NCBI GenBank assembly: GCA_001782825.1 | Contig: MFPS01000006.1 | Span: 84,553 to 148,552 of the forward strand | DNA: 64,000 nucleotides | Reading direction: 5' to 3' | Origin: Candidatus Magasanikbacteria bacterium RIFCSPHIGHO2_01_FULL_33_34 | Lineage (GTDB): Bacteria; Patescibacteriota; Patescibacteriia; Magasanikbacterales; UBA922 | Shown here: piece by piece, positions 1-64,000 of the stretch | Layout: the number at the start of each line of letters is the position of its first letter | Numbering within the stretch: the stretch's first letter is position 1 | The notes under the pieces: model-generated | What the model was told of the DNA's origin: nothing | The model's database searches: none | Seen by the model: the letters and a program-made list of their open reading frames with translations, nothing else | Made by a program: the position numbers and the translations under genes

Positions 1-74
1 ATTACCATTGCATTAATTATAAATCAAGATCAAAAACTCGTTCCTTCTTGCAAAGAAACGAGTTAATAATTATA

Positions 75-974
75 TTAAAAATCTCCTGGATTTATATAGA
101 TATTGTCATCAAAAAAATTGATTATGGGTATAATTCTAAAATTATTAAACTCTGCTACTTGACTAAAGTATCTCAATTCTACACTCTCGGTTGAAAATGC
201 TGCCATTTTTTCAAAGTACAAATAAACATACCCTATGACTTGACTTCCATTTAATAACTCAACCAAAAATACCGGTTCCCAATAATTAAAAGCTGAACTG
301 TTTATTAAATCAAAAGAAATAACTGGAAAAGATAGGCCAGACAAAGATGCATCACTCACTATAAAATTATCTGCCTGAAACAAATTTCTTTCTGCAATAA
401 AATTCTTCACATCTGGCACATCATGAGCATCCACTGACTCCCATTCTATATTATCAATTACAAAATTTGTATTGGCTGGAAATGCATTACTCTCAACACC
501 AAATAATGCTACTGGTCTCTTTGATAAAGGAATAATAATAGCTGTCTCAATTTGACTTTCTATACCAGAATATACAAAATGATAAGTTACTTTAGCTATC
601 CATCTTTCATTTGGATTTTGTATACTTGCCACAAAATCATACATATTCTCAGAAGTAGCAAATACCCGAACATCTGCCACATTTAAATCTTGAGCTTTGT
701 AAATTTCTTGTATACTTGAATAATTCTGGTTTGTCTGCGTATATTTTGCCAAATATTCTTGATCATTCCAATAACCAAAAAAGAGATATTCCCCCCATTT
801 CCATAAACCAAACCCATAAAATACAACACACAATGTAATCAAAAAGCCTATAAAAATTTCGCGAAATAATTCTCTGTGAAGTAAATACCATGTACCAATT
901 TTTAATTGACGACTAGAAAATTGTCCACTCGTATCTACATACTGATCTATTTTACTTTTTTTGTGTTCTAACAT
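75..974 (-). CDS. Hypothetical membrane-anchored protein (single N-terminal TM helix), immediately downstream of the giant surface-protein gene
   Basis: 299-aa ORF. Hydrophobic segment FIGFLITLCVVFYGFGLW near the N-terminus. No recognisable catalytic motif. Confidence 0.5.
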   Translation of the reverse strand: MLEHKKSKIDQYVDTSGQFSSRQLKIGTWYLLHRELFREIFIGFLITLCVVFYGFGLWKWGEYLFFGYWNDQEYLAKYTQTNQNYSSIQEIYKAQDLNVADVRVFATSENMYDFVASIQNPNERWIAKVTYHFVYSGIESQIETAIIIPLSKRPVALFGVESNAFPANTNFVIDNIEWESVDAHDVPDVKNFIAERNLFQADNFIVSDASLSGLSFPVISFDLINSSAFNYWEPVFLVELLNGSQVIGYVYLYFEKMAAFSTESVELRYFSQVAEFNNFRIIPIINFFDDNIYINPGDF

Positions 975-1030
975 ATTACTTTCAATAAGTAATATATATT
1001 ATACAATAAAACTGAGAAGAAATAAATCTT

Positions 1031-1066
1031 TTATAAACAAAAGGAAAGAAAATAAATTTCTTTCCT
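1031..1066 (-). terminator. Rho-independent terminator after the giant gene (10-bp stem aggaaagaaa/tttctttcct, U-rich tail on the minus strand)
   Basis: Perfect inverted repeat 1042-1051/1057-1066, followed on the minus strand by tttgtttat. Confidence 0.5.
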
Positions 1067-1107
1067 AATGAATGTCAAAATATTAATGAAGTATTTATTT
1101 GGACAAT

Positions 1108-4100
1108 TTATTGATAAAGTGGAAGAGTTGCAACTGTAGTTGGCAAAGCATTGTTATACAATGTTTGACCACTTCCGTTTACCAATGTTAATGTACCGCC
1201 ACGATTAGTATTACTAAATCTTACAGTAGCTACACTACCATTACTAAAGTTAATAGTAGCACCAGTTTCAGTAGCAGTATTATTAGATACTACTGAAGAG
1301 ACTGCATTGTCCACTCCAATCACATGCAAGAACAATGATTCAGTTCCATTAGTTCCTACAGCTTCCGCTCTCACACCGCTAAATACTGGCACAGTTGTCC
1401 AAGGAATTCCCGCTGGAGACAATCTCCAAACATCCGCTCTTTGTGAACCCTGTACAAAGGTTAATCTATTGCCAGAAATAATTGGTGGCGTTGACATCTG
1501 CAATTGGAAAATTCTAGAAACACTTGAAGAATTTGCAGCAGCCCGATCAAACAATACTACTGCCCCAGATTTAATAAACAATAATTCACGTTCTGATTTT
1601 ACCACTTCAGCTTTACCATTATATATTGGTCTAGTATTAGCCAACTCATAAGAGAACAAATTGCCATCAGACAAAGCTAGCACTTGAGATGGAGTAGCTC
1701 CCTCTACTTGCCTTACAGTATTTCCACCAGAACTAAATCGTACCAAATTGTGCATCTCTTCATCTAATTCAATACCACTATGAGATCTACGATTGGCATC
1801 ATCAAATAACCAAGTACCCGCAGAATTGAGCAAGAACGAACCTTGATCCCTATGTGCATGACTTTGATCATAAGGACCAGCCATCATATGCACGAATACT
1901 CCATTCTTTTCCCAAGAAGAACGAGAATAAAAATTACCACTTCCTGTACCAAAATAAGCAGTATTAATAGTAGAAAGAGGTCTAGTAGTAACAGATGGCC
2001 ATTCATTAATAAAATCTGACCAATAAGTAGCGCTATACTGTATTCTAGGAACATTAGATGAAGCAAGAAGTTGTTTGGCTACCCCAGAAATAGGCTCATT
2101 TGGATAAATAGAGATTAAATTTTGTAACAAATCTCTATGATAATCATAGAACTCTGCAGTTTGATCACGAGAATGATCACCAGTTGGAACTATTTTATCT
2201 AATGAAGGCATTACAGAATGAGTAAACCAAAACATTGTAGCTAGAGTATGAGGAGTCTGATTTGCAATACTCACACCTGTTGATTTTTCCCACCAGAAAT
2301 ATAACTTAAACAAACGTCTCAAAGCAGTTCCATAACCAGTACCCTCACGAGAACCACCTCCTGGTAAAATATTAAATGCTGGTATCAATTGATTGATAAT
2401 TTTTTCACCATAAAATTTATCCAGCCATTTTTGTGCTTCAGGATTATTGCCATAAGTAGCTAAACCTGTAAACATTGTCGCTTCCAAGAAAGAATAATAA
2501 TAATTATTATATGGATCATCAATTGACCAACCTGACCAAGGGTAAGAAACACCACCCCAACGAACATCTTCTGGATCACCCCATAAATTATTTAGAACTA
2601 AGTTCATATAATTAACCCATCTAGTTCTCTGTGATGGAGTTAACAAATCATATGCAAAGTCATAAACCAAAGCTATGTCGCCCAATTCATCACCTACTTC
2701 CAAAAAGCTGTCCCGTGATATTGTTGCTCGTTGACCAGCATTTATTCTAGCTTCTTCTTCGGCCACATATCTATCTATATTTGCTATAGCAAAATTTCCA
2801 TACCTCGCTTCACCAGTAAGACGGTACATCAATGCTGCACCCCAATTTGCAAATGCATAATTTGTACCTGGATGAGCTAATTCATTATCTATCATTGTTT
2901 TATATCTAGAAGCACCAGGAGAATTTGTAGTTAAAGCATTTTGTAATCTAGAAAGTGTAGCCGTGTCATTAATAAGAACATAAGGATGAGTAGTTGCTAA
3001 AGGTTTTACAGATGAAACCTGTACTACTGGAGTAGGTGTTGGTGTAGGTGTTGGAACTGGAGTTGGTTCTGGTACTGGCGCAATTATTGGTTCTGGCTCA
3101 GGCGCTGGTGCTGGCGCTGGCGCTGGGGTTGATTGAGCAACCAAATAATTTTCAACTGAATAACCATCGGCACCACTATCATAATTTATTTGCCACCAAT
3201 TATACCCACCTTGAGCTACTGGTCCACTTACTACCGATCCTTGTGATCCAGCTGATTGTGTTCCTAACAATGTACCAGTAATTGTAGGTGTTGATCTTAC
3301 ATTTAAGTTCGCAGTTGTCTGTACTCTTTGACCTACTGTAAACATCCCTAAAGTTGGAGTTGTAGTAATAACCGGGGTTGGAGTTGGTGTAGGAGTTGGC
3401 GTTACACTTGCCACAGAAGATAATCCACCATCATATCCAATGGTTGAACGCATCCACCAATTAAATTTACGAGGAGGGTTTACTCTATACTTTGGTAAAT
3501 AAGTTGTAGTACGAGTCGCATCAGTAAACGCAAACACTGCACAATTTCTCAACTGTGCTCTACGATTAATTAAAGCATCAGTCGATTGACCAAGTATCTG
3601 TTTTGCTTCTATAGCAAATGAAATTAAACCTGAAACATCCAAACAGTGATCAAAATCACCTTCACTTGGAGTTTCTGGGGTATAAGGACCAGTAGGACCA
3701 ACTAAATAATATGCAGCCGTTAATCCAGCATAAGTATCATCTATAACACTACCATCAAAATAAGCATTTTGTTCCATCCAATCTGCGTAACGAGAAACTT
3801 GTTGTAATACTTCAGTATTTCCAGTAAGAGAATAAAGTCTACGAGCAGCTTGGAAATATAAATTACTCATCCAAGGACTTGTGATTAACTGTGATGGACT
3901 ACTACCACCACCCTCATGCTGATCAATTGTTGTTAATGGCACTCCACCACCAAGGTTAGACCGTGAAGTCCATTGATTTACTAAAGCATTAATACGAGTA
4001 AGAGCTGATGGATCTCTTGTTAAATCATACCAAGATACCGCTGTTTCAAGAGCAAAACCAATTTCGCGTTCTGTCCATAAACCTCCACTTGAATAAGTGC

Positions 4101-6357
4101 TAGAAAAATCAGATACTGAAAAATTATAAATTCTTTGAGCAATTGAACGGTATTGATCATCACCAGTTTCTCTTTCATAAAGAAGAAAAGGAGTTACATA
4201 TCCGTATTTTCCATCTTGTTCTCCTGTTTTTGGAGTAAAGTAACCACCTGAACTTATGTGATTTCTATAATATTCAAAATCAGATAAAAATTGTTGATAC
4301 CAACGAGCTTTATCTGTAGATGATACAGAACGTTTATACATATAATAAGCAACTGAAGCTCTATCAAACAACCACGGTTCATAAATTGTTTCTCCATAAT
4401 TCCAATTTCCATAACCAGATGTAAATCTAGAATCAACATTATGTCCTTCAAAATTCCAATTTCTTGCCCAAGTTTCAGCAAATTTAACTAAAGGAGCATC
4501 TGCAGGGTCATTAAGATTGAATGGAGCAAAAGTAGGCACAGAACTACCAGTCAAGATAGGTACTGGAACTGGTGAAGGAGTTGGTGTAATGACTGGGGTT
4601 GGAGTTGGATCAAGTACTGGAACTGGAGTTGCCACAGCAAACAAATAATTTTCAACCGAATAACCATCGGCACCACTATCATAATTTATTTGCCACCAAT
4701 TATATCCACCTTGGGGCACTGGTCCACTAACTACTGTTCCTTGTGATCCAGCTGATTGATTTCCTAATAATGTACCAGTAGTTGCTGGTGTTGCTCTAAC
4801 ATTTAAGTTTACAGTTGTTTGAACTCGTTGACCTACTGTAAATACACCTGAAGTTGGAGCTGGTGTAGGTGTAGGAGTTGGTGTAATGACTGGATTTGGG
4901 GTTGGGGTTGGGGTTGGGGTTGGGGTTGGTGCTGGTTGAAAAACTGGCAAAGAAATACCAGGTAAAATTACTGAAACATCATCTAACATCAAACCTGTCA
5001 AAGGTTGACTACCTTCTTGGAAAATACCCACGCGAACTCTAGATAAATCACGAGTATTATCAAGAGGAAAACTAAGAGTAATACCTTTATTACCTAATGT
5101 ACTAGGTGCCTCAGAACAATTTTGTACAAATCCTCCACCAAGATACTCTATCAAACCACAAAATGAAATTTTAGATGTTGAATTTACAGTTACACGAACA
5201 CTAGCAGAAGCTGTAAAATGAGATGACCTTCTGGTAGTAAAAGTTGAAAAATCTCTACCACTCCAAAGCACACTATCTCCATAACCAGAAGTACCCACTA
5301 ATAAACTTCTATTACCATTAATTGGATTATTAGTAACCACAGAGACAGAAGTTCCAGATTGATTTGGTTCAAAATTTGAAAGACTATTTTCAAAACCAGA
5401 ATCTTCAAGCAAATTTACTCCTGTTGCAGTAGGCGCTGGTGGTAATGGCTCAGTTTTTTGTGCACTACAGCTAGCAGAAGTACCACCATTTATACCAACA
5501 CAAGTCCAATTCCAAGGACCTGATCCAGAAACAGAGCTAGACGCACCAGTAGAACATAAATTGGTAGTTGGTATACTTGATACAGTAGTACCATTAACTG
5601 AACCACAAACACCATTTACTAAAATTGGGGTTGGGGTTGGTTCTGGAGTTGGGGTAGGAGTTGGAGTTGGAGTTGGAGTTGGAGTTGGGGTTGGAGTTGG
5701 GGTTGGGGTTGGGGTAGGAGTTGGGGTTGGAGTTGGGGTTGGGGTTGGAGTTGGCGTAGGTTCTGGAGTTGGCGTAGGTGTTGTAGAAGTACCACCAGAC
5801 AAAACTACTGAAACATCATCAATCATTACTCCTGTCAAACGATCACTACCTTCTTGAAAAATACCAACACGAACTCGTTCTATGTCTTGAGAAATATCAA
5901 GCGGGAAAGTGACTGAAACAGTACCTTTATAACCCATTGAACCAGAAACTTCAGAACATTCTATAATATATTGTCCATTAGTATATTCTACTAAACCACA
6001 AAATCTAATACCTGAAGCAGAATCAACTGTAGCTCGAATTCTAACAGAACCAGTAAACTGAGAAAATCTTTTACTACTAAAATTTAAAAGATTGCTACCA
6101 GACCAAAGTACACTATCACCATATCCAGAAGTATTTATTAATAAACTTCTTGAACCATTGATTGGACTATCACTAGTTAAAGAAGCAGATGTTCCATTTT
6201 GATTGGGTTCAAAATTTGACATACTGGTCTCAAAGCCAGGATCACCAACTAAATTATCTGTAACTATATCAGCCCTAACAATAGTAAAAAATGATGGCGA
6301 ATAAAACACCAAACCAAATACTATCATTAAGGCAAAAAATATTAACGATTTTTTCAT
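1108..6357 (-). CDS. Giant secreted multidomain protein (1749 aa). Signal peptide, two CBM-like beta-sandwich modules, two SH3b-like modules, an alpha-rich domain, an alginate-lyase/heparinase II/III-like module (HxHxDxxSF motif) and a C-terminal beta-rich region, all joined by (TP)n/(AP)n linkers.
   Basis: N-terminus [20 protein letters not shown] is a signal peptide. The module VGDPGFE...IDDVSVVL is repeated (aa about 30-190 and 320-480). The module [50 protein letters not shown] is repeated twice. [12 protein letters not shown] matches the Hepar_II_III HxHxDxxSF signature, and an alpha/alpha-toroid-like region precedes it. Long TPTPTP linkers are present. Confidence 0.8.
4897..4935. repeat. 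(GGGGTT)5 hexanucleotide tandem repeat inside the giant gene (encodes a PTPTPT linker on the minus strand)
   Basis: ggggttggggttggggttggggttggggtt is read directly. Confidence 0.8.
5625..5790. repeat. About 165-bp imperfect hexanucleotide tandem repeat (GGNGTT units) encoding a (TP)n linker of about 50 aa
   Basis: ggggtt/ggagtt/ggcgta units repeated about 27 times. The opposite-strand GVGV ORF (5561..5857) is an artefact of this repeat. Confidence 0.85.
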
Positions 6358-6597
6358 ACAAAATGATTAAATAAAATAAATTTTAATAAATTAAAATAAT
6401 TATTTTAAATCTGCCTTTTGAAAACAAAGATAAAATATATTTATTAAGTATACAATATAGTTTAAAATAAGTAAACTACCATTTACCACCAATAACAAAC
6501 GATACGTATCAAAACTACTTAAATACAAAACCAATATGCCCTTGTACAAGCTACAAATTTATGTTACAATATTGCTACTAAATGAATCATAATCTGA

Positions 6598-8724
<2,127 letters not shown>

Positions 8725-8747
8725 TTATATAATTTTAATAGACAAAT

Positions 8748-9158
8748 ATGCCATCAGAAAATTTAAAAACTAATGATACTACCATGTCAGAACAAGAAAA
8801 AATTATAACACAGCAAGAAAAAGAAAAAACATTAAAACAAAAAGAAGCAGTACAATATAAAGTAATGGAAAAATTGGGTTTTTTACCAAATAATTTTGAT
8901 CCAAAAAACTATGAATCACCAGATGTTGATCAAATAAAAGTTTTACGATGGAGCCAAACTGAAGATGAAAGCAAAGATATAGAAACAAAAACAAAAGAAG
9001 AACCAGTAACAAACGCAAAAATCTTTAGAGAAGCATACAATGATCCTAAAATTAATGAATTTGCCGGCAAAACAATACCAGAAAATGAACTAGATAACAT
9101 AGTTGACAAGATTGTTAAAAAAATGATTTCAAACCCGAAAGCATTAATTTTAAATTAA
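8748..9158 (+). CDS. Hypothetical Lys/Glu-rich protein
   Basis: 136-aa ORF with no recognisable motifs. Confidence 0.35.
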   Translation: MPSENLKTNDTTMSEQEKIITQQEKEKTLKQKEAVQYKVMEKLGFLPNNFDPKNYESPDVDQIKVLRWSQTEDESKDIETKTKEEPVTNAKIFREAYNDPKINEFAGKTIPENELDNIVDKIVKKMISNPKALILN

Positions 9159-9204
9159 ATTTTAATAAAATTGTAACAAAATAAATAATTATCCACTCGG
9201 CTAC

Positions 9205-9233
9205 TTGACAAAATACCAAATATATAGTATATT
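9205..9233 (+). promoter_or_regulatory. Sigma70-like promoter upstream of secE (TTGACA-17-TATATT)
   Basis: ttgaca at 9205-9210, a 17-nt spacer, then tatatt at 9228-9233. A short GGCC-GAA-GGCC hairpin plus T6 lies between it and the secE start. Confidence 0.4.
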
Positions 9234-9276
9234 ATACCTATCAAATTGGCCGAAGGCCTTTTTTAAATACTTAAAT

Positions 9277-9468
9277 ATGAAATTAATAAAAAGCCTAAAA
9301 GACTATTTTGTCGGTGCATATCAAGAAGGCAAAAAAATCGTTTGGCCAAACAAAAAACAAGTAAAGACCTACACCATACTTGTTATTGCAATGAGTCTAG
9401 GAGTAGCCGTATTTTTTGCAATTTTAGACTATGTTTTCAATATCGGTCTAGGCCAACTAATCAAATAA
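9277..9468 (+). CDS. secE: Preprotein translocase subunit SecE (start taken at the internal Met; the ORF-track 5' extension is probably not translated)
   Basis: MKLIKSLKDYFVGAYQEGKKIVWPNKKQVKTYTILVIAMSLGVAVFFAILD is the classic SecE KxVxWP motif plus a single TM. It sits immediately upstream of nusG. Confidence 0.7.
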   Translation: MKLIKSLKDYFVGAYQEGKKIVWPNKKQVKTYTILVIAMSLGVAVFFAILDYVFNIGLGQLIK

Positions 9469-9479
9469 TTAACATCTAT

Positions 9480-10025
9480 ATGGCTAAACAAACCTTAAAC
9501 CTCGGCCGTAGATGGTATGTACTTCATACATACAGCGGTTACGAGGAAAATGTAAAAAGAAACCTCGAACAACGTATTGCTTCTTTTGACATGCAAGATA
9601 AAATTTTCAGTGTAATGGTACCAAAAGAGAAAAAAATAAAAATCAAAAATGGTAAACGCCAAGTAATAGAAGAAAAAGTATTTCCTGGATATGTGCTTGT
9701 AGAAATGATAGTAACAGATGATTCTTGGTATGTAGTTCGCAATACTCCAAATGTAACTGGATTTATCGGTTCTGGAACGACTCCAGTATCAATTGACCCA
9801 AAAGAAATGCTCAAATTACAAGGCCGAATGGATGTATCTGAACCATCACACAAAATCGATGCTGAAATTGATGATAATGTAAAAATTACTGACGGACCAT
9901 TCAAAAATTTTGAAGGTAAGGTCAGCGCAGTAGATGAAGCTAGAGGAAAAGTAAAAGTATTGGTATCTATGTTTGGTAGAGAAACTCCGGTTGAATTAGA
10001 CGCTTTACAAGTTAAAAAGTTATAA
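9480..10025 (+). CDS. nusG: Transcription termination/antitermination factor NusG (start at internal Met 9480; the ORF-track start at 9342 overlaps secE)
   Basis: RRWYVLHTYSGYEENV...FPGYVLVEM (NGN domain) and the C-terminal KOW domain GRETPVELD...V. Confidence 0.9.
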   Translation: MAKQTLNLGRRWYVLHTYSGYEENVKRNLEQRIASFDMQDKIFSVMVPKEKKIKIKNGKRQVIEEKVFPGYVLVEMIVTDDSWYVVRNTPNVTGFIGSGTTPVSIDPKEMLKLQGRMDVSEPSHKIDAEIDDNVKITDGPFKNFEGKVSAVDEARGKVKVLVSMFGRETPVELDALQVKKL

Positions 10026-10258
10026 CAAAATTTGGAGTTTGCCCAGTCAGGCATGCTTCTAACTCCAAAGTAATAATTAATCACATAAAGTTCATAGCCA
10101 AAAATTCATAGTCAATAGTTTGTAACCAATAGCCAATAGTTCATAGAAAACAGATAAAGAAAGAAAAACTATGTACTAAATTCTACTGGCTCCGAACTAC
10201 TAACTATGGACTAGTCGTCTATTGGCTCTGAACTAATAACTAAGAACTATTAAAATAT

Positions 10259-10681
10259 ATGGCCAAAAAATTAATAACCCAAATCAAATTACAAATCCAA
10301 GGCGGTGCTGCCAATCCAGCTCCTCCAGTCGGACCAGCACTTGGTCAACACGGATTAAACATCCAAGACTTTTGTTCACAATTCAATACTGCAACTGCTG
10401 ACAAAAAAGGTGAAGTAGTGCCAGTTGTGATAGATGTTTATGAAGACAGAACTTTTTCTTTCATAACCAAAGTAGCACCAGCTAGTCAACTAGTCCTCAA
10501 AGCAGCCGGTCTTGCAAAAGGTTCTAGCAACCCCCTAAAAGAAAAAGTTGGTAAAATTACCAAAGCCCAACTAAAAGAAATCGCTGAAAAGAAAATGCCT
10601 GACTTAAATGCTAACGATATAAATGCAGCTATGGAAATTATCGCCGGTACGGCAAAACAAATGGGTGTAATTATTGAATAA
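10259..10681 (+). CDS. rplK: 50S ribosomal protein L11
   Basis: [39 protein letters not shown] is highly diagnostic. Confidence 0.95.
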
Positions 10682-10695
10682 ACACATACAAATAA

Positions 10696-10720
10696 AAATC
10701 GCCGACTGGCGATTTTTTAT
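10696..10720 (+). terminator. Rho-independent terminator directly after rplK (atcgcc-gact-ggcgat plus T6)
   Basis: Perfect 6-bp GC-rich stem, 4-nt loop and a T-run. No rplA follows. Confidence 0.7.
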
Positions 10721-10807
10721 TTACTATTATATTTAATTATGGTAATGTATATTGAAATTAAAGTCTTTATTAAATATCAAACTTTAAAGACACTATAACT
10801 TAATAAT

Positions 10808-11239
10808 ATGCAATCACCAAGAAAAGAAGTCATACAACTAATCTACCTATATATTGTTACATTAGTAGGATTATTTATGATAGTAATTCCTGCCGTAGAT
10901 ATAATTAAAATTGGCCTAGAAAAATGGATATTCCCTTTAGCTGTTCAAGACGATTATGATTATCGTTATTACCCACCAGAACCTTATCCTATCAAAGAAA
11001 GAATTGTTGGGGAAACTGCTACAGAAATTGGTGACTTGAAAGTTACAGAAGAAGAAAAATTAGCATTGGAGCGATGGAAAGTACAATTTGAACAATGGGA
11101 AGAAAAAGACAAAAACAAAGACCATGTATCTATCCAAATGCAAAGAAGTATGGTAAGAGATATCTCAATTCTTCTGGGCGGTCTTGTATTGTTCCTTTCT
11201 CATGGTTATGTTCTTAGAAAAAAAAGAAAAGAGCAATAA
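10808..11239 (+). CDS. Hypothetical membrane protein (N- and C-terminal TM helices)
   Basis: 143 aa with two hydrophobic segments. Confidence 0.45.
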   Translation: MQSPRKEVIQLIYLYIVTLVGLFMIVIPAVDIIKIGLEKWIFPLAVQDDYDYRYYPPEPYPIKERIVGETATEIGDLKVTEEEKLALERWKVQFEQWEEKDKNKDHVSIQMQRSMVRDISILLGGLVLFLSHGYVLRKKRKEQ

Positions 11240-11242
11240 AAT

Positions 11243-12175
11243 ATGGTAAACAATAATTTCCATACTCAAAAAATATCAATTAGCATAATTGGAGCAGGGC
11301 ATGTCGGCTCTGCCATTGCTTATGCACTGACAATAAAAAATGTTGCATCTGAAATAAATATAATTGATATAGATGAAGAAAGACGCGAAGGTGAAGTAAT
11401 GGATATATCAGATGGTATAGCTTATGTTGAAACTGGAGTTGTAAAAAATGGAACTTTCAAAGATGCTCGTAACTCTGATATTGTAGTTGTAACAGCTGGC
11501 GCAAAACAAAAACCTGGAGAGACTCGACTTGACTTGGCTATTCAAAATAAAAAAATAATGAAATCAATTTTTAAAAAAATTGGCACACTCAAACCAACAA
11601 CAATTGTAGTAGTTGTTTCCAACCCAGTTGATGTACTCACCTATTACATACAAAAAATAACCAATCTACCAAAAAATCAAGTACTAGGCAGTGGCACTAC
11701 ACTTGACACCTCTAGACTTAGGACTATACTATCTCACAAATTTGGAGTAAGTGCCCAAAATATTCATGGTTATGTACTTGGTGAACATGGTAATAGTAGT
11801 TTTATAGCGTGGAGTACGGTATCAATTGGAGGAATACCAATTAATAAAATTAAGGGCTTCACCAAACAATATGCTAATCAGCTAGAAACAGAAGTTAAAA
11901 AACAAGCCTATGAAATTATAGAGCGTAAAGGTTCAACTTATTATGGTATTGGTCTTTCTGTAGCCAATATTATTAAAGCTATTTTATTTGATCAAAATTT
12001 AATCTTGCCAGTATCAACAAAATTAACCAACTGGAATGGTGTATCAAATGTATGTATAGGTTCACTTGCCATAGTTGGCAGAGAAGGTGTCAAAGGATTA
12101 TGGCCAATTGAGCTCAATGCTACAGAAAAAAATAAATTAAAAAAATCTGCTGATCTAATTAAAAGTTATTTATAA
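11243..12175 (+). CDS. ldh: L-lactate dehydrogenase (LDH/MDH family; Gln in the substrate-specificity position favours LDH)
   Basis: IIGAGHVGSAIAY, VVTAGAKQKPGETRLDL (Q rather than the R found in MDH), VVSNPVDVLTY, GSGTTLDTSR, and the catalytic GEHGNS. Confidence 0.8.
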   Translation: MVNNNFHTQKISISIIGAGHVGSAIAYALTIKNVASEINIIDIDEERREGEVMDISDGIAYVETGVVKNGTFKDARNSDIVVVTAGAKQKPGETRLDLAIQNKKIMKSIFKKIGTLKPTTIVVVVSNPVDVLTYYIQKITNLPKNQVLGSGTTLDTSRLRTILSHKFGVSAQNIHGYVLGEHGNSSFIAWSTVSIGGIPINKIKGFTKQYANQLETEVKKQAYEIIERKGSTYYGIGLSVANIIKAILFDQNLILPVSTKLTNWNGVSNVCIGSLAIVGREGVKGLWPIELNATEKNKLKKSADLIKSYL

Positions 12176-12212
12176 AAATCACGAACCACCAGCTAAGCTG
12201 GTGGTTTAAAGT

Positions 12213-12686
12213 CTAAGAGAGAAAAAATCTTTGATACCGTCCCTCTTTGAAAGATAATCGTTTAAAACCAATTGGATTTGTTGTATAAATTCTCCTTGAC
12301 TCTTCATAGTACAAATTCTTTATGGGACCGCCCTTCAAAGATTTCACTTCAACTATTTTACCATCACTACCTGGAGAATGAGCATAAGAAATTTCTGAAA
12401 TCATAATACCCATATGGTCTGGAAATTGCCCACCATTTCTACGACTAAAAAAAACCAAATCCCCTGGTAAGAAGTTGTGTACAAATACACCAAATGTGTC
12501 AAAGTATTCATTGCAATGCCTAGGCACTGGCCTAGGGAATTTTACAACTTCCCTCAATAAATAAGTTACAAAACCAGAACAGTCAAAGCCAGTTTCTGGG
12601 CTCATTCCGTCTATTGGCCCAATATATTTCATTGCAGGTTTCCCCATCAACTTCATTACTTCACCAACAAACTGTGTGCAATTCAT
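12213..12686 (-). CDS. NlpC/P60 (C40) family peptidase, with no signal peptide
   Basis: DCSGFV (catalytic Cys) and a downstream His (FPDHMGIM). 157 aa. Confidence 0.65.
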   Translation of the reverse strand: MNCTQFVGEVMKLMGKPAMKYIGPIDGMSPETGFDCSGFVTYLLREVVKFPRPVPRHCNEYFDTFGVFVHNFLPGDLVFFSRRNGGQFPDHMGIMISEISYAHSPGSDGKIVEVKSLKGGPIKNLYYEESRRIYTTNPIGFKRLSFKEGRYQRFFLS

Positions 12687-12747
12687 TTTTTACCTCTCCT
12701 AGCTTAAGAAAGATGTTAACAGATTAAACAATACTTTTCAAGTATAA

Positions 12748-14499
12748 TTAGGCAATTCGTTTTTTGCTCTCATTTTTTACTTGTTCTTTAAATTCTTCTT
12801 TACTCATTTTTTCCTGATCAACTTGACCACGCACACGCACCATCCAATCTTCTCCAGCAATTTCTTTATCTCCTACAACCAATATATAAGGAATTTTTTG
12901 ACCAACAGCTTTTCGTACTTTATTTCCAACTGTTTCATCAGCTTTATCTAATCCAACTCTTATTCCAGCTTCTTTAAATTCTTTTTCAAATTTCTCTGCA
13001 TCCTCAACGTGCTTTTCTGATACTGGCAAAAATTGTACCTGAACTGGCGCAGTCCAAACTGGAAAATTTCCAGCATGATGTTCAATAAATATAGATAAAA
13101 ATCTTTCAATTGAACCCATAATAGCGGCGTGTATCATCACTATTCTTTCTTTTTCACCTTGTTCATTTGTACAAGACAAATCAAATCTCTCTGGTAAATT
13201 TATATCAAGCTGTATTGTAGCTACTTGCCATTCTCGGCCAATTGAATCTTTTGCCATAAAGTCAACCTTTGGCCCATAGAAAGCTGCTTCACCTTTTTGT
13301 TCTACATAATCAACGCCTTTTTCTTTGGCAATTTCTCGAAGCGCATCCTCTGCTTCCTGCCAAATTTCTGGAGTTCCAAGATATTTTTTGAAATTGTCTG
13401 GATCATGAAGTGACAACCTGACATCCAATTCATTAAAACCAACTGCCTTATAAAATATATCAATAATATCCCAAATCTTGAGAAATTCTACTTTTACTTG
13501 ATTGCGCCTGCAAAAAACATGAGCATCATCTTGTGAAAAAGCTCTAGTCCTAGATACCCCATGAAGCTCACCTGTTTGTTCATCACGATAACAAGTAGTT
13601 GTCTCGGCATATCTTTGTGGTAAATCTTTATAACTTCGCGCTACATGGTTATAAATCTGCGTATGATGTGGACAATTCATTGGTTTCATTGCAAATTCAT
13701 GACCTTCTCGTGACACAATTTTATAAAGTTCATCAGAAAATTTTTCCCAGTGTCCTGAAGTCTCATACAAATCTTTTTTGGTTATATGAGGGATAGATAC
13801 TTTTTGATATCCTCGCTCTTCTCTCAACTCCCAAACAAAATTGTCTAAAACATTTCGCAACAATGTACCCCTTGGAGTCCAAAGTGGTAAACCTGGACCA
13901 ACCAATTCTGAAAAAGTAAACAAATCTAATTCTTTACCAAGTTTGCGATGATCTCTCTTTTTAGCTTCTTCCAATAATTGCAAATGCTTATCTAATTCTT
14001 CTCTGGTTTCAAAAAGTAAACCATAAATACGAGTTAGCATTGGATTTTTTTCATCCCCACGCCAATAGGCTCCAGCAACTTTATCTAATTTCAAACCTGC
14101 CACTGTAATTTCTGTTGTTCTCTCTACATGCCCACCACGACACAAATCGCGAAAAGGCCCTGATTCATAAAAAGTTATATTTTCTCCTTTTTCTTCCAAT
14201 TCTTTTATTAAATCTAATTTAAAAGGCTCATCTTTCTCTATCTCCTTAGCCTCATCATAACTAGCGGGTTTACCAACAAATTTATGCGCCCCTTTTATGA
14301 TATGCTTCATTTTTTTTTCTATCTTTACAAGATCAGCATCTGAAATTGTTATGCCATCTGGAAATTTAAAATCATAATAAAAACCATTTTCAATGGTAGG
14401 GCCAATAGCCAATTTAGTGCCTGGATAAAGCTCTAGGACAGCAGCGGCCAACATATGAGCAGCTGAATGCCTTATATTGTGTAATTGTTCTTCGTTCAT
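12748..14499 (-). CDS. thrS: Threonyl-tRNA synthetase (short form lacking the N-terminal TGS/editing extension)
   Basis: HSAAHMLAAAV, a class II aaRS core with HRD/ProRS-like motifs, and a C-terminal anticodon-binding domain. Confidence 0.9.
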   Translation of the reverse strand: MNEEQLHNIRHSAAHMLAAAVLELYPGTKLAIGPTIENGFYYDFKFPDGITISDADLVKIEKKMKHIIKGAHKFVGKPASYDEAKEIEKDEPFKLDLIKELEEKGENITFYESGPFRDLCRGGHVERTTEITVAGLKLDKVAGAYWRGDEKNPMLTRIYGLLFETREELDKHLQLLEEAKKRDHRKLGKELDLFTFSELVGPGLPLWTPRGTLLRNVLDNFVWELREERGYQKVSIPHITKKDLYETSGHWEKFSDELYKIVSREGHEFAMKPMNCPHHTQIYNHVARSYKDLPQRYAETTTCYRDEQTGELHGVSRTRAFSQDDAHVFCRRNQVKVEFLKIWDIIDIFYKAVGFNELDVRLSLHDPDNFKKYLGTPEIWQEAEDALREIAKEKGVDYVEQKGEAAFYGPKVDFMAKDSIGREWQVATIQLDINLPERFDLSCTNEQGEKERIVMIHAAIMGSIERFLSIFIEHHAGNFPVWTAPVQVQFLPVSEKHVEDAEKFEKEFKEAGIRVGLDKADETVGNKVRKAVGQKIPYILVVGDKEIAGEDWMVRVRGQVDQEKMSKEEFKEQVKNESKKRIA

Positions 14500-14636
14500 A
14501 AATTTAAAGGAATTATTTTGGGATTCAAACAGTTTTTTTGTATTTCTGTATAAAATCCACCTAAATTTGTCTTAATCTATGCAAGCATTAAATCACGAAA
14601 ATAACTCTTAGTCAAACTGTGTTTAAACCAAAAAAT

Positions 14637-14693
14637 AATACACACAACCTACCAAATGTATCATGTTGTGTGTATTATAAATAGTATTTTTTA
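14637..14693 (-). terminator. Rho-independent terminator (12-bp stem aatacacacaac/gttgtgtgtatt) after the 14757..15905 gene and before thrS
   Basis: Perfect 12-bp inverted repeat with a 16-nt loop. On the minus strand it is followed by attattttttgg. Confidence 0.6.
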
Positions 14694-14756
14694 CTGGATA
14701 TTTTGTCATCTATATTTTCTCTGCCACAAAACAAACCAAAATTATCAGTGTCATGT

Positions 14757-15905
14757 TTACTGAACCTCTTTTACGATTATTTCTATATGCTCCCCAACAT
14801 GAGGCACTGTTCTTATCCAGGCTGGTTTAAACTTGATATCAACACTTCTCACATGATCCAATTTCAAAAGATATCTCCTAACTTCATCTTTAGACTTTCC
14901 AAAAAACATACTTTTTTCTAATTGCTTACTTTCTGGATTTAATTTAGATACCCCACTATAAAATAATTGTAAGGTTGCAGTATTTTTTGCCAAACTATAA
15001 TCCTCAATATTTACGGTTGGATCATCATTACTTGATTGCACAATCTCAGTATCATCAACTGCTTTCCTTAAAAGTGCCTTATTTGCAATATCTTGCAAAT
15101 CACTCGCTTTATAAAAAACTCCTAATACATTTGCTTTGCCTGACAAAGTAAATTCAGATACTTCATCTCCTATTTCTGCATTAGCAGTAATATCTGAATC
15201 AATCAATTTAAACACCCCTTTAAGGGCTGGATTTTCAGATTGCAACTCTTTGATGCCTGCTTGTTCAAGTGCCAAAACAATTATATCACGCGCCTTATCC
15301 ATATCAGATTTTCCAAGTATACCAACATTTTTAATACCACCTGTAATATCCATATCACTTGTCGCATAAATTTGTTTTTGTTTTTCTTCACTTAAACCTG
15401 GAATTGTAAATTGTGACGGACCTATATTGCCACTACTACCATCAACATCCGCATAAACTTCTGCTTCAATCGTTCCATTGGCTGGTACCACTACTCTGTC
15501 TTTTAGTCTAAAAAGTATTCCATCTTGATTTATAACTCTAGTAGTTGGAATTAATGGTTGAGACAAATTTGAATCATTGTGAAGAATGACCATTCCAGTT
15601 GCATTAGCATCTTGACTTTCTGATTCTGTCGGAATAAAATTTTGTTGAATATCAACTGCCTTAGAGACAACAATGCCTTTTAATGAACCAAATTTATCAT
15701 CATTTCCCACCAATACACTATCATTCACATCAACCGTAGAAGATTTTGTCTCAATTATAATAGATGTGCGCTTGGATGACATAAACATGATCACGCCCGA
15801 AAGTATAATCGTAATAAATAAAAAAGTAAGAGCAACAAATTTATAAAATCGTACTGGTTGATTTGATGGCGTCATCGTTTCATTTCTTCTTGAAGACATA
15901 AACAC
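14757..15905 (-). CDS. Hypothetical N-terminally membrane-anchored extracytoplasmic protein encoded directly downstream of pilB (possible pilus-assembly accessory)
   Basis: 382 aa with a single TM (FVALTFLFITIILSGVIMF), then a Ser/Asp-rich soluble region. It abuts pilB with a 19-bp gap. Confidence 0.5.
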   Translation of the reverse strand: MFMSSRRNETMTPSNQPVRFYKFVALTFLFITIILSGVIMFMSSKRTSIIIETKSSTVDVNDSVLVGNDDKFGSLKGIVVSKAVDIQQNFIPTESESQDANATGMVILHNDSNLSQPLIPTTRVINQDGILFRLKDRVVVPANGTIEAEVYADVDGSSGNIGPSQFTIPGLSEEKQKQIYATSDMDITGGIKNVGILGKSDMDKARDIIVLALEQAGIKELQSENPALKGVFKLIDSDITANAEIGDEVSEFTLSGKANVLGVFYKASDLQDIANKALLRKAVDDTEIVQSSNDDPTVNIEDYSLAKNTATLQLFYSGVSKLNPESKQLEKSMFFGKSKDEVRRYLLKLDHVRSVDIKFKPAWIRTVPHVGEHIEIIVKEVQ

Positions 15906-15924
15906 TAAAATAAAAAATAAAAAA

Positions 15925-17652
15925 TTATTGAATTACTCTGAATATTTCTGCAATTGAAGTTATTCCTTCTTGCGCCTTAAAAAATCCATCTTGAATCATC
16001 GTAGACATCCCTTGTTCAATAGCACTTCTTTCAATCTCATATTCAGAAATTTTTCCACTCAATATCATTTTCTCCATTGCTTCATCAACAATTAAGACTT
16101 CATATACACCTATTCTTCCTTTATACCCAATACCATGACAAGCTTCACAACCTTCACTCTCATAAAAAACTTGTGGCTTACTTTTAAATTCAGCCTTCTT
16201 TTTCTCAGACATTGACTCTACTACTTCATCAAAATGTTCTTTTTGTTCTTCAGTTATTGGTTTTTCTTTCTTGCAACTGACACATAATCTTCTAACAAGA
16301 CGTTGTCCAATAACAGTATTTAAAGATGGTGCAAGTAAAAAAGGCTTAGTTCCCATTGACAAAAACCTTGGTATAGCTGCCGCAGCGCTGTTGGTATGCA
16401 ATGTTGATAACATCAAATGACCAGTAAGCGCAGCCTGAACAGCAATTTCTGCAGTTTCCAAATCACGAATTTCTCCAACCATCGCAATATCCGGATCTTG
16501 ACGCAATACTGATCTCAAACCCTTAGCAAAGGTATATCCTCCAACAGTATCAACCTGACTTTGACTTATACCTTCCATTCTATATTCAACTGGATCTTCC
16601 AAAGTAATCATTTTTGTACCAGGCTTATTCAGCAAGTTCATTATAGCGTACAATGTAGTTGTTTTACCACCTCCAGTTGGACCAGTAGTCACAATCATAC
16701 CACTCGTTCTCATAATTTCTTTTTTTAATTTTTCATAAGCATCTCCATAAAGACCAATATCATCAAAACTCAATCCTTCTCTTTTTTGTTTTAATATACG
16801 CATTACAATACTTTCACCAAAAACTGTAGGCATAGTTGAAACACGAACATCAACATCCCCAACAGATAATTTAATTGTAAATCGTCCATCTTGTGGTTTA
16901 GTTATTATATTAATTTTTAATCCTGATATCAATTTTATTCTTGCCAATAATTTACCAAACTTTGACTTATCAAGTTTGGCAGCATCATGCAAAATTCCAT
17001 CCAAACGCAATCTCACAACTATACTACTTTCCTCTGCTTCAATATGCAAATCTGATGCTTCCAATTTCAAGGCAGCTCCTAAAAGAAATGTTACCAAATC
17101 AGTTGTAGAAGTTTTTTCCAAAATTTCTTGCAACGCTCTAAAATCTGTTACATCTGCTTGCACTTTTTTCATTTCATCTTCATCAATAGAAATATCTTTT
17201 GTAATTGGTTTTACAATTGGCAATCTATCATACATTTTTATAACTCGACTTAAACTATTTTCTGAAATTAAATACATTACACCATCTGCACCTAACCTTG
17301 TCTTTAATTCTTCAAAATAAGCTACCACTTGTGGCTCTTTTGGATTAACGGCTCCAAATCTAACCTCATTATTATTCAAATAAAAACATACCGCTTTTAA
17401 CCTTTTGGCATCTTCACGGTCTACTTGCTTTAATGCTTGTTGAGTGATTGGAAAACTATTCAAGTCTATATGTGGAAACCCAATTCTTGCCGACAATCTC
17501 ATGGTTTCAATTTCTCTCTCTTTTATATTAATCTGTGATTTTTTTTCTATAAATTTTGTTTCAACATCACTTGTACTCACATTCAAAGGTGAAATATCAC
17601 TTGTTTTTTTTCCAGTCCCAGCTAAATCTGCTATTGTTGGTAAATCTGACAT
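15925..17652 (-). CDS. pilB: Type IV pilus / type II secretion assembly ATPase (PilB/GspE family)
   Basis: Walker A GPTGGGKTTTLYA, the Asp box, His box and Walker B, and the C-terminal tetracysteine CVSCKK...CEACHGIGYKGRIGVYEVL. Confidence 0.85.
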   Translation of the reverse strand: MSDLPTIADLAGTGKKTSDISPLNVSTSDVETKFIEKKSQINIKEREIETMRLSARIGFPHIDLNSFPITQQALKQVDREDAKRLKAVCFYLNNNEVRFGAVNPKEPQVVAYFEELKTRLGADGVMYLISENSLSRVIKMYDRLPIVKPITKDISIDEDEMKKVQADVTDFRALQEILEKTSTTDLVTFLLGAALKLEASDLHIEAEESSIVVRLRLDGILHDAAKLDKSKFGKLLARIKLISGLKINIITKPQDGRFTIKLSVGDVDVRVSTMPTVFGESIVMRILKQKREGLSFDDIGLYGDAYEKLKKEIMRTSGMIVTTGPTGGGKTTTLYAIMNLLNKPGTKMITLEDPVEYRMEGISQSQVDTVGGYTFAKGLRSVLRQDPDIAMVGEIRDLETAEIAVQAALTGHLMLSTLHTNSAAAAIPRFLSMGTKPFLLAPSLNTVIGQRLVRRLCVSCKKEKPITEEQKEHFDEVVESMSEKKKAEFKSKPQVFYESEGCEACHGIGYKGRIGVYEVLIVDEAMEKMILSGKISEYEIERSAIEQGMSTMIQDGFFKAQEGITSIAEIFRVIQ

Positions 17653-17687
17653 AATAGAACTTTTTCTTTATTATCTAAGTATTATAA

Positions 17688-18671
17688 CTATTTTTTCCCT
17701 CTCAATCTTCTAAAAAAATTAACCAATACGCTTTTTATACCTTTACCATGCATTTCTACAAATGTATAAGTCCAAATATAAGTTGTAAATACAGTAAAAC
17801 TTGCCCCAGCTACCAATATATACATAGTAAACATAATAACAGACGCAACAAAAGTAGCAGAAATAGCAATCTGTGTTCCACCAGCCAAGACAACGGCAAA
17901 CCATATAAGAACCGCCGGCAATACCAATAATATAAATCCTAATGCCACAATGACTCCAAAAAACATGTTAAAAATTAATATTAACAAACCAATTTCAAAT
18001 GAAACAACTGGATGCCCAACAAACATTTGCCATGCTTTTTGAATAGACAATGATAATGATTCTTTTTCTATTACAAGATAACCTGCTGAATAAAAGAATA
18101 AAAATGATAAAATAAGACCAAATAAGCCAAATAAAATAAATACCAAAGTCAAAAATATACTATTTGGAATTGAAGGGCTTAATAATACTCCATAAGCTGA
18201 CAAGCTTACAGTAATTGCCATAATAGCAATTATGATCTTTTTAAAAAAATTCAAAAAGAATAAACGCCAAAAATTGGCAGTCCCCACATGCCATGATTTT
18301 ACAATATTGATTTTCTTATTTTTAATTTCTTGAGATTCTGCATACAAAAGCAAACCCTGTGAAACAACCGAAACAAAAATAAATATACTAAAAATACACA
18401 AAATTAATGTCAACAAGAAAAACAAAATAATTTTACTATCATAAGAATTACCAGCATTAGCAACAAAATTACCTACTTGTGATAACACTGACCCAAAAGT
18501 TCCCAAATAATAACCTGAATTACCTTTTTGTATTCCTACTTTTCCCAAAAATTCCATAATCCCAAATTGCCCCAAAAAAGCAGCAAAAGCTCCAAAAAAC
18601 CACAAAGTTTTATGTTCCCATGTAAAATGCCATGCTTTTTTTGTTGCATGTATATAAATTGACTCCTTCAT
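17688..18671 (-). CDS. Hypothetical polytopic membrane protein (at least 7 TM)
   Basis: 327 aa, highly hydrophobic. Not PilC-like. Confidence 0.5.
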   Translation of the reverse strand: MKESIYIHATKKAWHFTWEHKTLWFFGAFAAFLGQFGIMEFLGKVGIQKGNSGYYLGTFGSVLSQVGNFVANAGNSYDSKIILFFLLTLILCIFSIFIFVSVVSQGLLLYAESQEIKNKKINIVKSWHVGTANFWRLFFLNFFKKIIIAIMAITVSLSAYGVLLSPSIPNSIFLTLVFILFGLFGLILSFLFFYSAGYLVIEKESLSLSIQKAWQMFVGHPVVSFEIGLLILIFNMFFGVIVALGFILLVLPAVLIWFAVVLAGGTQIAISATFVASVIMFTMYILVAGASFTVFTTYIWTYTFVEMHGKGIKSVLVNFFRRLRGKK

Positions 18672-18847
18672 ATAAAAATTTTATATTATTTAATTGTCAA
18701 TGTATTATAACACAATTTTTTAAAAAAAAGAAAAATCCAACCTTTTCAATCTTACAAAAAATACCTTATAAATAAATTAAAACTTTATTTATTTTATTAT
18801 TTATTGTAAAAAGAAAAGATTAGATTATTTCAAATAAATATTTTATT

Positions 18848-20710
18848 TTATTTTTCTTTAACCATATCTTCCTTCTTTGCACCACTACCCATTATAGTAT
18901 TAAATTCTTCTTGCTCCACTGTCTCTTTTTCCAACAATACCTTAACAAGCTCTTTCATTTTTTCTATATTTACCTCAATTACTTCTTTTGCTCTGCGTTG
19001 AGCGTCTTTGAGGATATCACTTACCTCTTCATCAATCATTTCGGCAATCTTTTCACTATAATTCTTTTTATCATGAATTTCTTGCGCCAAGAAAATCATT
19101 TCTTCATTTTCACCAAAAACTCTCGGCCCCAATTTTGTACTCATGCCATATCTAGTTACCATAGCCGTTGCTATTTTTGTGGCAGTTTTCAAATCACTGG
19201 ATGGTCCAGTAGACAACATATTATCCCCATAAATCATCTTTTCTGTCACATAACCACCCATACTCATAGCAAGATCATCTACAAAATTAGCATAAGTCTG
19301 ATATCTCTTGTCAGTCTCTGGCATACTAAGAGTATAGCCCCCAGCCATACCACGACCAATAATGGAAACTTTACGAACCGGATCACAATGCTCCAAAAAA
19401 TGACCCACAATCGCATGGCCTGCTTCATGATAAGCTGTCATTTCTTTTTCTTTTTCTGTCATAATTCTTGATCTTTTTTCTGGACCCAGTAATACCTTTT
19501 CAACACTTTCCAACACATCTATTTCATCAATTTTCTTCTTTCCTCGTCTTACCGCCAAAATGGCTGCTTCATTTAATAAATTTGCAAGATCAGCTCCAGT
19601 AAAACCAGGCGTTCTCTCAGCAAGTTTACGAATTGAAACATCTTTTGCAATTGGTTTCCCTTTAGCATGAACTGTTAAAATCTCTTCTCTATCATTTATA
19701 TCTGGTTTATCAATCACTACTCTTCTGTCAAATCTACCTGGACGGAGCAAAGCTGAATCAAGCACATCTGGCCGATTGGTTGCTGCGATTACTATTACTC
19801 CAATATTTGGATTGAACCCATCCATCTCTACGAGTATCTGATTCAATGTTTGTTCACGCTCATCATGACTACCACCAAGTCCAGCTCCACGCTTACGACC
19901 AACGGCATCAATTTCATCAATAAATATAATAGCTGGCGCAGCCTTCTGAGCCTTACTAAACAAATCTCTTACACGACTAGCACCCACACCCACAAACATT
20001 TCAACAAATTCCGAACCACTAATATGAAAAAATGGCACACCAGCTTCTCCGGCTACTGCTTTGGCAAGCAAAGTTTTACCCGTACCAGGAGAACCCATCA
20101 ATAATACTCCTTTAGGAATCTTGGCACCCATATTTGTAAATTTCTTTGGATCTTTCAAAAAATCCACAATTTCTTCAAGCTCCTCTTTGGCTTCTTTTGC
20201 CCCAGCCACATCTTTAAAAGTTTTTTTATCTTTTTCTTCACCAGGCTTACTTTGTTTGGCAGCGCTCTGACCAAAACCCATTGCCTTATTATTTACACCT
20301 TGAACTTGACGGGTCATAAAAAACAACAAACCACCAATCAATAAAAATGGCAACATATACGGTGCTAATACTTTTAGCCAATATTTCCAACCGGTCTCAT
20401 CTTTTACTTGAATATCAATCTTTTGTAATTTTTCTGGATCAATATTGTAATTATCTATCATTTCAGAAAATGACTGGCCATATTCTTTCTTTACTTGTTG
20501 TACATTTGCACTATCATCATGCAAATTTACTACCAAAATATCCCCCTTAACTTCAATGCTTCCAACTTCCTCATTATTAATCTCATTTACCAATGTACCA
20601 ATACCAATAACATCTGGGTCAACTTTGTTAATCTCAGACATACTCACTGCGCCAGCAACCAAAAAGAGTACAACGGTAATTATTATAAAATTCTTTATTA
20701 AACTTTTCAT
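18848..20710 (-). CDS. ftsH: ATP-dependent zinc metalloprotease FtsH
   Basis: N-terminal TM, the AAA domain [31 protein letters not shown], and the HEAGHAIVG zinc site. Confidence 0.95.
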
Positions 20711-20859
20711 AGCAATTTTAATATATTATTTACTAATTATATCATAGTTGAATTAGTATAGATAAAAAGTGCTTTTTTGTCAATATACAAGAGAAAAATA
20801 TTGACAACCAAAAATAATTACTATATTATCGTATAAACAACAAATAAAGAAAGGATATA

Positions 20860-21102
20860 ATGACAAATCAAAAAAAGATCCTCAATGAACTAATTGATCT
20901 GCTTTTTTCTGATGGGTCAGATCATATTATTTTAACCATAAAATACGATAACTGCATTAAAAAAATTACAGTATCAAAAACATATTTTGGACTAATGAAC
21001 GATGGTTACAAAATCTATATCACCTTCAAACAAACACCCCACCAAAATTGTGAGGAAAAAAAATTTTATCTAGAAAACATCATAGATATAAAAAATGTCT
21101 AA
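20860..21102 (+). CDS. Hypothetical small protein
   Basis: 80-aa ORF followed by the terminator at 21122-21152. Confidence 0.3.
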   Translation: MTNQKKILNELIDLLFSDGSDHIILTIKYDNCIKKITVSKTYFGLMNDGYKIYITFKQTPHQNCEEKKFYLENIIDIKNV

Positions 21103-21121
21103 TTTACACAAACAAGAGAAC

Positions 21122-21152
21122 CACCTTTGACTTCCATAGCAAAGGTGTTTTT
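21122..21152. terminator. Hairpin terminator (cacctttg/caaaggtg plus T5), convergent between the 20860 ORF and the PduO gene
   Basis: 8-bp perfect stem, 10-nt loop, then ttttt. Confidence 0.5.
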
Positions 21153-21161
21153 ACTTAAAAA

Positions 21162-21707
21162 TTATTTCTTCCAAATCACATCTTCGTGATTATTTTTTTT
21201 ATTCAACCAACGTCCTAAAACAAAAAGCACATCACTCAAACGATTCAAATATTGTCCTATATGTTTATCAATACTAGGATATTGTTTTTTGACAGTAATA
21301 AAAACTCGCTCCGCACGACGACATATAGCCCGAGCAAAAAAACTCTGCGCTGAAGAAACACTTCCCCCTGGTAAAATAAAATTATGCAATGGCTCCAAAT
21401 CATTCTCCATTTCATCAATCCAATTTTCCAAATCAATTATAGCTGAATCTTTTAAACTCGGCACCATACCCAATTCCATATCAATAGACGCAATATTTGC
21501 ACCAACTACAAAAAGATTATGTTGAACATCAATCAATTTTTTCTTAACATCATTTTCACTATCCAACAATGAAACCAAAACTCCAACAGAGGCATTCAAT
21601 TCATCCACTTCACCCAATGCTACGACTTCTAGACAATTCTTTTCAACCCTCTTACCCAAAAGTGATGTTTCTCCTCCATCCCCAGTTTTTGTATAAATTT
21701 TTGACAT
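21162..21707 (-). CDS. ATP:cob(I)alamin adenosyltransferase, PduO/MMAB type
   Basis: MSKIYTKTGDGGETSLLGKRVEKN...GEVDELNASVGV matches the PduO-type N-terminal YTRTGDKGETSL motif. 181 aa. Confidence 0.7.
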   Translation of the reverse strand: MSKIYTKTGDGGETSLLGKRVEKNCLEVVALGEVDELNASVGVLVSLLDSENDVKKKLIDVQHNLFVVGANIASIDMELGMVPSLKDSAIIDLENWIDEMENDLEPLHNFILPGGSVSSAQSFFARAICRRAERVFITVKKQYPSIDKHIGQYLNRLSDVLFVLGRWLNKKNNHEDVIWKK

Positions 21708-21854
21708 AATTTATTATTAATAAACTAATTTATTCAGTCAATATATTATATCATTATGATTATACAAAACAACTGCCAATATATATTAATCCTAAAAAAA
21801 CAACTGCCTCGATAAATTAATACCGAGGCAACTTCTTGTACTCAAACAAATTCA

Positions 21855-22427
21855 CTAGACTCCTTTCCAGACTACCTGTGAAAGATAGCCTTCTGGATAA
21901 ACAACTGGTGGAATTACCTCATCGGGCACATAGCCCAAATTAATAAAATATTTCCTAGTATGTCTAGGCACTAAACCGAAAGCTGTTTCTACCCCCAAGG
22001 AAAAGGACAATTCAGTCGCCATTTTAATCAATTTGAATCCATATGACTGACCAGTTAACTCCTCAGAAATAGCTAAGCTACTCACCTCTGCTAAAGATCC
22101 ATGCGGACACCCCAGTATTTTTTTTGTAAACAATTCAGATTGTGCACCAATTGCTATGTAGCTCGGCAACTCAATTCCTTCAAGATTCAAATGAACCCTT
22201 ATGCATCCACGAATCTTATTACAACTATCTACAAGTAAGATAAGATAAACACCATTTAAATTCAACTTACTTTCATCTGCTGAACTTACATATGAAACAT
22301 TATGGCGCTTTAATGCTCCTTTCTGTATTTCTAAAGACAGTTTGAAAGATTTTTCATCATCAATCGCACGTATAGTCTTAAAAGTACAAAAGCCTTCTAA
22401 TGATTTTTCTGTTGCATATTGAGTCAC
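21855..22427 (-). CDS. Hypothetical protein with possible GNAT-like acyltransferase fold
   Basis: TGQSYGFKLIKMA resembles GNAT motif A (Q/R-x-x-G-x-G/A). Otherwise unassignable. Confidence 0.3.
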   Translation of the reverse strand: MTQYATEKSLEGFCTFKTIRAIDDEKSFKLSLEIQKGALKRHNVSYVSSADESKLNLNGVYLILLVDSCNKIRGCIRVHLNLEGIELPSYIAIGAQSELFTKKILGCPHGSLAEVSSLAISEELTGQSYGFKLIKMATELSFSLGVETAFGLVPRHTRKYFINLGYVPDEVIPPVVYPEGYLSQVVWKGV

Positions 22428-22590
22428 AAGCCCCCCTTGTTATAGTCACATAAAATTATTAGAAGACTTCAAACTATATATTATTTAATAAAAAAAGTCA
22501 AGGCTTTACCTGGGTGAATTAAAAAATTATTGACAAATACATATATTTATGATATTAAATATATGTCACTAAAACCCAAAGGGGGGCAAT

Positions 22591-22863
22591 ATGGACGAAA
22601 CAACCGAGCAAGATAAACTTCTTGATACACAGCCAATCGTCGATAAACTGCTCGACGAAAAACTAAAATACATGTATGAAACTGTATTGGATCTAATCGC
22701 CATGGGTAAAAAAGAAATAGCAAATGATGTTTTAACAGTTTTTTATGAAACTTACTGCAAAAACACCCTGGTTGATGAAACAACTCCAAAACTAATCAAA
22801 AAAATATCACGGATGTATAATGGTTTGGTAAACAAAAAAACAGATGGCCCAAAACCATCATAA
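22591..22863 (+). CDS. Hypothetical small acidic protein
   Basis: 90-aa ORF with the RBS aaaggggggcaat upstream. Preferred over the overlapping antisense 80-aa ORF. Confidence 0.35.
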   Translation: MDETTEQDKLLDTQPIVDKLLDEKLKYMYETVLDLIAMGKKEIANDVLTVFYETYCKNTLVDETTPKLIKKISRMYNGLVNKKTDGPKPS

Positions 22864-22969
22864 AGTGACATAGCGTCCATAAAGCCACGTGCACACCCAG
22901 CACGTGGCCTAAAAATTTATAATAAATATAATAAAAACTTAATTTTCATACTAAATAAATATTACCAAA

Positions 22970-23005
22970 CAAAAAACCACTTACTTCAGAATAAGTGGTT
23001 TTTTA
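22970..23005. terminator. Bidirectional terminator (aaccactta/taagtggtt, flanked by A and T runs) between convergent genes
   Basis: 9-bp stem with an A-run upstream and a T-run downstream. Confidence 0.6.
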
Positions 23006-23013
23006 ATTTCTTA

Positions 23014-26000
23014 TTAACTACAACCAAGTGAGTCACCACAGTTCAGACATTTATAACAAGCTCCATTTCTCACAGTAATATGACCACAGGTTGGACAAGC
23101 TGGCGCATCACCGTCCATACTACTAAGGGCTTGATCAACCACATCTACTGTATTAGTTTCCATTGTGATCAATAATTCTTGTTCTTCTAAAGATCTTTCA
23201 ATTACTATATTAGTTGCTTCTGATTTTAATTCCATTGTTTCTTGTTTGACACTACTATCCAAGATCTTTGCCATTTTCTCAAATCTATTTTTTTGAATTC
23301 CAGTTGGTTTTACTTGGACAAAATCAGTTCTTCCCAAATATTCCATTCCAAGTACACGAAATACAAAATCTAAAACCGAAGTACATATCTTGATATTCGG
23401 GTGATCTGTCATTCCAGCTGGTTCAAATCTAGTGAAAACAAAATTATTTACATATTTTTCAAGTGGAACACCATATTGCAATCCCATGGAAACTGATATA
23501 GCAAACATATTCAAAATACTTCTAAAGGCTGCGCCTTCTTTGTACATATCAATAAATATCTCGGCCAATCTACCATCTGGATATTCACCGGTACGAAGCC
23601 AAATTTGTTGATTTCCAATTTTAGCAGCTACAGTTATACCACTTCTCTTTGCTGGTACTTTTCTTTTTTCTCCATGCAAATATATTCTGTGATCAGTTAC
23701 TGTACCATCATTTTCATAAGTCGGCATCGCGTGTGAATCTGGGATATGTTGTTTCAAAAGTCTACTTGCTTCAAAAATTGCTCGGCTTATTTCAGAATCA
23801 TTTAGTGTTGCGCCAACTTCTTGAAGTTCACTTTCAATTGTAGCACTAGTTTCCACAACTACCGGCTCTTTCACTTCTTCTTTTTCTGATTCAGTTTTTT
23901 TGCTTGAAGTAGAGAGTGGTTGGCTAAGTTTACAGCCATCACGATATAGTGCCACTGCTTTCAAACCTTTGCGCCAAGATTCATTGTAAGCATGTTTAAT
24001 ATCATCAACCGTTACCTCATTTGGCATATTAATTGTTTTTGAAATTGCGCCTGACAAAAATGGTTGAACCGCAGCCATCATTCTCACATGACCCATATAA
24101 TGAATAGATCTCAAACCATTTTTTCCACAACGATTAGCACAATCAAATACTGGATAATGCTCTTGTTTCAAATGTGGAGCGCCCTCAATAGTCATTGTTC
24201 CACAAACATAATTATTTGCTTCATCAATTTGTTCTTGAGTAAAACCAAGAGCTTTAAGCATTTGAAAATTTGGATCATTGTATTGCTCCTTTGCAATTCC
24301 TACTCTTTGCATACACTCTTCACCAAGTGTCCAAACATTAAATACAAATTGGATTTCAAAAGCACTCTTCATCGCGCCTTTTAACTTTTCTAAGTCACCA
24401 TCAGTAAAACCTTTTTCCTTGAGAGTTGTAGTATTTATTTGTGGAGCGCTAGCTATATCAGCTGTGCCTTTTGTGTAATTCAAAATATCTTGTATCTCTG
24501 CATCTGTGTATTTCAAATTTTTCAAAGCTACTGGTACTGCTTCATTTACGATTTTAAAATATCCTCCACCAGCAAGTTTCTTAAATTTAACTAATGCAAA
24601 ATCTGGCTCAACTCCAGTAGTAGCACAATCCATCAAAAGACCAATCGTTCCAGTTGGCGCCAACAAAGTTGTTTGCGCATTCCTATATCCATATTTTTCA
24701 CCCCAAGAAAGTGCCTCATTCCAACTCTCTCGAGCAGCGGCCAACAAATATGCTGGGGCAAATTCTGGATCAATCCCAACTGGTTTAATCGTTACTTTTT
24801 CATATTCGCTATCAGCAACATTAAATGTAGCTCGTCTATGATTGCGCATTACTCTCAACATATCTTCTCGGTTGTAATCAAATTTTGGAAATGTCCCCAA
24901 AAATCTAGCCAACTCTGCACTTGTCCTATACGACTCACCTGTCAAAAGAGCGGTAACTGAACCAGCAAAAGCATAAGCTTCTTCTGATTCATATGGTATC
25001 CCCGATGTCAAAAGTACACTTCCCAAATTTGCATAACCCAATCCCAAAGTTCTGAAATCATAACTCATCTGAGCAATTTCTTTACTTGGGAATTGTGCCA
25101 TCAATACACTAACCTCAAGTACAACTGTCCAAAGACGAGTCGCATGTTTAAAAGCATCTACCAAAAATTCTTGTTTTTCTACATTGAAAAAATGAGCTAA
25201 ATTCAAAGATGCCAAATTGCAAGCAGTATTATCCAAAAACATATACTCACTACAAGGATTTGAAGCATTGATTCTGCCTGATTGTGGACAGGTGTGCCAA
25301 TCATTGATTGTACCGTCAAATTGCACTCCTGGATCAGCACAAGCCCAAGCAGCATAAGACACCTTGTCCCACAATTCTTGTGCTTTCATTGTCTTGCAAG
25401 CAGTATTATCAGTTCTCCACAACAAACTCCAAGAACCATCACGTTCCAAGGCTTCCATAAACTTATGTGGAACCCGAACTGAATTATTTGAATTTTGACC
25501 AGATACTGTCTGATACGCCTCACCTTCATAATCTGATGTATATCCCGCAACCATAAGAGCGGCCACTTTTTTTTCTTCTTCTACTTTCCAATTTATAAAT
25601 GCCTCAATATCAGGATGATCAAGATCAAGGACACACATCTTGGCAGCACGACGTGTGGTCCCGCCAGACTTGATGGCACCAGCAGACCTGTCACCGATTT
25701 TCAAAAAGCTCATCAAACCGCTAGATCGTCCGCCACCACTCAAAGGCTCACCATTGCCACGCAAACCTGAAAAATTTGTCCCTGTTCCAGAACCATATTT
25801 AAATAATCGAGCTTCACGAACCCACAAATCCATAATTCCACCTTCATTTACCAAATCATCTTTAACTGATTGAATAAAACAAGCATGTGGTTGTGGATGA
25901 GTATAGGCATCAGTAGATTTTGTAAGCACGCCTGTGTCTGGATCAATATAATGATGACCTTGAGCTGGACCATTTATTCCATAAGCCCAATAAATACCAG

Positions 26001-26514
26001 TATTAAACCACTGTGGTGAATTTGGCGCGGCCATTTGACGGAGTAACATTACTACAATCTCATCATAAAAAATCTGCGCATCTTTGGCACTTGCAAAATA
26101 CCCATACTTCTCACCCCAATATCTCCATGTGCCGGCCAACCTATGAATTGGTTGCTTTGCACTTGTTTCAGGCCCAAGCATGGGTGTCCCGTCATCGTGC
26201 ATTTTAATGGTACCATCAGCATTGTGTTGTGGTACGCCGGCTTTACGGAAATATTTTTGTGCCATAATATCAGTAGCCACTTGTGACCACTGTTTTGGTA
26301 TCTCAATATCTTTCATTTCAAATACAACCGTACCATCTGGTTCACGAATAACAGAACTTCTTTTTTCATATTCAACCATATCATACGCACTCTTTCCCTC
26401 TACACTAAATTTGCGCTGAAAACGCATAGCATTTTCATTGTATAAAAAATCTTTTTCACCTTCGGTTTGCCCAAGATGAAGATTTTGGATAAATTTTGAA
26501 TCGACAGGTCCCAT
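23014..26514 (-). CDS. nrdJ: Ribonucleoside-diphosphate/triphosphate reductase, class II (adenosylcobalamin-dependent) large single-chain form, with a C-terminal zinc ribbon
   Basis: RNR 10-stranded barrel active-site region NPCSEYMFLDNTACNLASLNL. The protein is 1166 aa with no ATP-cone plus NrdB context. C-terminal CPTCGH...CYKCLNCG. A PduO adenosyltransferase is encoded 1.3 kb away. Confidence 0.7.
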   Translation of the reverse strand: MGPVDSKFIQNLHLGQTEGEKDFLYNENAMRFQRKFSVEGKSAYDMVEYEKRSSVIREPDGTVVFEMKDIEIPKQWSQVATDIMAQKYFRKAGVPQHNADGTIKMHDDGTPMLGPETSAKQPIHRLAGTWRYWGEKYGYFASAKDAQIFYDEIVVMLLRQMAAPNSPQWFNTGIYWAYGINGPAQGHHYIDPDTGVLTKSTDAYTHPQPHACFIQSVKDDLVNEGGIMDLWVREARLFKYGSGTGTNFSGLRGNGEPLSGGGRSSGLMSFLKIGDRSAGAIKSGGTTRRAAKMCVLDLDHPDIEAFINWKVEEEKKVAALMVAGYTSDYEGEAYQTVSGQNSNNSVRVPHKFMEALERDGSWSLLWRTDNTACKTMKAQELWDKVSYAAWACADPGVQFDGTINDWHTCPQSGRINASNPCSEYMFLDNTACNLASLNLAHFFNVEKQEFLVDAFKHATRLWTVVLEVSVLMAQFPSKEIAQMSYDFRTLGLGYANLGSVLLTSGIPYESEEAYAFAGSVTALLTGESYRTSAELARFLGTFPKFDYNREDMLRVMRNHRRATFNVADSEYEKVTIKPVGIDPEFAPAYLLAAARESWNEALSWGEKYGYRNAQTTLLAPTGTIGLLMDCATTGVEPDFALVKFKKLAGGGYFKIVNEAVPVALKNLKYTDAEIQDILNYTKGTADIASAPQINTTTLKEKGFTDGDLEKLKGAMKSAFEIQFVFNVWTLGEECMQRVGIAKEQYNDPNFQMLKALGFTQEQIDEANNYVCGTMTIEGAPHLKQEHYPVFDCANRCGKNGLRSIHYMGHVRMMAAVQPFLSGAISKTINMPNEVTVDDIKHAYNESWRKGLKAVALYRDGCKLSQPLSTSSKKTESEKEEVKEPVVVETSATIESELQEVGATLNDSEISRAIFEASRLLKQHIPDSHAMPTYENDGTVTDHRIYLHGEKRKVPAKRSGITVAAKIGNQQIWLRTGEYPDGRLAEIFIDMYKEGAAFRSILNMFAISVSMGLQYGVPLEKYVNNFVFTRFEPAGMTDHPNIKICTSVLDFVFRVLGMEYLGRTDFVQVKPTGIQKNRFEKMAKILDSSVKQETMELKSEATNIVIERSLEEQELLITMETNTVDVVDQALSSMDGDAPACPTCGHITVRNGACYKCLNCGDSLGCS

Positions 26515-26575
26515 AAAATTATGATTAAGATTTTAATTTAAGTTACAAAAACGCCTTGCCATGGCGTTCAATCTT

Positions 26576-26623
26576 TTACTATATATAGTGGTATAAATAT
26601 ATTTTAACCACTATATATTGTGT
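26576..26623 (-). promoter_or_regulatory. Candidate tandem NrdR boxes upstream of nrdJ
   Basis: ttactatatatagtgg (26576-91) and ccactatatattgtgt (26608-23) match the NrdR-box palindrome acaCwAtATaTwGtgt in 13/16 and 15/16 positions. Centres are 32 bp apart, 62-110 bp upstream of the nrdJ ATG. Confidence 0.5.
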
Positions 26624-26874
26624 TATATGCGGGCAACATTTATTATAGCACACAGAATAAAACTAGCCAAATCCATATCCCTTTTGCTCTTTTTAACTAA
26701 CCCAAGCTGTTATTTTTTATTATGAGTCGCAAAATATTATACTTATCCACAATCAAAAATATTACAAACACAATTAAATATAAATTATTAGAAATTAAGA
26801 AGTCCTAATCAAGGAAATTCTAAAGCGAGGAGGACAGTACAAATAAATGTAGTTTCAAAAATGTCATACAACAA

Positions 26875-26914
26875 AAGCCATTAGCTTGAGAGAAATCTCG
26901 CTAATGGCTTTTTT
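26875..26914 (+). terminator. Plus-strand rho-independent terminator 40 bp upstream of ruvB, with no annotated upstream plus-strand gene
   Basis: 11-bp stem aagccattagc/gctaatggctt plus T6. Confidence 0.55.
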
Positions 26915-26953
26915 GACTTTAAACGCTCTTCAACGTAAAATACAAATATATTT

Positions 26954-28021
26954 ATGCTAAATGAAGAAACATACAATTTAGAAAATGAAGAACCACGATT
27001 GATCACGCCAGAAGAAATTGTAGATGAACAAACTATTGAAATAAATCTGCGTCCACAAACTTTACTAGAATTTATTGGACAAGACCATATAAAGGAGCCA
27101 CTCTCAATCTCAATTGAAGCTTCTAAAAAAAGAAATGAATCCATTGAACATGTACTACTTTATGGAAATCCTGGTCTTGGAAAAACTACCCTTGCAAATA
27201 TCATTGCGCGTGAAATGGGTTCAAATATTCGCATAACAGCTGGTCCAGCTCTAGAACGAGTCGGCGACCTAGCTGCTATACTGTCCAACCTTGAAGCCGG
27301 TGATGTACTTTTTATTGACGAAATTCATCGTATGAACAAAACCATTGAAGAAGTAATGTATAGTGCAATGGAAGATTATGCACTAGATATAATAGTTGGC
27401 AAAGGTCCAGCAGCGAGAACTTTGCGAATGCCACTTGAACGATTTACACTGATCGGCGCAACCACAAAATTAAATTTATTATCCAGTCCATTACGAGACC
27501 GTTTTGGCCATGTATATCACCTAAACTTTTATGAAAATGATGATATTAAAAAAATTGTTCACAGAAGTGCATCTATACTAGAAATGGATATCAAAGACAA
27601 TGCATCTGATATCATATCCAGTCGTTCACGTAGAACTCCACGCGTAGCTAATCGTCTACTTCGAAGAGTCCGAGATTATGCTGAAGTCCGACATAATGGT
27701 ATAATATCAGATGAATCTACCATTGAAGCTTTAACAATGTTAAATGTAGACAAACATGGACTAGATGAAGTAGACAGAAAAATTTTAACTTGTATTATTG
27801 AAAAATTTGATGGTGGCCCAGTTGGTCTCAATACACTAGCCGCTGCTATAGCTGAAGATATGGATACTATTGAAACCATTTACGAACCATATCTTTTACA
27901 AATCGGTATGTTAGAAAGAACTCCTAGAGGCAGATTAGCGACTCGCACAGCCTATGATCATATAAATGTAACCAAACGCGAATCTACTAAACCTAAAAAT
28001 TTTAAAGGCTGGAAAATGTAA
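26954..28021 (+). CDS. ruvB: Holliday junction branch-migration helicase RuvB
   Basis: [19 protein letters not shown], Walker [17 protein letters not shown], and the sensor motifs. Confidence 0.95.
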
Positions 28022-28031
28022 TAAATTCAAT

Positions 28032-28292
28032 ATGGTATTACCACTCTATATATTATTATTTGTTTATATATTATTTTTAACCGTCTTTTCGGTTTTTCTT
28101 CTTATCAATTTATATCATATACTAATGACTGGCTCAGTTACTATTATCAGCTTTTTTGTATCTTTTTTTATATTCTTTGGGACTTTTCTTGTGCTCTATC
28201 TCACATGGTATTTTTTACAAGATGTAAACTGGCAACAAACCTTGATAGACCTTTCAAACGCCAGCAATATATTTAGTCCATCCAATCTATAA
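28032..28292 (+). CDS. Hypothetical small membrane protein (2 TM)
   Basis: 86 aa, hydrophobic. Confidence 0.35.
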   Translation: MVLPLYILLFVYILFLTVFSVFLLINLYHILMTGSVTIISFFVSFFIFFGTFLVLYLTWYFLQDVNWQQTLIDLSNASNIFSPSNL

Positions 28293-28297
28293 TCAAT

Positions 28298-28840
28298 ATG
28301 AATACATCATATTTTATAAAACAAAAATCATACGAAAAAGTAAAATACGTTTTGCGACGCCATCCAATTACTTTTATACCTCATTTGTTTTTATTTTTTA
28401 TCTCATTGGTTGTACCTATTTTAGTATACCTGATGATTTCCAATATCTATCCTACTCTTTTTGATAGCGAAGTAATTTATGCCACTGGCATAATAGCAGG
28501 AAGTATTTATTTTTTGAGCGCGCTTTTATTTGGTTATGGCACTTTTATTGATTTTTATTTGGATGTGTGGATTATAACCAATGATCGCATTGTTGATATT
28601 GAACAATTTGGACTTTTTTCCAGAACTATTTCAGAACTTGATTTATTTCGCATCCAAGATATAACCACAGAAACACAAGGTTTCTTTGCTACAATTTTCA
28701 AATATGGCAATGTAACCATAAAGACCGCTTCTACAAATCTAAGCTTGGTTTTCAAAAATGTTCCTAATCCCAATCATATACGATCAGAACTTTTACAACT
28801 TGCACACGAAGATTTCAAATACCACCGAGACAAGCTTTAA
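28298..28840 (+). CDS. Membrane protein with a bacterial PH (YdbS/YdbT-like) domain
   Basis: Two TM helices followed by ITNDRIVDIEQFGLFSRTISELDLFRIQDI...GNVTIKTAS, as in bPH_2 proteins. Confidence 0.5.
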   Translation: MNTSYFIKQKSYEKVKYVLRRHPITFIPHLFLFFISLVVPILVYLMISNIYPTLFDSEVIYATGIIAGSIYFLSALLFGYGTFIDFYLDVWIITNDRIVDIEQFGLFSRTISELDLFRIQDITTETQGFFATIFKYGNVTIKTASTNLSLVFKNVPNPNHIRSELLQLAHEDFKYHRDKL

Positions 28841-28845
28841 AAAAT

Positions 28846-29145
28846 ATGAAATGGTTTTTGTCACTTAATATATTAACTCAAATATTACTCATATATTTTA
28901 TTATAATCAATATTATTGCCTTTTTCTTTTTTGGTTTAGACAAATTAAAATCACAATTAAATAAACAAAGAATAAGTGAAAAAAATCTGTGGTTACTAGC
29001 GCTTATCGGCGGTTCCGCCGGCTCACTACTGGCTATGAATTTTTTCAGACACAAAACCCAAAAAACTTCTTTTCAGATTGTGTTTGTGTTAATTTTATTA
29101 ATTCAAATAACTTCAATAGTATTAATATTAAATAAATATAATTAA
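28846..29145 (+). CDS. DUF1294-family small membrane protein
   Basis: NKQRISEKNLWLLALIGGSAGSLLAMNFFRHKTQK matches the DUF1294 core. Confidence 0.5.
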   Translation: MKWFLSLNILTQILLIYFIIINIIAFFFFGLDKLKSQLNKQRISEKNLWLLALIGGSAGSLLAMNFFRHKTQKTSFQIVFVLILLIQITSIVLILNKYN

Positions 29146-29154
29146 TAATAATTT

Positions 29155-29802
29155 ATGAAATTTTTTATAGACACCGCTAATATAGAGGAAATCAAAAAAT
29201 ATGCCACACTTGGCATGCTTGACGGCGTTACCACCAACCCATCTCTTCTTGCTAAAGAAGGAGTAAACTTTGAAAAAAGAATCAAAGAAATTTTAAAAGT
29301 AGTAAAAGGTCCAGTCAGTGTTGAAGTAATTGCAACCGACACAAAAGGTATGATTAAAGAAGGCAAAAAATATGCTACCTGGGGAAAAAATGTTTATGTA
29401 AAAGTTCCTTGTACTTTTGATGGTCTCTCAGCTGTTCGTTCTTTTAGCAAAGAATCCATAAAAACAAATGTAACTTTGGTATTTAGTGCCAACCAAGCAT
29501 TACTAGCAGCCAAAGCTGGCGCAACTCTGGTTAGTCCATTTGTAGGCAGATTAGATGATATTGGCAAAGTCGGCATGGATATAGTAGCAGAAATGCTCAC
29601 CATATTTGAAAATTATCAACTCAAAACTCAAGTATTAGTCGCAAGTATACGAAGCACAGAACATGTCCTCAAGGCTGCTATGCTCGGAGCGCATATTGCA
29701 ACCATACCCGCCAAAATATTAGAAGAACTTATAAAACACCCTCTCACAGATAAAGGACTAGAAAAATTCTTGGATGATTGGAATAAAATGCAAAAAAAAT
29801 AA
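29155..29802 (+). CDS. tal: Transaldolase (short TalC / fructose-6-phosphate aldolase subfamily)
   Basis: [15 protein letters not shown]...[14 protein letters not shown], the Schiff-base Lys region, and 215 aa length. Confidence 0.9.
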
Positions 29803-29936
29803 TATCAAATTACAAAACCACCTGAAAAATCAAGTGGTTTTAATTTAAAATATATTTTAAATTCACATTTTGTCAATAATTCTCAACTGTTATATACTAT
29901 CACTATAATTATCTTAAAATAAACTAATATTTTTGT

Positions 29937-30905
29937 ATGATGTCAGACGCAATTAAATCATTTGCAAACCAATTTGCCTACGAACCAACCATTGAAAATT
30001 CCAAAAAACTAAAAAAATATAAAAAATATATATTGTCAGGCATGGGCGGTTCACACTTAGCAGCAGATCTCGCTCGTATTTATGACCCAACACTCCCATT
30101 GATTATCCGCTCTGATTATGGCCTACCTCAAATGCTAGCGCATGAACACAAGCACAGTTTATTTATTGCTAGCTCTTATTCTGGAAACACCGAAGAAGTG
30201 ATTGATGCTCTCAATAATGCTCTCAAAGAAAAAATACCATCAGCTGTAATTTCTATTGGTGGTAAATTAATTGATATAGCAAAAAAACACAATCTACCAT
30301 ATATACAAATGCCAAATACTGGCATACAGCCTCGCTCAGCTCTTGGTTTTAGTTTAAATGCATTATTCAAACTACTCGGTCGTGAAGATGCCTTAAAAGA
30401 TTGTCACAAATTAGCAAAAACATTAAAGCCACAAAATTTTGAAAATACTGGAAAACAATTAGCAAAAAATTTAAAAAACAAAATACCCATAATTTATTGT
30501 TCTAGACACAACAAATCAATCGGTTACAATTGGAAAATAAAATTTAATGAAACAGGCAAAATACCAGCCTATTACAATGTATTTCCCGAACTCAATCACA
30601 ATGAAATGACTAGTTTTGATGTTAACTCTAACTCAAAACATTTATCAGAAAATTTTTATTTTATTATTCTCAAAGATAAAAATGATCACAAAAAAATCCA
30701 AAAAAGGATGGATGCTCTTGTAAAACTATACAAAGATAGAAAGTTAAATGTAGAAATAATCAACCTTACTGGAAAAAACAAATTAGAAAAAATATTTTCT
30801 TCACTACTAATCGCTGATTGGACAGCAATCTATACTGCTGAAAATTATGGATTAGAGTCAGAACAAGTACCAATGGTAGAAGAATTTAAAAAAATTATTA
30901 AATAA
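29937..30905 (+). CDS. pgi: SIS-domain bifunctional phosphoglucose/phosphomannose isomerase (archaeal-type PGI)
   Basis: ILSGMGGSHLAADLA SIS motif and about 320 aa length. Glycolysis/PPP neighbours (tal, tkt). Confidence 0.65.
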   Translation: MMSDAIKSFANQFAYEPTIENSKKLKKYKKYILSGMGGSHLAADLARIYDPTLPLIIRSDYGLPQMLAHEHKHSLFIASSYSGNTEEVIDALNNALKEKIPSAVISIGGKLIDIAKKHNLPYIQMPNTGIQPRSALGFSLNALFKLLGREDALKDCHKLAKTLKPQNFENTGKQLAKNLKNKIPIIYCSRHNKSIGYNWKIKFNETGKIPAYYNVFPELNHNEMTSFDVNSNSKHLSENFYFIILKDKNDHKKIQKRMDALVKLYKDRKLNVEIINLTGKNKLEKIFSSLLIADWTAIYTAENYGLESEQVPMVEEFKKIIK

Positions 30906-30942
30906 ACAATATAAATTCATTGATAAATTATAATCTAAAATA

Positions 30943-31046
30943 AATTAATGATTAGAAATTATTATGAGCGGATTTGTTTGCCACAACAGGCAAACACCTC
31001 GGAGCCACAGCGAGAATGAGAGAATAATAATTTCTAATCATTAATT
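30943..31046. repeat. Perfect 23-bp inverted repeat (aattaatgattagaaattattat ... ataataatttctaatcattaatt) enclosing a 58-bp GC-richer core that has its own 7-bp hairpin. A MITE-like or structured-RNA element between pgi and tkt.
   Basis: Arms at 30943-30965 and 31024-31046 are exact reverse complements. The core contains gtttgcc-acaaca-ggcaaac. Confidence 0.6.
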
Positions 31047-31066
31047 ATTAATAATTAAATAAATTT

Positions 31067-32893
31067 ATGACCACATCAAAGCTAAAAGAAATAGCTAAAC
31101 TAATCCGCTACTATATTTTAATTTCAACCACAAAAGCCGGATCTGGCCATCCGACATCTTCTCTTTCTGCTACTGATATTATGACTGCATTATTTTTTGA
31201 TGGACATTTCAAATTTGATGCATCTAACCCTAACAACCCCAACAATGACAGATTGCTTTTTTCCAAAGGCCACGCTTCACCACTTTTTTATGCACTGTGG
31301 GCAGTTGCCGGAAATTTGAAAGAAAAAGATTTATTAACTCTACGCAAATTTGGTAGCCCATTAGAAGGCCATCCAACTATGAAATTTCCTTTTACAGAAG
31401 CTGCGACTGGATCACTCGGTCAAGGACTATCAGTTGGTGTAGGTATAGCCCTCAACGCAAAATACCTTGATAAGTTACCTTATTATACCTATGTGCTCTT
31501 AGGAGACAGCGAAATGGCCGAAGGTTCAGTCTGGGAAGCAATTGATTTAGCCACTTATTACAACTTAGATAATCTCATTGCCATAGTAGATGTCAACAGA
31601 CTCGGCCAGCGTGGAGAAACCAAATATGGCCACGATACCAAAGCCTATGCCAAACGCGTCAAAGCTTTTGGCTGGGAAACCATTGAGGTTGATGGACACA
31701 ATATTGAAAAAATTATTAATGCTATCAAAAAAGCTAAAAATACCAAAAATAAGCCAATAATGATTGTAGCCAAAACAATCAAAGGCAAAGGAGTTTCTTT
31801 TGCAGAAAATAAAGATGGCTGGCATGGCAAAGCTCTAACAGAAGAACAACTTGCCAAAGCTTTAACAGAATTAGGTGAAATTAAAAAAACAGAAGTCAAA
31901 TTAAAACTTCCAAAAAATCTATTACCACAAAAATATACACCCAACAAAGTCAAAATTGAAACTTCAACAAAAGACAAAATTGCCACTCGCAAAGCCTATG
32001 GCACAGGCCTCTTAAAAGCTCACATCAATTATCCAAATATAGTAGTATTAGATGCAGAAACCAGCAACTCAACTTTTGCAGAAACCTTCAAAAATTATTA
32101 TCCAAATAGATTTTTTGAAATGTTCATTGCCGAACAAAATATGGTTGGTACCGCCATTGGCCTTTCTTCCCGTGGAAAAATTCCTTTTGTTTCCACTTTT
32201 GCGGCTTTTTTATCACGTGCTTATGACCAAATCCGAATGACTCAATACTCCAACTCAAATATCAAATTTGTTGGTTCACATGCTGGAGTCTCTATTGGCG
32301 AAGATGGTTCTTCTCAAATGGGACTTGAAGATATTTCTATGTTTCGCTCAATTCACAACAGTGTGGTTCTCTACCCATCTGATGCAGTTTCAACTGAAAA
32401 ATTAGTAATGAAATCCTGCCAACACAAAGGCGTGGTCTACATAAGAACCACTAGACAAGATACGTCTATTTTATACAAAGAAACAGATACTTTTGAAATT
32501 GGCGGAAGTAAAATATTGAGAAAAAGTGAAAATGATATTGTAACAATTGTCAGCGCAGGCATCACCCTACACGAGGCTCTTTCGGCTTATGAAGAATTAA
32601 AATCAAAAGGAATAAATATTCGCATAATTGATTTATACAGTATAAAACCAATAGATACCAAAACTTTACTTGAATCCGCCCAAAAAACCAAAGCCATCAT
32701 CACTGTTGAAGATCATTATGAAGCAGGTGGTCTAGGTGAAGCCGTAAAAAATGTTTTATCTACTCAATCAACTCCAGTTTATTCTTTGTTTGTAGACAAA
32801 ATACCTATGAGCGGTACGCCCCAAGAACTTTTAGACTATGAAGGCATCTCCAAAAATGCTATAATCAAAGCTGTTAATAAAATAAACAAATAA
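31067..32893 (+). CDS. tkt: Transketolase
   Basis: TPP-binding GSGHPTSS...DIMTALFF, GDSEMAEGSVWEA, and a C-terminal transketolase domain. 608 aa. Confidence 0.9.
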   Translation: MTTSKLKEIAKLIRYYILISTTKAGSGHPTSSLSATDIMTALFFDGHFKFDASNPNNPNNDRLLFSKGHASPLFYALWAVAGNLKEKDLLTLRKFGSPLEGHPTMKFPFTEAATGSLGQGLSVGVGIALNAKYLDKLPYYTYVLLGDSEMAEGSVWEAIDLATYYNLDNLIAIVDVNRLGQRGETKYGHDTKAYAKRVKAFGWETIEVDGHNIEKIINAIKKAKNTKNKPIMIVAKTIKGKGVSFAENKDGWHGKALTEEQLAKALTELGEIKKTEVKLKLPKNLLPQKYTPNKVKIETSTKDKIATRKAYGTGLLKAHINYPNIVVLDAETSNSTFAETFKNYYPNRFFEMFIAEQNMVGTAIGLSSRGKIPFVSTFAAFLSRAYDQIRMTQYSNSNIKFVGSHAGVSIGEDGSSQMGLEDISMFRSIHNSVVLYPSDAVSTEKLVMKSCQHKGVVYIRTTRQDTSILYKETDTFEIGGSKILRKSENDIVTIVSAGITLHEALSAYEELKSKGINIRIIDLYSIKPIDTKTLLESAQKTKAIITVEDHYEAGGLGEAVKNVLSTQSTPVYSLFVDKIPMSGTPQELLDYEGISKNAIIKAVNKINK

Positions 32894-32909
32894 TATTTTA
32901 CATAAGTTT

Positions 32910-33122
32910 ATGAATTTGAATATTATCAGCGCAACTTTTACGACTCTCGGTGAAATTACCATTGCCTATACTGTAATTAGTGTCCACCATCGTGTAATGA
33001 AAGAACACAAAATTGACAACAATGTATTCAAAGAAATGCATAGAGAACAAAAAATTGCTCTCATAGGTATCACTCTCATAGTAATCGGATATGTTTTAAA
33101 TGTAATCACAGAATATATTTAA
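32910..33122 (+). CDS. Hypothetical small membrane protein
   Basis: 70 aa with 2 TM. Confidence 0.35.
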   Translation: MNLNIISATFTTLGEITIAYTVISVHHRVMKEHKIDNNVFKEMHREQKIALIGITLIVIGYVLNVITEYI

Positions 33123-33158
33123 AAATAAAAAATCTCTAGACTAATCTAGAGATTTTTT
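33121..33158. terminator. Bidirectional terminator (atctctag-actaat-ctagagat, flanked by A and T runs)
   Basis: 8-bp perfect stem with a T-run downstream and an A-run upstream. Confidence 0.7.
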
Positions 33159-33166
33159 AAAATAAA

Positions 33167-34966
33167 TTATTCTTTATTCTTCCTATTTTTTTTAATAATT
33201 TCATCCAATTTTTTGGTAGCTGTTTCTGTTTTACATCTAACCGGGCCTTTACCAGAAATATCTGCAACCGAAGGAGAAACAAAAGTTTTAAACCGCGTCC
33301 CACCATCTTTTTTAATCCCCATATTTATAGCATTGATATCAATACCATATTCAAGTCCCATGCTTGCCTGTCTAAAACCAGGTGATTGACCTTCTTGAAG
33401 AACTCTAACATGCCCTCTGCGACTAATAAAAGATTTAACCTCTGCATCATTACCGTCCCCGGTTGATTCCCTCACCTTTTCAGAGCACTTAATTTCTCGC
33501 AAATGACTCAATATAATATTTTTAATAAATTCACCTTTTCCAGAAAAATTTATAGGTTTTTGTGTTTTTGCATTTCTTGGAATAACATACTGATCCAAAA
33601 GCAACCTAAAAGTATAAAGCCCAATCTTAACATCAACGATAACTTCTTTTTTATTACTTTCATTTATAGTATAGGTGACTGTTTCAAAACCCAATTTTAA
33701 AAGCTCTGGATCTGTTATTTCAACCCTGTCACCTCTCGGACTCAATGAATATCTTGTATTATCCTGAATATCTTGTTTCAAAGAAACATTTAACTCACCC
33801 AATTCTTTCAAACCTTCTTCCAAATCCAAATTATCTGGCATTATTTGTGACAGCGTTTCCCAATATTCAGTATCCAAATGCAATTCGTCAATACCACCCT
33901 CAGTTTTTTTAAGAAATTCTAACAATCCACTATTTATTTCATCCTGAGATAATCCATTGGCAATACTAGTTGCTGTAGGTAATATAACTGAAAAAGTATC
34001 TTCATTATTTTCACTTTTTATAAGTTTTGCGCCTTCATTAGCAACAAATTTTCCTAATTCACCACTTTTAGTCAATGCTCTTAATAAACCAGTTTTATCA
34101 CCTCTTAAAATTTTTTCTATAGGGATATCATTTTCCTTATTATAAAGATCATTTAATTTTTCCATTCTTTTCAATATTATTATTCCCTCATCCTTACCAA
34201 CATCTTTCAACCTTCTATCAAACTCATTTTTAAATTCATCACTTTCATAAATATTAGCTTCAACCTCACTATAATTTTTAACAATATCTTCTAGTCCATC
34301 TGATTTTTGGCTATGCAAACCAATCGCCCCTTCTATTTCCAATCTTTTAGCTAAAATATCATTATCTGATGAAAATTTTGATATCACAAATAAAAGCGCT
34401 TGTCTTGATTCTGTTTTTAATATATCTGTCTTGTACGACAAAATTTCTACAAGTTTATCTGATATTTTTTTATTTCCTGAAAAAAATCCACCCACACAAA
34501 GTTCATAAATAAAATCTACCAACTCCTTTTCATTGCCCAATTTATTAATTTTATTAGTCAATAAAGCTTCAGCCAACTCACCATAAATTTGATCTTCAAC
34601 CATAACCGTCATCCATTTTTCCAAAACACCAGCATCTTTTGGCAAATTTACTTTCTTTAATTTCTCAATCAAAGAATTCTTAAAATCTTCTGACCTATAA
34701 CCAGGTATATCCGCTAACAATTCCAAAGAGTTAATAGTATCAATAGCTCTAGTAGGATCAACAACCAATTCCTTACTCAGTCTATCAATCATTGCTTTTT
34801 GCCTATCTCGCCCTTTAGCCTCTCCTTCTTTCCTCGGCTTATCTACAAAATTGTTAAACTCGCTGACCATATTCATTGATGAAGCTAGCTGAGGGGTAGA
34901 TAAAATAACAGAATCTTCTTCTGATTTTATATATTGTTCTGGATTATAGGAACCTTCAGTTCTCAT
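33167..34966 (-). CDS. Hypothetical 599-aa soluble protein with no detectable family
   Basis: No signal peptide or TM. Largely helical, Lys/Glu-rich. C-terminal Gly-rich region (GDGNDAEV...RRGHVRVLQEGQSPGFRQ...GKGPVRC). Bounded by a terminator and a 1-kb non-coding region. Confidence 0.6.
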   Translation of the reverse strand: MRTEGSYNPEQYIKSEEDSVILSTPQLASSMNMVSEFNNFVDKPRKEGEAKGRDRQKAMIDRLSKELVVDPTRAIDTINSLELLADIPGYRSEDFKNSLIEKLKKVNLPKDAGVLEKWMTVMVEDQIYGELAEALLTNKINKLGNEKELVDFIYELCVGGFFSGNKKISDKLVEILSYKTDILKTESRQALLFVISKFSSDNDILAKRLEIEGAIGLHSQKSDGLEDIVKNYSEVEANIYESDEFKNEFDRRLKDVGKDEGIIILKRMEKLNDLYNKENDIPIEKILRGDKTGLLRALTKSGELGKFVANEGAKLIKSENNEDTFSVILPTATSIANGLSQDEINSGLLEFLKKTEGGIDELHLDTEYWETLSQIMPDNLDLEEGLKELGELNVSLKQDIQDNTRYSLSPRGDRVEITDPELLKLGFETVTYTINESNKKEVIVDVKIGLYTFRLLLDQYVIPRNAKTQKPINFSGKGEFIKNIILSHLREIKCSEKVRESTGDGNDAEVKSFISRRGHVRVLQEGQSPGFRQASMGLEYGIDINAINMGIKKDGGTRFKTFVSPSVADISGKGPVRCKTETATKKLDEIIKKNRKNKE

Positions 34967-35257
34967 ATATAATATTATTAAATATTACTTATAATACCAT
35001 ATATAAATTAGCATTTACAATATTTTTACAAACGACATACAAAATAATAAAATAAAAATATTTTTATTATATATTTAATTAAAAAATAAACATTTTGTAT
35101 AAACAATCCTATACAATTTTTTAAAAATATAATTTAAAAAATTAATATTTTTGCCTTAAATAAGCAAAATATTATCAATATTTTACCAAAAATAACCTCT
35201 TACTGAACACCAATTGTAGACAACAATTATGCAAATCCACCCATATTTTTCCATTGT

Positions 35258-35368
35258 TTGTATAGACTATTGTATACAACTGTGGATAACTCTGTGCAAA
35301 ACTCCAAAAAAAGTGGATAAATCCATAAAAAACACCAAAAAAACTATTTGTATAGACTAGTGTATACA
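35258..35368. promoter_or_regulatory. Organised operator-like module: two DnaA boxes bracketed by two copies of a 22-bp palindrome
   Basis: Palindromes ttgtatagactattgtatacaa (35258-79) and ttgtatagactagtgtataca (35348-68). Between them are a perfect DnaA box reverse complement tgtggataa (35281-89) and a one-mismatch box agtggataa (35312-20). The module lies about 50 bp upstream of the promoter at 35419. Confidence 0.45.
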
Positions 35369-35418
35369 TTTTTTATTCATTAAATAAGCCATTTTTTAGC
35401 TTATTTTAGCAAAAAACA

Positions 35419-35447
35419 CCCCTTACTCTTGACAAAAGTCCAAAAAT
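35419..35447 (+). promoter_or_regulatory. Near-consensus sigma70 promoter (TTGACA-17-TATAGT)
   Basis: ttgaca at 35419-24, an exact 17-nt spacer, then tatagt at 35442-47. Confidence 0.6.
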
Positions 35448-35453
35448 ATGTTA

Positions 35454-35918
35454 TAGTATATATGTAGTTCATTACAATGTTCTCTATAACTGAAAGGTTA
35501 TGAGAACATCACTCTCCTTTACTGCAAACATTCCTGTTCTCACCCTTGCGAACAGTCCTATCAATATGAAGAAAGATGCTAAATTCCTTTCTACACAGAT
35601 AGCACGTCGCTCAACAACGCCAAGTAAGCGTCCGCTGAAAGGCACAAAAACAAACATAAAAGTTAAAAACAGAGGCGAGACCAGGACGGTGTGATCTCAA
35701 TTTATAGCGGTTCATGCTTCGGCTGAATCGTCGAGATTCCTACCATTTAGTGGTAGAGGGGTTTTCTACCGTTATAACCTTGTCTATGAGTTTTTTCTCG
35801 AGCCATCTGATAATTTAAATAATTGAATTATGAGACGGCTCGAGTACTCATGCAAATATAACGCATGAGGCAGTAGCCATTTATTAATTTATTCGGTGTC
35901 ACTGCCTCTATTTTTTTT
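35454..35918 (+). ncRNA. Candidate roughly 465-nt structured transcript of unknown class, from the promoter to the terminator. May carry a small basic ORF (about 42-64 aa) in its 5' half. The 3' half is GC-rich and hairpin-dense.
   Basis: Multiple perfect stems are present: UUCG-capped uucaugc-uucg-gcugaa, cuacca/ugguag, gguaga/ucuacc, cucgagcc/ggcucgag and cucaugc/gcaugag. Terminator hairpin gaggcagt...actgcctc plus T8 at 35867-35918. No match seen to RNase P, tmRNA, SRP or 6S hallmarks. Confidence 0.4.
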
Positions 35919-36011
35919 GTAAAATATTTATCATTAATACAAAAAAGACAATAAGTCTTGCCAAACTACAACATTTAATATATAATTATTTCATATTTTA
36001 AAAATAAGTAT

Positions 36012-36404
36012 ATGACCAAAAAGAAATCTGCCTTTACCAAAGAGTTCCTGAATGAAATCAAGGCACTCCTGCTCCAAGAAAAAGAAAATCTCACAGATGA
36101 ACTTGATAGATTTACCAAAAAAAATCCCCACACATCTGATGATTATGATGCTAGTTTTCCAAATTATGGTGATGAAGAAGATGAAAATGCTCGTGAAGTA
36201 GCCCAATATACAGCCAACAAACCCCTAGAAATCACCCTCGAAAAAACCCTAAGGGATACTAACAAAGCCCTAGAAAGCCTTTCCAAAGGGACCTATGGTA
36301 TTTGTAAATATTGTGATCAACCAATTGATGAAAAACGTTTACGAGCTAGACCAACCTCAGGAGCTTGTATTTCTTGTAAAAAAACTCTTACTGACGAGGT
36401 TTAA
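36012..36404 (+). CDS. DksA/TraR-family C4 zinc-finger protein
   Basis: C-terminal GICKYCDQPIDEKRLRARPTSGACISCKK (CxxC-N17-CxxC) with an acidic coiled-coil N-terminus. Confidence 0.6.
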   Translation: MTKKKSAFTKEFLNEIKALLLQEKENLTDELDRFTKKNPHTSDDYDASFPNYGDEEDENAREVAQYTANKPLEITLEKTLRDTNKALESLSKGTYGICKYCDQPIDEKRLRARPTSGACISCKKTLTDEV

Positions 36405-36408
36405 TTTT

Positions 36409-36840
36409 ATGCAAAACAAAATTGACCATCTTATATTATTATTCGGTGGTCTTTTTTTATTTTTTTTAGACCAATTTTTAAAATACCTAGCTTATTCTAA
36501 GCAAAATGTTTTTTTTGTATGGAATAAATTAATTGGTTGGGAATTTTATGCCAACAAAGGCATTGCTTTTAGTCTACCCTTTCCCAATACCATACTCTTA
36601 ATTTTTACTCCCATAATAATATTTTTGCTTATAACCTATTACCTAAAAACAAAAAACCAAAATATTCTGCTCAAAATTTCACTTTTACTAATTATACTTG
36701 GCGCAATCTCAAACTTTATTGATAGAATAATTTTTGGGATAACCATTGATTACTTTAGGATTTTCACTATCGTAATCAATTTGGCTGATATAATGATTGT
36801 TTTTGGAGTTTTACTCTTAATGTTTAAAAATAAAAAATAA
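36409..36840 (+). CDS. lspA: Lipoprotein signal peptidase (signal peptidase II); start at the internal Met 5 bp after the dksA-like stop
   Basis: NKGIAFSLPFPN and IDYFRIFTIVINLADIMIVFGV match LspA motifs. 4 TM. Confidence 0.75.
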   Translation: MQNKIDHLILLFGGLFLFFLDQFLKYLAYSKQNVFFVWNKLIGWEFYANKGIAFSLPFPNTILLIFTPIIIFLLITYYLKTKNQNILLKISLLLIILGAISNFIDRIIFGITIDYFRIFTIVINLADIMIVFGVLLLMFKNKK

Positions 36841-36846
36841 TAAAAT

Positions 36847-38370
36847 ATGTTTATTAAGATAAACTCAATCGCAGTGATTGGTCTTGAATGCGCCCCAGTA
36901 GATGTTGAAATAGATATATCAGGCAGTTGGCCTGGTTTTCAAATTGTTGGCTTGCCAGATACGGCTATACAAGAAGCCAAAGAACGAATACGAACTGCTT
37001 GGAAAAATAGTGGTCTTGATTTTCCTAGCAATAATAGAATTGTAATCAATCTAGCCCCGGCTGATGTACGAAAAGAAGGGGCATCATATGATTTACCAAT
37101 GGCTCTGGGAATGTATATGGCTTCTGAGAAAAAAAATTTTATCAATATCAAAGATAGTTTATTTATAGGAGAATTAGCGCTCGACGGTACTTTGCGACAC
37201 ACACATGGTATTTTGCCAAGTGCAATTTATGCCGCCAAACATGGTTTTAAAAAAATTTTTTTACCTTCATCCAATGCCAGAGAAGCTAGTCTTATTGCCG
37301 GGATTGAAGTCTATCCACTCCAAACTTTCAAAGATTTATTGATGCATTTAAATAATGAAAAAATAATAGAGCCCATGCCTCCAGAAAACATAGATTTATT
37401 GTTTGCAGATGAAAATTATGAAATGGATATGGCTTATATAAAAGGACAAGAATTTGTAAAAAGAGCCCTAGAAATTTCTGCTAGTGGTGCCCACAATATT
37501 TTACTTTCTGGACCACCTGGATCTGGAAAAACACTCTTGGCCCGTACTCTACCATCAATCATGCCATCATTTACAAACGAAGAAGCCATCGAGGTTACCA
37601 AAATTTATTCAGTAGTTGGTCTTTTGCCATCAAACACTCCCCTCATTGTCCAACGTCCATTTAGAGCCCCTCACCACAGTGCTAGTGGGGTAGCGCTCGT
37701 TGGCGGTGGCAGATATCCACGCCCTGGTGAAATCTCTCTCGCTCATCGTGGAGTGCTTTTTCTCGATGAATTTCCCGAATTTCCCCGTATGGTCCTAGAA
37801 AATTTACGCCAACCACTAGAAGATGGCATTGTTACAATTTCTCGTGCCCAAGGTACCTTAGCTTTTCCTGCTCAATTCACTCTAGTCGCCAGTCAAAACC
37901 CTTGCCCATGCGGATATTTTAGCGATCCAGACAAACAATGTCTCTGTTCCACTACCCAAATTTCAAATTACAAAAAGAAAATTAGTGGTCCACTACTAGA
38001 TAGAATTGATTTGCATATTGAAGTGCCTAGAGTTGATTTTAACAAACTCTCCAATGATGAATTATCCGAATCTTCTTCTTCAATAAAAGAAAGAGTAATT
38101 GAAGCAAGAGCAAGACAAACCAATAGATTCAAAAATCTTCCCATATCCACTAACACTGAAATGAAAAACAAAGAAATAAAAGAATTTTGTAAACTTGAAA
38201 ATGATTCTATAGATTTAATGCGTCAAGCCGTAAACAAATTGCATTTATCCGCCAGAAGTTATCACCGTATTTTAAAATTAGCTCGCACCATTGCTGACCT
38301 AAATGCCAGTGATCAGATACGAACTCCCCATATTGCAGAAGCTTTACAGTATAGATGTAAGTCTGAATAA
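36847..38370 (+). CDS. comM: Mg-chelatase-like AAA+ ATPase YifB/ComM
   Basis: N-terminal ...IGLECAPVDVEID.SGSWPGFQIVGLPD, Walker A LLSGPPGSGKTLLA, and the C-terminal ChlI-like domain. Confidence 0.9.
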   Translation: MFIKINSIAVIGLECAPVDVEIDISGSWPGFQIVGLPDTAIQEAKERIRTAWKNSGLDFPSNNRIVINLAPADVRKEGASYDLPMALGMYMASEKKNFINIKDSLFIGELALDGTLRHTHGILPSAIYAAKHGFKKIFLPSSNAREASLIAGIEVYPLQTFKDLLMHLNNEKIIEPMPPENIDLLFADENYEMDMAYIKGQEFVKRALEISASGAHNILLSGPPGSGKTLLARTLPSIMPSFTNEEAIEVTKIYSVVGLLPSNTPLIVQRPFRAPHHSASGVALVGGGRYPRPGEISLAHRGVLFLDEFPEFPRMVLENLRQPLEDGIVTISRAQGTLAFPAQFTLVASQNPCPCGYFSDPDKQCLCSTTQISNYKKKISGPLLDRIDLHIEVPRVDFNKLSNDELSESSSSIKERVIEARARQTNRFKNLPISTNTEMKNKEIKEFCKLENDSIDLMRQAVNKLHLSARSYHRILKLARTIADLNASDQIRTPHIAEALQYRCKSE

Positions 38371-38483
38371 TGATATAAATTTTAATTGAAAATATATCTG
38401 ACTATACATAATATTGACATTTGATTAAAAAAATGATTATATTTACCTGTCATTTAGACCATTACAAAAAATGGAGACAAACA

Positions 38484-38699
38484 ATGGGATCAGTCGCAGA
38501 ACCATGGTGTAAAGATTGCAACAAACCACTAGATAAACTTTTGTATATAGATCCGGAATGTAAAAGTTGTGGCAAAATAGTTATATGTGAAGTATGTAAC
38601 AATAAACCAGAGAATGTTCCATATAGCTATTGTAGTGAATGTGGCCGACCATCCGATGAGGTGGTCAACCAAAACATAATCGATCGACATACTGACTGA
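38484..38699 (+). CDS. Small double zinc-ribbon protein (4x CxxC). Start set at the internal Met because a TTGACA-17-TTATAT promoter overlaps the ORF-track start.
   Basis: CKDC...CKSC...CEVC...CSEC, and the RBS tggaga before 38484. Confidence 0.45.
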   Translation: MGSVAEPWCKDCNKPLDKLLYIDPECKSCGKIVICEVCNNKPENVPYSYCSECGRPSDEVVNQNIIDRHTD

Positions 38700-38824
38700 T
38701 CCCACACCCCGATACCACAGAATTACCCCTGGTATCTTCTACATGGTATTCGGGGTCAATCAAAAATAACTCAATTAATATGAGTTATTTTTGTTTTAAA
38801 TAATTTTAAATTATTTAATATATT

Positions 38825-39388
38825 TTATTTTTTCTCAACCACAATAAAAGTAGTAAGATTAGGATGATTATCTTGAATACCTTTGTCAACAATTTTCAAA
38901 TTATATATTTGAGCTGATCTGGCTGGCGCTATCACGGCTGAATCTGCACTGATATTACCCTCTGACAAATCCTTAGCAGCTTTCGCGGTATCTTCCCATT
39001 CTACCAATTCTGCATTAGGGAATTCGCGCCTGATGTATCTCTCACATTGCATTATTGCTTGTGAATGAGTTGTTATTTTTTTAATGTCTTCTTTATTTAT
39101 ATCTGGCAACACCATAATACACTGATGTACTTCCATCCATAACTCATCTATAACTCTGAAAATATAATTGCCCATAGCATCAAATGCCGGGCGAACCAAA
39201 CCACCTCTTGAATTAACAACTGGAAAAATTCCTATATCAATCATCTCACTATGCAAATCTCTCAAAACACCTTCCATATCAATAGAAAAAATAATGTTTG
39301 GTTTTATACCTTCTCTACCAGCATAAATTAATCCTGCTTCCTCTGAAAATGAACCTTGCGCGCCTGAAACGCCAATTTTTTTTGTCAT
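38825..39388 (-). CDS. pheA: Prephenate dehydratase (PDT) domain protein without the ACT regulatory domain
   Basis: IGVSGAQGSFSEEA, PVVNSRGG (an ENS-equivalent), THSQAIMQCERYI, and NLTTFIVV (a TRF-like motif). 187 aa. Confidence 0.7.
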   Translation of the reverse strand: MTKKIGVSGAQGSFSEEAGLIYAGREGIKPNIIFSIDMEGVLRDLHSEMIDIGIFPVVNSRGGLVRPAFDAMGNYIFRVIDELWMEVHQCIMVLPDINKEDIKKITTHSQAIMQCERYIRREFPNAELVEWEDTAKAAKDLSEGNISADSAVIAPARSAQIYNLKIVDKGIQDNHPNLTTFIVVEKK

Positions 39389-39435
39389 AATATTATTTGT
39401 AAAATCAAAAGTGTTATTTATAATTAGATATTATT

Positions 39436-41628
39436 TCAATTATTTGTATAAAGATAATCTGTATAAATTTCCGTTACACCAAAATTTTTTACTAGATAAT
39501 CAAATATATTTTTGTCATTTATGGTATGTACATATACTGGGATACCTTTTTCTTTTATTTTGGTGCTCACTCCATTCTCTGCCACATCTTGAAACATAGC
39601 AACAGCCGACAAGCCTTCCATTTTTTCTACCCAACTATATACATCGTCTTTGCTTCCAGAATATGCATATAATGTCCAAATTATATTTTTGTATCCCAAT
39701 TCTTTCACTGCATTGTAATCCTCTGGATTATATATTTGTGGAATAATCCTATCAGCATACTCATCAAAACTTTCTTTTATTAATTTTAACCCATTTAGGT
39801 TAAAATTGGTGTCTTTAATATCTGTTACTATTTTAATTTTTTTATTATTTTCTAGCCAATCAACTAGTGTATCCAATGTACATATAGTAAATTCTTTTTT
39901 ATTTTGAACCAACTTTTCAAACTCCACCAAAGATACTCTCTCACTTTTTTGACCAAATAATTGTTCAAATGTTTTACCCCAATCATGAATACAAACCAAT
40001 TCCCCATCTGAAGTAAAAGATAAATCAATTTCCAAATATTCCATACCATTTTCAACACTATTTTGCATTGCTTCAAAACTATTGGTATAAACATTCTCAC
40101 CCAAACCACCACCCGCATGAGCTATTCTTTTTATTACAAAAATTTTTTCATTTTTTGTTTCAAGTCCCCACAAAAAATTCATGTCATTCCTCCAATATTT
40201 ATAAGCTCCAGCCAGTACTTCAACTCTATTTGGTTCAGCAATATCTGACATCAAATCCCTACCAAAACCTAATTTTGTTCTATATCCAATAAATGGCAAA
40301 ATCGTAGCTCCAATATCCATAGTAGATCCTTTTTGATTAACTTCTCTTTTTTCCAAATTTTCAAAATCAATCACCATAAACAAATTTTTTCTGTCCCCCT
40401 TTTTTAACATTTTTTCTGCCACATTTGGCAAAGCAATGTGATCTGAGGTAACTACCACTACAGTATCTTTGGCAAATGATGATTCAGATATTTTCTTTAT
40501 AAAATCCGAAATCAATTTATCAGAACAAGCCACCGCATTAAGCATAGAATTTTTACCATTTTTATATTTTATATTATTACATTCTGGCGAGGATTCTCCA
40601 TAAGGATGATGTGTATCCAAAGTCAATACAAACATTGCCTGCTTCTCTTTTTTTGCTGATAATTCAGAAAAATGCTGATAAGCTAACTCAAACAAACTAT
40701 CATCATGAATACCCCAGCTATGTCTAGGTATAGACTGGTCAACCATATCCTCTAATTTAATCCTTCCGTACACTTCATCAAAATTATGATTTTCAAAAAA
40801 TAAATCTTTTCTCCCAAACTTTAATTCTGCCCCACCAAAGTATGTCAAATAATAATTTTCATTTTTTAACAAATCACTCAAACAAATAGCATTTGGCAAA
40901 AATTTTGGCGTATCTACAAAATTCTGATTTCCCGATGGTGTAATCAAAGGTATTCCACACTGACTTCCAACTATTCCACCTATAGTCCATCCATTTCCCT
41001 CCAAAGTCTCTACCGATGAAAAATATGTACTCTGATTACGCCATTTTTTCAATTCTGACATCAAGTCAGGAAAAATATTCTCATCAAAATATGTTTGTTC
41101 CAGACTTTCACCATAGATAAATATAAGATTTTTAGTTTTACCAATTTTTTCTAAATTAACTTCACTATAATAATCATCAAATTCATATTTAAAATTTTTA
41201 TTATCTGGTGTAATCAAAATATCATACAAATTTAATGACATCGGACTAAAAATAAAAGAAGCAAAAACTGACGGATAAGCTAATAACAAAAACTTCTTTT
41301 GAAATTCTCTTTTTTGTGTTCTATGATATATTTTAAAAATAAAAAATACACAAATACTAATCAATAAAACAAACCATACCATTATTTTCCAAAAACTAAA
41401 TATACCTGCACCTTCTACGCCATATTTCATATGATACAAAACTGCCGTGTTAATACCATTCCCCGTCAAAGAATCAAAAACTAAATATATTAAATTATAA
41501 ATACTAAATAAAAAAAGAATCAAAGCAAAAACAATACTTTGAACTTTTTTGGCCCCTGATAAATAAAATGTATATGAAGCAATTATGATTAATAATGATA
41601 TAAAAAATAATAAAATTAATACACTCAT
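39436..41628 (-). CDS. Fusion membrane enzyme: N-terminal 5-TM, LtaS-like sulfatase/phosphoglycerol-transferase domain, and C-terminal glycerophosphodiester phosphodiesterase (GDPD) domain
   Basis: LtaS/alkaline-phosphatase superfamily motifs NLIFIYGESLE, TIGGIVGSQCG, LTLDTHHPYG and VVVTSDH. GDPD motifs IAHAGGGLGENVYTNSFEA and EIDLSFTSDGELVCIHDW. Confidence 0.75.
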   Translation of the reverse strand: MSVLILLFFISLLIIIASYTFYLSGAKKVQSIVFALILFLFSIYNLIYLVFDSLTGNGINTAVLYHMKYGVEGAGIFSFWKIMVWFVLLISICVFFIFKIYHRTQKREFQKKFLLLAYPSVFASFIFSPMSLNLYDILITPDNKNFKYEFDDYYSEVNLEKIGKTKNLIFIYGESLEQTYFDENIFPDLMSELKKWRNQSTYFSSVETLEGNGWTIGGIVGSQCGIPLITPSGNQNFVDTPKFLPNAICLSDLLKNENYYLTYFGGAELKFGRKDLFFENHNFDEVYGRIKLEDMVDQSIPRHSWGIHDDSLFELAYQHFSELSAKKEKQAMFVLTLDTHHPYGESSPECNNIKYKNGKNSMLNAVACSDKLISDFIKKISESSFAKDTVVVVTSDHIALPNVAEKMLKKGDRKNLFMVIDFENLEKREVNQKGSTMDIGATILPFIGYRTKLGFGRDLMSDIAEPNRVEVLAGAYKYWRNDMNFLWGLETKNEKIFVIKRIAHAGGGLGENVYTNSFEAMQNSVENGMEYLEIDLSFTSDGELVCIHDWGKTFEQLFGQKSERVSLVEFEKLVQNKKEFTICTLDTLVDWLENNKKIKIVTDIKDTNFNLNGLKLIKESFDEYADRIIPQIYNPEDYNAVKELGYKNIIWTLYAYSGSKDDVYSWVEKMEGLSAVAMFQDVAENGVSTKIKEKGIPVYVHTINDKNIFDYLVKNFGVTEIYTDYLYTNN

Positions 41629-41633
41629 AATTT

Positions 41634-42995
41634 TTAACGAATATATTGAAGAGGATTGTTTCTTGCTCCGCCAACACGAACTTCAAAGTGAATATGCGGG
41701 CCAGTCGATTGTCCAGTGGAACCCATTGCGGCAATTGTTTGTCCTTGGACAACATCCTCACCGACATCCACATAAAGCTTACTGGCATGACCATACAAGG
41801 TAGTAACTCCACCACCATGATCAATAATTACATAACAACCATAACCACCATTCCAACCACATTGTGAACGAATTACAGTTCCTGCACGAGCAGCATATAA
41901 CGGTGTTCCTACTGGACCCGCAATATCGAGCCCCGTATGACGCCAGCCATAATACTGTGTAATACGTTTAACTGATGTTGGCCAAATATATCGTGATCCA
42001 GCTGGCGCAGTAATTGATGGTGGTGGCGCAGCAATTGAACTAAATGATAAACTGTAACTAGATGTATAAACTGGTTGTGGTTTACTACCGTCAGGGATAA
42101 TTAATCTTTCTCCCACCACAATATCCGCCCCACCTTCTTGTAATTTATTAAATTTAACAATATCATCTACTTTTGCATCATAAAGTTTAGCAATTTTTGA
42201 CAAATTATCACCTGACACAACTTTATGCAAAACACCATTTGTTGGCAAAATTGCCAATTTATCCCCTGGACGAATATAAGAACGAGAAGTTAAATCATTT
42301 GCCCACAAAACAGTCAAAACATTCAAACCATAATCTTGCGCAATTTTACCAACCACCTCTCCAGGTTGTACTACATGATAAATAATCTCACTTCGCTTTT
42401 GTCCAGATGGTGAAATTGTAGGCAATTCTGATCCGGGTAAAATTATTGGTTTATTAACGGCTGAACCACCCGCACTAACACCGGCAATTTCTTGTGTTTC
42501 TAAAGTTGATCCGATCCCAGCTACTCCAGTCGTATCTAAAACCACTGAACCTTCTCTCCAAGTTCTAACTTCTTTTTGAGGTAATTGCTTTAAATCAATC
42601 TCAAACTCCTCAACACCAAAATTTTGATCACCCGGACCAACTAAAACATACAACAATGTATTTTGACCATGAATTTTTTCCGTAGTTTTAGTATAAAGTT
42701 TGCTATGCGGTACCATAACAACAACAGCGATCACAAAAATTACAATCTGCAAAGCCCAACGTTGTCCAAAAAAATCAATAAATCTAACATTTTTTGAAAT
42801 ATTAAGCCGTTTAAAAAGCCTCTTTTTTATAATAAAAAAACCTTTATACAAATAAAAGCCCACAGTTTTACTGTACAATGTATATACTTTGCTTAAAAGT
42901 TTAATGAATTTATTAATAATGACAACAAGAGCCCGCTTTACATAAATTAAACTGCGCAAAAAATATAATAATGCTTTTAACCCTATGCGTTTCAT
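41634..42995 (-). CDS. LysM-domain M23 family peptidoglycan endopeptidase (membrane-anchored)
   Basis: N-terminal TM, LysM domains (GDKLAILP, GERLIIPDG), and the M23 active site HTGLDIAG...GYGCYVIIDHGGG...HIHFEV. Confidence 0.8.
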   Translation of the reverse strand: MKRIGLKALLYFLRSLIYVKRALVVIINKFIKLLSKVYTLYSKTVGFYLYKGFFIIKKRLFKRLNISKNVRFIDFFGQRWALQIVIFVIAVVVMVPHSKLYTKTTEKIHGQNTLLYVLVGPGDQNFGVEEFEIDLKQLPQKEVRTWREGSVVLDTTGVAGIGSTLETQEIAGVSAGGSAVNKPIILPGSELPTISPSGQKRSEIIYHVVQPGEVVGKIAQDYGLNVLTVLWANDLTSRSYIRPGDKLAILPTNGVLHKVVSGDNLSKIAKLYDAKVDDIVKFNKLQEGGADIVVGERLIIPDGSKPQPVYTSSYSLSFSSIAAPPPSITAPAGSRYIWPTSVKRITQYYGWRHTGLDIAGPVGTPLYAARAGTVIRSQCGWNGGYGCYVIIDHGGGVTTLYGHASKLYVDVGEDVVQGQTIAAMGSTGQSTGPHIHFEVRVGGARNNPLQYIR

Positions 42996-43140
42996 TTGGA
43001 ATATATTTAAGAAAGCACCCCTGGTGCTAGGGGTATATTAGCATAAATTGATATTTTTTTAAAGACCATAGGATTATCCCTAGGGTTGACAAAATCATTT
43101 TTTTTCGCTATATTATAGCAACTTAATTTAAATACAAAAT

Positions 43141-44430
43141 ATGCCACATATACTCAAAAAATTGGATAATTCAGAAATTGAACTTACAATTACCGTCACT
43201 CCCGAAAATTATGAAAAACATCTCCAAAAAGGTGCTCAAAAGCTATCAGAACGTACCACTATAAAAGGTTTTCGCAAAGGTAAAATACCTTTGGCCATAC
43301 TCAAAAAAGAAGTTGGCGAAATGTCCATTCTTCAAGAAGCGCTTGAAGATATTATCAAAGAAACTTTCTATAACGCAGTAATTGAAGAAAAACTAGAAAC
43401 CATTGGTATGCCAAAAATCGATGTAGAAAAACTTGCCCCTGGTAATGATATTGTATACAAAGCATTAGTTGGTCTTATGCCAAAAGTAAAAATTGGCGAC
43501 TTATCAAAAATAAAAATTACAAAAGAAGTTAAAAAAATTGACGATACTCAAATCGCTGAAACACTTGATGCCATTCGTGGGATAAATGCCACAGAAGTGC
43601 TCAAAAATGGACCAGCTATAGGCACTAACAAACTTGTAATAGATATGGATATGACTCTAGACAATGTGCCAATAGAGGGTGGCCAAGCCAAAGATTATCA
43701 AGTTTATCTCAGTGAAGATCACTACGTACCTGGTTTCAACAAAGAAGTTACTGGCCTCAAAAAAGATGATGAAAAAGAATTCACTCTCAACTTTCCGGCT
43801 GAACATTATCAAAAAATGCTAGCTGGCAAAACCGTCAAATTTAAAATTAAAGTAAAAGATGTATTTGAAAGACAACTTCCAGAACTAAATGATGAAATGG
43901 CCAAAAAACTAGGTCAAGAATCAGTTGAAAAATTAAAGGAGGCTCTGAAAAAAAATCTAGAAGATGAAGCAAAGCACAAAGCAGATCAAAAAACAGAAAT
44001 AGAAATGTTAGAAAAAATTGTAGAAGCTTCAGATTTTGACCCAATTCCAACAGTAATAATTGACAGTGAAAGACAAAAAATGTTTTACGAATTAAAATCA
44101 AATCTAGAAAAACATGGAGTTGAAATTAGCCAATACTTATCTGACATAAAGAAAACTGAAAAAGAATTATACGAAGAATTCAAAACTCAAGCAGAAAAAC
44201 GTGCCAAAGCATCTCTAGTATCCAGGCAAATAGCTATTGAACAAAACTTGAAAGTAAATGAAGATGAACTAAATACTGAAATTGAAAATATGAAAGAAGT
44301 TTATAAAAATGAAGCTGAAACTCTAGAGAGATTAAAAGATGCTGGTGTTCGCGATAGTATTGCCACTGCCATTCAAAATAGAAAAGTTATTTCATGGCTC
44401 AAAGAAAAATTATTAGAAGAAAAAAAATAA
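43141..44430 (+). CDS. tig: Trigger factor (ribosome-associated chaperone/PPIase)
   Basis: N-terminal ribosome-binding region GFRKGKIPL. 429 aa, acidic. Confidence 0.9.
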   Translation: MPHILKKLDNSEIELTITVTPENYEKHLQKGAQKLSERTTIKGFRKGKIPLAILKKEVGEMSILQEALEDIIKETFYNAVIEEKLETIGMPKIDVEKLAPGNDIVYKALVGLMPKVKIGDLSKIKITKEVKKIDDTQIAETLDAIRGINATEVLKNGPAIGTNKLVIDMDMTLDNVPIEGGQAKDYQVYLSEDHYVPGFNKEVTGLKKDDEKEFTLNFPAEHYQKMLAGKTVKFKIKVKDVFERQLPELNDEMAKKLGQESVEKLKEALKKNLEDEAKHKADQKTEIEMLEKIVEASDFDPIPTVIIDSERQKMFYELKSNLEKHGVEISQYLSDIKKTEKELYEEFKTQAEKRAKASLVSRQIAIEQNLKVNEDELNTEIENMKEVYKNEAETLERLKDAGVRDSIATAIQNRKVISWLKEKLLEEKK

Positions 44431-44575
44431 AATACTTAAAAAATTCCCAATTAATTGGGAATTTTTTATCCACTATTATCAATTGACTTACTATCAAAAT
44501 CATAATATAGTAATAAACTCTTTAAAAATTGACTATTTTAGTCATACAAAAGAGAATTCAACTGGAGGGAATCAA

Positions 44576-45292
44576 ATGTTGACCACAAATCAAATTGCCG
44601 GCATTTTAGAAAATCCTAATATTTCCCCAAGAGATAAAGAAATCTTACTTCTAATAGGTACCCTACTACACCATGTTGTAAAATTACACACTCACCTAAT
44701 GGAAGAATTCCGGGAACTATTTGAGCTACTATACAAACAAGAAATTCTAAATGATTTTCATGAAATGTGTACTGCCTACAAAAATGGCAAAGATAGAGAG
44801 CTTACCTCTCTTCTTAATATAGTACACAATCAAATTGTAACTTCACAACCAAAGAATAAGAAAAGAATTGAAGAGTTATTTAACCTTTTGAAAGAGCCTT
44901 GTACTTTGTGCTATCTTCACATTGTATTCATCAAATATGATACAGATAACCACAGTATCGATAAAATTGAAAAGGTTCAAACTCTTGTCGAAAACTTGAA
45001 AAATCATATTATAGGTCTACAACCAGAAAAAAAACAAGAAATAACCGCTCTATTTGAACTGCTAAATACCCCAGAAATTTTTATACAGATACACTGTATC
45101 TGTGTTGCTTACAAAGCAGAAAAAGATAAAGAATTGTTAGATCTTATTAAAAAATTACTTTACCATGTAGTAGCTCTACATACTGGCAGAGAAGAAGAAT
45201 TTAGAAACTTATTTGATCTTCTAAATAAACGTCTAATTCTCGACCAATTACACTATTTGTGCAAACATTACAAAGGAGGAAAAGTTGGATGA
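44576..45292 (+). CDS. Hypothetical protein built of four roughly 55-aa repeats, each with conserved His/Cys (start at the Met preceded by a GGAGGG RBS)
   Basis: Repeats of the pattern LLhHVV.LHT...EEFR.LF.LL....IL..LH..C..YK.GKD.EL. The RBS actggagggaatcaa precedes atg at 44576. Confidence 0.5.
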   Translation: MLTTNQIAGILENPNISPRDKEILLLIGTLLHHVVKLHTHLMEEFRELFELLYKQEILNDFHEMCTAYKNGKDRELTSLLNIVHNQIVTSQPKNKKRIEELFNLLKEPCTLCYLHIVFIKYDTDNHSIDKIEKVQTLVENLKNHIIGLQPEKKQEITALFELLNTPEIFIQIHCICVAYKAEKDKELLDLIKKLLYHVVALHTGREEEFRNLFDLLNKRLILDQLHYLCKHYKGGKVG

Positions 45293-45380
45293 AGTTTGAG
45301 TTGTGGCCGTTCATGTTTGTGGACGGCCTTTAAAATTGAATAAAAAAAATATTCTTGATAATATACAATCTATATAAATT

Positions 45381-45611
45381 ATGACAAAAAAAATATCCAT
45401 AAAAATAATACCACGCTCCTCCCAAAATAAAATTGTCGGTGAACTGGAAAATGGTATCTTAAAAATAAAACTAACAGCCGCACCAGTCAATGGAGAAGCC
45501 AATAAAGAACTAATCAAATTTCTTAGCAAAGAATGGAATATACCTAAATCAAAAATAAAAATCGCCCAAGGCGAAACAAGTAGAAACAAAATTATCGAAA
45601 TTATAGATTAA
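45381..45611 (+). CDS. YggU/DUF167-family small protein
   Basis: 76 aa, SQNKIVGELENGILKIKLTAAPVNGEANKELIKFLSK, typical of the DUF167 fold. Confidence 0.55.
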   Translation: MTKKISIKIIPRSSQNKIVGELENGILKIKLTAAPVNGEANKELIKFLSKEWNIPKSKIKIAQGETSRNKIIEIID

Positions 45612-45889
45612 GGTTTATCCTCTCCACCCTTACTCCAAGGATTACACCGAACAATTCTCCAAATAGATTTGGTTACACCTTTAAAAAAGCCATATTTTTT
45701 TATACTCTGCTTTCCATATTCACTACAAGACGGATAAAATCTACAAAATCCTCTTGGATAAATATACTTCCCCCAAAAACTATGGTCCGGTGAAAAAAGC
45801 TTTTGATACAGACCAATAAAAATTACAAAAGGAATTCTAGTATAATAAATAAATTGCTTTAATTTCCTATACAACTCCATATCAAACAA
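45608..45889 (-). CDS. yidD: Membrane protein insertion efficiency factor YidD
   Basis: CRFYPSCSEYGKQSIKKYG...RIVRCNPW matches the YidD signature. Located downstream of rnpA. Confidence 0.8.
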   Translation of the reverse strand: MFDMELYRKLKQFIYYTRIPFVIFIGLYQKLFSPDHSFWGKYIYPRGFCRFYPSCSEYGKQSIKKYGFFKGVTKSIWRIVRCNPWSKGGEDKP

Positions 45890-46259
45890 GTAATTTGGCT
45901 TTTTTCAAAATATTCATAATTCCTTTTTCTATCTTTTCATATTCAACTCCAAGTGCAATTGGTTTGGCAATTATTGCGATCATAAAACCTTTTTTAAATT
46001 CTTTATTTTTGAGCGCAATTCTCACCACTTCACGCATTTGTCGTTTCAATCTATTTCTTTTAACGGCACTTTTACTGACTTTAAGTCCAACCACAAAACC
46101 AATTTTTAAATCTTCTACATTATAATTTCTTTTTGGATATTTTTCTATATTAGTTTTCCAAACCTTGGCTGAAAATAATTCATCATTAATAAAATAACCT
46201 TCTTTAAAAAGAATTTCAAAATCTTTCATTTTTGTTAATCTATATTCTTTTGGCAACAT
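45882..46259 (-). CDS. rnpA: Ribonuclease P protein component
   Basis: Basic 125-aa protein with VSKSAVKRNRLKRQMRE (the RNR motif) between rpmH and yidD. Confidence 0.85.
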   Translation of the reverse strand: MLPKEYRLTKMKDFEILFKEGYFINDELFSAKVWKTNIEKYPKRNYNVEDLKIGFVVGLKVSKSAVKRNRLKRQMREVVRIALKNKEFKKGFMIAIIAKPIALGVEYEKIEKGIMNILKKAKLLV

Positions 46260-46387
46260 AGTTTAGCAGATTAAGCAGAGTAAGCAGATTAGGTTTAATA
46301 AGTTAACTACTTATTACTTGCTTTGCCCAATCTGCTTGCGTTGCTGTTCTATTATACCAAAAAAGTTCCATTTTGCGGAACTTTTGG

Positions 46388-46564
46388 TTATCTTGTCTTC
46401 TTTGATCTTTTGCCAGTCTTTTCATCGCTGACAGTTAATTTTGCTCTGCCTTTTGCGCGACGTCTTTTCAAAAGATTTCTTCCATCTTTAGTTTCCATTT
46501 TGGAACGGAAACCATGAGACTTTGCTCGTTTGCGCTTATTAGGCTGATAGGTTCTTTTTGGCAT
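46388..46564 (-). CDS. rpmH: 50S ribosomal protein L34 (not in the ORF track; found by manual translation)
   Basis: Minus-strand translation [45 protein letters not shown]... matches the L34 consensus MKRTYQPS.RKR...HGFR.RM.T..GR.VL..RR.KGR. Classic position upstream of rnpA and divergent from dnaA. Confidence 0.85.
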
Positions 46565-46738
46565 AATATATATTCAAAATTTGTGTTCGAAGTATACAAC
46601 AAGTAATTATTTTTGTCAACAACTCATACAATTATATTCAAACCCAAGCTCATTATTTAAAATATTTAAAACATATATTTAAATATATTTTTGTCAAAAA
46701 TCCAAAAAATACCTTATTTTAGAGAAAAATATCATTGG

Positions 46739-46767
46739 TTATCCACATTATCCCCAACTTATCCCCA
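46739..46767 (+). promoter_or_regulatory. Cluster of three tandem DnaA boxes upstream of dnaA (TTATCCACA, TTATCCCCA, TTATCCCCA)
   Basis: 9-mers read directly at 46739-47, 46748-56 and 46759-67, in the AT-rich rpmH-dnaA spacer. Confidence 0.6.
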
Positions 46768-46898
46768 TATTACTAACTTTTTGGCTATTTTAAGCCATTT
46801 TTTGTTTTAGTGAACTGTGCTAAAATGAATTTATTCGTTCTATTTGAAGGAAATTTTCCCTTTTTTAGGCTATTTTACATAAATTTTAAGTAAATATT

Positions 46899-48281
46899 AT
46901 GACAAACAATGAAGTTTGGCAAGCTGTACTGGCTGAATTTGAACTAAAAGTCTCAAAAGCTAATTTTACCACTTGGTTTCATAATACTGGGGTTGCAAAT
47001 TTTGATGATGGTCATGCAGTGATCTGTGTTCCTAATGCCTTTACCAAAAGTTGGATGGAAAAAAAATACAATTCTGACATTATCAAATCACTTGAACGTG
47101 TTACAGGCAAACCAGTCAAAAAAATAGAATATCGGGTAGAAAATGTTAAAAGTATTGAAGAATATGAATGTACTTCCAAAACCAATCCAACCATTTCTAC
47201 CATAAAAACACCAATATACTCACCAAAACCAGCCCAAATGATTAGTCAGTTTGGCCTAAACCCAAAACATACTTTTGAGTCTTTTGTAGTAGGCAAAGGA
47301 AATGAGCTAGCCCACGCCGCCGCCCAAGCTGTAGCAGAAAAACCAGGAGAAGCCTACAACCCGCTCTTTATATACGGTGGAGTTGGACTAGGTAAAACTC
47401 ACCTTTTACAGGCTGTAGGCAATACTATGCTCAAAAATAACCCTACTTTAAAGATTTTGTATGTTAGTTCTGAAAAATTCACAAATGAATTTGTTTCGGC
47501 TGTAAAAGAAGGTCGAGCAAAGGAATTTAAAGAAAGATATAGAGGGGTTGATCTACTTTTAATTGACGACATACAATTTATTGGTGGAAAAGAGCAAACC
47601 CAAGAAGAATTTTTCCACACTTTCAACGAATTGCACCAACAGGGCAAACAGGTTGTCCTTACCAGTGATAGACCACCAAAAGCTATTCCTTCTCTAGAAG
47701 ACAGACTACGTAGTCGTTTTGAATGGGGAATGATTGTAGACATTTCTCCACCTGACTTTGAAACTAGAGTGGCGATTTTACAAACCAAGTGCCAAGAAAA
47801 GAATTTTGTTCTAGACACCCCCTTGATCCAAATTATTGCCGAAGCAATTCAAAGCAATATTCGTGAATTAGAGGGAGCGCTAAACAAAATGATTGCTTAT
47901 CACCAACTTAAAAATCTATCTCCTGATAAAGACTCAGTTAAATCAGTTTTAGCAACCTTTGATACCAAGAGCATAAAAAAGACAAAAACCCCAAGAGAGA
48001 TTATTTCAGAAATTTCTGAATTTTATGGTGTTATGATTGATGATATTATGGGAAAAAGCCGAGAAAAGCGCTTATCTTTTCCAAGACAAATAATAATGTA
48101 TATTCTTAGACATGAACTTAAAATGTCCTACCCAGCAATCGGAGCCGAACTTGGTGGTAGAGACCACACTACCGCTATGCACGCTCACACAAAAATAAGC
48201 ACTGAACTTGAAAAAGATTTAAAGCTAAAACAAGAATATGAATCTATTAAACATAAGCTTTATGAAGAAAGAAGTGTATAA
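46899..48281 (+). CDS. dnaA: Chromosomal replication initiator DnaA
   Basis: N-terminal domain, AAA+ GGVGLGKTHLLQAVGN, DDIQF, and C-terminal DNA-binding helix-turn-helix motifs. Confidence 0.95.
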   Translation: MTNNEVWQAVLAEFELKVSKANFTTWFHNTGVANFDDGHAVICVPNAFTKSWMEKKYNSDIIKSLERVTGKPVKKIEYRVENVKSIEEYECTSKTNPTISTIKTPIYSPKPAQMISQFGLNPKHTFESFVVGKGNELAHAAAQAVAEKPGEAYNPLFIYGGVGLGKTHLLQAVGNTMLKNNPTLKILYVSSEKFTNEFVSAVKEGRAKEFKERYRGVDLLLIDDIQFIGGKEQTQEEFFHTFNELHQQGKQVVLTSDRPPKAIPSLEDRLRSRFEWGMIVDISPPDFETRVAILQTKCQEKNFVLDTPLIQIIAEAIQSNIRELEGALNKMIAYHQLKNLSPDKDSVKSVLATFDTKSIKKTKTPREIISEISEFYGVMIDDIMGKSREKRLSFPRQIIMYILRHELKMSYPAIGAELGGRDHTTAMHAHTKISTELEKDLKLKQEYESIKHKLYEERSV

Positions 48282-48295
48282 TTATTTATATATCT

Positions 48296-48481
48296 TGTTA
48301 ATAACTTATGTATAAATAGTTAACAACTATAAAAAATAATGTTAATAACTACAATATTATCCACAGCAAAATTATCATATTAAAAATATTAACAGTTAGA
48401 CAACATTTCATACACCACACAAAAGTGTATAAAAAAAATTATTTTTTAACTAAACAAAGCCCTAAATAATTCTTATCAACA
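48296..48481 (+). promoter_or_regulatory. DnaA boxes and AT-rich repeats in the dnaA-dnaN spacer (candidate oriC / DUE-proximal part)
   Basis: Perfect TTATCCACA at 48357-65. TTATCAACA at 48473-81. Repeated tgttaataact 11-mers at about 48296 and 48340, plus a very AT-rich tract before dnaN. Confidence 0.5.
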
Positions 48482-48566
48482 CCGTCCACAGCTCTACTAT
48501 AACAATAGATTAAATATATAAAATAAACCTTTTAATTTAAATTATGGATGTGTATATATTGATTAT

Positions 48567-49688
48567 ATGAAATTTACTTGTACAAAAGAAAATATAAATA
48601 AAGTATTAAATCTTACTTGTCCATTAGCTAGTAGGCAAGGTCATTTACCAATACTTATGAATATAATGATAAATGCGGTTGATACTGGAGTAGAAATAAT
48701 AGCAACAAATTTAGAAATTGCTGTTAAAACAAATTTACGAGCAAAGGTAGATGAGAAAGGAACCTTTACGGTACCGGCCAAAACATTGCTTGATTATATT
48801 AATCTTTTGCCCGATTCACAAATAGATTTTTTGTTGGAAAACAATGAATTGGTTGTAAAATGTGTTGGGTCTAGCACAAAAATAAAAGGATCTCCATCAG
48901 AAGAATTTCCGGTTGTACCAGAAATTGATGAAAAAAATGTATATACCATATCAGTAAATAAATTTAAAGATGGACTATCAAAAACAATAATTGCTGTGGC
49001 AAAGAATGAAATTAGACCAGAGTTATCTGGAATATATATGAACTTTTTTGGTTCACGATATAAAGGCCTTGTATTGGCCTCCACAGACTCATACAGGCTG
49101 GCAGAGGCAAAAGTTGATATAGAGCAAGGTGAAACTGAGATACAAGCAATTGTGCCAGCAAGAACAGTTTATGAAATTATTAGATTATTAGGCTTGTCAA
49201 AAGAAATGGAATCAGAAACAAATGTAAGAGTTTGGGTTAGTGAAAATCAAATTGCTATTCGATACAATGGTTTTGAAATGACATCTAGGCTTGTTGAAGG
49301 TAATTATCCTGATTATACTCAAATTATTCCAGAAAATTTTAAAACAATAGCTATATTTCCAACAGATGTAATGATCAAAAAAATCAAAGCAGCTAGTTTG
49401 TTTACATCTGTGGGGGTAAATGCAGTTTCATTTGATTTAAGTGTAGAAAGTAAGACTATGGCAGTATCATCAACTAATGCGCAAACAGGTGAGCATAATT
49501 CAGAAGTTGATGCGGATATAACTGGGGAAGAAAATTCAATATTGTTAAATCATCGGTATGTGCTAGACGGTCTGCAACAAATTGGTGAAAATGTTGAATT
49601 TGGGGTAAACAGTTCTGATTCACCATGTGTTTTCAAAGAAAAAGGAAAGAGTGATTATTTGTATATTGTCATGCCAATAAGACAATAA
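48567..49688 (+). CDS. dnaN: DNA polymerase III beta sliding clamp
   Basis: MKFTCTKENINKVLNLT start, three-domain length (373 aa), and position after dnaA. Confidence 0.9.
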   Translation: MKFTCTKENINKVLNLTCPLASRQGHLPILMNIMINAVDTGVEIIATNLEIAVKTNLRAKVDEKGTFTVPAKTLLDYINLLPDSQIDFLLENNELVVKCVGSSTKIKGSPSEEFPVVPEIDEKNVYTISVNKFKDGLSKTIIAVAKNEIRPELSGIYMNFFGSRYKGLVLASTDSYRLAEAKVDIEQGETEIQAIVPARTVYEIIRLLGLSKEMESETNVRVWVSENQIAIRYNGFEMTSRLVEGNYPDYTQIIPENFKTIAIFPTDVMIKKIKAASLFTSVGVNAVSFDLSVESKTMAVSSTNAQTGEHNSEVDADITGEENSILLNHRYVLDGLQQIGENVEFGVNSSDSPCVFKEKGKSDYLYIVMPIRQ

Positions 49689-49710
49689 AGTTAAATTTTA
49701 AAATAATACG

Positions 49711-49745
49711 AATATTTTTGTATTATTTTTTTATTTTAAAACCGC
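49711..49745 (+). terminator. Rho-independent terminator after dnaN
   Basis: aaataatac / gtattattt stem followed by tttttattttaaa. Confidence 0.6.
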
Positions 49746-49794
49746 GTAGGAAATTTTTATCCAAACGCGGTAAAATGGTTTTGCATCGCGATTC

Positions 49795-50016
49795 TTAATG
49801 ACGAGGTTTTTTTTGTAACAATTTTTGTAAGAGTATATATTGTCTAAGATAGTTTTCTGTTACTTGGATTTCTGGATTTTTACCAAATTTAATATAAAAT
49901 TCTCCATTTTTGTCTATAATTTTAAACTTACGAACAGTGTTAAGAGCGGTTTGACCGTCTATCATAGAATCATCGATGACTAATACAGGATGATTTAAAT
50001 TGTACGCAATGCGCAT
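49795..50016 (-). CDS. Hypothetical small protein
   Basis: 73-aa ORF. No motif recognised. Confidence 0.3.
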   Translation of the reverse strand: MRIAYNLNHPVLVIDDSMIDGQTALNTVRKFKIIDKNGEFYIKFGKNPEIQVTENYLRQYILLQKLLQKKPRH

Positions 50017-50089
50017 TTAATCCTCCATGTTAAAGATTTTACTATAAAAATCGTAACATGGTAAGGATATTGTGTCAAAGTTTTTTTAT

Positions 50090-53000
50090 TTAATTAATGG
50101 TAACAGTTGTTTTTCCACCCTCAATTCGTGTATTGTTTTTTAGAATAATTTCAGTTGTTAATAAATAAACTCCGGTATCAGGTTTGTTATTCCAATTAAA
50201 AACTAATTGATTATTAAAAATATTGGAAAAATCTGTAATTGATTGCATGACTTTTCTGTTTTCATTATTTTTTTCAACATAAATTAAAATTTCTTTAATT
50301 TCTTCTAATTTAAATGGGTTTAAGAAAAGCACCCGAGGAAAATCATTTTGACTTAATGTTTGATTTTGTTGTGGCCAAGAAACATTAGGTGGTTCAACAC
50401 CCGCCTTTAAGGTAAACGGAATACTTTGTTGCAGTTGGTTACCAACATCATCTTCAACTATTATGTGCAGAGTATGATCACCATTTTCTAATGTCCGTGC
50501 ATAATAGTTTAAATTGAAAGGATGTTGACTGATTGTACCAACAAATTTTTCATCTATTTTGTATTGTACTTTAGTGACCCCACGTGGTGCAGATACACGG
50601 ATATCAGTATCAATTTGTCTTGAGAATAAAGTAGTGCTTGGGGTTGGAAAAACAACATTTAAGCTTGGTATTAATTCTAAGGAATGAATATCGTCATATT
50701 CACTTGGTGGCTCATCAAAGACGACTTCCCAATTAGGGTTTTCTTCTTTGTTTCTGGTTATCCAGTCTTGTATAGCGTTTTCCCATACTGTATATTGCTG
50801 ATCTATTGTTGGGTCAATCGGTATTGGACCTCTAGGATCATCTTTGTCAACATAGTGTAAAATGGAGTGTGGCGGAACATACGTGCGCTCAACTATATAT
50901 GATTGAGGGGTTGAACTAGATGCAAGTTTGTTGGTAACCTTGTCTACTAATAGTGTTATTCCAGAGCCATTTGATCCGCGTAAAACTGGTTTTTCAGCAT
51001 CGTTTGCTGGTGGATTTGGGAATTCTTCAGCCTTGGTTTCAGCAAGGGACTCTCGCATAAATCTATTCCAAATTGGCGCCGCTACTTTGCTTCCGCCGTA
51101 ACCTTTTTTCATAGGTGTATTATTGGTGTTACCAACCCAGACTCCAGTTACTAAACTTGGAGTATACCCGATTGTCCATGCATCAACATATGCATTGGTA
51201 GTTCCAGTTTTGACAGCAACAGGTCTGTCTGGGAGTGTGAGAATTCCACCAGCCCCAAATGCAAAAGCTCTGGATTCATCATCGCTTAATACATTAGAAA
51301 TAGTTGCAGCAATTTCTTCTTCAAGCACTTTTTCGCCTTTACTTTTTTTCCACTCATAAATAACTTCTCCATTATGGTCTTCCACTTTTAAAATACTTTC
51401 TGGTATTTGACGTATACCTTCATTTGCAAATATGCCATAAGCACTGACATGGTCAATCAATTTAACTTCACCACCACCTAAAACAAGAGATAATCCAAAG
51501 TCGCCTTCGCCAAGGGTTGTATAGCCAAGACGTTCAGCAAAATCCACGCCTTTTTGCGCGCCAACTAAATAAAGTGTTTTAACAGCAGGGATATTTAATG
51601 ATCCTTGTAAGGCTTTGCGCATAGTAACTAGGCCATGCTCTTCAAGATCATAGTTTTTTGGTGCATAATCATCTCCAGATATCGCAAAATTGGTTTCAAC
51701 ATCAAATAAAACTGTCCCCGGTGTGTAACCTTTTTCAAAAGCAGCGGTATAAATTATTGGCTTGAACGATGATCCTGGTTGGCGTTTTCCAAGAGTTGCG
51801 ACATTAAATTGACCATCAATTTCATCATCAAAGAAATCTCGTGAACCTACCATTGCTAAAATATGACCGGTTTTTGGATCAATTGCTACTAGTGAAGCAT
51901 TATTTGCGTTTGCTTCTTCAAAATATTTTTCACTTTCTTCTTTTATTACGGTTTCAGCAATTTGTTGTTTGTCCCAATCAAGAGATGTGATTACTTTGAG
52001 TCCACCAGTGTCAACTATTTGTTCTCCATAGGTTTCTACTAATTTTTCTTTAACATACAAAACAAAATGAGGCGCTTTGATAGAGCCAAAATCTTGAGCC
52101 AAGTTAATTTCCATTGCTTGGTTTTCATCCGCTTCTTCTCGGGTTATATAATTTTCTTCAAACATTCTTTCTAGTACAAAATTGCGACGCAATTTTAATG
52201 CATAGTGGTCGGTTAAATATTTGGAAGGAGCTTTTGGCATCCCTGCTAAAATAGCAATTTCGTTTAAGGTTAGTTCAGAAACAGTTTTGTTAAAATAACT
52301 TTGAGAAGCAGACTCAATTCCATAATTGGTTGAGCCATAAGGTATTTCATTAAAATAGATTTTTAGAATTTGATCTTTGGAATATTTTTGCTCTAATCTG
52401 ATTGAGAGAATAATTTCTTTGATTTTTCTAGTATAGGTTCTTTCATTGGTTAGAATGGCATTTTTTACAAGTTGTTGAGTGAGAGTGGATGCGCCAGCAC
52501 CTAATCTGCTTTTACCAATAACTCCATAAACAACTGATCGAAAAATACTAAGAGGACGGATTCCTTTATGTTCATAAAAAGCCGTATCTTCTGTAGCAAT
52601 CACCGCTTTTATAAGTAAATCAGGTATTTGATCCAAGTTGACCATAGTTCTTTTTTCATCGGCGAAAATTTCATAAAGTAGGTGCTCACCGGTATTATCA
52701 TATATTTTGGTACTTTCAGCTATTTGGCGGTCGGTTAGTCTGTCTGGATCAGGCAGATCTCGGCTTACCCAGGCTATCAAGATCGTCATACCAAGCATAC
52801 CAAATATAGAAAGAGAAACAAATAATATAATAATTTTACGCCTAAACTCTTTTTTTGTTTCTTCAGCCATATGTGGACGTTTTTTCCATAAACTAAAAAA
52901 ACCAACTAAAATCCACCAGATTAGTTTAAATGGTGATGAAATAAGCAAGATTAGAATATTTTGATTAGCAGACTTATTTTTTTTATCCTTGGAATCTTTC

Positions 53001-53092
53001 TTTTTTGGTTTTTCTCCATGAGAAATGGTTTTTCTTTCTGGTTCATCGCTTATATAGCCGTAAGTTCTTCTTTTGAGTGGCGGAATTGGCAT
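50090..53092 (-). CDS. ponA: Class A penicillin-binding protein (bifunctional transglycosylase/transpeptidase, PBP1A-type) with a roughly 300-aa C-terminal extension
   Basis: N-terminal TM. GT51 motifs (ATEDTAFYEHKGI, RLEQKYSKDQILKIYFN). TP motifs SSFKP, SLN and KTGTT. 1000 aa. Confidence 0.9.
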   Translation of the reverse strand: MPIPPLKRRTYGYISDEPERKTISHGEKPKKKDSKDKKNKSANQNILILLISSPFKLIWWILVGFFSLWKKRPHMAEETKKEFRRKIIILFVSLSIFGMLGMTILIAWVSRDLPDPDRLTDRQIAESTKIYDNTGEHLLYEIFADEKRTMVNLDQIPDLLIKAVIATEDTAFYEHKGIRPLSIFRSVVYGVIGKSRLGAGASTLTQQLVKNAILTNERTYTRKIKEIILSIRLEQKYSKDQILKIYFNEIPYGSTNYGIESASQSYFNKTVSELTLNEIAILAGMPKAPSKYLTDHYALKLRRNFVLERMFEENYITREEADENQAMEINLAQDFGSIKAPHFVLYVKEKLVETYGEQIVDTGGLKVITSLDWDKQQIAETVIKEESEKYFEEANANNASLVAIDPKTGHILAMVGSRDFFDDEIDGQFNVATLGKRQPGSSFKPIIYTAAFEKGYTPGTVLFDVETNFAISGDDYAPKNYDLEEHGLVTMRKALQGSLNIPAVKTLYLVGAQKGVDFAERLGYTTLGEGDFGLSLVLGGGEVKLIDHVSAYGIFANEGIRQIPESILKVEDHNGEVIYEWKKSKGEKVLEEEIAATISNVLSDDESRAFAFGAGGILTLPDRPVAVKTGTTNAYVDAWTIGYTPSLVTGVWVGNTNNTPMKKGYGGSKVAAPIWNRFMRESLAETKAEEFPNPPANDAEKPVLRGSNGSGITLLVDKVTNKLASSSTPQSYIVERTYVPPHSILHYVDKDDPRGPIPIDPTIDQQYTVWENAIQDWITRNKEENPNWEVVFDEPPSEYDDIHSLELIPSLNVVFPTPSTTLFSRQIDTDIRVSAPRGVTKVQYKIDEKFVGTISQHPFNLNYYARTLENGDHTLHIIVEDDVGNQLQQSIPFTLKAGVEPPNVSWPQQNQTLSQNDFPRVLFLNPFKLEEIKEILIYVEKNNENRKVMQSITDFSNIFNNQLVFNWNNKPDTGVYLLTTEIILKNNTRIEGGKTTVTIN

Positions 53093-53323
53093 AAAATTTT
53101 ATCGTTTAAAGACCATTTTATAATTGATATTTTATCATAATTAAGGTTTTTTTTAAATGTTATTTAAATTAATTTTATTTTAAATATAAGTATAGATTTT
53201 GTTGACATGAATTAAATAACGTAGTATTTTTTATGTGGCAAGTTATAATTGCATAAAGCGATTTACTACTTGCCATTGGTGGCGTCTCGGACTGGTTTCG
53301 AGACGCCACCCTTATATTTAAGA

Positions 53324-53352
53324 TTGACAAAGTAGTCATAATATGCTATAAT
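53324..53352 (+). promoter_or_regulatory. Consensus sigma70 promoter (TTGACA-17-TATAAT) driving the 3D-domain gene. Its leader has a perfect 16-bp palindrome CCTAGTATATACTAGG plus a U-tract.
   Basis: ttgaca at 53324-29, a 17-nt spacer, then tataat at 53347-52. The palindrome is at about 53390-53405, followed by attttatt. Confidence 0.6.
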
Positions 53353-53442
53353 CCGTCCAGAAATGTCAAGTGGTTAAGCTCCTAGTATATACTAGGATTT
53401 TATTATACAAAAGATAAATTTGGCTAATTTAAGCTAAATATA

Positions 53443-54006
53443 ATGAATATTATGAAAATAAATTGGTTTAAAAGCAAATTTTTGCCTAAGATTAGAAAAA
53501 AAATAGCTAATTTAAGCAAAAAAGTTGATAAAAAGAGTGTACTTAATTGTTTTAGAGCAAGAATGTTTTTGTTTTCGGTAGCTGTTTTTGTTTTGCCTTT
53601 TTTGGTGAGTTTGGATCAGGTTAGTAAACCAAGTTTTCCAGTTTCAGATGAACGTAAACCATTGGAAACTATATGGGTAGTAGCAACTGCTTATTCAAGT
53701 GAAGTGGCCCAAACTGATGATACACCATGTATACCAGCCGATGGATATGATTTGTGCGCTCATTATGATGAATATGGTGAAGGTAATACAATTGCTACCA
53801 ATTTTTTACCATTGGGAGCCCAGGTAAAAATTCCAGAGTTATATGGTGAAAAAGTGTTTATTGTTCACGATAGGATGAATAAGCGATATGGTCAAGGAAG
53901 GATAGATATCTGGATGCCATCTCGGGCAGAAGCTAAAGCCTTTGGAGTAAAAAGATTAAAAATTGAATATTATGGTGGTAGTAGGTGGAGAATAGTATCA
54001 AATTAA
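53443..54006 (+). CDS. 3D-domain (MltA-like/YuiC-type) cell-wall-binding lytic transglycosylase-like protein with an N-terminal signal/anchor
   Basis: VVATAYSSEV...GAQVKIPELYGEKVFIVHDRMNKRYGQGRIDIWMPS matches the 3D domain (conserved Asp residues). Confidence 0.7.
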   Translation: MNIMKINWFKSKFLPKIRKKIANLSKKVDKKSVLNCFRARMFLFSVAVFVLPFLVSLDQVSKPSFPVSDERKPLETIWVVATAYSSEVAQTDDTPCIPADGYDLCAHYDEYGEGNTIATNFLPLGAQVKIPELYGEKVFIVHDRMNKRYGQGRIDIWMPSRAEAKAFGVKRLKIEYYGGSRWRIVSN

Positions 54007-54011
54007 TACAA

Positions 54012-54032
54012 AACCCGCGAAAGCGGGTTTTT
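54012..54032 (+). terminator. Rho-independent terminator after the 3D-domain gene (aacccgc-gaaa-gcgggtt plus T5)
   Basis: Perfect GC-rich stem with a GAAA loop and a T-run. Confidence 0.7.
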
Positions 54033-54037
54033 GTATT

Positions 54038-54054
54038 GGAGGTACGAGCGGGAA
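54038..54054 (-). repeat. 17-nt fragment duplicating the 3' end (T-stem plus acceptor) of tRNA-Cys, 162 bp beyond the tRNA 3' end
   Basis: ggaggtacgagcgggaa versus the tRNA 3' end agaggtacgagcgggaa (16/17). Confidence 0.6.
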
Positions 54055-54216
54055 GCTCACACGCTTCGCTTTTCGAGAACCTTCGGGTTCTCGAATAACT
54101 CTCCTCAGCATGTAAGGGGTTGCACCCCTTACCATCCCCAGTTCAATTCCCTTTTTTAAAAAACCTAAAATTAATTTTTCAGTTAAATAAAAAATAATCT
54201 ATAAGAACTTTGTTAG

Positions 54217-54288
<72 letters not shown>

Positions 54289-54371
54289 GTTTTATAAATT
54301 TTCTTGATTGTTTGAATAAACTTTGTTTTAAGTAGCAGGACCTGCCTGGACCTTGTCCGCCTCTGGAGGAA

Positions 54372-54386
54372 CTTGGCTACCGTACC
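54372..54386 (-). repeat. 15-16-nt fragment duplicating the 5' end of tRNA-Cys, 83 bp upstream of the tRNA 5' end
   Basis: acttggctaccgtacc is identical to the tRNA 5' region (54273-54288). No complementary 3' acceptor was found, so it is not a complete tRNA. Confidence 0.5.
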
Positions 54387-54467
54387 TTATGATAGAGAGA
54401 TAATATCATATTTGTATCTTTTTTTCAATACCCTTATGTGCTAATATATATTGTATATAAAAATATT

Positions 54468-57155
54468 ATGGACAAGAAAAAAAGATTTATCATAATTGAT
54501 GGTAATGCCATTATCCATAGAGCATATTATGCTTTGCCACCCATGACGGCCAAAGATGGTACGATGGTGAATGCTGTATATGGTTTTACTTCAATGTTAC
54601 TTAAAGTCATAAATGATTTGAAACCAGATTATCTCACGGTTAGTTTTGATGTGGCTGGTGGTACTTTTCGTGACAAAATTTTTGATAATTACAAAGGTAC
54701 TCGTGAAAAAGCTGATCAAGATCTTTATGATCAAATTCCAATTTGTCATCAAGTAGTAGAAGCGATGGATATTCCAATTTATTTAAAAAAAGGTTATGAG
54801 GCGGATGATGTGATTGGTACAGTTGTAAAAAAATTGGAAAAAAAAGATTTGGAAATAATTATTGTGACAGGGGATATGGATATACTTCAACTTGTAAATT
54901 CTCAAGTAAAAGTTTTTCAGTTGAGAAAAGGTATAACAGACACAGTATTATTTGATGAAAAAGGTGTTATTGAAAAATATGGTTTTGGACCAGATAAAAT
55001 TATTGATTATAAATCATTGCGAGGAGATGCATCAGATAATATTCCTGGTATAAAAGGGATTGGCGAGAAGACTGCCAAGTTATTGATAGAAAAAATAGGC
55101 GGAATAAAAGAAATTTATGAAGACCTAGAGAAAAAAAATTCAATTTTGGAAAAAGAATTTAAATCAGGGGTGATTGAAAAAATAAAGATAGGAAAAAAAG
55201 ATGCATTGATGAGCCAAGAGTTAGCTACAATTCATACCGATGTTCAAGATTTAGATTTTAAATTGGAAGATTGTGCTGTAAATCCATTTGATGAAATAAA
55301 AATAAAGGATTTATTTTTTAAATTAGAATTTTTTTCTTTGCTTAAACGCGTGCCAGGGCTTAGTAAAAGTACAGTTAAAATTGAAAAAAATACTAAGAAT
55401 AAGGTTTCAAAAAAAATTAAATTGATTGATAAAAATAATTTTGATGAATTTTTAAAAAATATTGAAAAAACAGAAAAATTTGTATGTACAGAATCTTTGT
55501 CTGGCCAAAATGTGATGACTGATGAGTTTATGGGACTAGTGTTTTTGTGTGATGGCGAGACTTATTATATAGATTGGAAAAAAATAAATGAAAAAAATAA
55601 AAAAGAATTAACAAAAGTATTTTCAGATAAAAATAAAATTTTTGTTGGGTATGATTTGAAGCAGGTTATAAAGTTGCTAAAGTTAAATAATATTGAAGTT
55701 GAGAATAAATTATTTGATATTATGATTGCTTCGTATTTGATTAACTCTAGTGTGCGATCACATGGATTGCGAGGTTTGGTGATTCGTGAATTAAATATAG
55801 AATTGCCAGAAGTCAATACGCAAGTAAGCTTGTTTGGGTTAGATCCACAAGAATTAGCAGATCAACTTGGTTATATTGATTTACTTGAGCAAAAATTTAA
55901 AGTTGATTTGGTCAAACATGAAGATTTGGGATTGTTTGAAAAAGTAGAGATGAAATTAATTAAAGTCTTGGCAGAGATGGAAATAAATGGCATGGCGGTT
56001 GACAGGGATTTGCTTGAAAAACTATCTAAAGAAGCAGGTGAAAGATTAAAAAAACTTGTATCAAATATCCATAAAGAAGCAGGCGAAGAGTTTAATGTAG
56101 CGTCGTCAGTTCAGCTTCGTGAGATATTGTTTGAAAAAATGAATTTGTCGGCAGAAGGAATTAAAAAGGGAAAAACAGGGTATTCAACGGCTGCATCCGA
56201 ATTGGAAAAATTGAGAGGTACACATCCTATTATAGAAATGATTGAGGAGTTTCGTGAAGTGGAAAAATTACGAAATACATATATTGATGTTTTGCCAAAT
56301 TTAATCAATAAAAAAACCAATAGAATTCATACTACATTTAATCAAGCAATAACAACAACTGGTAGATTGTCGAGCTCTGATCCAAATTTACAAAATATTC
56401 CGATTAGAACAGAATTGGGCCGTGAAATTCGCAAAGCATTTGTGGCTGAAAAAGGCAATATATTGATCGCAGCAGATTATTCTCAAATTGAACTTCGTAT
56501 TGTGGCTTCTCTTGCTAAAGACAAAAGATTGATTGAAATTTTTACAAATGGAGAAGATGTTCATAAAGCAACGGCTGCTATTATAAATAATGTTAAATTA
56601 GATGAAGTTACTCGTGAAATGCGCTATGCAGCCAAGGAAGTTAATTTTGGTGTACTCTATGGTATGGGTGCCTATGGTTTGTCATGGCGAGCGGGTATTC
56701 CGCAATGGCAGGCCAAAGAATTTATTGATGAATATTTCAAAAATTTTTCTGGTGTAAAAAAATATATTGATCAAACATTAAAATTCGCCAAAGAAGAAGG
56801 TTATGTAGAAACTTTGTTTGGCAGAAGACGTTATATTCCAGAATTAACATCAGAAAATTTTCAATTACGAAATGCGGGTGAGAGAATGGCTGTGAATATG
56901 CCAATTCAAGGTACTGCTGCTGATATTATGAAAATGGCAATGATTGAAGTGAGTGAACAAATAAAAAAGCATAAAAAAAATAAAGATATCAAATTGATTC
57001 TTCAGGTGCATGATGAAGTTGTGTTGGAAGTAAAAAAAGGAATAGAGAGTGAAATTGCAAATCTTGTAAAAAAAGCTATGGAATCAGTAGTTGAGTTGAA
57101 TGTTCCGATTGAAGTTAAAACTAGTATAAACAAGAATTGGGGTGAAATGAAATAG
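54468..57155 (+). CDS. polA: DNA polymerase I (5'-3' exonuclease, degenerate 3'-5' exo, and polymerase domains). Start taken at MDKKK; the ORF track begins 30 nt earlier.
   Basis: FIIIDGNAIIHRAYYAL (5' nuclease), RRxAKxVNFGVLYG (motif B), ILQVHDEVVLE (motif C). Confidence 0.95.
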   Translation: MDKKKRFIIIDGNAIIHRAYYALPPMTAKDGTMVNAVYGFTSMLLKVINDLKPDYLTVSFDVAGGTFRDKIFDNYKGTREKADQDLYDQIPICHQVVEAMDIPIYLKKGYEADDVIGTVVKKLEKKDLEIIIVTGDMDILQLVNSQVKVFQLRKGITDTVLFDEKGVIEKYGFGPDKIIDYKSLRGDASDNIPGIKGIGEKTAKLLIEKIGGIKEIYEDLEKKNSILEKEFKSGVIEKIKIGKKDALMSQELATIHTDVQDLDFKLEDCAVNPFDEIKIKDLFFKLEFFSLLKRVPGLSKSTVKIEKNTKNKVSKKIKLIDKNNFDEFLKNIEKTEKFVCTESLSGQNVMTDEFMGLVFLCDGETYYIDWKKINEKNKKELTKVFSDKNKIFVGYDLKQVIKLLKLNNIEVENKLFDIMIASYLINSSVRSHGLRGLVIRELNIELPEVNTQVSLFGLDPQELADQLGYIDLLEQKFKVDLVKHEDLGLFEKVEMKLIKVLAEMEINGMAVDRDLLEKLSKEAGERLKKLVSNIHKEAGEEFNVASSVQLREILFEKMNLSAEGIKKGKTGYSTAASELEKLRGTHPIIEMIEEFREVEKLRNTYIDVLPNLINKKTNRIHTTFNQAITTTGRLSSSDPNLQNIPIRTELGREIRKAFVAEKGNILIAADYSQIELRIVASLAKDKRLIEIFTNGEDVHKATAAIINNVKLDEVTREMRYAAKEVNFGVLYGMGAYGLSWRAGIPQWQAKEFIDEYFKNFSGVKKYIDQTLKFAKEEGYVETLFGRRRYIPELTSENFQLRNAGERMAVNMPIQGTAADIMKMAMIEVSEQIKKHKKNKDIKLILQVHDEVVLEVKKGIESEIANLVKKAMESVVELNVPIEVKTSINKNWGEMK

Positions 57156-57193
57156 TGAGGACGCTCTTGCGCCCCCACATTCTTTCCCCCTAT

Positions 57194-57421
57194 TTAGCTG
57201 TTGTTGTCGACTCTTCTGATTCGGTCTCTGCGACCCCTGCCCTTGGGCTTACTGGTGTTGTTAGTAGTATTTTCTGAAAAAGGTATGATTTTTTGTTCAG
57301 GTTTTTGTAGTGGTCTTGTACTAACACGGAGTCTAATGACTGGTTTTGTCGATCTTCCTGTGGAAGACCGACCACGATGATTAACTCCCATCAGAGAGCC
57401 ACCAAAACGATTGGCTTTCAT
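57194..57421 (-). CDS. Hypothetical small Arg/Gly-rich basic protein with a strong RBS, inside a GC-rich island
   Basis: 75-aa ORF MKANRFGGSLMGVNHRGRSSTGRST... with GGAGG 7 nt upstream of the ATG. The identity is unclear and it could be non-coding. Confidence 0.35.
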   Translation of the reverse strand: MKANRFGGSLMGVNHRGRSSTGRSTKPVIRLRVSTRPLQKPEQKIIPFSENTTNNTSKPKGRGRRDRIRRVDNNS

Positions 57422-57452
57422 TGTGTTTCCTCCAAATTTAGTATATCACAAT

Positions 57453-57564
57453 AAAAAAAAGTCGGCGACCGTGTTGCCACGGTCGCCGTGCAAGCAAGTA
57501 AGGTGGGGGGGACACCTTAGCTTCTCGCGTGACCGACCTGAGCCGAAGCTCGAAGGTACAGTCG
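57453..57564 (-). ncRNA. Candidate roughly 110-nt GC-rich small RNA delimited by a promoter and an intrinsic terminator (class undetermined; SRP-RNA-sized)
   Basis: Minus-strand -35 TTGACA and -10 TATCAT with a 17-nt spacer (57571-57599). Three hairpins: gagc-UUCG-gcuc, aaggug-uccccccc-caccuu, and the terminator cggcgaccgug-uugc-cacggucgccg plus U8. Confidence 0.5.
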
Positions 57565-57570
57565 ATTCAT

Positions 57571-57599
57571 ATGATAGCATATAAATTTTATTTTGTCAA
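57571..57599 (-). promoter_or_regulatory. Sigma70-like promoter (TTGACA-17-TATCAT) for the candidate sRNA
   Basis: Read from the reverse complement of 57571-57599. Confidence 0.5.
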
Positions 57600-57662
57600 G
57601 ACTTGATCATTTACATTATTTTTTTAACAATGGTAGAATAGAGCAATCAATTAAGACTATAT

Positions 57663-58631
57663 ATGTATATATTTATTTACGGAAAAGATAATTTTAGAAG
57701 TCAAAAATTTTTATCAGATAATATTGATAGATTTATTAAAGAAAGAGATCCACAAAAACTTAATACTGTTATTTTGGACTGTTTGAACAACAATAGAGTA
57801 GATTTTATGGGACAGATTTTGGCGCAACCATTTTTGGCAGAAAAAAGGATGATTGTATTGAAAAATTTACTTATTAGCAAAAATGAAGAATTGCAGATGG
57901 AGATAGTAAAAAGATTGAAAGAAAATAATTTACCAGAGAATAATATAATTATTTTTTGGGAGAGTATTGATACTGTTAAAACAAAATTAGGAAAAGAGTT
58001 GTTGGATATATTAAAAAAAGGAAAATTTTCAAGTAAATTTGATGAACTTAAGGGTGTGGATTTGGCCAGTTGGATTAGAGAAGAAATAAAAAATAGAGGT
58101 GGTAGTGTTGACAACACAGCTGTAGAATATTTAGTTAAGGAAAGTAAAGGAGATATCTGGCATTTAAATTCTTTGATTAATCAGCTTGTTTCTTATTGCA
58201 ATGATAGAGAAATTAATGTTAGCGATGTTGAGATTTTTTTGGAGGAAAGGTTTGATGATAATATTTTTAATTTGGTGGATGCAATAGTTGGTAAAAGAGA
58301 AAAAGAAGTTTATAAAATGATTCAAGAGCAATATCGTATTGGTGAAGACGTGCAATTTATGTTTGCAATGATATTGAGACAATTTAGAATAATAATTGAA
58401 TTGCGTGATTTGTTTGAAAGACAAAGTAAAATGAATAGCGATGAGATTGCCAAAAAATTAAAATTGCATCCGTTTGTGGTCAAAAAAACCTTGCCACTTA
58501 CTAGGCATTACAATATGGAAAAATTGAAATGTATCTATGATGATTTACTTGAGCTAGATATTCAAATAAAAACTAGTAAAGGCAATAATGAAATGTTATT
58601 AGATTTATTTGTTGCTCGTGTTTGTGTATAA
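57663..58631 (+). CDS. holA: DNA polymerase III delta subunit
   Basis: MYIFIYGKDNF start. 322 aa with the HolA domain organisation. Conserved convergent neighbourhood with rpsT. Confidence 0.75.
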   Translation: MYIFIYGKDNFRSQKFLSDNIDRFIKERDPQKLNTVILDCLNNNRVDFMGQILAQPFLAEKRMIVLKNLLISKNEELQMEIVKRLKENNLPENNIIIFWESIDTVKTKLGKELLDILKKGKFSSKFDELKGVDLASWIREEIKNRGGSVDNTAVEYLVKESKGDIWHLNSLINQLVSYCNDREINVSDVEIFLEERFDDNIFNLVDAIVGKREKEVYKMIQEQYRIGEDVQFMFAMILRQFRIIIELRDLFERQSKMNSDEIAKKLKLHPFVVKKTLPLTRHYNMEKLKCIYDDLLELDIQIKTSKGNNEMLLDLFVARVCV

Positions 58632-58635
58632 AACA

Positions 58636-58660
58636 AAATACTCCTTTCGGAGTATTTTTA
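58636..58660. terminator. Bidirectional terminator (aatactcc-tttc-ggagtatt plus T5) between holA and rpsT
   Basis: Perfect 8-bp stem. Confidence 0.7.
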
Positions 58661-58661
58661 T

Positions 58662-58919
58662 TTATTTTGCTTTTGCTACTCTTTTTGCTAGACGTGATAT
58701 TTTTCTGCTAGCAGTTTTAGCTTTGATAACACCTTTTTTAGCAGCTTTATCAAGTTTTTTTTGAGCTAAACGTAATTCTTCTTTTACATCCATTTTTGCT
58801 TCTAGATTTTTTACTACAGTTTTGACGGCTTTCTTAGCAGCATCTCTGATTTCTTTATTAGCAATTGCGCGTTTCTTGGCTTGTCTCAATGCTTTTTTAG
58901 CATTATTTTTAATTGGCAT
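58662..58919 (-). CDS. rpsT: 30S ribosomal protein S20
   Basis: MPIKNNAKKALRQAKKRAIANKEIRDAAKKAVK is the S20 signature. Confidence 0.9.
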   Translation of the reverse strand: MPIKNNAKKALRQAKKRAIANKEIRDAAKKAVKTVVKNLEAKMDVKEELRLAQKKLDKAAKKGVIKAKTASRKISRLAKRVAKAK

Positions 58920-59006
58920 ATTTTGTTATTATTATAAATTTTTGAATGTGTAGAAAAGTATAGCTGATTAATTGATTTTTGTCAAGTAAATAGAAAGCTA
59001 TGCGTT

Positions 59007-60095
59007 TTATTGTTCAGTATTTGGCTTGTCAATCATAATTGGATCAATTACCTCTTCTTTGCTTTCGGTAATTTTTAGGATATCTTTGTCTACTTTGGAA
59101 AGTTCTTTATAAGCAGTATTATAATGATTTACTGTGGTACCGAGGCTATTACCGAGTTTTTTCATAAACTCATCTTGGGTTTTTATGTGTTTGCCAAGCG
59201 CTTCTACATTTTTACGGATACTTTTTGCTCCTTCTTCAATTTTGAAAGCGCGTAATCCTTGGAGGACTGTTTGCAAATAAGCTGCAAAAGTAGTCGGTGA
59301 AACTATAACTACTTTTTTTTCTATAAAAGCATAATCTATTAGATCACGGGTGTTTACTTTTACTGCCCCAATTTCATTTACTAACAAATCATAATATATT
59401 GCTTCGCTAGGGATAAACATAAAAGCGAATTCTAATGTTCCCTCTTTTGGTTTGATATATTTGGCAGTTTCATCAATTCTTTTTTTCAAATCTTGTTTAA
59501 ATTCTTTCTCTAAAGTTGTGCGTACAATATCATCTTTTTCATTATTAATTTTTTGATAATTTTCCAAAGAAAATTTGGCATCAACTGGGATGAGACCGTC
59601 TTTGGTGATGATGGCCGCATCAACGGTATCGCCATCTTTAAATGAATATTGTAAGTGAAAAGCATTTGGTGGCAATATATTTTCAAGTACAAGGCGTAAA
59701 CCAGCTTCACCTAGATTGCCACGCTGTTTTTGGCTTTTTAAAACTTTTTCTAGATTGGACAATTGTTCAGAAAAACCAATAACTTGTTGATTGGTTTTAT
59801 CAAGACTGGTTAATTTTTCGGTAATTTCAGTAATTATTCTGGAGCTTTGTCCGTGTTGCTCACGCAAAGTTTTGCTAATATCATTTTGAGTTTCAAACAT
59901 TGATTTATTGGCTTCTGTCATTCTTTGTTCAAAAGCGCGATTCAATTCTTGCATTTGATTTTGCAACATAGTGAATTGATTTTGTTCACCTTCTTTTGGT
60001 TTGCCTTGTTCAATAATTTTTTTATACATTAAATATATTAAAATAATTGCCCCGATAAGGCCAATTGATAAAAATATGAGAAGAAATGTCTGCAT
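59007..60095 (-). CDS. rmuC: DNA recombination protein RmuC
   Basis: N-terminal TM plus coiled coil, then QRGNLGEAGLRLVLE, PVDAKFSLE, FIPSEAIYYDL and VSPTTFAAYLQTV. Confidence 0.85.
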   Translation of the reverse strand: MQTFLLIFLSIGLIGAIILIYLMYKKIIEQGKPKEGEQNQFTMLQNQMQELNRAFEQRMTEANKSMFETQNDISKTLREQHGQSSRIITEITEKLTSLDKTNQQVIGFSEQLSNLEKVLKSQKQRGNLGEAGLRLVLENILPPNAFHLQYSFKDGDTVDAAIITKDGLIPVDAKFSLENYQKINNEKDDIVRTTLEKEFKQDLKKRIDETAKYIKPKEGTLEFAFMFIPSEAIYYDLLVNEIGAVKVNTRDLIDYAFIEKKVVIVSPTTFAAYLQTVLQGLRAFKIEEGAKSIRKNVEALGKHIKTQDEFMKKLGNSLGTTVNHYNTAYKELSKVDKDILKITESKEEVIDPIMIDKPNTEQ

Positions 60096-60182
60096 ACACT
60101 TGATTTTTTAAGTAAAATAGTCTAATATTACACCAAAATATAGTGCTATTATAGCATGAAAAATAGCTTTAGCAAGTTAAAC

Positions 60183-60254
60183 CCTTTCGTAGTTCAATGG
60201 ATAGAACAAGACACTCCTAACGTCTAGATCCAAGTTCGATTCTTGGCGAGAGGA
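60183..60254 (+). tRNA. tRNA-Arg (anticodon CCU)
   Basis: Manual fold: acceptor CCTTTCG/CGAGAGG, D-arm GTTC-AATGGATA-GAAC, anticodon arm AGACA-CTCCTAA-CGTCT (U33, CCU, A37), T-arm CCAAG-TTCGATT-CTTGG, discriminator A. Confidence 0.8.
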
Positions 60255-60300
60255 CTAATCGTAGTAGTTTCAGCCATAGGCTGATCAGCCTTTGGCTGAC

Positions 60301-60359
60301 AATGGATAGAACAAGACACTCCTAACGTCTAGATCCAAGTTCGATTCTTGGTGAGAGCA
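60301..60359 (+). pseudogene. Truncated tandem copy (D-loop to 3' end, 57/59 identical) of tRNA-Arg(CCU), 46 bp downstream of the intact gene. It lacks the 5' acceptor and D-stem strand.
   Basis: aatggatagaacaagacactcctaacgtctagatccaagttcgattcttgg is repeated exactly. The spacer contains the perfect palindrome GGCTGATCAGCC (60279-60290). Confidence 0.6.
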
Positions 60360-60428
60360 CAAAAATTATATTTACAAACAGTTGACATAAGGGTAGGTTT
60401 TGTGGTATTTAATTATAAGGTTTTATAA

Positions 60429-60779
60429 ATGTGTATGAACGAACCATCAAGCAAGGAGCATGTTATGACTAACATTCTTTTCATTGAAGATGATGGGAGT
60501 CGTTCTCCGTATGATCCAAATATTCATAAAACAAGGGTTAACAAGTTTCTTTATTGGGACACTTTGTTGATTACTGGACCACAGGAATATCATAATACAT
60601 TGTATAAGTGTTATATCAACAATAAAGATGATCAGCAATTATTGAGCGCATCAGGTATTTTGGGTGCAGGAAATTGTGCCTATAGTAAAGTGGTAAGCTG
60701 GTCTTCCTTAGGATATCGTATTAAAACACCAGAAGATTTGAAACAAACAATTCTTGATCTTTTGCAAATGGAGTATTAA
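60429..60779 (+). CDS. Hypothetical protein
   Basis: 116-aa ORF with a TTGACA-containing promoter-like sequence upstream (60381). No motifs. Confidence 0.35.
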   Translation: MCMNEPSSKEHVMTNILFIEDDGSRSPYDPNIHKTRVNKFLYWDTLLITGPQEYHNTLYKCYINNKDDQQLLSASGILGAGNCAYSKVVSWSSLGYRIKTPEDLKQTILDLLQMEY

Positions 60780-60854
60780 AAATAAAATTCATATACAAAA
60801 CAAAAACCTGAGGCCGGAGATAATATCAATGGCTTTTTGTAAATTTAAAATAAA

Positions 60855-61856
60855 TTAACTTGTTGGTTTTATTGTAATTTCATCATTTCTCAAATCTTTG
60901 GATAAGGCTTTGAGTAAAGCATAAGCATTACTTTCTTCTGTATTTGGGTTATTGGTTTTTTTGACTATTTCCCAGTAGCCTGCTTTAGATTCGTTATCTT
61001 TTTTGTCCGCAATATTTTCGTATAGTCCTATTTCATTTTCAGGAATTTCTTTTAATGATTTTGTATAATATAGTACAAGTGGTTCTGACTTCCCTATTTG
61101 TATTTGGACTTTTTTACAATCATTTATTTTTTTATTAAGATCCAAGCTATCTTTTACAGATATACGCACATTGCCAAATTTGTCAGCATAAGCAAATTCT
61201 ATATCTTTTGTTTGAGTCTCAATTATATTTGGGTGTTTGCCAAGTTTTTTGGCTTTTAATAGTTCTTCTCTATTTTTGTATTGGAATATTGGCTCTAATA
61301 TATTTGGAAAATAACGAGTAGTGGTAATTATAGAAGAACGAAATTGTTCTTTTTGGCCATCTGTTGTAGGGATTTTTTCATTTGGTATTTTGTATAGAGC
61401 CAATATTTTGTTTCTAGTTTCTAAGGTTTTCAGAGTGCTGATTGGGACACAATAGATTTCTAGTAAATCATCGGTGATAGCTAGATGAAAATCATTGCCA
61501 TTTTTTCCGTTAGCTGTAGCTTCTTTACTTCTTGGCGCGCAATTGGCGATAGATATAATTGTGCCTTCGGTAAATTGTTTGGAAACTTGTTTACCTTTTT
61601 GTTTTTTTACAAGCTGTATAATGCGTTTTTGTTCAGTCAAAAGATCACTGAGTAGATTCAAGCCATATTCTGCTTGGTAAAGATTATTTCCTATGGGGTA
61701 AGTTTTGTCACTCAAGTTTCCTAAATTCCTAATAATAGCAGTGAGTTCGGCATCAAAATCAACTGATTGATCAGAAAATACATCATTGAAATGTACAATA
61801 GCATTAACTTTGCGGGATAAAAGTTTTTTGTATTGGGGCAGTATTTTTTTGGTCAT
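60855..61856 (-). CDS. Hypothetical 333-aa protein with weak resemblance to the SAM-hydroxide adenosyltransferase (DUF62) C-terminal DxxFGN motif
   Basis: YADKFGNVRISV resembles DHPFGNVWTNI of DUF62 enzymes. Otherwise unassigned. Confidence 0.45.
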   Translation of the reverse strand: MTKKILPQYKKLLSRKVNAIVHFNDVFSDQSVDFDAELTAIIRNLGNLSDKTYPIGNNLYQAEYGLNLLSDLLTEQKRIIQLVKKQKGKQVSKQFTEGTIISIANCAPRSKEATANGKNGNDFHLAITDDLLEIYCVPISTLKTLETRNKILALYKIPNEKIPTTDGQKEQFRSSIITTTRYFPNILEPIFQYKNREELLKAKKLGKHPNIIETQTKDIEFAYADKFGNVRISVKDSLDLNKKINDCKKVQIQIGKSEPLVLYYTKSLKEIPENEIGLYENIADKKDNESKAGYWEIVKKTNNPNTEESNAYALLKALSKDLRNDEITIKPTS

Positions 61857-62062
61857 ACTTATATTAAATAATTAAAATTAAAAAAGCCAGCTGTGTAGCT
61901 GGATTGATATATTAGACTATAAAAAATCAACTCAGCTCACAGAGGTTCTGCATCATCATATCCATCATTGAGTTGTTTATTCTTTTTATCATATTGCTGA
62001 TATATTAAACCATGTATATATTTTTTTGTCAAGTTGGGAGTGTGAATGGTCTATATTTAATT

Positions 62063-62542
62063 TTAGAATCTTTTTATTCGAGTATGACAATAAGGTGTGC
62101 CACCACTTTTTTCATAATATTTTTGGTGGTATTCTTCAGCAGGCCAAAATCGGTCTGATTTTAGTAGTTTGGTAGCTATTTTAAGACCTTTGTTTTCAAG
62201 AATGTTTATTAATTTTAGAGCAGTCTCTTTTTGGGTTTCACTGTTATAAAAAATAGCCGATTGATACTGTTCACCAATATCTGGCCCTTGCCTATTTACT
62301 TGTGTTGGATCATGAATCTCAAAAAATAGCTTTGCTAATGTTTCAAAATCAGTCTTTTGTTCATCAAATTCTACCGCTAGCGCCTCAATGTGACCGGTAT
62401 TGTGAGCACAGACTTCTTGGTAAGTGGGTTTTTCTTTATCCCCTCCCATAAATCCAACAGTTGTTTTCAATACGCCGGTTTCATTTTGGAAATAATATTC
62501 TACTCCCCAAAAACAACCACCAGCAAAATAAGCTGTTTGCAT
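62063..62542 (-). CDS. msrA: Peptide methionine sulfoxide reductase MsrA
   Basis: AYFAGGCFWGVEYYF (GCFWG active site). Confidence 0.9.
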   Translation of the reverse strand: MQTAYFAGGCFWGVEYYFQNETGVLKTTVGFMGGDKEKPTYQEVCAHNTGHIEALAVEFDEQKTDFETLAKLFFEIHDPTQVNRQGPDIGEQYQSAIFYNSETQKETALKLINILENKGLKIATKLLKSDRFWPAEEYHQKYYEKSGGTPYCHTRIKRF

Positions 62543-62543
62543 A

Positions 62544-62909
62544 TTATTGTTTTTTAAAATTAAGAGAAATAGAATTCACACAATGGCGGACATTTTTGTC
62601 AGTATGTTTCTCACCGGTAAAAACATGGCCTAGATGACCTCCGCAGTTTGCGCAAGTTATTTCTGTACGGAGTCCATCTGCGTCAGGTATTCTTTTTATA
62701 GCGCCAGGAATTTCATCGTCAAAACTTGGCCATCCACAACGGGCATCAAATTTGTCCTTTGAGCGATACAGCTCGGCATCGCATTGTTTACAGGTGTATA
62801 TGCCGGTGTCATTATGTTTTTCGTATTTCCCAGAAAATGGTCGTTCTGTGCCTTTGTCAATTATAACTCTTTTTTCTGCTTCTGTTAGATTATTGTATGG
62901 TTTGTACAT
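62544..62909 (-). CDS. msrB: Peptide methionine-R-sulfoxide reductase MsrB
   Basis: Two CxxC zinc motifs, RCGWPSF and GGHLGHVF. Confidence 0.9.
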
Positions 62910-62942
62910 AGAAGTTTTTTGGAATTTATTAAACTTGATTAG

Positions 62943-63458
62943 TTATTTTATGATGATGGTATCTGCTGGTAATTTTTCTTTTATTATCGCCAAGTCTATT
63001 TCTGAGTAGTTGTTGCCAGAAATATTCAAAGTTTTCAAATTTTTTAAGTTGCCAAGTTCGTAAGGTAGTCCAGTTAAGTTATTGTTTGATAAGTCTAATA
63101 TTTGTAAATTTTCCAATTGTCCAATTTCGGCAGGTACGCCTGTCATAAGGTTATTGCTTGCATTTAACACTCGCAACATTTGAAGGTGTCTAATTTCAGC
63201 TTGAATTGCTCCGGTTATTTTGTTGTTAGAAATATTAAGTTCTTCTAAATTGGTTTTACCAAAAACATATTCAGGAACTTTATTTAATTGTTGATTACTT
63301 AAGTCCAAGTTATTTTTAATTAGTTTTTTTGCTATCAGTAGAGGTACATCTTTGTTGGGTTGCTCTGTTTCAATAGTAGATTGTTTTTGTGGCTCTATCA
63401 AAGAACATCCGCTTAATAGTAGAGATAATGCTATTGTTAGTATAAGTTTGTATTTCAT
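62943..63458 (-). CDS. Leucine-rich-repeat lipoprotein (lipobox LSGC), with an internalin-like LRR array
   Basis: MKYKLILTIALSLLLSGCS signal/lipobox, then about 6 LRRs L..L.L..N.LTG.P.E.G.L.NL. Start set at the internal Met. Confidence 0.7.
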   Translation of the reverse strand: MKYKLILTIALSLLLSGCSLIEPQKQSTIETEQPNKDVPLLIAKKLIKNNLDLSNQQLNKVPEYVFGKTNLEELNISNNKITGAIQAEIRHLQMLRVLNASNNLMTGVPAEIGQLENLQILDLSNNNLTGLPYELGNLKNLKTLNISGNNYSEIDLAIIKEKLPADTIIIK

Positions 63459-63515
63459 ATAGTATTTTATATATAATGTTTGCTGGTAGTATAACACACT
63501 TGAACAGTTTATTAT

Positions 63516-63944
63516 TTAGTTTTCTACTTGGATTGATACTAGACCTTTTTTATTATCGCTCCATAGATAGCCGGTATATTTTTTAAGGTTTGGTGGTTCT
63601 ATTTTTAAATAAGTTTTTGGTTTATTAAAGAGAATAATCGTTTTGTATTGTTTTTTACTGATTTGTTTTTTCATTGAACATTGGTCTAAATTTCCTGAAA
63701 GGATAATTTTTTTGAATTTTAAACAAGAATTAAAAATTTGGTTGCCAAAAACTTCCATATTTTTAATAAACAAAATACGCTCATTGATATCATTGAGTTT
63801 TTCTATAGCTGATAAAAAAAGTTTTTCATTAGCACTTTCCAAAATAATTGCTTGTGTGTCGGTATTGAGTTGGCTTTCATCAGTGATATAAGCAGTTTTT
63901 GATTCATAGCCATTAATTTGTTGCAAAAAATTATCTTTGGCCAT
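63516..63944 (-). CDS. Hypothetical protein (may extend beyond the annotated Met towards the window end)
   Basis: 142-aa ORF. No motif. Confidence 0.35.
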   Translation of the reverse strand: MAKDNFLQQINGYESKTAYITDESQLNTDTQAIILESANEKLFLSAIEKLNDINERILFIKNMEVFGNQIFNSCLKFKKIILSGNLDQCSMKKQISKKQYKTIILFNKPKTYLKIEPPNLKKYTGYLWSDNKKGLVSIQVEN

Positions 63945-64000
63945 CGGGTATGCGGTTAAAAAGAGAATTTTTGATCCTTTTAAAAACAGATCAGCAAGCA

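Follow-up and report, generated by a model that had tools for sequence, protein, structure and literature searches.

Gene and overall organization

A single ORF, on the minus strand at positions 1108..6357 of the window (the whole 64,000-nucleotide stretch of DNA analysed here), encodes a protein of 1749 amino acids plus the stop codon, as the initial annotation had described. The gene is intact and conserved. A frameshift, which that annotation had named as a point to check, does not interrupt it and is excluded as an artefact, because exactly the same protein, letter for letter, is found on nine independently assembled contigs. Orthologues over the full length, with 68–77% identity, are present in six other Magasanikbacteria-like genomes (L008–L013). 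The carrier is a tiny CPR bacterium, probably with a symbiotic way of life. The N-terminal 29 residues (6271..6357), with MKK, a hydrophobic core and VRA|D at the end, look by eye like the Sec-type signal peptide that had been assigned to them, and an obvious anchor is absent from the protein. All modules discussed below lie on the minus strand; their earlier description is confirmed in part.

Just past the stop codon is a terminator-like hairpin with a T-run (1042..1066, minus strand; consensus match only), which stands between the gene and a 299-aa ORF downstream (75..974). The membrane-protein gene reported there does exist, but it is not conserved beside the orthologues and is not a conserved partner.

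N-terminal modules, linkers and SH3b-like modules

Two N-terminal modules, A (aa 30–188, 5794..6270) and B (aa 312–470, 4948..5424), are homologous to each other, with 58% identity over 154 residues (E=2e-59). Their homology had been recognized from the start, while the CBM-like β-sandwich proposed for them has no support from Pfam or the PDB: module A has no match in Pfam, module B matches Mann_GBD_bact alone and weakly (E=0.021), and a profile of the module matched nothing in the PDB. Both are putative carbohydrate-binding modules and are restricted to this clade, with 9 relatives only among 5.8 billion proteins.

The proline-rich linkers are as described earlier. A 6-bp unit repeated 26.5 times in tandem (5625..5783) encodes the long (Thr-Pro)n linker (aa 189–245, 5623..5793), and an (Ala/Glu/Thr-Pro)n linker, read from the sequence, spans aa 1076–1110 (3028..3132). 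The mini-module that follows the long linker (aa 246–301, 5455..5622) has four cysteines (251, 268, 286 and 297), not the six originally counted. It has no match in Pfam, and its copy number in the orthologues varies from 1 to 6. The two SH3b-like modules, module 1 (aa 503–575, 4633..4851) and module 2 (aa 1003–1075, 3133..3351), are present as reported and share 87% identity. Against Pfam SH3_3, the whole protein scores 24.0 bits and module 1, scanned alone, 18.2 bits, both under the cut-off of 27 bits. In two orthologues (L009 and L013), a 4-Cys module replaces SH3b-like module 2 at the same position.

Middle domain

The region between the SH3b-like modules (aa 601–985, 3403..4557), initially described only as an alpha-rich domain, is in fact a second enzyme-like domain, modelled by AlphaFold as an (α/α)6 barrel with a pLDDT of 89.7. 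Its nearest folds are AGE epimerases and the GH105 and GH88 families, but identity to these unsaturated uronyl hydrolases and AGE epimerases or isomerases is only 5–11%, and the Pfam GH88 model, at 12.8 bits, stays under its cut-off of 26.6. The AGE enzymes also differ in being cytoplasmic and in having mono- or disaccharides as substrates. The barrel family is small and uncharacterised. Residues D665, R666, D715, K717, W761-T762-E763-R764, H814, H904, D907 and R963 are kept in all or nearly all of the divergent relatives compared. Arg, Lys, His and Asp/Glu are frequent among these invariant residues; no residue could be mapped as catalytic. The barrel is probably catalytic and travels with the lyase-like domain. 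That cytoplasmic sugar epimerases or isomerases are its nearest folds counts against the function preferred below for the protein as a whole.

C-terminal domain

The AlphaFold model of the C-terminal 640 residues (aa 1111–1749; pLDDT 90.7, pTM 0.88) consists of an α/α toroid (aa 1132–1450, 2008..2964) and a β-sandwich (aa 1467–1737, 1147..1959), the architecture that the initial annotation had predicted. In Foldseek it matches lyases of families PL15, PL35, PL21, PL17, PL39, PL12 and PL33, with E values from 3e-21 to 1e-13, and the top matches are exclusively lyases with the toroid-sandwich fold or dermatan-sulfate epimerase 1. The latter (6hzn) is the fourth match (E=7.6e-20), on a par with the lyases. 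A profile of 57 family sequences matches heparinase II (E=1e-19), PL35 GAGase II (4e-11) and heparinase III (5e-9), and all eight matches of the single sequence in the PDB are heparinase II/III proteins. Weak matches to Hepar_II_III_C and Alginate_lyase are seen in 42 and 27 of the 57 relatives, respectively.

The earlier assignment to the heparinase II/III or PL12-15-17-like lyases holds for fold and profile but, by the curated models, not for membership in PL12, PL15 or PL17. No curated Pfam or NCBIfam lyase model matches the 1749-aa protein at threshold; PF07940 and PF05426, as well as CBM4_9, which had been suggested as searches, give no match on it. This lack of a match, one of two findings named in advance as jointly contrary to a lyase, is true for the single sequence only, and the other, an unrelated fold, is not borne out. 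Membership in PL21 likewise has no curated model behind it. The domain family is unannotated and occurs in 399 GTDB species. Fold and profile support the description of a secreted mosaic protein with a heparinase II/III-type toroid-sandwich lyase-like module bearing an HxHxD signature.

Each of the known lyases resembles the domain in some features and differs in others. Heparinase II of Pedobacter heparinus (PL21, 2fuq/2fut) is the best profile match, in three aligned stretches, but the NCBIfam HepB model, whose cut-off is 600 bits, gives the protein only 14. The heparinase II chain has 747–749 residues, and its precursor has 772. The PL35 enzymes (GAGase II, 8khv, and GAGase VII, 8khw) have the same two-domain fold, rank second in Foldseek (E=6e-20) and also match the family profile (4e-9 for GAGase VII). 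However, identity is only 14–17%, HMMER does not align the toroid half, and source organisms, fusion partners and genomic context are different, the family here being found in EPS clusters and phage tails. The PL15 oligo-alginate lyase Atu3025 (3a0o) and exo-heparinase (6ljl), PL17 Alg17c, PL39 Dp0100 and PL12 heparinase III are all among the best matches by structure, with E from 3e-21 to 1e-15 and TM 0.55–0.74. They share the toroid-plus-sandwich architecture and Tyr/His catalysis, but only 12–15% identity, and no curated model matched.

Proposed catalytic residues

The HxHxDxxSF signature recognized in the initial annotation is located at aa 1499–1508 (1834..1863), where the HMMER alignment pairs this SHAHRD-containing stretch with NHQHQDAGAF of heparinase II. 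H1500 aligns with the catalytic His406 and H1502 with the Zn ligand His408. The heparinase II Zn site may have its counterparts in H1502, D1520 and H1536, and the latter two putative ligands are missing from the most divergent relatives. In the toroid, the NNYYY motif (aa 1284–1288, 2494..2508) and an eleven-residue loop (aa 1333–1343, 2329..2361), which is invariant and contains Tyr1342, are candidates for the remainder of the active site. The loop is less confidently modelled (pLDDT about 75–79). Asn1285, the three Tyr of the motif, Tyr1342, His1500, His1502 and several Arg are invariant even in viral relatives at 33% identity, and Asn1284 is an Asp in one viral relative. The Asn-Asn/Tyr/His spacing of 57 and 158 residues is nearly that of PL35 GAGase II (N191-N192, Y246 and H401; 54 and 155 residues), in which Ala substitution of Asn192, Tyr246 or His401 abolished activity (PMC12088678). 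From spacing and conservation, Asn1284 and Asn1285 are proposed as carboxylate neutralisers and Tyr1342 as a catalytic residue. In heparinase II, the second base is His202, whereas the family here has, by spacing, an invariant Asn at this place. Since the Asn-Asn pair stands where alginate-type lyases have a His next to the Asn, the sequence speaks for a glucuronate-type substrate over an alginate-type one.

This conservation makes it very improbable that both enzyme-like domains are catalytically dead and that the protein is purely a glycan-binding adhesin. A repeat-plus-linker architecture is typical of adhesins, and the curated enzyme models are all below threshold, but the residues proposed as catalytic, with about 25 more polar ones, stay invariant between CPR and the viral relatives, which is the pattern of active enzymes.

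Occurrence in phages and exopolysaccharide clusters

Three other large proteins (P0273, P0269 and P0274) are fusions of the middle barrel and the lyase-like domain, in the order seen here. P0273 is a 2033-aa phage tail fibre, whose gene has Phage_Tail_Tip on one side and an M15 endolysin on the other (L092), and the two enzyme-like domains make up its distal part. In a second phage (L006), they are encoded by adjacent tail-region genes, the lyase-like protein having a tail-protein N-terminus. Both domains also occur within one Burkholderiales exopolysaccharide cluster. Of roughly 80 non-CPR loci, only about 5 carry both domains; the barrel accompanies the lyase-like domain in only a few Burkholderiales loci and is found without it on 13 viral contigs. 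In free-living bacteria (Burkholderiales, Myxococcota and Anaerolineales), relatives of the lyase-like domain lie inside EPS-synthesis clusters, where CapK-like, GT4, GT2, polysaccharide deacetylase and acyltransferase-3 genes recur around them. The idea of host- or matrix-glycan degradation, put forward from the sequence alone, thus gains independent support from relatives in phage tail proteins and exopolysaccharide clusters.

A place inside an EPS-synthesis cluster would also suit a modifying enzyme, and dermatan-sulfate epimerase 1 has this fold as well as the His/Tyr/His chemistry. The C-terminal domain might then be a uronate C5-epimerase or other polymer modifier that remodels the polysaccharide and does not cut it. 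This is improbable, however, because all other close structural or profile matches are lyases and the known role of the tail-fibre and tail proteins to which the domain is fused in two phages is depolymerisation; a CPR cell without an EPS cluster at the locus would also have little evident use for such an enzyme.

Gene neighbourhood

The gene neighbourhood is not conserved among the orthologues. Housekeeping genes are the neighbours, and no uronate-utilisation gene flanks this gene or the orthologous ones. Near orthologues are genes of the pentose-phosphate and sugar-kinase kinds (Rpe, RpiB and PfkB), and a lactate dehydrogenase is close by in the window. Together with predicted secretion, the lack of an obvious anchor and the matrix EPS, made by organisms that carry the family, in which groundwater and sludge would abound, these genes fit a forager's enzyme, one with which a fermentative cell would feed by degrading free polysaccharide from the environment or a biofilm matrix, with no attachment to or penetration of a host. 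Foraging of this kind is the strongest of the alternatives, though an unlikely one: within 10 kb at each of the seven CPR loci, genes for utilisation are absent, be it for a transporter, for an isomerase or reductase of unsaturated uronates, or for another such function, the SH3b-like and other binding modules hint at retention on a surface, and the phage tail-fibre parallels favour access over nutrition.

FtsW is also near the gene, and a class A PBP and a LysM-M23 peptidase are encoded in the window. SH3b-like modules are commonly cell-wall binders, and PG_binding_1 is carried by two close relatives (P0003 and P0170), so that remodelling of the cell's own wall or surface glycan, for example teichuronic-acid-like polymers, during growth or division has some appeal. 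It is nevertheless doubtful, and more so than epimerization, since the neighbourhood is not kept and occurrence in phage tail fibres and Gram-negative EPS clusters favours an extracellular polysaccharide over a CPR-specific wall polymer.

Proposed function

The protein is best explained, with a probability only slightly above one half (about 0.54), as a modular enzyme that is secreted to depolymerise an acidic polysaccharide of a bacterial surface or matrix, plausibly as a means of reaching a host. After Sec export, the N-terminal, 4-Cys and SH3b-like modules would retain the protein at the surface of a glycan or cell wall, while the Pro-rich linkers would set these binding modules apart from the enzyme domains. 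The C-terminal domain may cleave a uronic-acid-containing polymer by β-elimination, in which Asn1284 and Asn1285 would neutralise the carboxylate, while Tyr1342 and His1500 would serve as acid and base. The middle barrel would work on this polymer as a partner enzyme; it may be a glycosidase, perhaps one that trims the lyase products as GH105/GH88 enzymes do.

Since phage tail fibres and EPS clusters carry these domains, cutting through another bacterium's exopolysaccharide, for access or food, appears to be the most likely use of the depolymerase by the CPR cell; by this analogy, its role would be to open another cell's sugar coat. Characterised phage depolymerases are mostly β-helix trimers, not toroid lyases. 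The phage tail-fibre and tailspike proteins with the two domains in the same order (P0273), or in adjacent genes (L006), share with the CPR protein a succession of binding modules, linkers and a glycan-cutting head, but the CPR protein has a signal peptide in place of a virion-attachment N-terminus and adds its own clade-specific N-terminal modules.

Domain organization

The gene at 1108..6357 on the reverse strand is a single uninterrupted ORF of 1749 residues within the window, just as the initial annotation had read it. A frameshift or an assembly artefact is excluded, since the identical protein is called on nine contigs from independent assemblies, one of which is longer than 1 Mb. A predicted signal peptide (residues 1-29) is followed by module A, a putative carbohydrate-binding module (residues 30-188), a (Thr-Pro)n linker (residues 189-245), a cysteine mini-module (residues 246-301; window 5455..5622), the putative carbohydrate-binding module B (residues 312-470) and a first SH3b-like module (residues 503-575). 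The alpha-rich middle domain (residues 601-985) comes next, then a second SH3b-like module (residues 1003-1075), an Ala/Glu/Thr-Pro linker (residues 1076-1110) and the C-terminal lyase-like domain (residues 1111-1749). Modules A and B are 58% identical to each other, and the two SH3b-like modules 87%. The mini-module was first described as having six cysteines, but residues 246-301 contain four. The (Thr-Pro)n linker is encoded by 26.5 copies of a 6-bp unit in an imperfect tandem array (window 5625..5783). Length variation is likely at such a site, yet the protein is identical in all nine assemblies.

Full-length orthologues with 68-77% identity occur in six other genomes. Those at loci L008, L009 and L012 are labelled Candidatus Magasanikbacteria, and those at L010, L011 and L013 (CAZHYG010000004.1, CAZLNR010000003.1 and CAZUFD010000015.1) are labelled 'uncultured Gammaproteobacteria'. 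The latter label is probably wrong for these MAGs, because L010 and L013 share the downstream housekeeping neighbours of the Magasanikbacteria loci, L010 and L011 share the upstream ones, and all three have the same GC content as those loci (40-43%); all three also carry the full CPR-type protein. The number of modules differs between orthologues, with one to six four-cysteine modules and one or two SH3b-like modules, while the order of putative binding modules, middle domain and lyase-like domain is constant. At L009 and L013 a four-cysteine module takes the place of the second SH3b-like module. The 55-residue consensus of this module, PVNGVCGSxNNTxxSSAPTxNLCSxGxASxVxGSGPWxWxCxGxNGGTxAxCSAQ, matches no Pfam family.

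The smaller modules are poorly covered by curated models. SH3_3 (PF08239), with a cut-off of 27 bits, scores 24.0 bits over two stretches of the whole protein and 18.2 bits on the first SH3b-like module alone. No Pfam family matches module A, and module B matches Mann_GBD_bact alone (E=0.021). A profile of the N-terminal module finds no match and no known CBM among PDB sequences; in a set of 5.8 billion proteins it finds nine relatives only, all clade-restricted and none a known CBM. The start (NLxxDPGFE) and end (DDVSV) of the putative binding module resemble CBM4_9, and the CBM-like fold first described for modules A and B is a putative one. Matches to PARP, TonB and SslE in the scans of the whole ORF and of single modules were rejected as spurious products of the low-complexity linkers. 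The only hint of module A beyond the CPR clade is a weak match on a viral contig (L093, IMGVR_UViG_3300010429_000449) at 3309..3653, with 28% identity over 129 residues (E=8e-6), which lies about 4 kb upstream of a homologue of the middle domain (58% identity).

The C-terminal domain

The heparinase II/III-like module proposed in the initial annotation cannot be recognized with curated family models. No lyase family reaches threshold when the complete ORF and its single modules are scanned against Pfam and NCBIfam, and the two Pfam families expected, Hepar_II_III_C (PF07940) and Alginate_lyase (PF05426), do not match the protein even at E≤10. The C-terminal domain alone has DUF4962 as its sole Pfam match (E=0.005). 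The NCBIfam cut-offs are 600 bits for HepB (NF045571, PL21) and 700 for HepC (NF045573, PL12), and the scores 14.1 and 12.4 bits, respectively. As a single sequence the domain has eight marginal matches in the PDB (E about 1e-3), all eight of them heparinase II/III proteins.

The domain has at least 1163 relatives in a large protein database, most of which are 620-700 residues long, 45-50% identical, named 'hypothetical protein' and devoid of Pfam domains. An alignment of 57 of these relatives was used as a profile, as input to AlphaFold and for a member-by-member Pfam scan. Against PDB sequences the profile matches heparinase II (HepII; 1.1e-19), the PL35 lyases GAGase II (8khv; 4.1e-11) and GAGase VII (4.4e-9), heparinase III (5.4e-9) and PL15 Atu3025 (3e-4), so that the homology to characterized members of the superfamily, marginal for the single sequence, is significant for the family. 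Hepar_II_III_C is weakly matched in 42 of the 57 members (best 1.8e-5) and Alginate_lyase in 27 (best 1.6e-7).

The AF2 model of the domain (pLDDT 90.7, pTM 0.88) consists of a helical toroid (22-340 in the numbering of the model) and a beta-sandwich (357-627). This is the two-domain fold of the heparinase II/III-type superfamily (PL8/12/15/17/21/35/39), in which an N-terminal alpha/alpha toroid is followed by an antiparallel beta-sandwich. In a Foldseek search of the PDB the top matches are solely enzymes of the toroid-sandwich fold (E 3e-21 to 1e-13), led by PL15 Atu3025 (3.3e-21), PL35 GAGase II (6e-20), dermatan-sulfate epimerase 1 (7.6e-20) and PL21 heparinase II (1.2e-19); PL15 exo-heparinase, PL17, PL39, PL12 and PL33 enzymes come next, and identity is 12-17% throughout the list. 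The presence of dermatan-sulfate epimerase 1 among the leaders fits the idea that the domain is an epimerase rather than a lyase; next to the polysaccharide lyases that surround it in both the structural and the profile matches, this idea is less well supported. The profile, the model and the structural matches together indicate that the assignment of fold and superfamily was correct. It extends to the superfamily and not to any named PL family, since the curated models stay below threshold.

The proposed active site

In the sandwich domain, HMMER aligns the SHAHRD segment (residues 1499-1504) with NHQHQD of HepII. By a converted chain index, H1500 is equivalent to the catalytic His406 of HepII and H1502 to the Zn ligand His408. 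H1500, which thus occupies the position of the sandwich-domain catalytic His of the superfamily (His406 in HepII, His401 in GAGase II), is invariant in the relatives examined. Residues N1285, Y1286-1288, E1338, Y1342, H1370, D1394, R1397, D1405, Y1406, R1408, R1479, H1500, H1502, Q1505, R1540, Q1550, Y1579, R1590 and D1604 are invariant down to 33% identity, viral relatives included. One viral relative has Asp in place of N1284, and the most divergent relatives lack D1520 and H1536, the candidate metal ligands. A non-catalytic adhesin is a less well supported reading of a protein whose C-terminal domain has this pattern of invariance.

The recurring catalytic set of this fold comprises a Tyr, the sandwich-domain His and a neutralizing Asn (PMC12088678). 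GAGase II has Asn191-Asn192, Tyr246 and His401, and its activity is lost altogether when Asn192, Tyr246 or His401 is replaced by Ala; alginate-active enzymes have a His next to the Asn, where GAG-specific enzymes have an Asn (PMC12088678). Compared by HMMER with solved lyases, a trimmed profile of the toroid half aligned with no more than a 25-residue stretch of HepII, too little to map the catalytic Tyr and Asn by sequence. N1285 precedes Y1342 by 57 residues and Y1342 precedes H1500 by 158, close to the spacing of 54 and 155 in GAGase II, and the pair at the proposed neutralizer position is Asn-Asn. On the strength of this spacing and this pair, N1284/N1285, Y1342 and H1500 are proposed as the catalytic set, and a glucuronate-type polymer as the candidate substrate.

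The middle domain

The domain described as alpha-rich (residues 601-985) is modelled by AlphaFold as an (alpha/alpha)6 barrel (pLDDT 89.7, pTM 0.90), a feature of the GH88/GH105 fold. Its Foldseek matches are generic six-hairpin proteins only (GH76, AGE epimerases, GH8, GH127 and GH9), with TM about 0.5, and a profile of the barrel finds nothing among PDB sequences but chance matches to ribonucleotide reductase beta. The Pfam Glyco_hydro_88 model scores 12.8 bits against 26.6 and is weakly matched in six of 52 relatives. The GH127 model scores 26.0 bits against a cut-off of 24.9 over profile positions 53-159 of 376 (107 positions). GH127 beta-L-arabinofuranosidases have a Cys nucleophile and a Cys3-Glu zinc site. 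Membership of GH127 was rejected on account of the partial match and the lack of any conserved Cys; since the barrel family conserves none, GH127 chemistry is excluded.

The barrel family is small, with 473 representative clusters at E≤1e-3 among 1.84 billion. All or nearly all of its divergent members keep D665, R666, Y697, D715, K717, W761-T762-E763-R764, H814, S827, W829, Y884, H904, D907, R949, R958, R963 and K964. This pattern is the signature expected of an active enzyme with a strongly basic pocket, predicted to bind an anion.

Distribution and gene neighbourhood

A scan of one genome per GTDB species finds relatives of the lyase-like domain in 399 stretches. The best 80 of the 399 come mainly from Burkholderiales (Rhizobacter, Piscinibacter, Aquabacterium, Ideonella and Rhodoferax), Anaeromyxobacter and other Myxococcota, Anaerolineales and Sphingomonadales. 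Among the carriers in culture are Rhizobacter sp. OV335 and SG703, Ideonella lacteola and Sphingomonas sp. R-74633. Neighbouring genes were clustered with an overlap filter against antisense ORFs of high-GC loci, and the recurrent neighbours of the family are exopolysaccharide-synthesis genes: CapK-like enzymes (12 loci), acyltransferase-3 (seven loci), two clusters of GT4 (seven and six loci), two clusters of polysaccharide deacetylases (six and five loci) and GT2 (five loci). Precedents for polymer-cleaving enzymes within synthesis operons are AlgL and BcsZ.

The CPR loci have housekeeping neighbours only, namely gyrB and FtsW at the window locus and YebC, RuvC, SpoU, TrxB, Rpe, RpiB and PfkB at the orthologous loci. 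With FtsW close by, the enzyme might be thought to remodel the envelope of the cell that secretes it; this is less well supported than action on the polymer of another bacterium, the family recurring in exopolysaccharide clusters elsewhere. Neither gyrB nor the gene for the 299-residue membrane protein downstream, noted at the outset as an adjacent gene, lies near any orthologue. A terminator-like hairpin follows the stop codon of the 1749-residue ORF and precedes the membrane-protein gene; only its position is taken into account, since neither promoters nor terminators are more frequent in the region than expected from shuffling. Absent from the orthologous loci and set apart by this hairpin, the membrane protein is placed outside the system; as a conserved partner it was rejected for that absence.

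Pairing of the two domains

The main new result is that the barrel and the lyase-like domain travel together. Beyond the CPR orthologues, the barrel precedes the lyase-like domain in one chain in three divergent representative proteins, P0269 (1657 residues), P0273 (2033 residues) and P0274 (1306 residues). P0273 is a phage tail fibre with Phage-tail-repeat and Big_9/cadherin domains at its N-terminus; on a 52-kb contig that also carries RNR, ThyX and MazG, its gene has a Phage_Tail_Tip gene on one side and an M15 endolysin gene on the other. A second phage (L006/L007) encodes a 991-residue protein with a tail-protein N-terminus (phrog_3995) and a lyase-like C-terminus, and barrel-homologue genes flank this gene on both sides. 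In a Burkholderiales MAG (L005, JAUYNU010000120.1, 1..21883), two barrel genes and one lyase-like gene are in one cluster with genes for a Wzx-type flippase, a polysaccharide deacetylase, GT2, methyltransferases, acyltransferase-3 and two CapK-like (CapK_C) proteins. This exopolysaccharide cluster looks complete and is a candidate producer of the substrate.

The link is not obligate. Both domains occur within 10 kb at about five of some 80 non-CPR loci, and in IMG/VR the barrel is found alone on 13 contigs, and seven contigs carry the lyase-like domain. At one of the IMG/VR loci (L085), an integrase was the sole informative match of a PHROGs scan. The repeated fusion and adjacency suggest that both families act on one polymer.

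Functional implications

The protein is best read as a secreted depolymerase of an acidic bacterial exopolysaccharide. The putative binding modules, on Pro-rich stalks, would present the lyase-type domain and its partner barrel enzyme, and a single class of polymer would be met in three settings: the synthesis clusters of exopolysaccharide producers, phage tails and secretion by CPR bacteria. A reduced CPR cell could use these enzymes to reach or to feed on a neighbour. Foraging without host specificity would need the same two enzymes, and the result would then be routine; with the same pair carried on phage tails, it is less well supported than a depolymerase that gives access to a partner.

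A broader reading, to which about one chance in four is given, is that the barrel and the toroid-sandwich domain found two new carbohydrate-active enzyme families, one of lyases and one of hydrolases or lyases, that form a dedicated cassette for one widespread acidic exopolysaccharide of floc and sheath bacteria, a cassette that CPR bacteria adopted for reaching hosts. The makers of the polymer would be Burkholderiales of the Rubrivivax-Leptothrix group, Anaeromyxobacter and other Myxococcota, and Anaerolineales. These producers would retain the enzymes within the clusters that make the polymer, phages that infect them would display the same enzymes on tail fibres, and Magasanikbacteria-like CPR would have taken up the cassette as a phage-like device. 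If so, enzyme specificity would predict hosts.

Fold and chemistry belong to a known type. The particular families, the way they are paired and their phage-like form in a CPR genome appear to be undescribed, and a literature search for the lyase-like family in PEP-CTERM/floc exopolysaccharide clusters, CPR and Magasanikbacteria found nothing specific. Hosts and attachment mechanisms are known for hardly any groundwater CPR bacteria. The 1749-residue protein is a concrete, expressible candidate for passing a partner's coat, and the distribution of its family is a testable shortlist of partners, 399 GTDB species, mostly Burkholderiales, Myxococcota, Anaerolineales and Sphingomonadales, together with their phages. 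Two sizeable families annotated as 'hypothetical', the lyase-like one with more than 1100 relatives and the (alpha/alpha)6 barrel with about 470 representative clusters, could on characterization define new CAZy families and yield enzymes that disperse biofilms or flocs. Though no surprise in principle, the result offers an unusually concrete, testable way into CPR-host interaction and into two enzyme families that lack annotation.

Other genes in the window

A class II (B12-dependent) ribonucleotide reductase of 1166 residues is encoded at 23014..26514 on the reverse strand, with its barrel matched in two stretches and TSCPD near the C-terminus; it is unusually long and may contain an insertion or an intein. 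A 599-residue ORF at 33167..34966 on the reverse strand has no Pfam match at E≤1e-4. The 730-residue protein at 39436..41628, also on the reverse strand, joins a Sulfatase/LtaS-like domain to a glycerophosphodiester phosphodiesterase (GDPD) domain and may be an envelope-polymer or lipid-headgroup enzyme. Cell-wall genes on the same strand encode a 453-residue protein with two LysM domains and a Peptidase_M23 domain (41634..42995) and a 1000-residue class A PBP with a C-terminal Big_7 domain (50090..53092). FtsW, another gene of this kind, lies just beyond the start of the window, as seen in a contig that carries the identical protein (L001).

Follow-up and report, generated by a model that had tools for sequence, protein, structure and literature searches.

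Two 16-bp boxes upstream of the ribonucleotide reductase (RNR) gene nrdJ in a Candidatus Magasanikbacteria genome very probably form an operator for NrdR on the nrdJ promoter. This reading, which is drawn from sequence comparison and to which a probability of about 0.88 is given, is favoured because the boxes fit the NrdR consensus, are unique as a pair in the window, have an RNR gene as their target and leave a phylogenetic footprint, and because NrdR occurs in sister Patescibacteria. The relevant features are as follows, with coordinates counted in the window, i.e. the whole 64,000-nt stretch of DNA analysed (G+C content 33%), and with positions relative to the predicted transcription start of nrdJ given by a plus sign.

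23014–26514, minus strand: nrdJ, adenosylcobalamin-dependent (class II) ribonucleotide reductase, 1166 aa
26545–26568, minus strand: leader hairpin, AACGCC-auggcaa-GGCGUU followed by UUUGU, approximately +68 to +91
26576–26591: gene-proximal candidate NrdR box (box 2), reading ttactatatatagtgg on the plus strand and CCACTATATATAGTAA in nrdJ orientation, approximately +45 to +60
26592–26607: 16-bp spacer between the boxes, reading ttaaaatatatttata in nrdJ orientation
26608–26623: promoter-proximal candidate NrdR box (box 1), reading ccactatatattgtgt on the plus strand and ACACAATATATAGTGG in nrdJ orientation, approximately +13 to +28
26642–26670, minus strand: predicted nrdJ promoter, comprising the -35 element TTGGCT (26670–26665), a 17-nt spacer and the extended -10 element TGcTATAAT (26650–26642)
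26913–26918 and 26936–26941: ruvB promoter, TTGACT and TAAAAT

The nrdJ promoter region and its two boxes

The product of nrdJ scores 1238 bits against PRK06556 (cut-off 859) and 583 bits against TIGR02504 (cut-off 400) of NCBIfam, and as both curated cut-offs are exceeded, the naming of the downstream gene as nrdJ in the initial annotation is upheld. The only Pfam matches of the protein are PF08471 (Ribonuc_red_2_N), PF02867 (Ribonuc_red_lgC) and PF12637 (TSCPD), and the ATP-cone domain is absent from these Pfam matches. The second gene after nrdJ, likewise on the minus strand (21162–21707), encodes a PduO-type cob(I)alamin adenosyltransferase (TIGR00636, 169 bits), and thus a gene for synthesis of the adenosylcobalamin cofactor neighbours, on the same strand, the enzyme requiring this cofactor. 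There is no recognisable Shine-Dalgarno sequence before the nrdJ start (26515–26544), while the start itself is conserved (MGPVDSKFIQ...).

An NrdR site consists of two partially palindromic 16-bp boxes (PMC9110341, PMC12051234, PMC13584703, PMC12176259), in which the six positions C4, A6, A8, T9, T11 and G13 are highly conserved (PMC13584703). The canonical spacer measures 15–16 bp (PMC12051234, PMC13584703), lengths of 14–17 bp are tolerated (PMC12051234), and a second optimum lies one helical turn further (PMC9110341, PMC12051234, PMC13584703, PMC12176259). Such sites overlap the polymerase binding region or the transcription start of RNR operons (PMC9110341, PMC12176259).

Compared with the NrdR consensus ACACWATATATWGTGT, the box at 26576–26591 has three mismatches and that at 26608–26623 has one, and re-reading of the sequence thus returns the 13/16 and 15/16 matches counted in the initial annotation. 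All six of the highly conserved positions are present in each box, whichever strand is read, and the outer flank of the box at 26576–26591 is off consensus, with GTAA where GTGT is expected. The starts and the centres of the boxes are 32 bp apart, which corresponds to approximately three helical turns from centre to centre; the canonical tandem arrangement with centres at this distance had been proposed before, and the 16-bp spacer confirms it. The boxes had also been placed 62–110 bp upstream of nrdJ, and the distance to its ATG (26514) is measured here as 62–109 bp. The pair therefore shows the box form, the six positions, the spacer, the location at an RNR promoter and, as described below, the conservation at orthologous promoters that characterise an NrdR operator.

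A consensus scan predicts an nrdJ promoter matching 10 of 12 positions, with a TG preceding the -10 element. The predicted transcription start lies near 26635, and the ATG then falls at about +122. Box 1 starts 18 nt past the predicted -10 element in the window, and this distance is 18–20 nt in all relatives; with the start predicted from sequence, the box would occupy +13 to +28, within the usual polymerase footprint. Both boxes are thus predicted to lie downstream of the -10 element, at approximately +13 to +60, and not upstream of the promoter. This position is within the known range, since the functional box pair of Escherichia coli nrdAB likewise extends downstream of its promoter (PMC12176259, PMC12051234).

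The gene ruvB diverges from nrdJ at 26954, and a strong hairpin (26873–26915, on both strands) sits between the nrdJ and ruvB promoters, where no annotated gene ends. It has a 13-bp stem with a flanking A-run and T-run, a dG of about -23 kcal/mol and z-scores of -5.5 and -4.5. Upstream of it, the plus strand contains a 28-aa ORF (26722–26808), the sequence GAGGAGG (26827–26833, in the same intergenic region as the nrdJ leader) and an ATG-TAG start-stop (26847–26852). This region could be an unannotated small gene, an sRNA or an insulator between the divergent promoters. Several assemblies break where the window ends on the right (63944–64000). A Fic protein and a tyrosine integrase are encoded in the DNA past this end (L243, positions 1–9999; L091–L093), which points to a strain-variable island.

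Occurrence by chance and conservation among relatives

In an intergenic region of a 33% G+C window, the boxes might be regarded as AT-rich palindromes arisen by chance, and the loose regular expression with which published work looks for box pairs in 500-nt upstream fragments does match 350 times in approximately 1.7 Mb. This expression is non-specific in AT-rich DNA, and weight is therefore placed only on the full 16-bp match, which never arises in shuffled sequences: with at most one mismatch, the 64-kb window contains one match vs 0.00 expected from 100 dinucleotide-preserving shuffles. With at most three mismatches there are six matches vs 2.15 expected, and lone weak matches therefore mean little.

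A position weight matrix (PWM) trained solely on boxes from other species gives 22.2 bits for 26608–26623 and 17.7 bits for 26576–26591, which are the top two 16-mers of the window, the third (13.4 bits) being located inside gyrB. Summed as a tandem at 32 bp, the two boxes reach 39.8, while the runner-up place in the window reaches 3.0 and the maximum in 100 shuffles is 16.2; the PWM scan finds no further NrdR tandem in the 64-kb window. Across 1.62 Mb, comprising the window and the fetched loci, box pairs (each box with at most four mismatches, at most six in sum, spacing 10–60) occur upstream of nrdJ only, and all are spaced 32–33 bp. As the score of 39.8 also exceeds anything obtained from shuffled DNA, and as an equivalent pair occurs at the equivalent place in 14 of 15 relatives, an origin of the boxes by chance is hardly conceivable.

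These relatives come from a genome scan with NrdJ, which yields 15 Patescibacteria loci, mostly labelled Magasanikbacteria, with 62–85% protein identity, and 65 more distant loci with approximately 58–62% identity, which are mostly Bacteroidota and include a few Thermomicrobiales, one Vulcanimicrobiota (L022) and one Brevundimonas. Of the 15 Patescibacteria loci, 14 have two boxes ahead of nrdJ that are spaced 32 or 33 bp and reach a tandem score above 20. Two loci outside the PWM training set score 26.9 (L015) and 22.5 (L022, the Vulcanimicrobiota locus), and in the 64 other nrdJ loci, mostly Bacteroidota, no tandem score exceeds 20, the best being those of two Thermomicrobiales (19.3 and 16.8). 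The initial annotation had named the absence of nrdR together with a motif not conserved upstream of nrdJ in relatives as grounds against its reading; as the motif is conserved in 14 of the 15 Patescibacteria, that reading is not refuted. It is supported by the identity of nrdJ, the six positions, the 16-bp spacer and this conservation.

In an alignment of 14 sequences, the conserved blocks are a -35-like TTGgc, the extended -10 element TGnTATAAT, box 1 and box 2, the most invariant block being TGnTAtAaT, and the flanks upstream and downstream of this promoter-box unit are not conserved. The spacer measures 16 or 17 bp in the relatives, and the inner flanks of the boxes (GTGG-T ... A-CCAC) are the better conserved ones in this lineage. 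The spacer sequence itself (26592–26607 and its counterparts in relatives) is also non-random in this lineage: the T that follows GTGG is almost invariant, the first half is rich in A, and TTT stands 5–7 nt before the second box, often with a TCAAAA...TTTTGA palindrome as the result. For NrdR of E. coli and Streptomyces coelicolor, the linker sequence is reportedly immaterial in published tests.

A generic box-pair pattern is unfit for scans of sequence collections, as it gives at least 120 matches even among viral contigs. At least 120 viral contigs of IMG/VR (L094–L213) have NrdR boxes in canonical tandem, spaced 32 bp; some of these contigs have 50–64% G+C, a composition at which AT-rich matches would seldom arise by chance. 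By a crude test, only three of the contigs have an RNR-like gene in their stored stretch. Host NrdR operators seem to be widely exploited by phages.

NrdR in Patescibacteria and comparison with known operators

Searches by regular expression, by tblastn and two HMMs, and through precomputed Pfam labels find no nrdR gene in the 82 kb formed by the window and its 10-kb flanks, or approximately 7% of the 1.17-Mb genome. The tblastn queries were NrdR of E. coli and Bacillus subtilis, and neither these nor the regular expression and the HMMs give a match in 96 fetched loci. There is likewise no ATP-cone protein in the 10-kb extensions left and right of the window, no nrdR within 10 kb of nrdJ in the 15 relatives, and no ftsA, ftsZ or nrdD in the 82 kb read that would offer a route to nrdR through synteny. 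When proteins are searched with an NrdR profile built from three species, Enterobacterales and Bacillus alone are returned.

An NrdR scan of IMG/VR yields a Patescibacterial contig with an nrdR-nrdDG operon (L217), the NrdR of which was used as a query together with that of a relative of low G+C content, detected in metagenomes with a DNA pattern reflecting codon bias. These queries retrieve 230 Patescibacteria NrdR clusters, each containing both the Zn-ribbon (PF22811) and the ATP-cone (PF03477), and carrying the names Candidatus Falkowbacteria, Patescibacteria group or Parcubacteria. None of the 230 is named Magasanikbacteria or lies on the contig of this genome, and the representative search with cluster look-up gives no Magasanikbacteria label for NrdR. 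In the Falkowbacteria-type loci (L217, L225–L227, L230 and L246–L253), the conserved gene order is secDF, Wzy_C, prepilin peptidase, ftsA, ftsZ, nrdR, nrdD, nrdG. The segment SIRRRRECLKCGFR(F/Y)STYEE of the Zn-ribbon is invariant in a sample of 18 Falkowbacteria-type NrdR sequences and, among the first 120 NrdR matches, is conserved to 90% or more.

In Falkowbacteria-type lineages, the nrdR-nrdD-nrdG operon follows ftsA-ftsZ and opens with nrdR. It is preceded by a box pair of its own, which has a 17-bp spacer and begins approximately 8 nt past a TACAAT -10 element, from which it is read that nrdR is autoregulated in these Patescibacteria. As the sister lineages contain both nrdR genes and cognate box pairs, NrdR and its operators are taken to be in use in the superphylum. 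Besides the superphylum, these operons (L217, L225–L227, L230 and L246) share with nrdJ the box style (ACAC/CCAC ... GTGG/GTGT) and a tandem located directly downstream of the -10 element. They differ in the 17-bp spacer, in the shorter distance of approximately 8 nt between the -10 element and the boxes, in the class III RNR that they encode, with nrdR first in the operon, and in the lack of a leader hairpin.

That nrdR is located neither in the 82 kb read nor in any named Magasanikbacteria could indicate that a different DNA-binding protein recognises the boxes, or that they are relic sites in a genome having lost NrdR. No other factor is known for the NrdR-box motif, however, and both boxes retain the six diagnostic positions together with the exact spacer, while unused sites would not stay conserved across lineages with NrdJ proteins 62–85% identical. 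Given also that the search covered only about 7% of the genome and that NrdR is common in sister lineages, a different factor or a relic is improbable, and the conservation of the sites points to an nrdR gene in this genome, elsewhere than in the 82 kb read.

With NrdR as the ligand and its gene assumed to lie elsewhere in the genome, regulation of nrdJ may be envisaged on the model of NrdR from S. coelicolor, E. coli, Listeria and Streptococcus. Binding of dATP and ATP to the ATP-cone would give an NrdR tetramer, of which one Zn-ribbon dimer would occupy each box, the DNA being bent or kinked. NrdR bound at approximately +13 to +60 would overlap the downstream footprint of the polymerase and could thereby block initiation and open complex formation, or promoter escape. 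Loaded with ATP alone, NrdR would assemble into higher oligomers that leave the DNA unbound, and nrdJ would be transcribed. As NrdJ itself lacks an ATP-cone, the control of deoxyribonucleotide supply by dATP/ATP feedback would fall to NrdR.

The closest parallel among characterised systems is the nrdRJ operator of S. coelicolor, for which the cryo-EM structure of an NrdR tetramer on DNA is available (PDB 7P3F; PMC9110341). It likewise comprises two 16-bp partial palindromes separated by approximately three helical turns in the promoter region of a class II RNR, with C4 and G13 present in both boxes (PMC9110341). In S. coelicolor, however, nrdR is co-transcribed with nrdJ, whereas no nrdR occurs within 10 kb of nrdJ here or in the 15 relatives. 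The S. coelicolor boxes lie over the transcription start, whereas those described here begin approximately 18 nt past the -10 element, and the inner flanks GTGG-T...A-CCAC are a feature of this lineage unlike those of S. coelicolor.

The box pairs of E. coli nrdAB, nrdHIEF and nrdDG and of Listeria monocytogenes nrdDG are similar in their 15–16 bp spacers and overlap the RNA polymerase binding region (PMC12176259, PMC12051234). Their targets are class I and III RNRs, whereas nrdJ encodes a class II enzyme, and their promoters are also under the control of Fur, Fnr and DnaA, none of which is evident at nrdJ. NrdR binding has been measured in E. coli and Listeria, whereas the nrdJ operator is predicted from sequence.

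The leader hairpin and implications for reduced genomes

The leader hairpin starts 7–8 nt past the second box and resembles an intrinsic terminator. Hairpins with different stems, followed by 6–7 U, are present at the equivalent place in L007, L008, L009, L020 and L021, while L010 has a stem identical to that of the window, followed by three further U. A hairpin is thus found in 7 of the 14 sequences, with six distinct stems (the window and L010 sharing one), at 72–95 nt from the start of box 1. In these loci, terminator-like sites have a background density of 0.84 per kb of strand, which amounts to approximately 0.025 expected per slot. In the window, 30 nt separate the U-run from the nrdJ ATG, and no second promoter is evident between them, so nrdJ must be read through the hairpin. 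A few of the window's other intergenic regions between divergent genes contain comparable hairpins on the leader side.

As the boxes are predicted to be transcribed, are mutually complementary and are followed directly by this terminator-like hairpin, they might act as RNA by forming a 16-bp leader hairpin, e.g. in concert with the terminator-like one, and the predicted leader does fold into a hairpin of box 1 with box 2 and a second hairpin (dG -25.7 kcal/mol, z = -3.3). Any two similar palindromes are complementary by construction, however, and the 14 sequences contain 74.6% paired cells vs 74.5% in column shuffles, with 285 of 500 shuffles at least matching the observed value. At the W positions 5 and 12, the two boxes change independently of each other, which leaves 8–10 of the 14 sequences unpaired there, and each box separately keeps the protein-binding consensus. 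The lack of covariation between the boxes thus argues for DNA palindromes rather than an RNA helix.

Rfam contains no matching family either: its models give no credible match to 26450–27000 (the best E-value, 0.12, belonging to microRNA models) and only tRNAs in the window and the loci of seven relatives. A role of the boxes as RNA is hence very improbable. A known riboswitch in the nrdJ leader is rejected, as Rfam has no match there.

An NrdR operator at the DNA level thus remains the preferred reading of the boxes, with the leader hairpin left unexplained by simple repression. As a tentative and rather unlikely extension, the operator may be half of a two-tier leader, in which the hairpin is an attenuator responding to a second signal or part of a short leader RNA controlled by NrdR. 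An attenuator might sense, for example, B12 status, a protein factor or nucleotide pools. Such an RNR attenuator was found neither in the literature nor in Rfam, and the hairpin is the only feature here that might lead somewhere new.

Bacteria of the candidate phyla radiation (CPR) possess very few transcription factors and rely on scavenged nucleotides and cofactors. The genome analysed belongs to this radiation (Patescibacteria), and its description as reduced in the initial annotation is apt. Exact look-ups find the window in groundwater assemblies from the Rifle aquifer and in NCBI metagenome-assembled genomes named Candidatus Magasanikbacteria (OGH59840/OGH59887 and three sibling genomes; GCA_001784315.1). 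No literature pairing NrdR with Patescibacteria, CPR or Saccharibacteria was found, and the operator is therefore a new record for the group, though one fitting bacteria generally. The regulatory element is ordinary and the organism unusual; a specialist would not be surprised by the former.

The promoter-box unit upstream of nrdJ offers a clean promoter-operator model for organisms whose promoters are hardly described. A conserved NrdR operator on a B12-dependent RNR would indicate that dATP/ATP feedback persists after extreme genome reduction and, as NrdJ is here without an ATP-cone, NrdR would be the sole feedback of this kind.

Follow-up and report, generated by a model that had tools for sequence, protein, structure and literature searches.

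A conserved gene for a structured RNA downstream of DnaA boxes and paired palindromes in Magasanikbacteria

DnaA acts as a transcription factor in addition to its other roles at the chromosome, as in the autoregulation of dnaA and the control of nrdAB in E. coli and at the sda, ywlC and yydA genes of B. subtilis. In P. aeruginosa, gidA has a DnaA-regulated promoter with an upstream box pair (PMC13438810), and closely spaced pairs of DnaA boxes have been described at DnaA-regulated promoters (PMC11317965). Clusters of DnaA boxes also occur outside the origin in B. subtilis (Ishikawa et al. 2007, PMC2533591), and in Caulobacter crescentus CtrA, a master regulator of the cell cycle, drives the origin-encoded non-coding RNA CcnA (PMC8959179). 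Here we analyse a 64-kb stretch (the window) of a Rifle-aquifer Magasanikbacteria genome (Patescibacteria/CPR) and describe a region in it which, judged from its sequence, is a genuine, conserved gene for a structured RNA of ~455 nt.

The locus shares with DnaA-regulated promoters the closely spaced boxes at a fixed position before a sigma-70-type promoter, which they abut in some loci, but its predicted product is a large structured non-coding RNA and not a protein, and its box array is bracketed by phased candidate operators of a putative second, lineage-specific regulator. Like datA, DARS1/2 and the B. subtilis clusters, it is an origin-proximal intergenic multi-box cluster with accessory-protein sites that is conserved across species; unlike them, the cluster is tied to one promoter and gene, and no IHF or Fis sites were identified in it. 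CcnA offers a parallel in concept, as an origin-near non-coding RNA with a promoter linked to a master regulator of replication or the cell cycle (a link that we read here from sequence), but CcnA is a short base-pairing sRNA, whereas the RNAs of our loci are 310–460 nt long, have a covarying multi-helix fold and show no relation to it in sequence or structure. The abundant-RNA-type promoter, the conserved single gene, the DksA-like neighbour and the size class (Ms1 is ~300 nt) are reminiscent of 6S and Ms1 RNA; in contrast to 6S, the core is a three-way junction and not a rod with a central bubble, the ends have no closing stem and the 6S model finds no match. OLE, ROOL, GOLLD and raiA are similar in length, in having several covarying helices and in their restricted phylogenetic range, and CrcZ in its A-rich, (ARN)n-like single-stranded tract, but our RNA has no Rfam match and differs from all five in architecture, host clade and genomic context. 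Our search of the literature found no RNA motif from Patescibacteria, Parcubacteria or Magasanikbacteria and no DnaA-regulated sRNA of this type.

The RNA gene and its predicted fold

The RNA gene is predicted to span positions 35464..35918 of the plus strand (~455 nt, with a start at 35464 ± 2). It is preceded by a TG-extended sigma-70-type promoter, TTGACA-17-TATAGT (35429..35457, plus strand), which matches the consensus at 11 of 12 positions. A preliminary description of this DNA had proposed the same promoter and a transcript running from it to a hairpin plus T8; the promoter and the end of the predicted RNA were confirmed, but the length is ~455 nt and not 465 nt. All other sequence features in that description were likewise found, at coordinates that were exact or off by 1–2 bases. 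The intrinsic terminator, P7 (35868..35918, plus strand), has an outer stem, GAGGCAGT/ACTGCCTC, a short inner stem and an A/U-rich loop; its hairpin occupies 35868–35908 and is followed by the T8. A simple terminator scan overlooked P7 on account of its loop, which exceeds 8 nt. The transcription start, the end and the promoter activity are sequence predictions, and on these the best reading is that the RNA would form a stand-alone transcription unit with its own promoter and terminator.

The window holds one copy of the gene (nhmmer against the family profile, E = 4e-29), and the family occurs in Magasanikbacteria and related Patescibacteria. Homologues with a matching promoter, length class and terminator were found in four reference genomes and ~24 metagenome contigs. 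About 27 related loci from genomes and metagenomes have a common order of elements, namely the distal palindrome, DnaA boxes, proximal palindrome, promoter, RNA, terminator, a dksA-like gene, lspA and comM, so the arrangement of palindromes, boxes and promoter first pointed out for the window is a conserved one. The ~27 loci are phylogenetically related, and the enrichment and phasing statistics given below therefore overstate independence. Across the homologous loci the RNA measures 310–460 nt and is closed by an intrinsic terminator with an equivalent two-tier hairpin and U-tract, which in most has 7–9 U. Conservation in the alignment peaks at the promoter block, which no homologue with upstream sequence lacks. 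Contigs with an identical DksA protein were also identical at the RNA locus and hence added no variation.

The predicted fold of the window RNA has an energy of −138.7 kcal/mol (z = −6.8 relative to shuffles). On the plus strand it comprises the hairpins P1 (35463–35476) and P2 (35477–35509), the long-range helix P3 (35514–35525 with 35750–35761), P4 (35532–35685) with an A-rich tract at 35643–35672, P5 (35688–35744), which holds the UUCG tetraloop seen previously (~35719–35722), and P6 (35770–35864). In the consensus architecture there are two 5′ hairpins, a three-way junction, a 3′ hairpin domain and the terminator; the junction is closed by P3 and its arms are P4, with an A-rich tip, and the conserved hairpin P5. 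An equivalent architecture was recovered in 21–24 homologues.

Covariation had been named as a check on the RNA, and compensatory changes were seen in three helices, P3, P4 and P5, as is characteristic of a structured RNA. Because the 5′ half aligns poorly, the helices were treated separately. In a sequence-only MAFFT alignment 95.9% of the P5 cells pair, compared with 36–52% when the partner is slid, and there are 24 double-change cells compared with 7.1 in shuffles, a number reached in 0 of 500 shuffles. Both sides of P4 change in nine of ten pairs (0/500 shuffles). P3 is contained in the minimum free energy (MFE) structure of 21/21 sequences, with four to five pair types at several positions. 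For this helix trimmed "mini-RNA" alignments had no common column register (variable bulges), and a duplex test was used instead, in which cognate strands gave −8.4 and non-cognate strands −5.2 kcal/mol. An invariant U-G pair in P3 is compatible with the plus strand only.

A full-length MAFFT alignment of 21 RNAs analysed with RNAalifold recovered P5 alone. The RNAalifold pairing of ACUUCUU with AAGCGGU was rejected; covariation in L016 and in subfamily 1 fits only the nested P3/P4 model. A covariance model of the P5 region, R1, made from a one-subfamily seed, found that subfamily and L163, missed the window copy and was not used for counts; the unity of the family therefore rests on nhmmer and the common architecture. 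With 57 loci matched, a loosely defined regular expression of the P5 core was too unspecific for a survey.

Searches of Rfam 15 at gathering scores returned no match for the window or for four homologous loci. At E up to 10 the window RNA had only chance matches of the microRNA/snRNA type, and at E up to 1 none of ten homologous RNAs was matched. The families without a match were RNase P A/B, tmRNA, SRP, 6S, OLE, ROOL, GOLLD, raiA, HEARO, riboswitches, T-box and leaders, and the earlier statement that the RNA has no hallmarks of RNase P, tmRNA, SRP or 6S holds in these searches at E up to 10. ARAGORN found no tmRNA in the window, only two tRNAs; a tmRNA has paired 5′ and 3′ ends and a tag frame, and the ends of our RNA are unpaired. 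Neither the rod-like shape with a closing stem and central bubble of 6S nor a match to RF00013 was found. A novel regulatory RNA had been among the possibilities raised at the outset and is supported by the conservation, the RNA's own promoter and terminator, the three covarying helices and the lack of an Rfam match. In our best reading the RNA would thus be a non-coding member of a new family outside Rfam.

Boxes, palindromes and genes around the promoter

Upstream of the promoter lies an array of DnaA boxes (35281..35320) that are TTATCCACA-like on the minus strand. It consists of a perfect box, minus-strand TTATCCACA (35281–35289), a degenerate third box, TGTGCAAAA (35293–35301, minus strand), and a one-mismatch box (35312–35320, minus strand), of which the perfect and the one-mismatch box were known from the preliminary description; the boxes are part of a 31-nt direct repeat. 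Over the whole window DnaA boxes are not enriched (30 found vs 23.6 expected), and the significance of the array comes from clustering and conservation, not from the window-wide count. The homologous regions, which are related loci, average 2.8 boxes per 359 nt where the background is 0.22, a 13-fold enrichment. In the ~27 loci there are 2–4 boxes of the same orientation per locus, at offsets of +16/+28/+48 from the palindrome centre, with box centres 90–250 nt upstream of the predicted start; several loci have an additional inverted box that abuts the −35 hexamer. Five distant dksA-linked loci have no palindromes (L012, L017, L031, L034 and L070), and in these the boxes lie 70–120 nt upstream of an equivalent promoter. 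The RNA of L031 is homologous by nhmmer (E = 9e-4), while for L012, L017 and L070 the homology is architectural, without statistical support.

The box position, orientation and spacing before the promoter, kept in ~27 loci, give comparative support to the idea, voiced when the boxes were first noticed, of a DnaA-regulated locus; boxes at a conserved promoter-relative position are what a DnaA-regulated promoter would be predicted to have. The conserved array suggests that in these tiny-genome bacteria an abundant RNA may be tied to the replication state.

Two 22-bp palindromes bracket the array. The distal palindrome, TTGTATAGACTATTGTATACAA (35258..35279), is an exact TTGTATA-N8-TATACAA and abuts the boxes; the proximal palindrome, TTGTATAGACTAGTGTATACAT (35348..35369), has one mismatch, its last base being T, and is centred at about −106 relative to the predicted start. 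Both were part of the preliminary description, but a third and most distal copy of the same repeat family, TTGTATAAACAATCCTATACAA (35095..35116), again an exact TTGTATA-N8-TATACAA, had been overlooked; it sits in the AT-rich region common to the RNA locus and a divergent 599-aa gene. With two or fewer mismatches this motif has 5 matches in the 64-kb window vs 1.2 expected, and 3/3 good copies fall within the RNA locus. The centre of the distal palindrome is 16 nt from that of the first box, and a palindrome occupies this position in ~27 loci. The distance between distal and proximal palindromes, 90 bp here, changes across loci in ~11-bp steps (period ~10.5–11 bp, R = 0.74, p < 2e-4 vs uniform spacing, in related loci), so the palindromes keep the same helix face across species.

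In 26 of 120 palindrome-bearing contigs the palindrome precedes one and the same conserved HTH_17-like gene by 2–213 bp, as a rule in 2–3 copies and without DnaA boxes. An ECF sigma gene lies divergent to this HTH gene, whose family has at least 1319 clusters at 75–90% identity in Patescibacteria. From motif and genomic association, the palindrome is probably the operator of this highly conserved small HTH (excisionase-like) protein. The HTH gene is absent from the 64-kb window, and its protein had no match in a sequence search of the PDB. A LexA or NrdR box was rejected as the identity of the palindrome; the associated gene is of the HTH_17 type, and the half-sites are spaced differently than in the LexA and NrdR consensus sequences.

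Between the proximal operator and the −35 hexamer is a further element, AAATAAGCCA / TAGCTTATTTTAGCAA (35381..35412), a degenerate TGGCTAA-N2-TTAGCCA palindrome with three mismatches, of which relatives have clearer copies at the equivalent place. Another copy lies upstream of dnaA in the window (46782–46797); the RNA control region and the dnaA upstream region of this genome have a TGGCTA..AGCCA element in common. In other contigs copies also adjoin parS, and parS was not found in the window.

Downstream of the terminator is a gene for a DksA/YteA-like C4 zinc-finger protein (36012..36404, plus strand; Pfam zf-dskA_traR and NCBIfam DksA/YteA, below cut-offs). It has a promoter, TTGCCA-17-TATAAT (35958..35986, plus strand), that is separate from the RNA promoter, and in nearly all loci a promoter matching 10–11 of 12 positions lies between the RNA terminator and dksA. 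The order RNA-dksA-lspA-comM is found in every locus that extends far enough, and the upstream neighbours vary. From gene order alone, the linkage to the DksA-like gene hints at the transcription machinery, which is a guess. Gene order in small syntenic genomes can be historical.

Other readings of the locus

Could the RNA gene be something more familiar? A 64-aa basic ORF (35500–35694, plus strand), called by automated annotation and entered as a hypothetical protein in public annotation, lies within it and was the source of an early proposal that the 5′ half encodes a small basic peptide. The ORF exists, but we give almost no credence to its being a small protein gene: it has no Pfam match and no homologue in any relative, it falls mostly inside a lineage-specific insertion in P4, and substitutions across it follow a paired-helix pattern. 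ORFs are common only to near-identical nucleotide sequences, with shifting starts and frames, and in the L198 homologue every ORF is shorter than 20 aa. It also appears improbable that the RNA is a long cis-acting 5′ leader or attenuator with conditional read-through controlling dksA-lspA-comM, even though it is adjacent to and co-oriented with dksA in all loci, at a short terminator-to-dksA distance of 53–190 nt. The near-consensus promoter after the terminator would bypass attenuation, which is not the layout of a riboswitch or attenuator, and in L088 another gene separates the RNA from dksA. The weak U-tracts of L150, L198 and L153 would fit a leader, as would the MFE structure of L097, which swaps the terminator stem for an alternative helix using the terminator loop, but most terminators have 7–9 U. 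The RNA is, moreover, unlike riboswitch and T-box leaders in its length of 310–460 nt, its closed three-way-junction core and the domain between core and terminator, and the Rfam cis-regulatory models find no match. A strong, stable-RNA-like promoter, a 5′-terminal hairpin and a single-copy, syntenic and conserved gene linked to a DksA-like RNA-polymerase-binding factor would all suit a highly divergent housekeeping RNA, either a polymerase-binding functional analogue of 6S/Ms1 or an RNase P, SRP or tmRNA changed beyond recognition. A stem-bubble-stem drawing of P3, the junction and P4 is possible, and in L128 rnpA adjoins the RNA. We consider this unlikely nonetheless, in view of the unpaired 5′ and 3′ ends, which 6S, RNase P, SRP and tmRNA do not have, the lack of visible P4-type RNase P core sequences or a tRNA-like 3′ end, and the failure of the 6S, RNase P (all types), SRP and tmRNA models at E up to 10 and of ARAGORN to find a match.

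The box array, for its part, might serve the chromosome and not the RNA. As stated earlier, dnaA is ~11 kb away (46899–48281), and a secondary origin-like element had been suggested; the DnaA-box cluster (three boxes in 40 bp), a very AT-rich 280-bp stretch upstream (34967–35250) and the parS-linked copies of the cassette in other genomes would be in keeping with a second or accessory origin. GC skew, by a per-gene two-parameter fit (replication and coding strand), argues against it. The strand-corrected replication switch is at 48–49 kb, at dnaA-dnaN (RSS of 524 at 48.0–49.0 kb vs 1352 at 35.0–35.5 kb), and the replication direction is unchanged across 35.3 kb, where plus- and minus-strand genes keep their skew on either side. 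The window contains a canonical rpmH-(boxes)-dnaA-(boxes)-dnaN region, the AT-rich stretch is not conserved, being missing in L010 and L016, in which the distal palindrome directly adjoins the end of a gene or a terminator, and inspection by eye revealed no trinucleotide-periodic, DnaA-trio-like run beside the boxes; an origin here is very improbable. A DnaA-titration or recycling locus, like datA/DARS of E. coli or the B. subtilis clusters, with the RNA unrelated or supplying transcription, would account for a tight cluster of same-orientation boxes 11 kb from oriC, and 0.5–5 kb from dnaA in L128, L027 and L003. Palindrome, boxes and TGGCTAA..TTAGCCA are found together beside parS as well, away from any obvious gene start, so a chromosome-level role is possible for this cassette, and accessory-protein sites, a hallmark of datA and DARS, flank the array. 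Against this, every locus has the array at a defined, helically phased position before the RNA promoter, the array accompanies the RNA gene through changes of upstream neighbours, and the boxes stay before the equivalent promoter in the palindrome-less lineages; as the sole explanation titration thus seems rather doubtful. Titration and promoter-control roles are mutually compatible.

Proposed function and significance

We lean towards the reading that the locus encodes a structured RNA of a new family, stand-alone and acting in trans, with synthesis set by DnaA and the HTH regulator. RNA synthesis would begin at ~35464, from the near-consensus sigma-70 promoter, and stop at the intrinsic terminator at 35918. 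Its conservation suggests that the upstream nucleoprotein region, with 2–4 DnaA boxes between two 22-bp palindromes, sets the output of this promoter. The palindromes, on the same helix face, may give rise to a looped or wrapped complex, and DnaA occupancy of the intervening boxes, and thus the replication-initiation status, would modulate the RNA promoter; with a promoter already so close to consensus, activation is less likely than repression or modulation. The RNA itself would act in trans and most probably regulate by binding protein. The leading candidate for its partner is the transcription machinery, a guess from the strict linkage to the separately promoted DksA-like gene. More speculatively, and with considerable doubt, the RNA could be the effector of a replication-coupled circuit in which a looped complex of DnaA and the clade-specific HTH protein gates an RNA that acts on a core machine, this being RNA polymerase with the DksA-like factor or the initiation apparatus. 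If true, this would make it a new class of housekeeping ribonucleoprotein RNA, of 6S-like rank and structurally unrelated to 6S.

Patescibacteria (CPR), almost wholly uncultured and with genomes of ~1 Mb, account for a large part of bacterial diversity, and to our knowledge hardly any of their regulatory circuits and non-coding RNAs are known. Large conserved RNAs of bacteria have repeatedly proved to be ribozymes or the cores of ribonucleoprotein machines. The locus adds to these a sizeable structured RNA family with a fold backed by covariation, and it corrects the public annotation, in which hypothetical 64-aa ORFs are placed on the RNA and operator region. It also provides a candidate operator and regulon for a very conserved HTH protein of the clade, comprising the protein's own gene with the ECF sigma gene, the RNA and the parS-linked sites, and a concrete candidate case of DnaA wired to a non-coding RNA gene.

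A conserved structured RNA gene upstream of dksA

The locus fills a 1045-bp gap in the AT-rich window (GC ~33%), between a divergent gene whose 599-aa product matches no Pfam or NCBIfam family (33167–34966, minus strand) and a gene for a DksA/YteA-like zinc-finger protein (36012–36404), which is followed by lspA and comM. The promoter reported in the preliminary description, TTGACA-17-TATAGT, was confirmed and carries a TG extension, and the structured transcript placed behind it is also borne out: the predicted RNA (35464–35918, plus strand) folds with z = -6.8 versus shuffled controls and ends in a hairpin and T8. The protein adjoining the locus is found with identical sequence in GCA_001784315.1 (contig MFQM01000050.1) and several groundwater metagenome assemblies, in which the entire locus is base-for-base identical. 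The nearest ComM relatives are from Magasanikbacteria and other Patescibacteria MAGs, with identities up to 70%.

Reference genomes scanned with ComM yielded four module loci (L003, L010, L016 and L027; L numbers denote compared loci or contigs), each with palindromes, DnaA boxes, promoter, RNA and terminator upstream of dksA-lspA-comM. A metagenome scan by palindrome pattern returned at least 120 contigs, and profile searches located the RNA in 18, later at least 24, of the 120 listed; examples first spotted by eye (L091, L168, L178, L102, L163) were confirmed later. In all loci of sufficient length dksA-like, lspA and comM genes come after the RNA, and the upstream neighbour is variable. The module lies mostly near dnaA, with dnaA and rnpA directly upstream in L128 and dnaN-dnaA or rnpA-dnaA at 3–6 kb in L027 and L003. 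Because a few contigs (L088, ~7200–8800; L159) have an extra gene between the RNA terminator and dksA, the adjacency of RNA and dksA is strong, not absolute; the translation of the L088 insertion is rubrerythrin-like by eye. One subfamily carries three or four TACGGAT(T/A) direct repeats past the terminator of the RNA and upstream of the dksA promoter (L027, 3756–3810; L134, 2216–2270; equivalents in L182 and L128). These repeats, of which the window has none, may be the site of another regulator for dksA.

Independent minimum-free-energy folds of 21–24 homologues gave the same plan. The 5' terminus itself folds into a hairpin (P1) and another one (P2) follows; then come a long-range helix, P3, that pairs 5' ..ACUGC(UU) with (AA)GCGGU.. 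3', has a variable outer part and closes a three-way junction, a long arm with lineage-specific insertions and an A-rich tip (P4), an arm with the pattern GGUAnCCUC / GAGGnnnUACC and an inner hairpin (P5), a further hairpin domain (P6) and a two-tier terminator hairpin (P7). Covariation supports P3, P4 and P5 helix by helix. In a sequence-only alignment 95.9% of P5 cells pair, compared to 36–52% with the partner slid, and six of its seven pairs change on both sides, values that 0/500 shuffles reached. Both-side changes are seen in 9/10 pairs of P4 (0/500 shuffles). P3 shows four or five pair types at several positions, its cognate strands form duplexes of -8.4 versus -5.2 kcal/mol for non-cognate strands, and the cognate partner ranks in the top two of ~22 in 15/23 sequences. 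An alternative RNAalifold pairing was rejected, as the changes in subfamily 1 and L016 are compensatory in the nested model alone, and P3 has an almost unchanging U-G pair that is compatible with the plus strand only. All members have an A-rich single-stranded tract at the P4 tip, AAAAAUAAAAAUAAAA or AAAACAAAAACAAAA, of the form (A4-5 N)n (35643–35672 in the window). As judged from its sequence, the tract resembles the (ARN)n pattern that is bound by Hfq-type proteins and is present in the sponge RNA CrcZ.

The RNA matches none of the 4227 Rfam 15 families, and ARAGORN found no tmRNA. In RNase P, SRP, 6S and tmRNA the 5' and 3' ends are paired to each other; the ends of this RNA are not paired together, and these identities, for which the preliminary description had seen no hallmarks, are rejected by architecture. 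The small basic peptide it had proposed does not stand, nor does a coding gene, since the 64-aa ORF called by public pipelines lacks a counterpart in any relative. The NCBI record places a 64-aa hypothetical protein over the palindromes and DnaA boxes (35175–35369, minus strand), other pipelines place one on the RNA (35500–35694, plus strand), and both calls appear spurious. A simple dksA leader was rejected because dksA has a near-consensus promoter of its own, downstream of the terminator, in almost all loci.

Phased palindromes around a DnaA-box array

The two palindromes, TTGTATA-N8-TATACAA, were confirmed at 35258–35279 and 35348–35369. Between them, on the minus strand, lie the perfect (35281–35289) and one-mismatch (35312–35320) DnaA boxes already described; a degenerate box is found at 35293–35301. 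A third palindrome, overlooked previously, sits at 35095–35116 in very AT-rich upstream DNA of the 599-aa gene and could be a control site of that gene. The whole window contains 30 DnaA boxes versus 23.6 expected, which is not significant; the weight of the evidence lies with the cross-genome comparison. A perfect intergenic box (26743–26751) lies upstream of ruvB (26954–28021), which may have another DnaA-controlled promoter.

The arrangement is conserved in relatives. About 27 loci share a fixed order, distal palindrome, DnaA boxes, proximal palindrome, a AAATAAGCCA / TGGCTAA..TTAGCCA-like element and promoter. In these loci the DnaA-box centres are 16, 28 and 48 nt from that of the distal palindrome and all boxes of the array read TGTGGATAA on the RNA-sense strand. 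The proximal palindrome is centred near -52, or at -98 to -125, relative to the predicted start, and several loci have an additional inverted box abutting the -35 hexamer. Box density (<=1 mismatch) averages 2.8 per 359 nt versus 0.22 in surrounding CPR DNA. The inter-palindrome distances (70, 79–81, 90–94, 102, 113–116, 123–127, 134–136, 145 and 158 bp) follow a period of ~10.5–11 bp (R = 0.74, p < 2e-4 versus uniform spacing, a p value that is optimistic as the loci are related), and many distinct spacings contribute to the phasing. Such same-face phasing is the expectation if proteins on both palindromes touch across the DnaA-box array.

More distant, palindrome-less dksA-linked loci (L012, from a Parcubacteria MAG, L017, L031, L034 and L070) have a strong TG-extended promoter with DnaA boxes 70–120 nt upstream of it, a ~350–450-nt predicted transcript with terminator, and then dksA. 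L031 is tied statistically to the RNA family (nhmmer E = 9e-4) and L017 shares the two strands of the long-range helix, CUUCUACUGCUU / AAGCAGUAGAAG; the kinship of L012, L034 and L070 is by architecture only. The boxes kept in these loci suggest an association of DnaA boxes with the RNA that predates the palindromes.

The replication origin and other palindrome sites

The preliminary description had also considered a secondary origin-like element. A fit of per-gene GC skew with two terms, for replication and for coding strand, gave its best switch at 48.0–49.0 kb, in the spacer between dnaA and dnaN (RSS 524), and was far poorer for a switch at 35.0–35.5 kb (RSS 1352). The AT-rich stretch preceding the locus is found in this genome only. 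On these grounds the locus was rejected as an origin. The canonical origin region comprises 46440–46800 and 48282–48566. Beyond rnpA (45882–46259, minus strand), in window coordinates, is rpmH (~46440–46565, minus strand); AT-rich DNA and a tandem set of three DnaA boxes (46739–46767) come before dnaA (46899–48281), and boxes at 48357 and 48473 mark the AT-rich spacer before dnaN (48567–49688). Directly after the tandem boxes is a TGGCTATTTTAAGCCA element (46782–46797), so that cis-elements are common to the dnaA region and the RNA promoter. Elsewhere in the window, the 3' two-thirds of tRNA-Arg(CCT) (60183–60255) are repeated ~40 nt further (~60296–60355), followed by a small group of unannotated ORFs; the repeat looks like an attachment-site duplication from an integrating element.

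Of the 120 palindrome contigs listed, 26 have the motif 2–213 bp upstream of one small gene (~100–130 aa), usually as 2–3 copies ~80–125 bp apart and without DnaA boxes (L090, L107, L110, L117, L161, L165, L166, L176, L177, L184, L186, L195 and others; e.g. L166, 6139–6700). The very conserved product has a weak HTH_17/excisionase-family signature; the PDB contains nothing related to it in sequence, and none of its relatives is characterised or has a solved structure. Its family comprises at least 1319 clusters, 75–90% identical, across Patescibacteria. In 22 contigs among the palindrome matches listed, an ECF-type sigma factor gene lies divergent to the HTH gene, with genes for large membrane or anti-sigma-like proteins following the sigma factor gene. 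Autoregulated repressors typically adjoin their own operators in such an arrangement, and the HTH protein is therefore the best candidate palindrome binder. The 64-kb window has no copy of its gene.

A cassette that combines parS, TGGCTAAAATTAGCCA, the palindrome and DnaA boxes is found beside tRNA genes and rmuC in other contigs (L129, ~7400–7620; L137, ~9560–9760; L151, 8330–8530; L156, 2100–2290; L163, ~9650–9860). Its parS sites (TGTTTCACGTGAAACA-like) number one or two, its DnaA-type boxes are TTATACCCA and TTATCCACA, and it ends in a terminator-like hairpin; the adjoining tRNA genes are convergent, and rmuC/holA are near. The cassette looks like an origin-proximal chromosome-organising site. 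L163 has both cassette and RNA module on one 12-kb contig; the window has no parS.

A putative DnaA-responsive RNA

The comparisons establish a conserved gene for a structured non-coding RNA that is a transcription unit of its own, the conserved phased order of palindrome, boxes and palindrome ahead of its promoter, and the association between the palindrome and the conserved HTH gene. We infer that DnaA and the HTH protein would bind the upstream region and form a joint looped or wrapped complex, which would modulate the intrinsically strong promoter such that RNA output tracks DnaA status. The RNA would work in trans as a protein-binding RNA; gene order prompts the guess that its partner is part of the transcription machinery, the DksA-like factor or RNA polymerase. 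Three further readings are retained. The box cluster may have a datA/DARS-like role, which is compatible with the proposed modulation of the promoter by DnaA. The RNA may be a conditional leader, or it may be a functional analogue of 6S or Ms1.

Precedents exist for each element taken singly, whether DnaA-regulated promoters, DnaA-box clusters away from origins or orphan structured RNAs; their combination here, the RNA with a bracketed DnaA-box array, was not found in Rfam or the searchable literature. There is a modest but genuine chance that the locus belongs to a larger replication-coupled RNA circuit of a new kind, of which it would be the portion now seen. The combination itself, widely conserved in Patescibacteria, places a large RNA with covarying helices, the member of a new family, behind a DnaA-box array that is bracketed by phased putative operators of a clade-specific regulator.

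Follow-up and report, generated by a model that had tools for sequence, protein, structure and literature searches.

Small RNAs of the Firmicutes with C-rich loops, RsaE and RoxS, provide an analogy for pairing with G-rich Shine-Dalgarno regions (PMC4409812, PMC6158497). The locus described here, a predicted small RNA followed by a 75-aa ORF on the minus strand of the polA-holA gap in a Candidatus Magasanikbacteria (CPR) genome, resembles them in length (about 100-115 nt), in its own promoter and Rho-independent terminator, in its low-GC genomic setting and in having several hairpins with an exposed C-run; the unpaired C-rich motif typical of RsaE/RoxS is represented by one C7 apical loop. It differs from them in that no covariance model matches here, in that a single C7 loop stands in place of several UCCC motifs, and in that the RNA is found in two lineages whereas RsaE/RoxS are conserved across a phylum; nor does any target have statistical support here.

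Terminated leaders and attenuators, e.g. the L20 leader, share the arrangement of a structured, intrinsically terminated leader between the gene of a small, very basic protein and its promoter, but here no antiterminator or anti-antiterminator fold was found, the protein is no known ribosomal protein, and sister lineages do without the leader. Lambda N with its nut/boxB sites is likewise an Arg-rich and disordered small protein whose gene lies behind hairpins and beside terminators; the resemblance of our protein to its Arg-rich motif is compositional only (19 K+R in 75 aa, pI 12.0, a GRRDRIRRV helix), and, with no boxB-like motif, homology or phage context found here, the likeness is one of analogy. 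Bacterial small SRP (4.5S) RNA is alike in size and GC-richness, whereas its helix-8 fold and motifs are lacking here and our element is not conserved even among sister species. To our knowledge, almost nothing is known about the regulatory RNAs of CPR/Patescibacteria or about small proteins specific to their lineages; searching full texts for "candidate phyla radiation" together with "sRNA" returned no paper that, by title or abstract, was evidently on CPR regulatory RNAs.

The gene order polA-holA-S20 is widespread in Patescibacteria, and polA and holA are directly adjacent in many genomes. In Magasanikbacteria the gap between the two varies in length from about 0.4 to 3.8 kb and its contents are unrelated, which marks it as an insertion hot spot. 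In the window, by which we mean the whole 64-kb stretch of DNA that was analysed, a sequence-only reading had reported a GC-rich island behind polA, and it is indeed present: the RNA half reaches a GC content of 0.58-0.63 against a window mean of 0.33, 0.63 being the highest 100-nt value in the window, and the ORF half is raised to 0.40-0.50. The rise over the ORF fits a composition rich in Arg, Gly, Pro, Ser and Thr and requires no RNA structure. The gap can be read in four lineages, namely that of the window, L011 (the lineage to which L092, L095 and L096 also belong), L091 and L093. From polA to holA, the features are the following:

54438-57155, plus strand: polA, the gene on the upstream side of the gap, convergent with the small basic ORF
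57155-57178, minus strand: hairpin terminator T2 of 10 pairs, abutting the polA stop codon, with equivalents in L011, L091 and L093
57194-57421, minus strand: very basic 75-aa ORF (MKANRFGGSLMGVNHRGRSS...), ATG at 57421, pI 12.0, 19 K+R
57429-57433, minus strand: Shine-Dalgarno GGAGG, 7 nt before the ATG; (T/C)T(G/A)GGAGG is common to four positional orthologues
57440-57448, minus strand: extended -10-like box TGaTATACT, right copy of a duplicated -10 region
57453-57488, minus strand: intrinsic terminator T1, a hairpin (57488-57463) followed by AC and U8 (57460-57453)
57490-57528, minus strand: hairpin H2, AAGGUG-(U)C7-CACCUU, with the 7-nt apical loop UCCCCCC
57531-57563, minus strand: hairpin H1, outer stem GACUG/CGGUC, then ACCU/AGGU, apical GAGC-UUCG-GCUC
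57453-57566, minus strand: predicted terminated RNA of about 105-114 nt (from fold statistics and a syntenic match of covariance model R1)
57571-57579, minus strand: extended -10 box TGcTATCAT of promoter P1, left copy of the duplicated -10 region
57594-57599, minus strand: -35 box TTGACA of P1, aligning with the -35 of the single promoter of the L091 small-ORF gene
57610-57639, plus strand: divergent holA promoter TTTACA-18-TAGAAT with TG, in a sequence block conserved across four lineages
57663-58631, plus strand: holA (Pfam DNA_pol3_delta_C, E 3e-28)

The predicted RNA and its promoter

The minus-strand promoter TTGACA-17-TATCAT proposed earlier is found at P1; with its 17-nt spacer it scores 11/12 plus TG and belongs to the top four promoter matches of the last 20 kb. 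The TGaTATACT box downstream is a possible weak promoter, P2. In the window this candidate is without a -35 element, and no more than 6 nt separate its end from the Shine-Dalgarno. The second -10 box of L011 has a normal spacing to the Shine-Dalgarno, namely 24 nt. Elsewhere in the window (53278-53352, plus strand), a 14-bp GC-rich hairpin (GGTGGCGTCTCGGA...TCGAGACGCCACC) is directly followed by a perfect 12/12 TTGACA-17-TATAAT promoter with TG, which precedes a 187-aa gene at 53443, and about 1 kb at 34966-36012 is free of any ORF of at least 90 aa on both strands.

With its 5' end placed by the position of the -10 box (roughly 57566-57563) and its 3' end within the U8 tract, the predicted RNA has a minimum free energy (MFE) of -57.4 kcal/mol, compared to -34.0 +/- 3.5 for dinucleotide shuffles (z -6.67, 0/200 as good). 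All three hairpins seen by the sequence-only reading, including the 11-bp terminator stem with its U8, are recovered and, like the other features of that reading, lie at the positions given there. The C7 run at 57511-57505 within the H2 loop is the sole G7/C7 run in the window. The loop has an unpaired probability of at least 0.9, and no other long stretch within the RNA body is left unpaired. T1 consists of 11 perfect pairs (9 of them G-C) closed by a GCAA loop, has a hairpin energy of -23.0 kcal/mol and is the best canonical terminator in 20 kb.

Constrained folding of both the window and the L011 sequence yielded no antiterminator for T1: with the 3' arm of the terminator blocked, alternative pairing of the 5' arm reaches only about 3 kcal/mol in the window and 5 in L011, versus -23 for the terminator itself, so that there is no riboswitch-type switch. 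A riboswitch or attenuator was thus rejected, as there are neither mutually exclusive terminator and antiterminator folds nor an aptamer known to Rfam. Since a near-consensus P1 is combined with a near-ideal T1 and no competing antiterminator fold, the main product is expected to be a discrete, very stable RNA of ~110 nt. The idea of an sRNA bounded by promoter and terminator hence stands as far as P1, T1, the fold and a homologue in a sister species can carry it.

Kinship with SRP RNA, as had been suggested, or with 6S RNA did not survive a search with the Rfam covariance models, in which no SRP, 6S or other family was found. At gathering thresholds the whole window yields only two tRNAs. At E <= 10 with relaxed filters, positions 57100-57700 contain no SRP, 6S or RsaE and give only sub-threshold matches by chance, the best being ctRNA_pT181 (25 bits vs a gathering score of 56), which reflects the hairpin and terminator. 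ARAGORN reports no tRNA or tmRNA in the region, and only tRNAs and chance matches were returned by Rfam for 13 related loci (gathering thresholds) and for the regions of L011 and of L027, a more distant Magasanikbacterium (E-value mode). Across all these scans, suhB at 20 bits vs 41 is another such chance match.

A divergent housekeeping RNA, be it small SRP or 6S RNA, would fit the size of about 110 nt and the high GC content in an AT-rich genome, and the segment CAGGUCGGUC...GAAGC bears a superficial likeness to SRP helix 8, CAGGUCAGGUCC...GGAAGCAGCC. However, the MFE and centroid folds both split this segment between two different helices, the MFE fold does not bring it into a hairpin like helix 8, which has a GNRA-type tetraloop and conserved symmetric and asymmetric internal loops, and the strand GGAAGCAGCC, which we take to be the conserved helix-8 strand of E. 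coli 4.5S RNA, is absent from the RNA. Neither Bacteria_small_SRP nor Bacteria_large_SRP matches at gathering thresholds or at E <= 10, where even relaxed filters bring up no SRP or 6S. The element is also far from universally conserved: L091 and L093 do not have it at this locus, and the counterpart in L011 is unrecognisable by sequence and invisible to BLAST, unlike what is expected of a universal housekeeping RNA. 6S RNA forms a rod with a central bubble and is about 180 nt long; our RNA has about 110 nt, folds into three independent hairpins and matches no 6S model. The housekeeping reading is effectively refuted already, and we leave it only the faintest probability.

The small basic gene

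Downstream of T1, the GGAGG-led, very basic 75-aa ORF of the sequence-only reading is confirmed. Its possible absence from relatives had been raised as well; positional orthologues exist in all four readable lineages, each a GGAGG-led ORF of 64-93 aa (pI 11.4-12) that converges on polA and is followed by a hairpin terminator. T2 probably serves both convergent genes, polA and the small ORF. The orthologues are barely alignable, but have in common an M-basic-x-x-R-[FL] start, an S-x-[KR]-P...RV-S..P..KP pattern and RxRRxR segments; measured against composition-preserving shuffles, the similarity of the window protein to those of L093 and L011 amounts to z about 4, and no other pair is significant. 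Given these positional orthologues in four lineages, the conserved ribosome-binding site, start and terminator, and a similarity above that due to composition, the small ORF is probably a real gene. It probably evolves fast, is confined to a small clade and encodes a disordered basic protein. R/G-rich ORFs downstream of polA in L026 and L029 were discarded as alternative-frame artefacts of larger genes.

The protein was compared with ribosomal-protein and other families and matches none of them. None of the four orthologues has a significant match in Pfam, NCBIfam, PHROGs or PADLOC; the same Pfam search did detect S20, which served as a control. A ribosomal-protein leader was rejected, since the downstream gene belongs to no ribosomal-protein family of Pfam or NCBIfam. 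The 75-aa protein matches only itself in a word-indexed search of 5.8 billion proteins and in a phmmer search of 1.84 billion representative proteins, and a profile of the four sequences recovers only its own members. Metagenome contigs with the identical ORF number at least 24 and include several from the Rifle aquifer; the ten fetched loci that carry it are 100% identical over a 521-nt region; the window population is almost clonal in SNPs and gives no power to detect selection. The AlphaFold2 model built from four sequences (pLDDT 65, pTM 0.16) is too poor for a fold search, and it predicts the protein to be disordered except for a C-terminal Arg-rich helix, GRRDRIRRV, at residues 63-73. 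The protein, which falls in no known family, most likely is disordered, Arg-rich and nucleic-acid-binding.

In toxIN-type loci, a promoter is followed by a structured RNA, a strong terminator and, immediately downstream, a protein gene. The gene order is the same here, and the locus might accordingly be seen as a type III toxin-antitoxin-like module, in which the RNA would be the antitoxin, the terminator would set the ratio of RNA to protein and the basic protein would be the toxin. Yet the RNA contains no tandem or direct repeats, the 75-aa disordered basic peptide has no match in PADLOC, Pfam or NCBIfam and belongs to no ToxN, AbiQ, CptN or TenpN family, and two lineages keep the "toxin" without its "antitoxin". 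We consider such a module very improbable.

Relatives and origin of the RNA

The holA product carries the annotation Candidatus Magasanikbacteria. Close relatives comprise only five lineages, with holA 70-77% and polA 81-84% identical and a star-like relationship; between the window and the L011 lineage, amino-acid identity is 72% for holA and 84% for the C-terminal part of polA. Alignment of the spacer from holA to the ATG shows that both of its ends are conserved (holA promoter, TTGACA box, -10 box and ribosome-binding site). L091 and L093 are "empty", that is, promoter, short UTR, GGAGG and ATG follow one another and the RNA is missing. An additional block of ~140 nt is present in the window and in L011; it is made up of the GC-rich RNA, the terminator and the U-tract and lies between two -10-like boxes (TATGCTATCAT and TGTGATATACT in the window, TATGATACTAT and TGTGCTATGAT in L011). 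Each of these boxes resembles the single TATGCTATACT of L091, whose -10 is about equally like both boxes of the window. As the -35 of the L091 promoter aligns with that of P1 and its -10 is like the flanking boxes, the RNA appears to be driven by what was ancestrally the promoter of the small-protein gene. L095, which is 99.6% identical to L011 and has a rearranged upstream spacer, keeps the -35 and extended -10 in front of an identical RNA; the few mismatches between L011 and L095 mostly appear clustered in the spacer of the P1 promoter.

BLASTN of the 521-nt region against 90 loci retrieves only identical copies from the same population, and nothing from a relative with 83% identical polA. 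For a covariance model, R1, the window RNA with its MFE fold was the only input. Over 461 kb (the window plus 45 related loci) R1 finds, besides itself, only the syntenic element of L011/L095, matched at full length with 20.6 bits and an E-value of about 0.005 that may be off about five-fold. The L011 element folds exceptionally well (z -5.6); its MFE fold differs from the H1 of the model, and its second hairpin bears a C-rich apical loop, CCCCUCCU, which corresponds to the C7 loop of the window. Covariation in relatives, suggested as a check by the sequence-only reading, was thus looked for in this syntenic sister element: 98% of the cells are paired and there are 7 double-sided pair changes, two of them in the terminator stem, versus 0-1 in slid controls, though this evidence is thin, being drawn from two distinct RNA sequences in an alignment fitted to the model.

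We take the RNAs of the window and of L011 to be homologous. Hence, they would go back to one ancestral cassette, and the star-like tree leaves room for two losses as well as for a gain on a shared branch. No second copy of the RNA occurs within the 64-kb window, and a degenerate pattern of the window and L011 terminators picks up only L011-type copies in JGI metagenome contigs and nothing in viral contigs or the GenBank phage collection. As judged from these sequence collections, the RNA occurs in only two closely related lineages.

The cassette could be neutral or selfish, brought in by transposition, retroposition or slippage together with a duplication of ~11-15 bp of the -10 region, and its RNA would then have no function of its own. 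The flanking boxes indeed form imperfect direct repeats around the insert in both lineages, each repeat being like the single box of the empty L091 site, and the gap is a hot spot that many Patescibacteria leave empty and various Magasanikbacteria fill with unrelated genes or RNAs. Moreover, a small palindromic element is demonstrably mobile in the clade, and the RNA sequence evolves so fast that BLAST misses the L011 homologue. On the other hand, no second copy was found in the window, the 461 kb of related loci, JGI metagenome contigs or viral contigs, the element is without terminal inverted repeats, and its three-helix layout and terminator stem have been kept by double-sided changes between lineages as far apart as 72% (holA) and 84% (polA C-terminal part). 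We consider an insertion lacking a function unlikely. A more specific scenario, in which an sRNA gene, possibly retroposed as a terminated transcript with its U-tract at the end, was inserted exactly into the -10 region with a target duplication of 11-15 bp, captured the strong promoter and left the resident gene with a weak one, so that the Arg-rich disordered protein and the hairpin RNA might now form a CPR-specific regulatory pair, is a long shot.

Other Magasanikbacteria provide observations of their own. In L027 (holA 59% identical), the polA-holA gap contains a tandem pair of GC-rich RNAs (6700-7275, minus strand), paralogues of about 200-250 nt, each with a TTGAC(A/G) promoter-like box and a terminator, with no Rfam match and no small ORF; they share a ~20-bp helix (GAGGCCCTCCGGCTCCACCC / GGGTGGAGTCGGAGGCGCTTC) with compensatory changes between the copies. 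In the same gap of the Magasanikbacteria-like L015 (2465-3381, minus strand), a TTGACA...TATGCT promoter-like box precedes GC-rich hairpins, with a small Cys-rich ORF (...CEGACEGKSNCDTKGGCGCGEKNDACCMNHEE...) further downstream, contents that fit a hot spot for cassettes of small RNA and small ORF.

The surroundings of the locus also show what look like traces of duplication. Behind tRNA-Arg(CCU) at 60183-60255 lies a palindrome of 26-28 nt (CAGCCATAGGCTGATCAGCCTTTGGC, 60271-60298), followed by a 95%-identical partial copy of the tRNA (repeat 60195-60258 / 60300-60363). The population variants L003 and L004 align differently at 60183-60360 and seem not to have the stretch enclosed by the repeats, suggesting that a duplication or an excision is polymorphic here. 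The same palindrome, CAGCCAAAGGCTGATCCGCCTTTGGC, is found at 7152-7177 of L011, in an insert of ~100 nt upstream of holA that is absent from L095 (13900-13990); this points to a small mobile palindromic element common to the window and L011 species at different loci. On the other side, an intact tRNA-Cys(GCA) (54288-54216, minus strand) is flanked by copies of both of its own ends: unrelated GC-rich sequence comes after the 5'-end copy GGTACGGTAGCCAAGT (about 54385-54368), and the 3'-end copy TTCCCGCTCGTACCTCC (about 54055-54038) sits in a GC-rich intergenic island (54005-54156) that ends with a hairpin terminator (54031-54010). These copies look like integration or att-site scars or duplications of tRNA fragments.

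Possible modes of action

With moderate confidence, we favour the interpretation that a lineage-restricted cassette of two GC-rich hairpins and an intrinsic terminator lies between an ancestral promoter and the ribosome-binding site of the basic gene, where it would insulate or attenuate this gene and release an sRNA. P1, the ancestral sigma-70 promoter, would drive a discrete and very stable RNA of ~110 nt ending at T1, and the cassette would thereby insulate the downstream basic-protein gene or attenuate it. Expression of the latter would then depend only on residual read-through or on the weak extended -10 box. In more cautious wording, the best reading is that of a lineage-specific terminated sRNA or 5' leader apparently transcribed from an ancestral promoter.

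In the read-through RNA, the U-tract and the AUUGUG behind it are predicted to be able to pair with CACAAUGAAA, covering the start codon of the small ORF. This prediction fits the alternative that the RNA is a cis-acting 5' leader whose terminator a protein overrides: one of the hairpins would be bound by the Arg-rich product or by another factor, which would antiterminate as lambda N does at nut/boxB or repress as in ribosomal-protein leaders, thus closing a feedback loop on the basic gene. The RNA is on the strand of the ORF and is driven by the apparent ancestral promoter of the ORF; with P2 ending so close to the Shine-Dalgarno in the window, translatable mRNA there may come mainly from read-through. 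The protein, very basic, disordered and ending in the GRRDRIRRV helix, has an RxRRxR-type segment in 4/4 orthologues. Nevertheless, RNA binding by the protein is putative, Rfam searches show no boxB-like or known leader motif, and the normally spaced second -10 box of L011 makes read-through needless in that lineage. Furthermore, L091 and L093 carry the protein without any leader, and the RNA is thus dispensable for the protein. Altogether, we consider a cis-acting leader unlikely.

For the released sRNA of the favoured interpretation, the exposed C7 apical loop could, like the C-rich loops of RsaE/RoxS, base-pair with Shine-Dalgarno-like sequences or G-runs, and we infer such trans-action by analogy. 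Duplex predictions (duplexfold) for 52 translation-initiation regions of the window are no better than those for shuffled sRNAs. The window has three G6 runs, two of which are Shine-Dalgarno sites, located at 22436-22431 (minus strand) and 22581-22586 (plus strand) in a divergent gene pair. The pair (22427-22591) encodes a 190-aa protein with a weak GNAT match on the minus strand and a 90-aa protein of no family on the plus strand. With their unusual GGGGGG Shine-Dalgarno sites, these two genes would be the foremost candidate partners of the C7 loop. Closer to the RNA itself, two G5 runs are found just past the stop codon of the small ORF (57172-57190, minus strand; AUAGGGGGAAAGAAUGUGGGGGCGC). 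The second run, which forms the 5' arm of T2, shows 9/10 complementarity to CCCCCACCUU (57509-57500), the C7 loop with its 3' flank, which makes intramolecular pairing, or pairing of the sRNA with the 3' UTR, possible.

In summary, sequence and synteny support the locus as an unclassified example of familiar kinds of elements, a putative novel small RNA or terminated leader combined with a small basic-protein gene. Its general significance is limited in that the RNA is confined to two closely related lineages and its targets are candidates. If transcribed, the RNA would be a clean candidate for a CPR sRNA with a defined promoter, a defined terminator and an exposed seed. The locus would, moreover, neatly illustrate how an RNA cassette with a terminator can take over a promoter and re-wire the gene behind it.
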